Shown here one piece after another: positions 1 to 19,347 of a stretch of DNA of 19,347 nucleotides (the first letter of the stretch is position 1; each line of letters opens with the position of its first letter). The DNA is taken from assembly GCA_964372275.1 (NCBI GenBank), contig CAYJRR010000087.1, positions 1 through 19,347 of the forward strand. The letters are read 5' to 3'. The DNA comes from an uncultured bacterium (GTDB lineage: Bacteria; CAYJRR01). The notes beneath the pieces were generated by a model. The model saw only the letters and a list, made by a program, of their open reading frames with translations, was not told the origin of the DNA and made no database searches. Both the position numbers and the translations under genes were made by a program.

Positions 1-1265
1 GAGGGCCGGGCGATCGAGCGGACGGTCGGCGCCGCCGATTCGAGCGTTCGGCGCAGCGCGACCACCGGCGAGAGGTGGCCCGCTGCCCGGGCGGGGAGGT
101 AGGAGGCGAAAAGCGACGCGAACAGTCCCGCCCCGATCCCCAGCGCCAGGCGCCCGGGGGTGACGACCAGCGATTCGGGGCGGACGGCCAGGTAGAGATC
201 GGAGATCGTCTCCCCCACCGCCCGGAGCACCGCGTGCGCGAGCCCGAGTCCCACGACCAGACCCAGGCCCGAGCCGGCGAGGCCCAGCACCACCCCCTCC
301 CCGACGAACAGGGAGACGATGCCGCGTCGCTCGACGCCGATGGCGCGCAGCAGTCCGATCTCGCGGCGCCGCTGGGCGACGGCGATCGAGAGCGATTGGA
401 AGACGATGAAGGCGCCGACGAAGATCGAGACCAGCGAGGCGATCGAGGTCGCCAGCCGGAATCCGCCCAGGATCCGGTCGGCCTCCTCGGTCCGCCGCTG
501 CGGGCGCGCGACCGGAGCGCGGCCGGCGATGGCGGCGGAGAGCCGCGCGGCGAGGTCGGGCACGGCGACGCCGTCGTGTGCCATCACGTCGATCCGGTCG
601 AAGCGGCCGGCGCGGCCGAAGGCGTCCTGCGCCGCGTAGACGTCCATCACCGCCAGGTCCCCGCCGAGCACGGTGGCCGGACCGCGGGCTCGAAGCAGCC
701 CGTGCACCGTGAACGACTCGGTCCCGGCGATCGTCTCCAGCCGCACCGAATCGCCGATCTTCACGCCGTGGCGGCCGGCGTAGTCGTGCGTGAGGAGGAT
801 CCCGCGCGGGTCGTTCAGGAAGGCGAGGTCGTCGGCGATCGGTCCGCGCGTTCGCGCTCCCCCGGGGGACTCCCCGGACCCCTGGGCTTCGTCCGCGGTC
901 ACTTCGTAGTCGCGCACCTTGGCGTCGGCCAGGGTGTCGACCCCGAGCACGGCGAGCTGCACCCCGGTGCGGAGGTCGCGCGCGGTGTCGTAGACGACCG
1001 GCACCGCCGCCGCGACCCCTTGGGTTGCCGCGACCGTCTCCAGCAGCTCCTCCGCCACCCCGGTCGCGCCGTCGCCGACCTGCAGCACCGTCCGGCCGGC
1101 GATGCGGTCGATCGTCTGCCGGAGCGACGCCATCACCGATCCGTTCACCAGGTCGACGGCGAAGATCACCGCCACCCCCAGCGCGATCCCCGACAACGTC
1201 AGTCCCGACCGCCCCGGCGTGGCGCGAAGGTGGCGCAGGGAGATCAGCCGGAGGAGGGTTCGCAT
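1..1265 (-). CDS. ABC transporter permease, FtsX/MacB-LolE family (3' end runs off the window edge; start ATG at 1265)
   Basis: My own minus-strand translation from the ATG at 1265..1263 gives MRTLLRLISLRHLRATPGRSGLTLSGIALGVAVIFAVDLVNG..., a typical FtsX-permease N-terminal TM1. Near position 1 the same frame gives ...LLRAIGVERRGIVSLFVGEGVVLGLAGSGLGLVVGLGLAHAVLRAV...AGHLSPVVALR, the conserved FtsX C-terminal domain. It lies 28 nt downstream of the ABC ATPase stop. The track omits it because it has no stop inside the window. The 75..1397 + ORF is its mirror-frame artefact. I did not check every codon of the frame for stops. Confidence 0.75.
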   Translation of the reverse strand, partial: MRTLLRLISLRHLRATPGRSGLTLSGIALGVAVIFAVDLVNGSVMASLRQTIDRIAGRTVLQVGDGATGVAEELLETVAATQGVAAAVPVVYDTARDLRTGVQLAVLGVDTLADAKVRDYEVTADEAQGSGESPGGARTRGPIADDLAFLNDPRGILLTHDYAGRHGVKIGDSVRLETIAGTESFTVHGLLRARGPATVLGGDLAVMDVYAAQDAFGRAGRFDRIDVMAHDGVAVPDLAARLSAAIAGRAPVARPQRRTEEADRILGGFRLATSIASLVSIFVGAFIVFQSLSIAVAQRRREIGLLRAIGVERRGIVSLFVGEGVVLGLAGSGLGLVVGLGLAHAVLRAVGETISDLYLAVRPESLVVTPGRLALGIGAGLFASLFASYLPARAAGHLSPVVALRRTLESAAPTVRSIARP

Positions 1266-1293
1266 TCCGATCCCCGGCGTGTGCGGCGGTCCC

Positions 1294-2013
1294 TCATGCC
1301 CGTGCGGCGCGCGAAGCGTGTCGTTCTGCGACGATCCGCCCATCGCGGAACTCGAGGACCCGATCGGCGATCGCCGCCGCCGCCGGGTCGTGGGTGACCA
1401 TCACCACCGCTCGTCCCGGGCCTTCCCCCCGCGTCGCTTCGCGGAGAAGGTCGAGGACGCCGGCGCCGGCGGCGGTGTCGAGGTTGCCGGTCGGCTCGTC
1501 GGCGAGGAGCACCGCCGGCTCGGTGACCAGGGCCCGCGCGACGGCGATCCGCTGCATCTCGCCGCCGGAGAGCTCGTCCGGCGTGTGCTCCGCGCGCGCG
1601 GCCAGCCCGACGCGCTCCAGGATCCCCCGCGCGCGGCGGTCGGCTTCGGCGCGCGGGCGGCCCGCGAGCAGCAGCGGAAGGGAGACGTTCTCGGCCGCCG
1701 TCAGGAGCGGAAGGAGGTTGAAGAACTGGAAGACGAGCCCGATCCGATCGCGGCGCACCCGCGTCCGCTCGTCGTCGCTCATCCCGGCGAGCGACCGACC
1801 TTCGATCGACACCTCCCCCCGCGTCGGACGGTCGAGTCCGCCGAGGAGGTTGAGGAAGGTGCTCTTCCCCGAGCCGGACGGCCCGACGATGGCGACCATC
1901 TCGCCGGGGACGATCGTGGCGGAGACGCCGGCGACCGCGGCCACCTCCACCGCGCCGCGGCGGTAGACGCGGTGCACGTCGCGCGCCTCGATGCCGGCGG
2001 CATGGCCGCTCAC
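1294..2013 (-). CDS. ABC transporter ATP-binding protein (LolD/MacB-type ATPase)
   Basis: Walker A GPSGSGKST, Q-loop, ABC signature LSGGEMQRIAVARAL, Walker B LLADEPTGNLD and H-loop VTHD are all present within the 1294..2967 ORF. The upstream part of that ORF is mirror-frame extension. The likely start is the GTG at 2013 (MSGHAAGIEARDVHRVY...), which overlaps the TGA of the upstream radical SAM gene (GTGA). GGGGTG lies 5 nt upstream. The GTG at 2019 is an alternative. Confidence 0.9.
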   Translation of the reverse strand: MSGHAAGIEARDVHRVYRRGAVEVAAVAGVSATIVPGEMVAIVGPSGSGKSTFLNLLGGLDRPTRGEVSIEGRSLAGMSDDERTRVRRDRIGLVFQFFNLLPLLTAAENVSLPLLLAGRPRAEADRRARGILERVGLAARAEHTPDELSGGEMQRIAVARALVTEPAVLLADEPTGNLDTAAGAGVLDLLREATRGEGPGRAVVMVTHDPAAAAIADRVLEFRDGRIVAERHASRAARA

Positions 2014-3038
2014 GTCCACACCCCGGCGAGAGCCGTGGCGCACGCGGGGCACCGGCCTGCGACGAGCCGGTTGCGCAGCGTGCGGTAGCCGAACCGCGTG
2101 ATCACCACCTCCGCGCATCCCGGGCAGACGGTGTGCTCGGTGTCGTTGCCCGGGAGGCCGACGTAGACGTGTCGCAGACCCGCCGCCCGCCCGGCCTCCC
2201 AGGCGCGGAGGAGGGTGGAGAGCGGCGTCGGCGGGTGGTCGAGCATCCGGTAGTCGGGGTGGAAGCGTCCCAGGTGCCAGGGGATCGATCGGTCGAGCGA
2301 GGCCAAAAAGGCGGCCATCCCCTCCACGCTCTCTTCGCCGTCGTTCTCCCCCGGGATCAGGACGGTCGTCGCCTCGACCCAGATCCCGCGCCGGCGGAGG
2401 GAAGCGATCGCGTCGAGCACCGGCTGCAGGCGGCCGTTCGCCAGCCGCGCGTACGCGCCGTCGTCGAACGCCTTCAGGTCGACGTTCGCCGCGTCGACCA
2501 ACCCCTCGAGCCCGTCCAGCGCCTCCTCCGTCATGAACCCGTTGGTCTTGAGTAGGACCTTCAGGCCCGCCGCGCGCGCCGCCCGGGCGACGTCGCGGGC
2601 GTACTCGAAGAAGATCGTCGGCTCGCTGTAGGTGAAACAGACCGACTCGACGTTCGCCTCCCGTGCGCGGGCGACGACCTCCTCCGGCGCCACCGCTTCG
2701 CCGGGGGGATCGTCTCCGGAGCGCCCGGCGGCGAACTGTGAAAGGTCGTGGTTCTGGCAAAAGCCGCAGGCGAAGTTGCAGCCGACGGTCGCCAGGCTCA
2801 AGGTGCGCGTTCCCGGCAGGAAGTGCCGGAACGGCTTCTTCTCGATCGGATCGACCGCCATCGCCGCGGCGATTCCGTAGACCGACGTCCACAGCTTCTC
2901 GTCGCGGGCGAACCGGACGCCGCAGAGTCCGGTGCCGCGGTCCTCCAGCACGCAGCGGTGCGCGCACAGATCGCAGCGAACACGCCCGTCGGGGAGCCGC
3001 GCGTACAGCTCGGCCTCACGGATCGGGTGAACGGGCAT
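2010..3038 (-). CDS. AmmeMemoRadiSam system radical SAM enzyme (pyruvate-formate-lyase activating enzyme-like)
   Basis: 342 aa. N-terminal Cys cluster CDLCAHRC, the radical SAM motif CNFACGFCQN, and the family-typical VDPIEKKPFRHFLPGTRTLSLATVGC block are present. An AGGA/GGGGGG ribosome-binding site precedes the ATG at 3038. The start lies 22 nt downstream of the encapsulin stop. Confidence 0.85.
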   Translation of the reverse strand: MPVHPIREAELYARLPDGRVRCDLCAHRCVLEDRGTGLCGVRFARDEKLWTSVYGIAAAMAVDPIEKKPFRHFLPGTRTLSLATVGCNFACGFCQNHDLSQFAAGRSGDDPPGEAVAPEEVVARAREANVESVCFTYSEPTIFFEYARDVARAARAAGLKVLLKTNGFMTEEALDGLEGLVDAANVDLKAFDDGAYARLANGRLQPVLDAIASLRRRGIWVEATTVLIPGENDGEESVEGMAAFLASLDRSIPWHLGRFHPDYRMLDHPPTPLSTLLRAWEAGRAAGLRHVYVGLPGNDTEHTVCPGCAEVVITRFGYRTLRNRLVAGRCPACATALAGVWT

Positions 3039-3060
3039 CGCCCCCCATCCTAGCAGGCAG

Positions 3061-3942
3061 CTACTGGTAGCGCTCGGACGGCGCCTCGGCCGCCTTCTCG
3101 GCGCGGCGCGGCTCCCACAGGACGGCGACCGAGCCGGCGGAGCCGGGGAGCAGACAGACCGACTCCATCATCGAGAAGCGGAAGAACGCTCCTTCGCGGC
3201 CGTCGTAGGCGATCGCCAACTCCTGCCCGACCAGCAGCCGCGGTCCGGTTCGATCGCGCGAGAGCACGATCGCCCCCTCTCGCAATGCCGGGGCCTTCTC
3301 GATCCGTTCGAAGGCGGGTCGGAGCTGCTCCAGTGGCGTGAGAGGCGAGCCGGGGTAGGGGCGCAGCAACCGGTAGAAGAGGACGGGAGCGATCGCCGCG
3401 ACGAACGGACCGTGCCGTCCCCGCTCGTCGAGCCGCCCGGCGGCGGTGACGAGGTCGTCGGCGGCCGCGGCCGGATCGCTCCAGTCGGAGATCGAGATCC
3501 CGAGGCCCCCGGCCTGGGTCAATAGGCCCGGCATCTCCTCGCTCGTCGCGCCGCGGAAGACCAGCCGGTCTTCGGCTTGGGCGACCGCCTGCGCCGCTTC
3601 GACCACGGCGCGGGTGTCGAGCGGCTCGCTCCGCGTCTCGAAGGCGGCGATCGTCCGGATGCCGACGCGGAAGGGACGGTGGAGCAGCGGCAACGGGCGC
3701 GCGTCCGGAAGGTGGATGTGCGCCGCGGTCGAGGCCTCGCCGGCGACCGGTCCCGTCTCCTCGTCCGGCTCGACCGGGCGATCCTCCGCCGCCCCGAGCC
3801 GGACGCCGGGTCCGGCGGGACCGACGACCCGCAGCAGCCGCCGGCCGGTCGCGGCCTCGGTGAATGCCTCCCGCGCCGCGGCTTCGAGAGCCTCCCAGAC
3901 CGCCGGGCCGAAGGGGGCCGCTTCGTGGTCGAGGTAGCTCAC
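3061..3942 (-). CDS. Family 1 encapsulin nanocompartment shell protein (Linocin_M18 fold)
   Basis: 293 aa, starting VSYLDHEAAPFGPAVWEALEAAAREAF at a GTG (3942). The C-terminal region ...GPRLLVGQELAIAYDGREGAFFRFSMMESVCLLPGSAGSVAVL aligns with Thermotoga maritima encapsulin ...[48 protein letters not shown] lies 6 nt upstream of the GTG. The GTG overlaps the TGA of the EncFtn gene. The 946-aa track ORF (3061..5901) is an upstream mirror-frame extension. Confidence 0.85.
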   Translation of the reverse strand: MSYLDHEAAPFGPAVWEALEAAAREAFTEAATGRRLLRVVGPAGPGVRLGAAEDRPVEPDEETGPVAGEASTAAHIHLPDARPLPLLHRPFRVGIRTIAAFETRSEPLDTRAVVEAAQAVAQAEDRLVFRGATSEEMPGLLTQAGGLGISISDWSDPAAAADDLVTAAGRLDERGRHGPFVAAIAPVLFYRLLRPYPGSPLTPLEQLRPAFERIEKAPALREGAIVLSRDRTGPRLLVGQELAIAYDGREGAFFRFSMMESVCLLPGSAGSVAVLWEPRRAEKAAEAPSERYQ

Positions 3943-4289
3943 GGGAGCACCTCCGGCGCCTGCATGACCGCTGCCGGGACCGCCGTCGCCGGCGCGCCCG
4001 GTTCCTGGCGCGCGATGTCGCCGGCGCGGAAGAGGAAGGCGCGCAGGTGGCGGGCGAAGCCGACGTCCTGGCGGCGGATCCACTCCAGGAGCATCGCGGC
4101 GTGCTCCTTCTCGTCGTCGCGGTTGTGCTCGAGGATCCGCTTGAGCTCGGGATCCTCCGCGGCGTCGATCCGCTGCTGGTACCAGTCGACCGCCTCCAGC
4201 TCCTCGACGAGCGACGTCAGCGCCCGGTGCAGGTCGCGCGTACGCTCGCTGAGGTGCTTGTGCGATTCGTGGTACGGCTCGCCCGCCAT
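3939..4289 (-). CDS. Encapsulated ferritin-like protein (EncFtn), the encapsulin cargo
   Basis: 116 aa: MAGEPYHESHKHLSERTRDLHRALTSLVEELEAVDWYQQRIDAAEDPELKRILEHNRDDEKEHAAMLLEWIRRQD... This closely matches the EncFtn family (Rhodospirillum rubrum type ...EELEAVDWY...DPEL..IL.HNRDEEKEHAAM.LEWLRR), and the Glu/His di-iron ligands are conserved. It sits immediately upstream of, and overlapping, the shell gene. GGAG lies 5 nt before the ATG. Confidence 0.85.
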   Translation of the reverse strand: MAGEPYHESHKHLSERTRDLHRALTSLVEELEAVDWYQQRIDAAEDPELKRILEHNRDDEKEHAAMLLEWIRRQDVGFARHLRAFLFRAGDIARQEPGAPATAVPAAVMQAPEVLP

Positions 4290-4344
4290 GGCGCTCCGAT
4301 GAGCATCCGCGCCCGGGGCGGCAAGTGATAAGGTCGCGGCCCCG

Positions 4345-7014
4345 GTGGAACCGCGCCCGAAACTGTTCCTGATCGACGCCTACGCCTACGTCTTCCGCGC
4401 CTACCACGCACTGCCTCCGCTGGCGACCGCCAAGGGGGTGCCGACCGGAGCGACCTACGGGTTCATCACCGCGCTCCTGAAGATCCTCCGCGAGCACTCG
4501 CCCGACTACGTCGGCGTGGTGTGGGACGCGCCGGGGAAGGGGTTCCGCGAGGCGATCGACGCCAACTACAAGGCGAACCGGGGCGAGACCCCGGCCGATC
4601 TCCTGCCGCAGTTCGAGCAGGTGCGTCGCGTCACCGACGCCTTCTGCATTCCGCACGTCGAGGCGACCGGGTTCGAGGCCGACGACGTGATCGCCACCCT
4701 CACCCGCCAGGCGGTCGAGTCGGGGTGCGACGTGGTGATCGTCTCCGGGGACAAGGACCTGATGCAGCTCGTCTCCGACCGGGTCCGGCTCCTCGACGTC
4801 ATGCGGGACAAGGTCTTCGACCCGGCGGCGGTGGAGGAGAAGTTTGGCGTCCCGCCGGCGCGCGTCGCCGACTACCTCTCGCTCACCGGCGACAGCTCGG
4901 ACAACGTGCCGGGCGTGGAGGGGATCGGACCGAAGTCGGCGGCGGCGCTCCTCCTCCGCTACGGAAGCCTCGATCGGGTGCTGGCCGAGCTCGATCGGGT
5001 GGAGCCGGAGAAGGTACGCCACAAGATCGAAGCGAGCCGCGCGAACCTCGACCTTTCTCGAAAGCTGGTGGCGCTGTCGTACGACGCGCCGGTCCACTTC
5101 GACCGCGAACGGATGACGGCACGCTCCCCCGACGCGGAGCGGCTGCGGCCGCTCCTGGTGGAGCTCGAGTTTTCGCGGCTGATCCCGCAGTTCGCTGCGG
5201 TGAGCCGGGAGACGCGCGCCAAGGCGGCGGCCGGCTACCGTGCGGTGCTCGACGAAGCGGCGCTCGCCGAGATGCGCGACGTGCTGTCGCGCGCGCCGAG
5301 GATCGCCTTCGCGCTGCTGACCGACGGGCACGACCTCGCCGGCCCGACACTGGTCGGTATTGCGCTCGCCGGGTCGGAGGCGGAGGCCTGGTACGTGCCG
5401 CTCGGGCACCGGTACCTCGGCAGTCCGGCGCAGCTCCCGGCGACCACCGTCCTCGCCGCGCTCCGGGACCTGCTTGGCGATCCGGCCAGGCGGAAGGCGA
5501 CCCACGACCTCAAGAAGACGCTCCACGTCCTCTCCCGCTTCGGCGTGGCGATCGAAGGCCCGGTCTCGGACACGATGATCGGCGCCTATCTCCTGAACGC
5601 CGAGCGCGCATCGCCGTCGGTCGCCTCGATCGCGCAGGAGCTGCTCGACCACACCACCGTCCCGTTGGAGGAGTTCGCCGGAAAGGGGGCGAAGCAGCTC
5701 CCGTTCGAGCAGACGTCGGTCGAGCCGGCGACCGAGTGGGCGGCGGAGCAGGCCCGCGTCACGCTCCTGGGCGCGGGGGCGGTCGAGGCGCGGCTCGACG
5801 AGATTCCGTCGCTCGCCCGGATCTACCGCGAGGTCGAGCTGCCGCTCACCCGGGTGCTGGTGGAGATGGAGCGGACCGGGATCGCGCTCGACGTGGAGCA
5901 CCTGCGGCGGCTGTCGCAGGAGTACGACCGCGAGATCCGCGATCTGGAACGGGCGATCTTCGAGGCGGCGGGGACCGAGTTCAACATCGCCTCGCCGGTG
6001 CAGCTGCGTCAGGTGCTGTTCGATCGGCTCGGACTCCCGGTGATCAAGAAGACCAAGACCGGTCCGTCGACCGACCAGGACGTGTTGGAGAAGCTAAAGC
6101 CCAAGCATCCGGTGCCGAACCTGATCCTGCACCACCGCTCCCGGTGCAAGCTGAAGAGCACCTACGTCGACGCGCTGCCGCGCCTCCTCGGCCCCGACGG
6201 CCGGCTGCACACCACCTTCCACCAGACGGTCGCCGCGACCGGGCGGCTCTCCTCGACCGATCCGAACCTGCAGAACATCCCGATCCGGACCGAGGAAGGC
6301 CGGAAGATCCGCCGCGCCTTCGTCGCCGCCCCCGGCCACGCCTTCGTCGCCGCCGACTATTCGCAGATGGAGCTCCGGCTGGTGGCCGCCTACTCGGGGG
6401 AGAAGGCGATGATCGACGCCTTCCTCGCCGGCGAGGACATCCACGCCGCGACGGCCCGCACCGTCTTCGGAAAGGCGGACGACGATTCGAGGCGCGCCGC
6501 CAAGGCGGTGAACTTCGGGATCCTCTACGGGCAGGGCGGGTGGGGGCTCGCGCAGACCCTGGGGATCGAGCCGGCCGAGGCGGAGCGCTACATCGAGGCC
6601 TACTTCGAGCGCTACCCGAAGCTGCGCGCCTTCCTCGACGGAGTGCTGGCCCACGCCGACCGCCACGGGTGGGTGGAGACCCCGCTCGGCCGGCGGCGGA
6701 CGCTCCCCGATCTCCACTCGAAGAACCCGCAGCTCCGCGATGCCGCGCGGCGCATGGCGATCAACCACCCGATCCAGGGGGCGGCCGCCGACCTGATGAA
6801 GCTGGCGATGCTGGCCGCGCACCGGCTCCTCGCCGCCGAGGGCCTGCGCGCGCGGATGATCCTGCAGATCCACGACGAACTGGTCTTCGAAGCCCCGGAG
6901 GACGAGGTCGAGCGCGTGCAGGCGCTCGCCCGCGAGGCGATGGAAGGGGTCGCCACGCTCGCCGTGCCGCTCAAGGTCGACCTCGGCGTCGGCCGCGACT
7001 GGAGCGAGGTCTGA
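4345..7014 (+). CDS. polA: DNA polymerase I
   Basis: 889 aa. The 5'-3' exonuclease N-terminus (KLFLIDAYAYVFRAYHA) and polymerase motifs A/B/C (DYSQMELR, RRAAKAVNFGILYG, QIHDELVF) are present. The GTG start is the first start codon after an in-frame TAA. The stop is TGA. Confidence 0.95.
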   Translation: MEPRPKLFLIDAYAYVFRAYHALPPLATAKGVPTGATYGFITALLKILREHSPDYVGVVWDAPGKGFREAIDANYKANRGETPADLLPQFEQVRRVTDAFCIPHVEATGFEADDVIATLTRQAVESGCDVVIVSGDKDLMQLVSDRVRLLDVMRDKVFDPAAVEEKFGVPPARVADYLSLTGDSSDNVPGVEGIGPKSAAALLLRYGSLDRVLAELDRVEPEKVRHKIEASRANLDLSRKLVALSYDAPVHFDRERMTARSPDAERLRPLLVELEFSRLIPQFAAVSRETRAKAAAGYRAVLDEAALAEMRDVLSRAPRIAFALLTDGHDLAGPTLVGIALAGSEAEAWYVPLGHRYLGSPAQLPATTVLAALRDLLGDPARRKATHDLKKTLHVLSRFGVAIEGPVSDTMIGAYLLNAERASPSVASIAQELLDHTTVPLEEFAGKGAKQLPFEQTSVEPATEWAAEQARVTLLGAGAVEARLDEIPSLARIYREVELPLTRVLVEMERTGIALDVEHLRRLSQEYDREIRDLERAIFEAAGTEFNIASPVQLRQVLFDRLGLPVIKKTKTGPSTDQDVLEKLKPKHPVPNLILHHRSRCKLKSTYVDALPRLLGPDGRLHTTFHQTVAATGRLSSTDPNLQNIPIRTEEGRKIRRAFVAAPGHAFVAADYSQMELRLVAAYSGEKAMIDAFLAGEDIHAATARTVFGKADDDSRRAAKAVNFGILYGQGGWGLAQTLGIEPAEAERYIEAYFERYPKLRAFLDGVLAHADRHGWVETPLGRRRTLPDLHSKNPQLRDAARRMAINHPIQGAAADLMKLAMLAAHRLLAAEGLRARMILQIHDELVFEAPEDEVERVQALAREAMEGVATLAVPLKVDLGVGRDWSEV

Positions 7015-7024
7015 TCGCGTGTAC

Positions 7025-7044
7025 GGCCGTCCGACGGCTTATTT
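7025..7044. terminator. Possible bidirectional intrinsic terminator between the convergent polA and 7039..7650 genes
   Basis: GCCGT-CCG-ACGGC hairpin (5-bp stem) followed by TTATTT on the plus strand. It lies 11 nt after the polA TGA and overlaps the TAA of the convergent gene. The stem is short. Confidence 0.3.
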
Positions 7045-7650
7045 GGCCCAGCGGCGCACGATGTGGCCGTTCTTCCGGACCGAGATCTCGATCCAGCCTT
7101 CGACGAACGCCGCGTCGCAGTCGCACTGCATATCCGTCAGGAATTCACGAACCACGGGAGTCTGCCAGAAGCCGGGCTTCACCTCACGAAGTCCGGTCGA
7201 AGCTCGCATCGTCTCGCCGAGGTCCTGATGATCGATCACCGCTGCCGTTGCAAGGTCGATCACCGCGGCGGAGAGACGATCGAAGTGGGGGCGGTTATTC
7301 CGTCGCATGACGAGCAGAAGGCGACCGCCGGGTAGGGGAAAGGCCGGGTACTGGTCGTAGGTGGTGCTCCTGCAGGGTGTCTTTCGGTGTCCGACGCTTC
7401 GTACGTCGAAATAGTAGGCCGGCGGTAGATCGAGCTTCTTTCCGTCGAGCGAAACCACGTCGTCGTCATCCAGGCAGTCGCCATCGGTACCGTGTTCGCG
7501 AAGGCTGGGACTTACAAACGTCAGTGTTGCCTTTCGATCGGTCAGTGCGCACGTCACTTCGAATTCGCAGCGCGGCGCTTGTTCGGCCGACGCCGGCCGC
7601 ATTCCGGGCGCGAACAAGGTAGCAAGAACGACGACGTGCCAATTCCGCAT
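7039..7650 (-). CDS. Secreted hypothetical protein, Cys-rich (7 Cys), with atypical codon usage
   Basis: 203 aa. N-terminal signal peptide MRNWHVVVLATLFAPGMRPASA-EQAP. Stop is TAA. It uses many A/T-ending codons (aat, ctt, ttg, caa, aca, ttt, gta, tat, cta), unlike its neighbours. I recognise no domain. Confidence 0.55.
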   Translation of the reverse strand: MRNWHVVVLATLFAPGMRPASAEQAPRCEFEVTCALTDRKATLTFVSPSLREHGTDGDCLDDDDVVSLDGKKLDLPPAYYFDVRSVGHRKTPCRSTTYDQYPAFPLPGGRLLLVMRRNNRPHFDRLSAAVIDLATAAVIDHQDLGETMRASTGLREVKPGFWQTPVVREFLTDMQCDCDAAFVEGWIEISVRKNGHIVRRWAK

Positions 7651-7733
7651 TCGCCGATTCTAACCGACGCGAGTCGGCCTCGGTTTTCTCCTGCCGGATG
7701 ACGACTACCGCTTCGGGTACGGGTTCAGGCGGC

Positions 7734-7776
7734 CGGGGGCGCGCGCGGCCCCCTTTTGACTCCGCGCGCGCCCCCG
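7734..7776. repeat. Perfect 15-bp inverted repeat pair CGGGGGCGCGCGCGG-N13-CCGCGCGCGCCCCCG (spacer CCCCCTTTTGACT)
   Basis: Read directly from the sequence. It lies 8 nt downstream of the minus-strand stop of the flagellin-like gene and upstream of the 7039..7650 gene. It could be a GC-rich terminator stem-loop or an operator. Confidence 0.5.
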
Positions 7777-7783
7777 TCGTCAA

Positions 7784-8605
7784 TCAGCAGAGAAGCGGCA
7801 GCGCCCTCCTCGTCGCCAGGTTTGCCTGCACAGCCCGAGCCTCGGCGGCGCGCTCGGCGATCGGGGCGAAACGGGCCGACGCAATCGGATCGGCGAAGAA
7901 GGGACCGCCGTCTTCGAGCAGCGATCGCTGGATCCGCTGCGCGAGCGCGTAGAGGGCGTGAACGGCGCGCGACGCCGAGAGCGTAAGGCGATCCCGCGCC
8001 AGGCCGACCGCCATCAGCGCGCGGTCGACGGCAAGCACCGCGGCGCGGGCGGTAGAGGCGGTGGTCGCCTCGACCCGGTCGATCTGCAGCGCGGCCGGGC
8101 GGGCGTCGAAGGCATGGACTTCGAGGATCGCGCCGCCGTCGGCGAGGCCGCCGATGACGAACGGAAGCGGTTCGACCGTGCCCAGGGGGCGGCGGCCGCA
8201 CGGATCGGCGGTCGCCGAAAGCAGGGCGATCTCGGCGCGCGTCGCGGCGAAACGGGCTCCGAGCTCGCGCCGCTCGGGGGCCGGGCACGACGGATCGGCG
8301 GCGCGCGCGGCGATCGCGCGCATGCGGGCCAGCCGCTCGGAGACCGCTTCGTTCAGCCCGTGCGCGAGGTGAACGAGCGAAAGGGCCTCGTTGGCGCATC
8401 GCTGCGCGAACTGCAGCGCGCGAAGCGCCGAGTGGACGGCGTCGAACTCCAGGGTCGAAAGCTCGGGCGCGGGGGGCGTCGGTTCGTCGGCGGGGGGCCG
8501 GCGCCCCGGCGGGGGCGGTTCCGGATCCTCGGGGTTCCGGTCCGACGATTCGACACGCAGCCGCGCGGCGATCCTCTCGACCCCCGTATGGAATACGAGG
8601 GGCAT
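7784..8605 (-). CDS. Flagellin-family protein, divergent paralogue (flagellin N- and C-terminal helical regions with a Pro-rich insertion; possibly FlgL-like)
   Basis: 273 aa. ERIAARLRVESSDRNPED corresponds to flagellin ERLSSGLRINSAKDDAAG. LRALQFAQRCANEALSLVHLAHGLNEAVSERLARMRAIAARAAD corresponds to the flagellin ND1 segment ...[36 protein letters not shown]. The C-terminus ...AVQANLATRRALPLL is flagellin-like. An AGGAAGG ribosome-binding site precedes the ATG. It starts 13 nt after the flagellin stop. Confidence 0.65.
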   Translation of the reverse strand: MPLVFHTGVERIAARLRVESSDRNPEDPEPPPPGRRPPADEPTPPAPELSTLEFDAVHSALRALQFAQRCANEALSLVHLAHGLNEAVSERLARMRAIAARAADPSCPAPERRELGARFAATRAEIALLSATADPCGRRPLGTVEPLPFVIGGLADGGAILEVHAFDARPAALQIDRVEATTASTARAAVLAVDRALMAVGLARDRLTLSASRAVHALYALAQRIQRSLLEDGGPFFADPIASARFAPIAERAAEARAVQANLATRRALPLLC

Positions 8606-8618
8606 CGAGGTCGCCTTC

Positions 8619-9440
8619 CTATTGCAACAGGCGGAGCGCCGACTTCGACTGGGTGTTGGCCTGCATCAGCGTCGCGATCCCGGCGCTCTGCCGCACCTGC
8701 AGCTGCGTCAGCAGCGCCGCTTCGACGGCGAAGTCGGCGTCCCGGATCCGGCTTTCGGCGGCGGCGGTGCTCTCGATGCTGCTGCCGATCGTCGAGATGG
8801 TGGTCGTCATCCGGTTTGCCGTCGCGCCGAACCGTCCGCGCGCCGCGTTCACCTGGGAGATCGCGCCGTCGATCGCCCCCACCGCCGCGCTGGCGTTGGC
8901 GGCGGTGTCCACCCCGGCCCCCGCGAGCCCCAGCGCCGTCACCGTCGCGTTCGCCGTCTGCACGGCGATCTGGTCGGTGCCGCCGGTCCCCGTCCCGACC
9001 TGGAAGGTGACGCTGGCGGTCTGGTTGAGGAGGTTGACGCCGTTGAAGTTGGTCGTGCCGGCGACCCGCCCGACCTCCTGCGACAACGAGCTGAACTCCT
9101 GCTGCAGGGCCGCGCGCTCGCTGGTTCCGAGCGTGCCGTTCATCGACTGGATGGCGAGCTCCCGCATCCGGCCGAGCATCGACCCGACCTCGTTGAGCGC
9201 GCCGTCGGCGGTGCTCGTCAGCGAGATGGCGTCGTTGGCGTTCCGTTGCGCCTGTTGGAGCGAGCGCAGGTTCGCCCGCATCTTCTCCGAGATCGCCAAC
9301 CCCGCCGCGTCGTCCGCGGCGGTGGCGATCCGAAGTCCGCTCGAGAGGCGGCTGAACGTTCCTTGGAGCTGCCGATTCGTCTGCTGGAGGAACCTCTGCG
9401 CCGAGATGCTGCCGAGACCACTGCTTGCGTTGATGGCCAT
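8619..9440 (-). CDS. fliC: Flagellin (short form lacking the variable D2/D3 domains)
   Basis: 273 aa from the ATG at 9440 (MAINASSGLGS...). The canonical N-terminus ...RLSSGLRIATAADDAAGLAISEKMRANLRSLQQAQRNANDAISL... and C-terminus ...RGRFGATANRMTTTIST...ESRIRDADFAVEAALLTQLQVRQSAGIATLMQANTQSKSALRLLQ are present. The TAG stop is conserved. The track ORF extends 17 codons upstream to an earlier ATG, which I consider less likely. Confidence 0.9.
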   Translation of the reverse strand: MAINASSGLGSISAQRFLQQTNRQLQGTFSRLSSGLRIATAADDAAGLAISEKMRANLRSLQQAQRNANDAISLTSTADGALNEVGSMLGRMRELAIQSMNGTLGTSERAALQQEFSSLSQEVGRVAGTTNFNGVNLLNQTASVTFQVGTGTGGTDQIAVQTANATVTALGLAGAGVDTAANASAAVGAIDGAISQVNAARGRFGATANRMTTTISTIGSSIESTAAAESRIRDADFAVEAALLTQLQVRQSAGIATLMQANTQSKSALRLLQ

Positions 9441-9559
9441 TTCTGGCCCTTCCCTTCTCCCCCTTTTTAGGAAAAGAGACGAAAGAATCATACCACCGCC
9501 GCCTCCCCCGCGGAAGTAGCGGCTATGGAGGGCGGAAATCCTAAGTTATTACGAAAGGA

Positions 9560-9700
9560 TTCGAACCGAGTCGGATCCGAGCCGTACCGGTATCGGTATG
9601 CGACCCGATCCGATCCGGCCGGCGGATTTCGGATCGGATCGGTTCCGATCGGCTCGGATCGGATACCGATACCGATACCGATACCGATCGGATCGGCCTC
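9560..9700. repeat. GATC-dense short-tandem-repeat region forming a long imperfect palindrome centred on CCGGCCGG. It contains (ATACCG)4 at 9663..9686 and CGGAT/CGATC pentamer runs
   Basis: Read from the sequence: ...ccggtatcggtatgcgacccgatccgatccggccggcggatttcggatcggatcggttccgatcggctcggatcggataccgataccgataccgataccgatcggatcgg... There are about 9 GATC sites in about 130 bp. It lies between the DsbA-like gene stop (9702) and the flagellin start (9440). Confidence 0.8.
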
Positions 9701-9701
9701 T

Positions 9702-10799
9702 CTAGCTGCCGGCGTTCTTGAGCTCGCGCTCGATCAGCCGGCTGATCTCGGGGACGTTCGCCCCCGGCACCATCCATCCGTTCACGAAGAAGGTCGGCGT
9801 CGAGTTCACGCCGTAGGCGTCGGCGTCGGCCATGTCCTTCTTCACCTCGTCGACCCGCTTCGGGTCGGCCACGCAGGCGTCGAACTTCGCCAGGTCGAGC
9901 TTCAAGAGCTCCGCGTGCGCCCGCAGATCGGAGGCCTTCATCGCCGACTGGTTCTTGAAGACCGCCTCGTGGAACTCCCAGTACTTCCCCTGGTCGCGCG
10001 CGCAGCCCGCCGCCACCGACGCCGGCAGCGCGTCGGGGTGTTTCCCCATCAGCGGGTAGTCGCGATAGACGAGCTTCACCTTCCCCTCGTACTGCTTCAG
10101 GACCTCCGGGAGCCGGTTCTCCGCCGTCCTGCAGGCCGGGCACTGGAAGTCGGAGAACTCGACGATCGTCACCGGCGCGGAGTCCGACCCCTTCATCGGG
10201 TCGTCGTCGACGGAGACCTCCACCCGCGGCGGATCGGGCGGCGTGAGGTGGAACTTCACGTTCGACGACTCGATCAGCTTGGAGATGTAGGCACCGCGCG
10301 CGTCCTGCTTGGCGCGCTGCTCGAGGCCGGTCTTGATCTGCTCCTTCACCTCGTCGAACTTGGGGAACGGATCGCCGGGCTTCGCCGACTTCTGCCGGGA
10401 GCTGTAGAACATCTGCACCTCGGCGTCGGTGACCGCCTTGGCCGTCGACTCGACCTTCTTCTCCAGGAACTCGTCCATCGTCAGGCCCTCTTTCTGGGCC
10501 TCGCGCGTGATCAGCCGCTTCGCGATCTCGTTCTGCACCCACCCCTGCTTGGTCTCGAAGATGTCGCGGCGCGCTCCGAAGATCGCGCCGGCGGTCGCCT
10601 GGTCGACTTCGGTCCCGGTGATCTTGATCCCGTCGGCCTCCGCAACGACCCCGGATCCCAACGGATCGCACGACGAGGCCATCGCCCCTTCGGCCCCCGC
10701 TCCGCCCCCCGCTCCGGCGTTGGGGTTGGCGCACGCGGCAGCGGCGAGGGCGATGATCCCGGCAAGGGCGAGACGGCTCGAGCGTACGGAAACGCGCAT
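9702..10799 (-). CDS. DsbA-family thiol:disulfide oxidoreductase lipoprotein (N-terminal SurA-N/chaperone-like region plus thioredoxin domain)
   Basis: 365 aa from ATG 10799. The track ORF 9702..11906 is a mirror-frame extension upstream of this ATG. A lipoprotein signal MRVSVRSSRLALAGIIALAAAAC (lipobox AAAC) is present. The thioredoxin active site FQCPAC is followed by DsbA-like C-terminal helices ...NSTPTFFVNG... GGAGGA lies 7 nt upstream of the ATG. Confidence 0.85.
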   Translation of the reverse strand: MRVSVRSSRLALAGIIALAAAACANPNAGAGGGAGAEGAMASSCDPLGSGVVAEADGIKITGTEVDQATAGAIFGARRDIFETKQGWVQNEIAKRLITREAQKEGLTMDEFLEKKVESTAKAVTDAEVQMFYSSRQKSAKPGDPFPKFDEVKEQIKTGLEQRAKQDARGAYISKLIESSNVKFHLTPPDPPRVEVSVDDDPMKGSDSAPVTIVEFSDFQCPACRTAENRLPEVLKQYEGKVKLVYRDYPLMGKHPDALPASVAAGCARDQGKYWEFHEAVFKNQSAMKASDLRAHAELLKLDLAKFDACVADPKRVDEVKKDMADADAYGVNSTPTFFVNGWMVPGANVPEISRLIERELKNAGS

Positions 10800-10890
10800 G
10801 AATCCTCCGGAGTGGCGGATCGGGCGATGGCCGGCGACCCCCCGTTTGTCGCGCGCCAAGCTAGCATAATTGCCTGATCCGGCAACCACT

Positions 10891-10920
10891 TTTGACACCG
10901 GAGCGGACCCGATGCTACAC
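10891..10920 (+). promoter_or_regulatory. Candidate sigma-70-type promoter for the ECF sigma operon: TTGACA (10891..10896), 17-18 nt spacer, weak -10 CTACAC/TACACC. An adjacent inverted repeat TTGCC-N6-GGCAA lies at 10869..10884
   Basis: The -35 is a perfect consensus but the -10 is poor. ECF operons are usually auto-regulated from ECF-type promoters, so this is tentative. Confidence 0.25.
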
Positions 10921-10937
10921 CGCGAGGGGCCGCCGAA

Positions 10938-11645
10938 ATGACCTCCACCGCGAATAAGCCGGATCCCGCGCCGTCCAAGTCGGCGACAGGCGATTCGCCA
11001 GGAACGAAGGGAGGTTCGAGCACGATCGGGGAGGCGCCCCCCTCCGATCCGAAGGAGACCGACGACGAACGGGCTTTGGTCTCGAGCCTGGTCCGGAAGA
11101 CGAGGGCCGGCGACCGTGAGGCGTACCGGCAGCTGGTCGAGCGCTACCAGAAGCGCGTCTACGCGGTGCTGTTCGGGATGCTGCGCAGCCGCGAAGACGC
11201 GATGGAGGTTTCGCAGGAGGTCTTCGTCAAGGTCTTCACCCGGATCGGGGAGTTCGAGGAGAAGTCGTCGTTCTACACCTGGATCTACCGGGTGGCGGTG
11301 AACCTGGCGATCGACTTTCGGCGCCGCGAGTGGAAAAAGGTGCACGCGGTGTTCGACGAGTCGATCGAGGACCAGGGGATCGAAGAGGCGACCTTCTACC
11401 GTCCGGACCGGACGACCCCCGAGCAGGCGATGCAGTCGCGGGAGTTGGGGGAGCAGATCCGGGCGGCGCTGGAGACCCTCCCCGAGGAGCAGCGCGCGGT
11501 CTTGGTGATGAGGGAAGTGGACGGGATGAGCTACCAGGAGATGGCCGACGTCATGCGCTGCTCGATCGGGACGATCATGAGCCGGCTGTTCTACGCGCGG
11601 AAGAAGATGCAGGCTTCGCTGAAGGCCCTGGAGAGAAAGTCGTGA
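10938..11645 (+). CDS. ECF-family RNA polymerase sigma factor (sigma-24/RpoE-like)
   Basis: 235 aa. Sigma-2 region ...YRQLVERYQKRVYAVLFGMLRSREDAMEVSQEVFVKVFTRIGEF...YTWIYRVAVNLAIDFRRRE. Sigma-4 region EQRAVLVMREVDGMSYQEMADVMRCSIGTIMSRLFYARKKM. There is a roughly 50-aa low-complexity N-terminal extension before these, so the true start could lie downstream. GAGGGG lies 9 nt upstream of ATG 10938. Confidence 0.9.
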   Translation: MTSTANKPDPAPSKSATGDSPGTKGGSSTIGEAPPSDPKETDDERALVSSLVRKTRAGDREAYRQLVERYQKRVYAVLFGMLRSREDAMEVSQEVFVKVFTRIGEFEEKSSFYTWIYRVAVNLAIDFRRREWKKVHAVFDESIEDQGIEEATFYRPDRTTPEQAMQSRELGEQIRAALETLPEEQRAVLVMREVDGMSYQEMADVMRCSIGTIMSRLFYARKKMQASLKALERKS

Positions 11646-12163
11646 GCTGCGAGCAGGTCCAGGAGTGGATCCCCAAGGTGGTCGACCGCGAGGCGCTCGC
11701 GTGGGAGCGGGCGGCGGTCGAGGAGCACCTCGCCGGCTGCGCGGCGTGCGCGGAGCTGCGCGCCGAGCTCGTCGAGATCGGGGCCCTCGTGCGCGGGCCG
11801 ATCCTCGCGGCGGCCGACGCGGCCGACTTCTCGGGACTGTGGCCGGCCGTGTCGGCCGGGATCGACCGCGAGCTCGCGGCGGCACGGCGTGAGCGGGTGG
11901 CCTCACGCGGATGGGACGCCCTCCTGGCGCCGCTGTCCCGGTGGGTCGCGGGCGGACTGGTCGCAGCCGCCGCGGCCGCCGCGGTCTGGATCGCGCCGCC
12001 GGCGCCCCACCTCTTCCCGGCCGACCTCCGCGTCGAGGTGAGCGAGGTCGAAGGCGGGGCCGACCACGACGTGATGATCTACGAGTCGCAGGACGAAAAC
12101 GTCACCTTCATCCTGGTGATGCCCAAGTACGAGGCAGATCACAGGAGAGGAGCACCGATATGA
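11642..12163 (+). CDS. Anti-sigma factor, zinc-binding (ZAS) type, single-pass membrane
   Basis: GTG start at 11642 overlaps the sigma TGA (GTGA). MSCEQVQEW...EEHLAGCAACAELRAEL carries the HxxxCxxC ZAS motif. A TM helix WVAGGLVAAAAAAAVWIAPP is present. The longer track ORF 11330..12163 is the same frame extended upstream. Confidence 0.8.
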   Translation: MSCEQVQEWIPKVVDREALAWERAAVEEHLAGCAACAELRAELVEIGALVRGPILAAADAADFSGLWPAVSAGIDRELAAARRERVASRGWDALLAPLSRWVAGGLVAAAAAAAVWIAPPAPHLFPADLRVEVSEVEGGADHDVMIYESQDENVTFILVMPKYEADHRRGAPI

Positions 12164-12702
12164 TTCCGGGGGCGCGAGCGAAGCGGGTCGGTCTGTTGGG
12201 GCGGGCGGTGGTCGGGGCGGTGATCGCCCTCTCGCTCGCCGTCGCCGCGTCGGCGCGCGCGGCCGATCCGACCGAGGCCGACGTGCGCGTGCGCGTCATC
12301 CACGCCTCCAACGCCGGCGGCAAGTCGCGGATCGACCGGAGCGTCCGCGATCTCGACAAATACCTGAAGCCGTTCAACTACGACCGCTGGCGGCAGGTGA
12401 TCGACCAGACGTTGCACCTGGGCGTCTCGGATACCCAGGGGATCGGCCTGCTGTCGGGGAAGAACCTGAACGCCACGCTGGTGGCGCTGACCAAGGAGAA
12501 GGCGACGATCCGTCTGCTCCTCGTCGGACAGACCGGCCAGATGCTCGACACCACCGTCTCCGCCGGACCGCACCGCCTCTTCTTCATCGCCGGTCCGCGC
12601 TACGAAGACGGCGTCCTGTTCATCGCCATCGAGCCGCATTACGACCCGGAGAAGGTCGTGCCCGACGCGAACGTGTCGGACAGCTCGAAGCGGCGGGAGT
12701 AG
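12160..12702 (+). CDS. Periplasmic hypothetical protein co-transcribed with the ECF sigma/anti-sigma pair
   Basis: 180 aa. ATG at 12160 overlaps the anti-sigma TGA (ATGA). An AGGAGAGGAG ribosome-binding site lies upstream. Signal peptide MIPGARAKRVGLLGRAVVGAVIALSLAVAASARA-AD. I recognise no domain. Confidence 0.7.
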   Translation: MIPGARAKRVGLLGRAVVGAVIALSLAVAASARAADPTEADVRVRVIHASNAGGKSRIDRSVRDLDKYLKPFNYDRWRQVIDQTLHLGVSDTQGIGLLSGKNLNATLVALTKEKATIRLLLVGQTGQMLDTTVSAGPHRLFFIAGPRYEDGVLFIAIEPHYDPEKVVPDANVSDSSKRRE

Positions 12703-12742
12703 GAACGGTTCGGGGGCGCGGCCGCGCGCCGCGTCCGGTTCC
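12702..12742. terminator. GC-rich imperfect hairpin GGAACGG...CCGGTTCC enclosing a perfect 12-bp palindrome GCGCGGCCGCGC (12716..12727). Candidate terminator or REP-like element
   Basis: Starts 1 nt after the TAG stop of the periplasmic gene. No U-tract follows. Confidence 0.3.
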
Positions 12743-12921
12743 ACCGGCCCATTCGCGCCCCACCTCGTCCGGATTCCGATCGCGGAAGGTTCGATCGCGC
12801 GGACGCCGCGCGCGCCGCGGCATCGCGTCGCCGCAGACTTGGCGCGTCCTCGCCCCCGGCACCGGCGTTGCTCCCTCCCCGCGCGCTTCCACGCGCCTCG
12901 AATCCACGGGAGGGACCCTCG

Positions 12922-13518
12922 ATGAAGACCGTCGCCGAACACGCGATTGCGATCCCCAGCCATCTCGAGCTTCCGAGCGCCTTGCTCGTCACCAAGTTCC
13001 TCCGCGCCGACCGCGGCGGTCTGCTCCGGCTCGACGATGCGCGAAACCTGCTTCGCCGCAGCTTCGAGCTCTACCGGTCGACGTACGATCTCCGCATCCA
13101 CGCCTGGTCGTTCCTCCCGTCGCGCGTCGACCTGGTGGTCGGACTTCCGTGCGAAGGCACCGTCAAGGAGGCGCTGGAGAAGGTCTTCGGCTACTACACC
13201 CGCCGGTTCAACGCGCGCTACGGGAAGGACGGCGCGCTGTTCCGAACCAAGTTCGTCAAGCGGCTGCTGGTGGGCCAACCGGCGATCGCCGCCGCCGTCG
13301 AGCGCGTCAGCCGGATGCCGGAGACGAGTCGCTGCCGGTGGGAGCCCGGGCGCGAGTGCTGGTCGAGCGCCGGCTTCTACCGGCTCGGACGTGAAGACCG
13401 GATCCTGACGCCGCTCCCGGGCGTCGCGCGTCCCTGGGGGCGGCGGCGCGAGGAGGCGGGCCGGATGGCGGCCTCGTTCGAGGAACCGACCGCGCCGGAG
13501 TACGCTCCCGGTCGGTGA
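12922..13518 (+). CDS. IS200/IS605-like (TnpA_REP/RAYT-like) protein that has lost the HuH histidines and the catalytic Tyr; domesticated or inactive transposase derivative
   Basis: 198 aa from the ATG at 12922; the track ORF begins 18 codons further upstream at 12868. LRIHAWSFLPSRVDLVV corresponds to RAYT FEINAWVVLPEHMHCIW, with HMH replaced by RVD. LPCEGTVKEALEKVFGYYTRRF corresponds to LPEGDDDFSSRWREIKKQF. ALFRTKFVKRLL corresponds to IWQPRFWEHAIR. No Tyr is present in the region equivalent to DYIYINPV. The assignment is by motif memory and is moderately confident. Confidence 0.5.
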   Translation: MKTVAEHAIAIPSHLELPSALLVTKFLRADRGGLLRLDDARNLLRRSFELYRSTYDLRIHAWSFLPSRVDLVVGLPCEGTVKEALEKVFGYYTRRFNARYGKDGALFRTKFVKRLLVGQPAIAAAVERVSRMPETSRCRWEPGRECWSSAGFYRLGREDRILTPLPGVARPWGRRREEAGRMAASFEEPTAPEYAPGR

Positions 13519-15074
13519 CCGTCGACTCCGGGATGGGCGCGCGGGGTGGGCCGGATCCGCACCCGGCGGAAGGGGTTCTCGCGCGGGCCGTCTTCCTGCG
13601 CGCGCTCGGCCTCGTCTACGCCGCCGCCTTCGTCTCGCTGTGGGTGCAGGTTCACGGACTGATCGGAGAACGGGGGATCGCCCCCGCGTCGGAGTTGCTG
13701 GCGGTCGCCCACGAGCGCTTCGGCGCCGGCGCGGCCTGGCGGCTGCCGACGGTCTTCTGGCTCTCGTCCGGCGACGTCGCGATCCACCTCGTCTGCGCCG
13801 CCGGGACGGCGTGCGGCGCGCTGCTCCTGCTCGGGCGCGCGCCGGGACCGGCGGCGATCGCCGCGTGGGGGCTCTACCTCTCGCTCGTGGGGGTCGGGGA
13901 CGTCTTCCTGAGTTACCAGTGGGACGCGCTGCTCCTGGAGGCCGGTCTGCTCGCATGCCTCGACGCGCCCTGGCGGCTCCGGCCGGGCGGCGTCGAGCGC
14001 GCGCCCTCGAGACTGTCGCGCGGACTGCTTCGTCTGCTGCTGTTCCGCCTGATGTTCGCCTCCGGCGCGGTGAAGCTCCTGAGCGGCGACCCGTCGTGGC
14101 GGAACCTCTCCGCCCTCGAGTTCCACTACTGGACCCAGCCGCTCCCCCATCTCGCGAGCTGGTTCGCGCATCGGCTGCCGGGCGCGGTGCACGCGATCTC
14201 GACGTTCGCGATGTTCGCCGTCGAGCTGGTCGTCCCGTTCTTCTACGTCGGACCCCGCCGCGCGCGCCGCTACGCTGCCGTGGCGACGGCCGGTCTCCAG
14301 GTCGCCGTCGCCGCGACCGGGAACTACGGCTTCTTCAATCTGCTGACGGCGGCGCTCTGCGTGACGCTGCTCGACGACGACGAACTTCGCCGCGTCTTGC
14401 CGGCGCGGCTCGTCGAAGCGCTCGTGCCCCGGTCGGTCGAGCCGGCGCGGGCGCTCCCCCGCGGCGTCGCCGGGTTCGTCGGAGGGTTCCTCGGCGCCGC
14501 CGGTCTGGCGGCGTTCGCCGGCGGGCTCGGCGTTCCCGTTCCACGACCGCTCTCGATTCCGCGTGAGCTTCTCCGACCGACGATGTCGGCGAACGCCTAC
14601 GGACTGTTCGCGGTGATGACGCGCGAGCGGCCGGAGATCGTGGTCGAAGGGAGCGACGACGGCCGGACGTGGCGGAGCTACGACTTCCGGTGGAAACCGG
14701 GCCCGGTGGAGCGCGCGCCGCGCCTGGCGCCGCTGCACCTGCCGCGTCTCGACTGGCAGATGTGGTTCGCGGCGCTCTCCGCCTGCCGGGACGAGCCGTG
14801 GTTCCTCCAGTTCGAGCGGGCGCTGCTCGAGGGCCGGCCCGAGGTGTTGGGGCTCCTGCGCGACGCGCCGTCGACGGCGCCGGAGTCGTCCGCCGGGCAG
14901 ACCCGCGCCTCCGCGACGCGACCGCCGCGATTCGTCCGCTCGACGCTCTACCGCTACCGCTTCACCACCGCGGCGGAACGCCGGGACGGCGGCGCCTGGT
15001 GGTCGCGCGAAGAGGCGGCCCCCTACTGTCCGACGCTGACGCTGGTCGACGGCCGGCTCACCCGCGTTCCGTGA
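13515..15074 (+). CDS. Lipase maturation factor (LMF1/DUF1222) family integral membrane protein
   Basis: 519 aa. FLRALGLVYAAAFVSLWVQVHGLIGERGI, YQWDALLLEAGLLACLDAP, GNYGFFNLLTAALCVTLLDD, YGLFAVMTRERPEIVVEGSDDGRTWRSYDFRWKPG, LDWQMWFAAL and LYRYRFT match the LMF family. A GTG at 13515 overlaps the upstream TGA (GTGA). The ATG at 13533 is an alternative start. Confidence 0.85.
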   Translation: MTVDSGMGARGGPDPHPAEGVLARAVFLRALGLVYAAAFVSLWVQVHGLIGERGIAPASELLAVAHERFGAGAAWRLPTVFWLSSGDVAIHLVCAAGTACGALLLLGRAPGPAAIAAWGLYLSLVGVGDVFLSYQWDALLLEAGLLACLDAPWRLRPGGVERAPSRLSRGLLRLLLFRLMFASGAVKLLSGDPSWRNLSALEFHYWTQPLPHLASWFAHRLPGAVHAISTFAMFAVELVVPFFYVGPRRARRYAAVATAGLQVAVAATGNYGFFNLLTAALCVTLLDDDELRRVLPARLVEALVPRSVEPARALPRGVAGFVGGFLGAAGLAAFAGGLGVPVPRPLSIPRELLRPTMSANAYGLFAVMTRERPEIVVEGSDDGRTWRSYDFRWKPGPVERAPRLAPLHLPRLDWQMWFAALSACRDEPWFLQFERALLEGRPEVLGLLRDAPSTAPESSAGQTRASATRPPRFVRSTLYRYRFTTAAERRDGGAWWSREEAAPYCPTLTLVDGRLTRVP

Positions 15075-15167
15075 TGGAATGCAGGGGGGCGGCAGGGGGC
15101 CGGGGAGGTCCCCGGGAAGCGCCCAGGCGCGAAACGTTCCCCGTAGAAGCCCGAAGGGTGGACAGCG

Positions 15168-15497
15168 ATGACGAGCCCGAATCGCGACGCGTCACCTCCG
15201 CCACCGGACGGTTGGGGTCTGGGGATGGTGGTCGGGGGATGGGTCCTGGCGGTGGCCGGCGGGATCCTCTCGATGCTGGCACTGGGCCTGGGCGACACCG
15301 CCGCGATGATCGTCCTCGGTCTCGCGGTGCTTTCATCGGGAACGCTGTTCGTCACCGGCAGTCTCCGGCTTGCGCGAAACCTGCAGTGGCCCGCCGCCGT
15401 CGGGGTGGCCGGTGGAGTCGTCCAGGTCCTAGCCCTCCTGGCCGCGGCGCTCGCCTGGGTGGCGGTTCTCGCCATCGCCGGAAGCCCCTACAAGTGA
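15168..15497 (+). CDS. Small hypothetical membrane protein (3 predicted TM helices)
   Basis: 109 aa, GC3-rich and hydrophobic. Its 3' end overlaps the convergent PspC-domain gene by 69 nt, so one of the two 3' ends may be mis-called. Confidence 0.4.
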   Translation: MTSPNRDASPPPPDGWGLGMVVGGWVLAVAGGILSMLALGLGDTAAMIVLGLAVLSSGTLFVTGSLRLARNLQWPAAVGVAGGVVQVLALLAAALAWVAVLAIAGSPYK

Positions 15498-15683
15498 CCG
15501 GTCCTCCGTCGGCATCACCATCCAGAGAACCAGGTACGTCAGGATCCCCGGAAATGCCGCCGATGTGACCGAGAGGACGACGTAGAGGATCCGCACCAGG
15601 GTCGGATCCCATCCCAGGCTGTCGGCGATCCCGCCACAAACCCCGGCGAGCATCCGGTCTCGGGTCGATCGATGGAGGGCCAT
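15429..15683 (-). CDS. PspC-domain protein (phage-shock protein C family)
   Basis: 84 aa. DRMLAGVCGGIADSLGWDPTLVRILYVVLSVTSAAFPGILTYLVLWMVMPTED is a canonical PspC domain. Confidence 0.75.
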   Translation of the reverse strand: MALHRSTRDRMLAGVCGGIADSLGWDPTLVRILYVVLSVTSAAFPGILTYLVLWMVMPTEDRSLVGASGDGENRHPGERRGQEG

Positions 15684-15738
15684 GCCGCTTCTACGCGCGG
15701 CGCCGCGGATCTATTTCGGCCGGCGGGGCGATGTCGCG

Positions 15739-16209
15739 TCAGCCGCTCTCTCCGACCTTCGAGCCGGCGTTCCAAATCTCCGTGGAGACGAGTCGGCCCC
15801 GCTCGTCGAAGATCGACCAGGCGCCGTCCTTCTTGCCGTCGACGTAGGTCCCGCGCTCCTCGATCTCGTAGTCGTCGCGCCAGCGCGTGTACGATCCGTG
15901 CTTCACGCGGACACCGTCGACCGTCTTGTAGCAGTAGCGCTCCGCCCCGGCGACCGGGGGGGCCGCGCCGTCGAAGAGCGCCGTTCCGGCCGGACAGCCG
16001 GTCCCGATGCGCACCCATCCCGGGCGGTGCCGGCGAAGCAGCTCGTCCACCCAGGCGAGCGGACGCTCGGGATCCACCTCCGCGGGGCATGCCGGGGCAC
16101 CGGCGTCGGATGCGTCGTGCCGGTCGCCCCCGGCGGCGGCGTCGAGGTCCGGCGCCGCGCGTGCGACCGGCGCCATCGACACGAGGGCGACAAGTGCGAT
16201 GGTCCTCAT
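15739..16209 (-). CDS. Secreted MORN-repeat-like hypothetical protein
   Basis: 156 aa from the ATG at 16209 (MRTIALVALVSMAPVARA signal peptide). C-terminal YxxGxxxGxW-type repeats (GTYVDGKKDGAWSIFDERGRLVSTEIWNAG). The track ORF extends upstream in the same frame to 16296. Confidence 0.55.
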   Translation of the reverse strand: MRTIALVALVSMAPVARAAPDLDAAAGGDRHDASDAGAPACPAEVDPERPLAWVDELLRRHRPGWVRIGTGCPAGTALFDGAAPPVAGAERYCYKTVDGVRVKHGSYTRWRDDYEIEERGTYVDGKKDGAWSIFDERGRLVSTEIWNAGSKVGESG

Positions 16210-16369
16210 AGAAGAGGGCGCCGCGCAGCAATCTCCGCGCCAGGCAACTCGCGTCGGAATCCGGCCACTTCGCCGCGCGCTCGCGACGCGGGACACGCGC
16301 GTCCGGTTTCCAGATGCCCGGATCGCCTCGTCGCGGCGAGGCGAACAGGGGCCCCCGTGGCGGTTCCCG

Positions 16370-17053
16370 CTAGAACAGGGTTCGTTTGGGCTCCGGCTCG
16401 AGGCACGCGGCGTCGTCGTGGCGCGCGGAGTTGACGCGGGTCGAGACCTCGGTCGTGAGGAGGTCGGGGTCCGATCCGCGATCGACGGCCGCGCGGAGGG
16501 CGCGGCCCGGATCGTCGGTGAGGATCCACTCCTCGACCCCGGCGGCGGGGAGCATCACCGGCATCCGGTCGTGGACCGTGGCCGGGACGCCGCGCGCGGC
16601 GGTGGTCAGCAACGAAAACGTTCGTTCTCCGGCGGGTCCGCCGTCCTCCCACAGGCCGGCCAAGAGCAGCAGCCCACCGTCCGGACGGTGCAGTCGGACC
16701 GGCCGGCGGGCGCGGGCGGGCCCGACCCATTCGAAGTAGCCGTCGGCCGGCACGACGCATCGCCGGCGCCGGAATGCCTCCCGGTAGGCGGGGGCCTTCT
16801 CCACCCGCTCCACGCGGGCGTTGATCTGCTGCGCGGCCCGGGAGGCGTCCTTCGCCCACCGGTTCACCAACCCGAAAGTCGCCGGTTCGAGCCCCCGCGC
16901 CCCCTCCGCGATGCGGACGATCCAGTGACGCTGCGTCGGGGCCACGTTGTAGCGCGGGCGGTAGAGGGCGCGGTGGTCGTCCCTCGCCGGAACGCCGAGC
17001 AGCGCCGCCAACGTGCCGTAGTCGACGATCGTCAGCGTGAACCGCCCGCACAC
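16370..17053 (-). CDS. yedK: SOS-response-associated peptidase (SRAP/YedK, HMCES family abasic-site processing protein)
   Basis: 227 aa starting MCGRFTL (the catalytic Cys2). ...YNVAPTQ...VPADGYFEW... are family motifs. It starts 7 nt after the lgt stop. Confidence 0.85.
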   Translation of the reverse strand: MCGRFTLTIVDYGTLAALLGVPARDDHRALYRPRYNVAPTQRHWIVRIAEGARGLEPATFGLVNRWAKDASRAAQQINARVERVEKAPAYREAFRRRRCVVPADGYFEWVGPARARRPVRLHRPDGGLLLLAGLWEDGGPAGERTFSLLTTAARGVPATVHDRMPVMLPAAGVEEWILTDDPGRALRAAVDRGSDPDLLTTEVSTRVNSARHDDAACLEPEPKRTLF

Positions 17054-17060
17054 CGCCGGT

Positions 17061-17876
17061 TCACCGGGAGGCGGCGGGCAGGGCCCGCGCCCGCCGGCTC
17101 GTCCAGAGAACGGCGAGACCGGCGGCGAAGACGGCGATCCCGAGGCCCTGGCTCACCGAGAGGTTCGTCCCCGGCACAAAGCCACGCTGGAAGTCGCCGC
17201 GATAGATCTCCACGAAGGCGCGGAAGGCGGCGTAGAGCATCAGCCCCGTCCCGAAGACCTGCCCGTCGAACCGGCGCCACCGGTTCAGGAGGAGGTGACA
17301 GACGGCCGCCAGCGAAAAGGCGTTCACCATCATGTAGAGCTGCGTCGGGTGCAGCGGCTGGCCGAGGAGCGACTCCGGATAGACCAGCGCCGCCTTGTTG
17401 GTGAAGGTCACCGCCCAGGGGACGTCGGTCACGTGGCCGAAATCGTCGCCGGCCATCAGGCAGCCGACCCGTCCGATCCCCAGGCCCAGGAAGGTCGCCG
17501 GGGTGAACAGGTCGCAGACGCGCCAGACCGGCATCGCATGCTTGCGGGCGTAGAGGATCACCACCACCGACGCCAGGATGAAGCCGCCGTACCAGACCAG
17601 CCCCCCCTCCCAGATGGCGATCAGCTTGGTCGGATTCCGAAGGAATTCGGAGTCGCCGCCCCGGGTGAGCAGGTCGATCAGCACGTAGAACAGGCGGCAA
17701 CCGCCCACTCCGGCGACCATCACCCAGAAGGTCAGGTCGAACACCCGCTCCGCGTCGATCCCGTGCCGGCGCGCCATGCGCACCACGTAGAGGATCGCCG
17801 CCATGAAGCCGGCCCCCATCAGCACGCCGAAGGAGTGGAGGGGGAAGCCGAAGATCTTGATCAGGACGGGGTACAC
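17061..17876 (-). CDS. lgt: Prolipoprotein diacylglyceryl transferase
   Basis: 271 aa: MYPVLIKIFGFPLHSFGVLMGAGFMAAILY...GGLVWYGGFI...GRVGCLMAGDDFG... (Lgt signature G-x-x-N-G-C). Confidence 0.9.
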   Translation of the reverse strand: MYPVLIKIFGFPLHSFGVLMGAGFMAAILYVVRMARRHGIDAERVFDLTFWVMVAGVGGCRLFYVLIDLLTRGGDSEFLRNPTKLIAIWEGGLVWYGGFILASVVVILYARKHAMPVWRVCDLFTPATFLGLGIGRVGCLMAGDDFGHVTDVPWAVTFTNKAALVYPESLLGQPLHPTQLYMMVNAFSLAAVCHLLLNRWRRFDGQVFGTGLMLYAAFRAFVEIYRGDFQRGFVPGTNLSVSQGLGIAVFAAGLAVLWTSRRARALPAASR

Positions 17877-17947
17877 GGTCGGCGCCGACTGTAGCAGAGG
17901 ACCCGGCGGGTCGAGGCAACTCCTCGATCGTCCGGGGCCCGACGTCG

Positions 17948-17976
17948 TTGCGAATTCCCGGGGGACTGTTTAGGAT
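17948..17976 (+). promoter_or_regulatory. Candidate sigma-70 promoter for lon: TTGCGA (17948..17953), 17 nt spacer, TAGGAT (17971..17976)
   Basis: The spacing is right and it lies about 40 nt upstream of the lon GTG. No CIRCE element was seen. It sits in the lgt/lon divergent intergenic region. Confidence 0.3.
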
Positions 17977-18017
17977 CCGAGCCGCGCTCAAAAAGCCTCG
18001 CGCGGGGGAGCCCTTAC

Positions 18018-19283
18018 GTGTCCGAGATCGAGACGAAGCGGGTCGCCGCCGGCAAGGACGACGACGAAAAGAAGAAGGACGACAAGGGCGAGAAGCCGGA
18101 CAAGGAGAAGTCGGAGAAGAAGAAGCCGTCCGGAGGCTCGATCCGGGCGCGCGAGGGATCGTCGGCCGGCGGCGCGCCGCAACCGGGGAAAGAGGACGAG
18201 GGGGAGCAACACGAGATCCCCGACCTCCTGCCGATCCTGCCGGTGCGGAACATGGTCCTCTATCCGTGGGTCATGGTCCCGATCCTGGTCGGGCGCGGGA
18301 AGTCGGTCCGGCTGATCGACGACGTGCTCCTCAAGAGCAAGGTGATCGGGCTCGTCGCGCAGAAGGACGCGGAGAAGGAGGACCCCACCCCGGACGACCT
18401 GTTCCGCATCGGGACGGCCGGCGTCATTCTCAAGATGCTCAAGTTCCCCGACGGCTCCCTGCGGGTACTGATCCAGGGGATGCGCCGCTTCAAGGTCGCC
18501 GAGTTCACCGAGACCGAGCCCTACTTCAAGGCCAAGATCCAGCTTCTGGAGGACAAGCTCGATGACGACAAGGAACTGCACGCGCTCGTCCAGAACCTGC
18601 GGACGCAGTTCCAGAAGCTGATCGAGCACTCCCCGATCATCCCGGCGGAGGTGCAGATCACGGCGATGAACATCACGGCCCCCGGGAAGCTGGCCGACTT
18701 CGTCGCCACCCACCTGAACATCGAGCTGGCCGAGATGCAGGGACTGCTCGAGACCCTATCGGTGAAGGAACGCCTGCAGAAGGTGACGGTGCTCCTCACC
18801 CGCGAGCTTGAGGTGCTGGAGCTCGGGTCCAAGATCCAGAGCCAGATCAAGGACGAGATGGAGTCGAAGCAGCGCGACTACTACCTCCGCGAGCAGCTCA
18901 AGGCGATCAAGAAGGAGCTGGGGGAGTCGGACGGCGACAACCAGGAGGTCGAGGAGTTCCGGGAGAAGATCAAGAAGGCGAAGATGCCGGCCGAGGTCGA
19001 GAAGGAGGCGATGGCCGAGCTCGACCGGATGAGCCGCATGCACCCGGACGCGGCGGAGTACACCGTCTCGCGGACGTACCTCGACTGGTTGACGGCGCTC
19101 CCCTGGCAGAAGGGGACCGACGACCACCTCGACATCAAGAAGGCCCGCGAGGTGCTCGACGCCGATCATTACGACCTGGAGAAGGTGAAGGACCGGATCC
19201 TGGAGTACCTGGCGGTGCGCAAGCTCAAGGCCGACATGAAAGGGCCGATCCTGTGCTTCGTCGGTCCTCCCGGCGTCGGCTAG
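18018..19283 (+). CDS. lon: ATP-dependent protease Lon, N-terminal substrate-binding domain. The ORF is terminated by an in-frame TAG at the Walker-A lysine position
   Basis: GTG start with GGGGGAG upstream. HEIPDLLPILPVRNMVLYPWVMVPILVGRGKSVRLID... through ...DHYDLEKVKDRILEYLAVRKLKADMKGPILCFVGPPGVG* aligns with E. coli Lon residues about 8-361. The next codon should be AAG (K of GPPGVGKTS) but is TAG. Confidence 0.85.
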   Translation: MSEIETKRVAAGKDDDEKKKDDKGEKPDKEKSEKKKPSGGSIRAREGSSAGGAPQPGKEDEGEQHEIPDLLPILPVRNMVLYPWVMVPILVGRGKSVRLIDDVLLKSKVIGLVAQKDAEKEDPTPDDLFRIGTAGVILKMLKFPDGSLRVLIQGMRRFKVAEFTETEPYFKAKIQLLEDKLDDDKELHALVQNLRTQFQKLIEHSPIIPAEVQITAMNITAPGKLADFVATHLNIELAEMQGLLETLSVKERLQKVTVLLTRELEVLELGSKIQSQIKDEMESKQRDYYLREQLKAIKKELGESDGDNQEVEEFREKIKKAKMPAEVEKEAMAELDRMSRMHPDAAEYTVSRTYLDWLTALPWQKGTDDHLDIKKAREVLDADHYDLEKVKDRILEYLAVRKLKADMKGPILCFVGPPGVG

Positions 19284-19347
19284 ACCTCGCTCGGCAAGTC
19301 GATCGCCAAGTCGCTGGGCCTGAAGTTCGAGCGGATCGCGCTGGGCG
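19284..19347 (+). pseudogene. lon: In-frame continuation of lon after the TAG (TSLGKSIAKSLGLKFERIALG..., AAA+ Walker A onwards), runs off the window
   Basis: The translation TSLGKSIAKSLGLKFERIALG matches Lon [24 protein letters not shown] in the same frame as the upstream ORF. Confidence 0.6.

What the first reader, a model, noticed from the sequence alone, without database searches (positions are those of the whole stretch)
1..4289. Encapsulin/EncFtn nanocompartment genes in one tight operon with a radical SAM enzyme and a FtsX-type ABC exporter
Five co-oriented genes run in the order EncFtn, family-1 encapsulin, AmmeMemoRadiSam radical SAM, ABC ATPase, FtsX permease. They are joined by two GTGA start/stop overlaps and by gaps of 22 nt and 28 nt. 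Ribosome-binding sites lie inside the upstream ORFs, which is a signature of translational coupling. Encapsulin/EncFtn iron-storage operons normally stop after the shell gene. AmmeMemoRadiSam enzymes normally pair with AMMECR1 and Memo homologues, and I see none in the window. A radical SAM [4Fe-4S] enzyme hard-wired to an iron-mineralising nanocompartment and a MacB/Lol-type exporter suggests a functional link, for example Fe supply to or protection of the radical SAM enzyme, or export of a radical-SAM-modified product. To my knowledge this combination has not been described.
Basis: partly seen in the sequence, partly recalled or inferred. Interest (0 to 1): 0.8.

Follow-up and report, generated by a model that had tools for sequence, protein, structure and literature searches.

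The report
Encapsulin operon beside radical SAM/ABC genes
An ordinary two-gene iron-storage nanocompartment operon (EncFtn plus encapsulin) lies next to a radical SAM gene and an ABC exporter, a neighbourhood seen only in one rare uncultured lineage; the downstream genes seem to have their own promoter, so a functional link is unproven.

Summary
On the minus strand lie EncFtn (4289..3939), a family-1 encapsulin (3942..3061), a TIGR04337-type radical SAM enzyme (3038..2010), a LolD/MacB-like ABC ATPase (2013..1294) and a MacB_PCD/FtsX permease (1265..1, cut by the contig end). There are two GTGA overlaps and gaps of 22 and 28 nt. All family calls pass curated HMM cut-offs.

The adjacency is not unique to this contig. 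The only two other members of this radical SAM sub-clade also sit directly after an encapsulin gene, and an orthologous ABC ATPase follows in two relatives.

"One hard-wired operon" is only partly supported:
- The 22-nt gap holds TGCTAGGAT, an extended -10 promoter motif. It is conserved 7-9 nt before the start codon in all four related loci. All six copies in the window lie upstream of genes.
- One relative has encapsulin followed by the ABC gene with no radical SAM gene.
- Another has a strong hairpin between the radical SAM and ABC genes.
- Synteny extends to the divergent polA.
- None of 80 generic radical SAM loci carries an encapsulin. None of 18 Anaeromyxobacter encapsulin loci carries the radical SAM gene or an orthologous ABC gene.

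Most likely these are two adjacent transcription units kept together by descent.

The parts
3939..4289 (-). EncFtn (encapsulated ferritin-like cargo), 116 aa
   Evidence: PF22277 at E 1e-38; TIGR04535 at 126.6 bits against a cut-off of 125. E 1e-31 to Rhodospirillum rubrum EncFtn structures, with the EELEAVDWY and EKEH stretches conserved. No canonical GSLxIGSL-type tail.
3061..3942 (-). Family-1 encapsulin shell protein, 293 aa. The GTG start overlaps the EncFtn stop (GTGA), and a GGAGG SD lies at 3954..3950.
   Evidence: PF04454 at 193 bits; NF041155 at 152.8 bits against 100. E 4e-28 to Myxococcus xanthus EncA structures. Sequence read.
3047..3055 (-). Promoter-like extended -10 element TGCTAGGAT inside the 22-nt encapsulin/radical SAM gap, 8 nt before the radical SAM ATG
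   Evidence: TGCTA[GCT]G[AC]T is conserved 7-9 nt before the start of the gene that follows encapsulin in W, L008, L001 and L109. TGNTANNNT occurs 6 times in the window against 1.8 expected, and all six copies lie upstream of genes in the right orientation.
2010..3038 (-). AmmeMemoRadiSam-type radical SAM enzyme, 342 aa
   Evidence: TIGR04337 at 330.6 bits against 220; PF04055. CNFACGFC (CX3CX2C) motif and N- and C-terminal Cys motifs as in the family. Nearest solved structure is PFL activase, at only E 1e-8.
1294..2013 (-). LolD/MacB-like ABC ATPase, 239 aa. The GTG start overlaps the radical SAM stop (GTGA).
   Evidence: PF00005 at 123 bits; best NCBIfam hits are LolD and MacB, below their cut-offs. 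70.6% identical to the L001 ATPase and 72% to the L109 ATPase.
1..1265 (-). MacB_PCD/FtsX-type permease, N-terminal 421 aa, cut by the contig end
   Evidence: PF12704 at 53 bits and PF02687 at 70 bits. Only weak LolC/E-like hits.
4345..7014 (+). DNA polymerase I, divergent neighbour (context only). Its own TGATAAGGT element lies at 4326..4334, 10 nt before the GTG.
   Evidence: Pfam DNA_pol_A at 501 bits. The same divergent polA neighbour occurs in L008, 79% identical over 53 aa, with TGCTAGTTT 6 nt before its start.

Best explanation
The window holds a conventional two-gene EncFtn/family-1 encapsulin operon, an iron-oxidising cargo translationally coupled to its shell. Directly after it comes a separate transcription unit: radical SAM, MacB-type ABC ATPase and FtsX permease. 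This second unit starts at its own extended -10 promoter in the 22-nt gap and probably gives a leaderless or nearly leaderless mRNA. Read-through from the encapsulin operon is possible because no terminator was found. The side-by-side arrangement is a synteny block (polA <> EncFtn-Enc > radical SAM > ABC-FtsX) inherited within one rare, high-GC, uncultured lineage. It is not an obligate functional module. The radical SAM enzyme is this lineage's ordinary copy of the widespread TIGR04337 family, whose function is unknown and was predicted in 2007 to lie in an RNA-modification pathway.

Shown: gene identities, junctions, motif conservation and variable gene content in relatives.
Inferred: promoter activity, leaderless transcription and lack of functional coupling.
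For: - Family calls.
- Promoter motif: TGCTAGGAT, TGCTAGGAT, TGCTACGAT and TGCTATGCT lie 7-9 nt before the start codon in W, L008, L001 and L109. The flanking intergenic DNA does not align.
- In L001 and L109 this is the only TGNTANNNT match on either strand. In L008 the only other match lies 6 nt before polA.
- In the window there are 6 matches against 1.8 expected. All six lie upstream of genes: the radical SAM gene, polA, an ORF starting near 7602, flagellin (about 50-nt leader with its own SD), a thioredoxin/DsbA-like gene (with a TTGCCG -35), and lgt.
- Variable content: L109/L110 have encapsulin followed by the ABC gene with no radical SAM gene. L001 has a 15-bp hairpin between the radical SAM and ABC genes (-31 kcal/mol, z -4.55).
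- Other close encapsulin relatives are followed by unrelated genes: an erythromycin-esterase-like gene, proline dehydrogenase, an AidB-like dehydrogenase, a cytochrome c, or an opposite-strand gene.
- polA is also syntenic in L008.
- None of the 80 generic TIGR04337-type loci has Enc or EncFtn; 58 of them have at least 1 kb of upstream DNA.
- None of 18 Anaeromyxobacter EncFtn-Enc loci has the radical SAM gene or an orthologous ABC gene.
- Identities between lineages are in a common range: radical SAM 65-73%, ABC 70-72%, polA N-terminus 79%, EncFtn 53-69%, Enc 48-62%. This fits ordinary vertical divergence.
Against: - All three known members of this radical SAM sub-clade lie immediately after an encapsulin gene. 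The sub-clade stands apart from more than 3,000 other family members: 728 and 709 bits, then a drop to 471, with identity of 57% or less.
- The orthologous ABC ATPase follows encapsulin in all three lineages where this can be tested.
- No terminator lies between the encapsulin and radical SAM genes in W, so co-transcription is likely as well.
- Promoter activity is inferred from sequence only.
- The sample is small, about four lineages, and all are on short contigs.
Confidence: 0.6

Rival explanations
1. Functional module. The radical SAM enzyme, the MacB-type exporter or both would be lineage-specific accessory components of the EncFtn encapsulin system. Examples: iron supply to or protection of the [4Fe-4S] enzyme, modification of shell or cargo, or export linked to mobilised iron. 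Expression would be joint, by read-through plus an internal promoter.
For: - The adjacency is kept in W, L001 and L008 although the encapsulins are only 48-58% identical.
- An orthologous ABC ATPase follows in W, L001 and L109.
- The encapsulin/next-gene gaps are short (22-40 nt) and no terminator was found in W.
- Family-1 operons are known to carry non-cargo accessory genes (PMC8346489).
Against: - A conserved promoter-like element separates the two gene sets.
- The radical SAM gene is missing in L109 and set off by a hairpin in L001.
- polA is syntenic as well.
- The association is not seen outside this lineage: 0 of 80 generic radical SAM loci and 0 of 18 Anaeromyxobacter encapsulin loci.
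- The radical SAM enzyme has no targeting-peptide-like extension.
Confidence: 0.2
2. The radical SAM, ABC ATPase and FtsX permease genes form a functional unit unrelated to the encapsulin. The radical SAM enzyme would make or modify a product that the MacB-type pump exports.
For: There is a GTGA overlap between the radical SAM and ABC genes in W, and both share one candidate promoter. One generic locus, L091, also has ABC-FtsX-radical SAM in one orientation.
Against: - L001 has 140 nt and a strong hairpin between the radical SAM and ABC genes.
- In L109 the same promoter motif drives the ABC gene with no radical SAM gene.
- Pfam found no SPASM or peptide-recognition domain in the radical SAM enzyme, and I saw no precursor-peptide ORF in the short gaps of the sequence (not searched systematically).
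- Only 3 of 80 generic loci have any similar ABC ATPase nearby. MacB-type pumps are common in soil bacteria (my own knowledge).
Confidence: 0.12
3. The radical SAM enzyme is itself an encapsulin cargo, packaged alongside EncFtn.
For: Only its position directly after the shell gene.
Against: Its N- and C-termini line up with generic family members. The C-terminal CPxC...(I/L)AGV(F/W) is family-wide, and there is no extra tail. Primary cargo genes are usually encoded upstream of the shell gene (PMC8346489).
Confidence: 0.03

Closest known systems
EncFtn/family-1 encapsulin iron-storage systems (Rhodospirillum rubrum, Haliangium ochraceum; shell most like Myxococcus xanthus EncA)
   Same: The cargo gene lies directly upstream of the shell gene. 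The EncFtn fold and metal-site stretches are conserved: E 1e-31 to the R. rubrum structures. The shell matches EncA structures at E 4e-28. Both pass curated HMM cut-offs.
   Different: - The EncFtn tail lacks the canonical SLGIGSL-type targeting peptide; the consensus is from my own knowledge, the tails.
- The shell has a longer acidic insertion near residues 52-76 and a C-terminal extension of about 20 aa.
- Start and stop overlap in nearly the whole clade.
- It is followed by a radical SAM/ABC unit, which the 2021 census text does not report.
AmmeMemoRadiSam three-gene system (TIGR04337 radical SAM + AMMECR1 + Memo)
   Same: The radical SAM enzyme scores 330 bits against a cut-off of 220. 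It has all family Cys motifs and is 50-55% identical to members from many phyla.
   Different: No AMMECR1 or Memo gene lies within the 19-kb contig. Only 7 of 80 generic loci have them adjacent anyway. This sub-clade sits after an encapsulin gene.
MacB/LolCDE-type (type VII) ABC transporters
   Same: A separate LolD/MacB-like ATPase plus a permease with a MacB periplasmic core domain and an FtsX C-terminal domain.
   Different: It scores below every equivalog cut-off (LolD 233 against 308; LolCE 70 against 362). The substrate is unknown. No adaptor or outer-membrane partner is visible before the contig ends.
Family-1 encapsulin operons with non-cargo accessory genes (e.g. IMEF + ferredoxin; DyP + DUF1345 membrane protein)
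   Same: The idea of conserved non-encapsulated partners next to the shell gene (PMC8346489).
   Different: Those partners are enriched across many genomes. Here the partners occur in one small lineage, vary in content and have their own promoter-like signal.

Membership tests
Family-1 encapsulin (NF041155 / PF04454) | Shell protein matches the family HMM above the curated cut-off and resembles solved encapsulin shells | tested here: met
   NF041155 at 152.8 bits against 100; PF04454 at 192.9 bits against 24.3. E 4e-28 to EncA structures 4pt2 and 7s20.
Family-1 encapsulin (NF041155 / PF04454) | Dedicated cargo gene encoded directly next to the shell gene | tested here: met
   EncFtn lies directly upstream with a GTGA overlap. 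The same pairing occurs in every locus from this encapsulin clade whose contig reaches upstream of the shell gene.
Family-1 encapsulin (NF041155 / PF04454) | Cargo carries a recognisable C-terminal targeting peptide | tested here: inconclusive
   The tail EPGAPATAVPAAVMQAPEVLP has no SLGIGSL-like motif, and tails are not conserved among W-type relatives. Anaeromyxobacter relatives share an xDVEGR motif instead. Loading was not testable.
Family-1 encapsulin (NF041155 / PF04454) | Self-assembly into an icosahedral HK97-fold shell | not testable with these tools
   Sequence homology only. No structure prediction was run.
EncFtn (PF22277 / TIGR04535) | HMM match and conserved ferroxidase-site stretches | tested here: met
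   PF22277 at 131 bits; TIGR04535 at 126.6 bits against 125, which is marginal. The alignment to R. rubrum EncFtn keeps EELEAVDWY and (D/E)EKEH.
AmmeMemoRadiSam radical SAM enzyme (TIGR04337) | HMM score above the curated cut-off; CX3CX2C radical SAM motif | tested here: met
   330.6 bits against 220. C87-x3-C91-x2-C94 and the family's N- and C-terminal Cys motifs are present.
AmmeMemoRadiSam three-gene system | AMMECR1 and Memo homologues encoded alongside or fused | tested here: not met
   No PF01871 or PF01875 hit in any long ORF of the 19-kb contig. The rest of the genome was not available. Only 7 of 80 generic loci have them within 3 kb.
MacB/FtsX-type ABC exporter | ABC ATPase plus a permease with MacB_PCD and an FtsX domain | tested here: met
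   PF00005, PF12704 and PF02687 are all above cut-off. No equivalog-level assignment.
Single five-gene operon | One promoter and no internal transcription signals between the genes | tested here: not met
   A conserved extended -10 element lies in the encapsulin/radical SAM gap. There is a hairpin between the radical SAM and ABC genes in L001. This is sequence evidence only; transcripts were not measured.
Single five-gene operon | Gene set conserved as a block in relatives | tested here: inconclusive
   Enc-radical SAM-ABC in L001, Enc-radical SAM in L008, Enc-ABC without the radical SAM gene in L109, and other neighbours in L004, L111 and L113.

The most novel reading that the evidence does not exclude
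In this rare lineage the TIGR04337-type radical SAM enzyme, the MacB-type exporter or both could be true accessory components of an EncFtn encapsulin. One option is an Fe-S/radical enzyme whose cluster supply or oxidative protection depends on the iron compartment. Another is an exporter that handles iron or shell-derived material. Either would give the first functional clue for the uncharacterised AmmeMemoRadiSam radical SAM family and a new class of encapsulin accessory genes.
Probability: 0.15. Interest if true: 0.65.

Novelty: new member of a known kind. Interest (0 to 1): 0.3.

Why it matters
If the link were functional, it would tie an uncharacterised and very widespread radical SAM family to iron compartmentalisation, and it would add a membrane exporter to encapsulin biology. 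On present evidence the main value is negative and methodological. Tight spacing and co-orientation in a high-GC genome did not mean one operon. A 9-nt extended -10 signature placed right before start codons marks unit boundaries in this organism. Synteny kept within one lineage, polA included, should not be read as functional coupling. Two side observations may interest encapsulin specialists more than the radical SAM adjacency: the leaderless-type promoters, and the EncFtn tails without a canonical targeting peptide across this whole clade.

Tried and rejected
- Extending the contig. The window is the complete contig. Exact look-ups of its proteins gave only Logan fragments of 0.9-1.3 kb. 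The rest of the permease, any adaptor gene and any AMMECR1 or Memo gene elsewhere could not be seen.
- Metagenome scan with the three-sequence radical SAM alignment. The tool chose family-wide peptides, so it returned 80 generic loci of 54% identity or less and no new sub-clade member. I reused these loci as a control set.
- Profile search for more sub-clade members. It found only the two already known full-length proteins.
- Consensus promoter/terminator scan. It found no promoter because it requires a -35 element, and no relevant terminator.
- Rfam. No hit in the window.
- Radical SAM enzyme as cargo. Rejected, because there is no extension or targeting-like tail.
- Frameshift fusion of EncFtn to the shell. 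Considered because of the universal ATGA/GTGA overlaps and the missing targeting peptide. I saw no conserved slippery sequence at the junctions and did not pursue it.
- sigma-54 reading of the conserved motifs upstream of Anaeromyxobacter EncFtn. Rejected on spacing.
- Taxonomy. None of the five window proteins looked up (radical SAM, encapsulin, EncFtn, PolA and the L001 radical SAM relative) carries a source name. The nearest named encapsulin relatives are Anaeromyxobacter, at about 50% identity.

Full report
**1. What is in the sequence**

The window is 72% GC and is a complete 19,347-bp contig from an NCBI metagenome-assembled genome. Reading the minus strand gives:
- EncFtn, 4289..3939, 116 aa.
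- Encapsulin, 3942..3061, 293 aa. Its GTG start overlaps the EncFtn TGA as GTGA, and a GGAGG lies 7 nt upstream, inside EncFtn.
- A 22-nt gap, 3060..3039.
- Radical SAM enzyme, 3038..2010, 342 aa.
- ABC ATPase, 2013..1294, with a second GTGA overlap.
- A 28-nt gap.
- A permease from 1265 that runs off the contig end.

The family calls are secure:
- EncFtn-like PF22277, E 1e-38; TIGR04535, 126.6 bits against 125.
- Linocin_M18, 193 bits; encap_f1 NF041155, 152.8 bits against 100.
- TIGR04337 AmmeMemoSam_rS, 330.6 bits against 220.
- ABC_tran with LolD/MacB-like best hits.
- MacB_PCD plus FtsX.

EncFtn aligns with the R. rubrum EncFtn structures at E 1e-31. The shell aligns with M. xanthus EncA at E 4e-28. 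The radical SAM enzyme has only a distant solved relative, PFL activase, at E 1e-8.

The rest of the contig encodes PolA (divergent, 4345..7014), flagellin, an ECF-type sigma factor, a thioredoxin/DsbA-like protein, an LMF1-like protein, SRAP, Lgt and the N-terminal part of Lon. It has no AMMECR1 or Memo domain.

**2. Is the adjacency unique to this contig?**

No. The closest radical SAM relative is P0002, 65% identical. It lies on a 2.8-kb Logan contig (L001) with the order EncFtn (partial), encapsulin, radical SAM, ABC ATPase (partial). A JGI contig (L008) has EncFtn, encapsulin and radical SAM (partial).

These three radical SAM proteins are 65-73% identical to each other. They are at most 57% identical to every other family member scored. 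A profile search of 5.8 billion proteins gives 728 and 709 bits for the two full-length members and then drops to 471. This is a very small sub-clade, and all three known members sit directly after an encapsulin gene. The ABC ATPases of W and L001 are 70.6% identical.

**3. How far does the association reach?**

- From the radical SAM side: 80 generic TIGR04337-type loci came from metagenomes, and 58 have at least 1 kb of upstream DNA. None carries Enc or EncFtn.
- From the encapsulin side: 18 loci from species-representative genomes are all Anaeromyxobacter or related Myxococcota. Seventeen keep EncFtn-Enc; the eighteenth, L015, has too little upstream DNA to tell. None has the radical SAM gene or an orthologous ABC gene.
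- Among the closest, longer "W-type" shells the downstream gene varies:
  - an erythromycin-esterase-like gene in L004-L006;
  - an opposite-strand gene in L111/L112;
  - proline dehydrogenase;
  - an AidB-like acyl-CoA dehydrogenase;
  - a cytochrome c, with FUR and rubrerythrin upstream.
- L109/L110 have EncFtn and encapsulin followed, after 25 nt, by an ABC ATPase 72% identical to the window's. There is no radical SAM gene between them.
- In L008 the gene upstream of EncFtn is again a divergent polA, 79% identical over the 53 residues present.

The conserved block is therefore polA <> EncFtn-Enc > (radical SAM) > ABC. It includes an obviously unrelated housekeeping gene, and the radical SAM gene is optional. 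Identities across the block run from 48% to 79%, which looks like ordinary vertical divergence within one lineage.

**4. The 22-nt gap**

Anchoring on the start codon of the gene that follows encapsulin gives:
- W: TGCTAGGAT, 8 nt, ATG.
- L008: TGCTAGGAT, 7 nt, ATG. The start was chosen by homology; the gene caller's ATG lies inside the motif.
- L001: TGCTACGAT, 7 nt, ATG.
- L109: TGCTATGCT, 9 nt, TTG; here the gene is the ABC ATPase.

The surrounding intergenic DNA does not align. The shared pattern TGnTAnnnT is the extended -10 promoter consensus. L001 carries C where W has the G of a possible AGGA Shine-Dalgarno sequence. The T, A and T positions of the -10 hexamer are kept, which argues for a promoter rather than a ribosome-binding site.

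In the window TGNTANNNT occurs six times against 1.8 expected. All six copies lie in intergenic DNA, oriented towards a gene:
- 8 nt before the radical SAM ATG.
- 10 nt before the polA GTG.
- 11 nt before the lgt GTG.
- 13 nt before an ATG that opens a 187-aa ORF.
- About 50 nt before the flagellin ATG, which has its own strong SD.
- About 60 nt before a thioredoxin-like gene, with a TTGCCG -35 at 16 nt.

In L001 and L109 the motif after encapsulin is the only match on either strand. In L008 the only other match is 6 nt before polA. I conclude that this motif is the housekeeping -10 element of this lineage. Several genes look leaderless, and the encapsulin/radical SAM gap very probably holds a promoter. 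This is sequence inference, not a measurement.

No terminator or significant structure lies at the W junctions, so read-through from the encapsulin operon is also likely. In L001 the radical SAM gene is followed by 140 nt that contain a 15-bp hairpin (-31 kcal/mol, z -4.55, 0 of 200 shuffles as stable). There it looks like a monocistronic unit.

**5. The AmmeMemoRadiSam premise**

Among the 80 generic loci only 7 have Memo, AMMECR1 or a Memo-AMMECR1 fusion within 3 kb (domains verified). The absence of these genes from a 19-kb contig is therefore uninformative.

The family's function is unknown. From the AMMECR1, radical SAM and dioxygenase neighbourhood, Balaji and Aravind proposed an uncharacterised RNA base modification (PMC2034487). 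The window's enzyme keeps every family Cys motif and has no terminal extension. It is unlikely to be cargo.

**6. Literature**

No paper in the held library connects encapsulins with radical SAM enzymes. The text of the 2021 encapsulin census mentions no radical SAM or ABC transporter partners, although it does describe other non-cargo accessory genes. "AmmeMemoRadiSam" appears only as an annotation label in six papers. The neighbourhood therefore seems undescribed, but undescribed does not mean functional.

**7. Verdict**

- Best explanation (about 0.6): a standard EncFtn/encapsulin operon beside an independently promoted radical SAM-ABC-FtsX unit, held together by descent in a rare lineage.
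- Functional accessory module: about 0.2.
- Self-contained radical SAM and exporter unit: about 0.12.
- Radical SAM enzyme as cargo: about 0.03.

The system is a new member of a known kind. The context is unusual but weakly supported as biology. Interest is 0.3.

Noticed in passing
window 3047-3055(-), 4326-4334(+), 7616-7624(-), 9487-9495(-), 10858-10866(-), 17888-17896(-): All six TGnTAnnnT (extended -10) matches lie upstream of genes. Four are only 8-13 nt from the start codon with no SD between, which suggests widespread leaderless transcription in this organism.
   Followed up: yes
window 3939-4000(-); L001, L004, L007, L008, L009-L026 EncFtn 3' ends: EncFtn tails across this whole encapsulin clade lack the canonical SLGIGSL-type targeting peptide. 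The W-type tails are not conserved. Anaeromyxobacter tails share an xDVEGR motif. In most loci the EncFtn stop overlaps or directly abuts the shell start (ATGA/GTGA). How the cargo is loaded is unclear.
   Followed up: partly
L009-L026, L004, L111 (about 8-25 nt upstream of the EncFtn ATG): A conserved CTGCGCAC-like motif lies close to the EncFtn start in Anaeromyxobacter-type loci, often with CTTGGCGC about 17 nt further upstream. It could be an alternative-sigma promoter or an operator. The window has TTGCCG...TGCTCATCG instead.
   Followed up: no
L001 2203-2240: A perfect 15-bp GC-rich hairpin (-31 kcal/mol, z -4.55) lies between the radical SAM and ABC genes with no U-tract. It may be a terminator or a regulatory element. 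It is absent from the window, where the two genes overlap.
   Followed up: partly
L091 1-3084: One generic TIGR04337 locus has ABC ATPase (45% identical), FtsX permease and radical SAM in one orientation. This is 1 of 80 loci and is probably chance.
   Followed up: no
window 13515-15074(+): A 519-aa protein with strong matches to lipase maturation factor domains LMF1 and LMF1_C (E 5e-51 and 1e-42). I know this family mainly from eukaryotes.
   Followed up: no
window 7784-8605(-), 9525-10877(+), 11911-12702(+), 12139-13956(-), 14669-15568(+), 15682-17404(+): Several long ORFs have no Pfam hit. In this 72% GC sequence many may be spurious shadow ORFs, so the gene content here is unresolved.
   Followed up: no
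window 3700-3790(-) (encapsulin residues about 52-76) and 3061-3120(-) (C-terminal about 20 aa): The W-type shells carry a longer acidic insertion (EDRPVEPDEETGPVAGE...) and a charged C-terminal extension compared with the Anaeromyxobacter shells. The structural consequence is unknown.
   Followed up: no
L004 4342-5673; unnamed JGI locus of P0132: In one relative an erythromycin-esterase-family gene starts 5 nt after the shell gene. In another, FUR and a rubrerythrin lie just upstream of EncFtn, which fits an iron or oxidative-stress role for the clade.
   Followed up: no

Follow-up and report, generated by a model that had tools for sequence, protein, structure and literature searches.

The stretch of DNA analysed here, which we call the window, is 19,347 nucleotides of contig sequence from an uncultured bacterium. 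The region of interest contains an operon for an ECF sigma factor, a short gene for a protein with the fold of the RAYT transposases, and a gene for a membrane protein of the LMF1 family, all on the + strand. The first gene of the operon (10938..11645) encodes the sigma factor, with matches to the Pfam models Sigma70_r2, Sigma70_r4_2 and Sigma70_ECF. The second (11642..12163) encodes an anti-sigma factor (zf-HC2, 4e-12) and overlaps the sigma stop by 4 nt, and the third (12160..12702), overlapping the anti-sigma stop by 4 nt in its turn, encodes a secreted protein of ~180 amino acids that we term p180. This protein has an N-terminal signal-like segment and 49 invariant columns among six orthologues; it has no match in Pfam or PADLOC, and the PADLOC scan found nothing. 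Divergent from the operon, on the - strand, lies a gene for a DsbA-like thioredoxin (9702..10820; Thioredoxin_4 8.6e-34, DSBA 1.8e-22), with an orthologue at the same position in the homologous loci L001, L002, L003 and L004.

The RAYT-derived gene, which we call HUH-like, occupies 12922..13518 and encodes 198 amino acids from an ATG start. Its Shine-Dalgarno sequence, GGGAGGGA (12908..12915, + strand), can be read directly from the sequence, and is complementary to positions 12872..12879. When the leaders of individual loci are folded, pairing of the Shine-Dalgarno sequence is seen only when the fold takes in bases that precede the expected sigma-54 start, and the leader regions of the HUH-like loci do not align with one another. 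The coding signal is clear from the G+C content by codon position (GC3 0.85–0.93, GC2 ~0.4–0.6), and both this ORF and that of the LMF1 protein (13515..15074) are real. Rfam and tRNA scans gave no match, and a scan of 12500..15400 for sigma-70 promoters and T-run terminators found none.

Alone, the HUH-like protein of the window has no match in Pfam, and in NCBIfam it scores 19.1 bits against a cut-off of 80 bits, so that all curated family thresholds are missed. A family profile search recovers 6,473 relatives at E ≤ 1e-3. Weak PF01797 matches are found in 16 of 24 family members, 20 match the NCBIfam model REP_Tyr_transpos and eight the IS200 model. Searching PDB sequences with the single sequence returned only nucleoprotein matches, which we judged spurious, and with the family profile TnpA_REP and ISDra2 came out on top, but with E values of 0.39–1.4. 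Given such spurious or weak matches, the case for homology rests on hhalign and Foldseek. Aligned by hhalign to 30 intact relatives, the family gives a probability of 99.86% (E = 3.2e-31). With the family alignment as input, AF2 gives a model whose pLDDT is 84.9 overall and above 90 in the core. Its predicted elements (E19-27, H38-55, E58-65, E68-75, H81-100, E107-117, H119-135) follow the β-α-β-β-α-β-α order of the HUH/RRM-like topology of the Y1 superfamily, with the tyrosine helix after the last strand. The best 30 Foldseek matches in the PDB are all Y1 transposases, headed by the TnpA_REP structure 4er8 (E = 7.9e-7). The core extends over residues ~19–165, and the C-terminal ~35 residues form a lineage-specific tail of low confidence. 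On the strength of the predicted structure and the profile comparison, the product of 12922..13518 is a Y1 HUH/RAYT-fold protein. This had been proposed in an earlier sequence-only reading of the window, and the motifs on which that proposal relied are all present: IHAWSFLP (residues 59–66), LPCEG (75–79) and LFRTKF (106–111).

The active site is gone. In the hhalign alignment with intact relatives, the canonical H-u-H motif, tyrosine and asparagine fall on R68-V69-D70, R128 and M132, so the replacement of the histidines by RVD and the absence of the catalytic tyrosine are as the sequence-only reading had them. The tight family comprises about 30 sequences. The first histidine is missing in all 30, with arginine or lysine in 28; the second position of the motif (70) is D, E, H, S, V, M or Q (D, E or H in 22 of 30); and the position of the tyrosine is R, H, E, W, A, G, Q or K, and never Y. 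The third metal ligand of the Y1 enzymes, asparagine or glutamine, is likewise not found, and each member of the tight family has lost three of the four active-site positions. Among 140 more distant relatives the HuH motif and tyrosine are kept in 114, and catalytic residues are missing in 26. About a fifth of the nearest intact-type relatives thus show similar losses, often by the same change of histidine to arginine.

Despite these losses the family is well conserved. Twenty-four intact ORFs of 161–200 amino acids have 15 invariant columns in common, including DDARNLLRR and YYTRRFNARY blocks, and all family members are basic, with net charges of +5 to +12. Nei-Gojobori dN/dS ratios for nine loci ranged from 0.35 to 1.1, with pS reaching a plateau of ~0.5; they were set aside as uninformative because GC3 is saturated, nearly every third position being G or C. 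As judged from these alignments, this is a small, lineage-restricted family of RAYT-derived Y1 HUH-fold proteins that has lost its whole catalytic apparatus. The description of the protein as a domesticated HUH protein and not a transposase is well founded, since the catalytic residues are lost yet the family is conserved.

How is the gene placed in other genomes? Ten independent homologous loci were examined. Orthologues of the ECF sigma factor, 61–75% identical, lie upstream of every HUH-like homologue with enough flanking sequence, and the sigma, anti-sigma and p180 genes are found together upstream in all ten such loci (the window, L001–L005, L008, L009, L014 and L015). In L003 another gene is inserted between p180 and the HUH-like gene. 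The PolA protein has five relatives at 59–63% identity, and no named organism exceeds 51% (Deferrisomatales and Desulfuromonadales MAGs); from these low identities we deduce a lineage that is deep and uncultured. A scan of 185,579 species-representative genomes with the HUH-like and p180 profiles detected no relative, and plasmid matches to the HUH-like protein are confined to transposase genes 27–29% identical, none of them close. In this little-sampled, deep and uncultured soil lineage the HUH-like gene keeps one fixed place in the chromosome, and the preservation of that place in ten independent relatives fits vertical descent. Its linkage to the ECF operon could be a matter of inherited gene order and not of function.

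The HUH-like gene is preceded by a candidate sigma-54-type promoter, GGCAC-N5-TTGCT (12858..12872, + strand), 49 nt upstream of the ATG. The consensus for sigma-54 promoters is TGGCAC-N5-TTGCW. The window contains two matches to GGYRY-N5-TTGCT where 0.12 would be expected per 19 kb, and every one of the 11 HUH-like loci has the motif in the corresponding place. These loci contain just one other match, and 35.8 kb of LMF1 loci contain none. The −24 GG and −12 GC elements are thus conserved upstream of the gene with exact spacing, as in a sigma-54 unit. In L003 the motif has moved with the HUH-like gene, despite the gene inserted after p180. As in RpoN promoters that have an enhancer, the GG-N10-GC arrangement and flanking consensus bases are seen, though no gene for rpoN or an activator is in view within the 19 kb. 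Most loci also have a palindrome, GTCCGGA-N1-5-TCCGGAC, 60–130 nt upstream, at the distance of an enhancer. Well-formed copies lie 62–131 nt upstream of the −24 GG in L001 (two copies), L003, L004, L005, L006 and L009; ten of the 12 matches in 61.8 kb fall at that position, and there are more copies in L014 and L015. In the window the palindrome is degenerate (GTCCGGATTCCGATC, 12767..12781, not assigned to a strand, centred 84 nt upstream of the −24 element), a weak match that is not above chance. From its sequence and position the GTCCGGA palindrome is a candidate enhancer or operator site.

The sequence-only reading had further pointed to G+C-rich palindromes on either side of the HUH-like and LMF1 genes, and likened them to the REP elements that accompany RAYTs. 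Inverted repeats do exist at ~12702..12742 and ~15098..15116, but the first folds like shuffled sequence. It belongs to a G+C-rich region directly 3′ of the p180 stop (12703..12750, + strand) of ~85% G+C, where its folding is no better than that of shuffled sequences of the same stretch (z = −0.24). Other loci have hairpins at the same position, some followed by a T-run (L002, L004 and L005), and rather than a REP, the region most likely marks where the ECF operon transcript ends. The second is a stable hairpin directly 3′ of the LMF1 stop (15081..15128, + strand, core stem 15095..15113), with a minimum free energy of −31 kcal/mol (z = −3.06; none of 200 shuffles as stable) and no T-run. It is probably the 3′ end of a transcript. 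Allowing up to three mismatches, neither palindrome has a copy elsewhere in the 19 kb window beyond chance, and the two share no sequence; a repeat search of the whole 19 kb revealed no repeat family. The likeness to REPs is not supported: within the 19 kb the palindromes are neither related to one another nor repeated, and shuffled sequence folds as well as the first.

The gene that follows the HUH-like gene (13515..15074, + strand) encodes a polytopic membrane protein of 519 amino acids when read from a GTG at 13515. It matches the Pfam models LMF1 (PF06762; residues 133–291, 4.6e-51, 173.6 bits against a cut-off of 27) and LMF1_C (PF25179; residues 359–506, 1.2e-42, 145.7 bits against 34.2), both above gathering score and in the order that defines the family, and this bears out its identification as a membrane protein of the LMF family. 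It has more than 7,786 close bacterial homologues at E below 1e-30, the nearest 52–54% identical. Alignment to bacterial lipase maturation factor proteins is end to end, with ~50% identity and over 100 invariant columns. Judged by its sequence, the LMF1 protein of the window is an ordinary member of its family. Many close homologues differ from it in carrying an N-terminal DCC1-like thiol-disulfide oxidoreductase domain. The statement that bacterial LMF proteins have no known function is broadly fair, but these fusions give a functional lead, one that is unrelated to the HUH-like protein.

Does the adjacency of the two genes mean anything? The proposal had been of a dedicated two-gene system, translationally coupled and bounded by REP-like palindromes. 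The genes do adjoin on one strand, with a possible 4-nt GTGA overlap of stop and start, and while no hairpin separates them, there is the strong one after LMF1. The overlap exists if GTG 13515 is the start, but an in-frame ATG at 13533 suits the variable N-termini of the homologues just as well, and as the start is ambiguous translational coupling is possible but not established. The C-terminal tail of the HUH-like protein, encoded at the overlap, is absent from its homologues. Co-occurrence in other genomes, by which the proposal was to stand or fall, is not found: LMF1 is next to the HUH-like gene in none of the seven homologous loci reaching far enough downstream, and neither of two LMF1 contexts has a HUH-like neighbour. 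Downstream of the HUH-like homologues lie TPR, DUF5122 or histidine kinase genes, or else small, unrelated ones; most are encoded on the other strand, and the downstream gene differs in every lineage. L002 has PolA upstream and PspC-SRAP downstream in common with the window; since both outer flanks are shared, LMF1 and a 109-aa ORF occupy a variable slot. The sizes of the families are also at odds, with more than 7,786 close members for LMF1 against ~30 for the HUH-like protein, and the flanking palindromes that should bound the unit are unrelated and unrepeated. The adjacency is peculiar to one genome and is not a system, and we regard a dedicated pair as scarcely credible. The claim of a new HUH-LMF system, which was the source of the excitement, does not hold.

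What might the HUH-like protein do? We favour, with a probability of about 0.6, the view that it descends vertically from a RAYT and binds nucleic acid without cleaving it, with LMF1 unrelated and lying in a variable slot. Both histidines, the tyrosine and the third metal ligand have been given up, the first histidine and the tyrosine each mostly in exchange for arginine, and the basic, nucleic-acid-binding scaffold of the RAYTs would have been kept. The gene, directly after the ECF operon, would be transcribed alone from its conserved sigma-54 promoter. The protein's probable target is a particular hairpin or palindrome in DNA or RNA, which it would bind and leave uncut; expressed under the control of sigma-54, it may serve in regulation or as a chaperone of nucleic acids. 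LMF1 would have landed in the downstream slot in this genome only, and is probably co-transcribed by read-through.

Other explanations differ in what they ask of the protein. It could be a functional partner of the envelope-signalling module of ECF sigma factor, anti-sigma factor and p180, for example modulating its output, a reading that overlaps the preferred one and makes a more specific claim. Adjacency is kept in ten of ten loci across lineages with ~60% PolA identity, while the other flank always changes. Yet the gene appears to form a transcription unit of its own, served by another sigma factor, hairpins or terminators lie between it and the operon, a gene has been inserted between them in L003, and the synteny of PolA, PspC and SRAP indicates that gene order is generally inherited here; we think such a partnership rather unlikely. 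A more doubtful idea is that a fossilised RAYT-REP pair has become a regulator and its operator, whereby the dead RAYT would still recognise GTCCGGA..TCCGGAC, a single hairpin-forming palindrome situated between the sigma-54-type promoter of the HUH-like gene and the point where the ECF sigma operon ends. By binding it uncut, as single-stranded DNA or RNA, the protein would control how the ECF transcript terminates or how stable it is, or else regulate its own gene.

Could the protein still cleave or recombine nucleic acid using other residues, such as D70 or H70 with a different nucleophile? The frequency of D, E or H at position 70 is suggestive, and Tyr91 and Tyr100 are invariant. However, both tyrosines are equally conserved in the intact relatives, where neither is the nucleophile, position 70 can also be S, V or M, three of the four active-site positions are lost throughout, and no repeated substrate-like elements were found in the window. 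An alternative nuclease is very unlikely. That the gene is a decaying, functionless, pseudogene-like relic of a RAYT is more improbable still. In its favour is the loss of the catalytic residues here and in the 26 distant relatives, and Quentin et al. 2018 (PMC6006769) treated Y1 sequences without the motifs as probably non-functional. Against decay, the ORFs are intact in more than 24 sequences from organisms whose PolA is ~60% identical, long non-catalytic motifs are invariant, AF2 gives a confident model from the family alignment, all 11 loci keep the promoter and the GC3 coding signal is strong. Were such dead proteins shown to bind hairpins or DNA without cleaving, a neglected branch of the HUH superfamily would gain a definite role in the cell. 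Were the regulator-operator reading true, it would be the first cellular role assigned to a catalytically dead bacterial Y1 HUH protein.

RAYTs are regarded as domesticated transposases of unknown benefit, with their active site intact. The HUH-like protein has the fold and order of secondary structure of TnpA_REP (4er8), its best structural match, and shares with RAYTs the F/LxxDDxR, HAW and YxRRFNxRYGxxGxLF motifs and the PWSS serine motif after the tyrosine helix. By sequence, the closest RAYTs are class 2, subclass 2.1-like, of Quentin et al. 2018 (PMC6006769). Some subclass 2.1-like RAYTs carry a Bac_DnaA_C or HTH domain at the C-terminus (PMC6006769); the HUH-like protein has neither a DnaA-like nor an HTH domain there. 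Its chromosomal and apparently vertical inheritance is as described for RAYTs (PMC5581495). It departs from them in the replacement of HuH, tyrosine and asparagine ligand alike (R68, D70, R128, M132), in the sigma-54-type promoter, and in that no REP- or REPIN-like repeats were detected in the 19 kb window.

The IS200/IS605 TnpA proteins (PF01797; IS608, ISDra2 and IS200) have the same HUH/RRM-like core (Foldseek E = 5e-5 to 6e-4), but the HUH-like gene is not part of an insertion sequence: tnpB and subterminal hairpins are lacking, it is not seen in multiple copies in the window, and its product lacks the catalytic residues. With 20 against eight of 24 members matching the respective NCBIfam models, the family is closer by sequence to the RAYTs than to IS200. 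Similarly residue-less sequences have been set aside as non-functional in surveys. Compared with the RAYTs, this family has gone a step further, for all the catalytic residues have been discarded, and yet it is maintained at a fixed locus with a conserved sigma-54-type promoter.

The gene at 12922..13518 (+) encodes a 198-aa protein in which the sequence-only reading had seen an IS200/RAYT fold without its catalytic residues, and both halves of that proposal hold. The protein alone has no Pfam match, and falls below threshold against NCBIfam REP_Tyr_transpos (E 9.5e-4, 19.1 bits, cut-off 80). A search of 5.8 billion proteins places it in a tight family of 24 sequences; in the 1.84-billion representative set the number is about 30. 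PF01797 is matched by 16 of the 24 (best E 4.2e-6), REP_Tyr_transpos by 20 (best E 2.1e-11) and transpos_IS200 by eight. The family profile reaches 6,473 relatives (E <= 1e-3); the nearer of these are PF01797 proteins, and one of them has a tail resembling Bac_DnaA_C. Aligned by hhalign against 30 intact relatives, the family gives a probability of 99.86% (E 3.2e-31, 125 columns). An AlphaFold2 model on the family alignment (pLDDT 84.9, core >90) has the b-a-b-b-a-b-a order of HUH domains, and Y1 transposases make up all 30 of its best PDB matches, headed by E. coli TnpA_REP (4er8; E 7.9e-7); the HUH fold is therefore confirmed. Homologues are typically 165-182 aa in length, and the extra residues here are the last ~35, which have low model confidence and atypical codon-position composition.

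The catalytic residues can be followed in the alignments. The two histidines of the N-H-u-H-L motif correspond to R68 and D70, and the tyrosine and asparagine of R-Y-I-H-x-N-P to R128 and M132. Among the 170 best representatives (30 tight-family members and 140 more distant relatives) HuH and Y are intact in 114. The first histidine is absent from all 30 tight-family members, with R or K in its place in 28, and the tyrosine is likewise absent from all 30, replaced by R, H, E, W, A, G, Q or K. Losses extend to the 140 more distant relatives, 26 of which are without one or more catalytic residues, often by the same His-to-Arg change; this suggests that catalytically dead RAYT-like proteins seem to be recurrent among Y1_Tnp relatives. 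Seven more distant Y1_Tnp relatives (P0056, P0098, P0106, P0109, P0118, P0120 and P0158) have made the first His-to-Arg change independently, and most of them also lack the tyrosine.

The window is chromosomal DNA of 70% G+C, and codon-position G+C gives a clear coding signal both for 12922..13518 and for the following LMF1 gene (13515..15074, +). The 519-aa LMF1 product is unremarkable, and the bacterial family to which it belongs is very large; its LMF1 and LMF1_C domains are above the Pfam gathering scores, and it has >7,786 homologues at E below 1e-30, the nearest non-self one 52-54% identical and the named ones from Myxococcota. Among the 120 LMF1-family proteins closest to it, roughly one-third have a DCC1-like thiol-disulfide oxidoreductase domain (PF04134) at the N-terminus, a hint that bacterial LMF1 proteins may act in thiol redox.

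Do the two genes form a system, translationally coupled, as had been proposed? The stop codon of the HUH-like ORF (TGA, 13516..13518) does overlap a GTG at 13515. Yet LMF1 could equally well start from the in-frame ATG at 13533, given that homologues vary at the N-terminus up to residue ~22. The overlap, and translational coupling with it, is thus no more than possible. Conservation decides the larger question. Ten independent loci carry HUH-like homologues (L001-L006, L008, L009, L014 and L015; L007, from the same organism as the window, is set apart), and the pair is present in none of the seven with a downstream gene. That gene is on the minus strand in L001 (TPR protein), L002 (DUF5122), L003 (histidine kinase), L008 (165-aa ORF) and L015 (303-aa ORF), while L009 and L014 have a small membrane protein in common; the contigs of L004, L005 and L006 end before any such gene. 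Searched by tblastn, LMF1 was found in no homologue locus except L007, and in the two contexts of LMF1 homologues examined the neighbours were unrelated, with no HUH-like gene. The sequence-only reading had named a failure of the two genes to co-occur in other genomes as grounds for refuting it, and the differing downstream genes and these unrelated neighbours show just that. A dedicated pair is thus largely refuted, and that LMF1 is an accidental neighbour is well supported. Since L002 and the window agree in having PolA upstream and PspC-SRAP downstream, the place taken here by LMF1 and a 109-aa ORF is a slot whose content differs from lineage to lineage. The shared membrane protein of L009 (2518..2883) and L014 (2184..2564), ~125 aa, encoded on the same strand after the HUH-like gene and with the motif RRxxEHPxR, is absent from the window.

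The upstream side is constant. In every locus with enough sequence the HUH-like gene is preceded by genes for an ECF sigma factor (61-75% identical), a zf-HC2 anti-sigma factor and p180, a secreted protein of ~180 aa (12160..12702, +), with a divergent DsbA-like gene beyond wherever the contig reaches far enough. p180, encoded by the third gene of the ECF operon, is strongly conserved (49 invariant columns in six orthologues) and belongs to no known family; nothing matched it in Pfam, at NCBIfam level or in PADLOC. Neither it nor the HUH-like family was found in 185,579 species-representative genomes, and PolA (4303..7014) is 59-63% identical within the lineage and <=51% to any named organism; judged from these sequences, the host lineage is deep, poorly sampled and uncultured. 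Elsewhere in the window, a large nested inverted repeat (9568..9700; 32-nt arms, 84-88% complementary, ACCGAT/ATCGGT-like hexamers) is intergenic, with the start of the flagellin gene (8619..9545, minus strand) on one side and the stop of the DsbA-like gene (9702) on the other.

The spacer between p180 and the HUH-like gene is 140-220 nt and opens with hairpins rich in G+C, which in some loci (L002, L004, L005) are followed by a T-run. In every spacer GG[CT][AG][CT]-N5-TTGCT is found 28-50 nt ahead of the start codon, and it fits the sigma-54 consensus TGGCAC-N5-TTGCW. The motif (12858..12872 in the window) is at the same position in 11 of 11 HUH-like loci, which contain one other match, and is absent from the four LMF1 loci; the window has two matches, against 0.12 expected. 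In L003, where one more gene stands between p180 and the HUH-like gene, the motif remains with the HUH-like gene, which is therefore its own transcription unit. The other match among the homologue loci (L002, 9985..9999) precedes, by 14 nt, a called 224-aa gene adjoining pspC. The second window match (GGCGC-N5-TTGCT, 16227..16241, minus strand) is just upstream of a probable ATG at 16209, opening a gene for a 185-aa signal-peptide protein, with pspC (15429..15683, minus strand) coming after it; in E. coli, Psp operons are sigma-54 dependent. The Shine-Dalgarno sequence GGGAGGGA (12908..12915, +) precedes the ATG of the HUH-like ORF, and a pyrimidine tract right behind the -12 element (12872..12879) is complementary to it, as in most loci (L003, L004, L008, L009, L014, L015). 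As the tract is expected upstream of the sigma-54 start, the ribosome-binding site would be masked only on transcripts reading through from the ECF operon.

The flanking palindromes had been likened to REP elements. They have no sequence relation to each other and no repeats within the window, and the folding of the first (12698..12750) is not better than that of shuffled sequence (z -0.24), so the window gives this likeness no support. The second (15075..15135) does form a significant hairpin (z -3.06), placed immediately behind the LMF1 stop codon. The best reading makes the first a structure at the transcript end of the ECF operon and the second one at that of the HUH-like/LMF1 unit. Most HUH-like loci have a different palindrome, GTCCGGA-N1-5-TCCGGAC, at 62-131 nt upstream of the -24 element, and this position accounts for 10 of its 12 matches in 61.8 kb. 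Further copies occur in L014 and L015, and variants in L002 and L008. The window copy (12767..12781) is degenerate and by itself not above chance. We think it unlikely that the protein recognises the conserved upstream palindrome as a former REP.

It is well supported that 12922..13518 is a conserved, catalytically dead RAYT derivative, and equally that its locus is fixed and that it has a sigma-54-type promoter of its own. Most likely the protein would bind nucleic acid without cleavage, because the basic scaffold is kept (net charge is basic in all family members) and two arginines replace the metal ligand and nucleophile. We found no role assigned to a catalytically dead Y1 protein in the literature. 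Quentin et al. (2018; PMC6006769) explicitly dropped sequences without the core motifs as probably non-functional, and Bertels et al. (2017; PMC5581495) described RAYTs as domesticated but emphasised an intact catalytic centre. The original finding was mostly not as it seemed, and what remains is a variant inside a known superfamily, of modest interest. The family keeps the non-catalytic motifs of RAYT-like proteins, namely DDARNLLRR, HAW, YYTRRFNARYGxxGxLFRTKF and E-P-W-S-S, and these are partly invariant.
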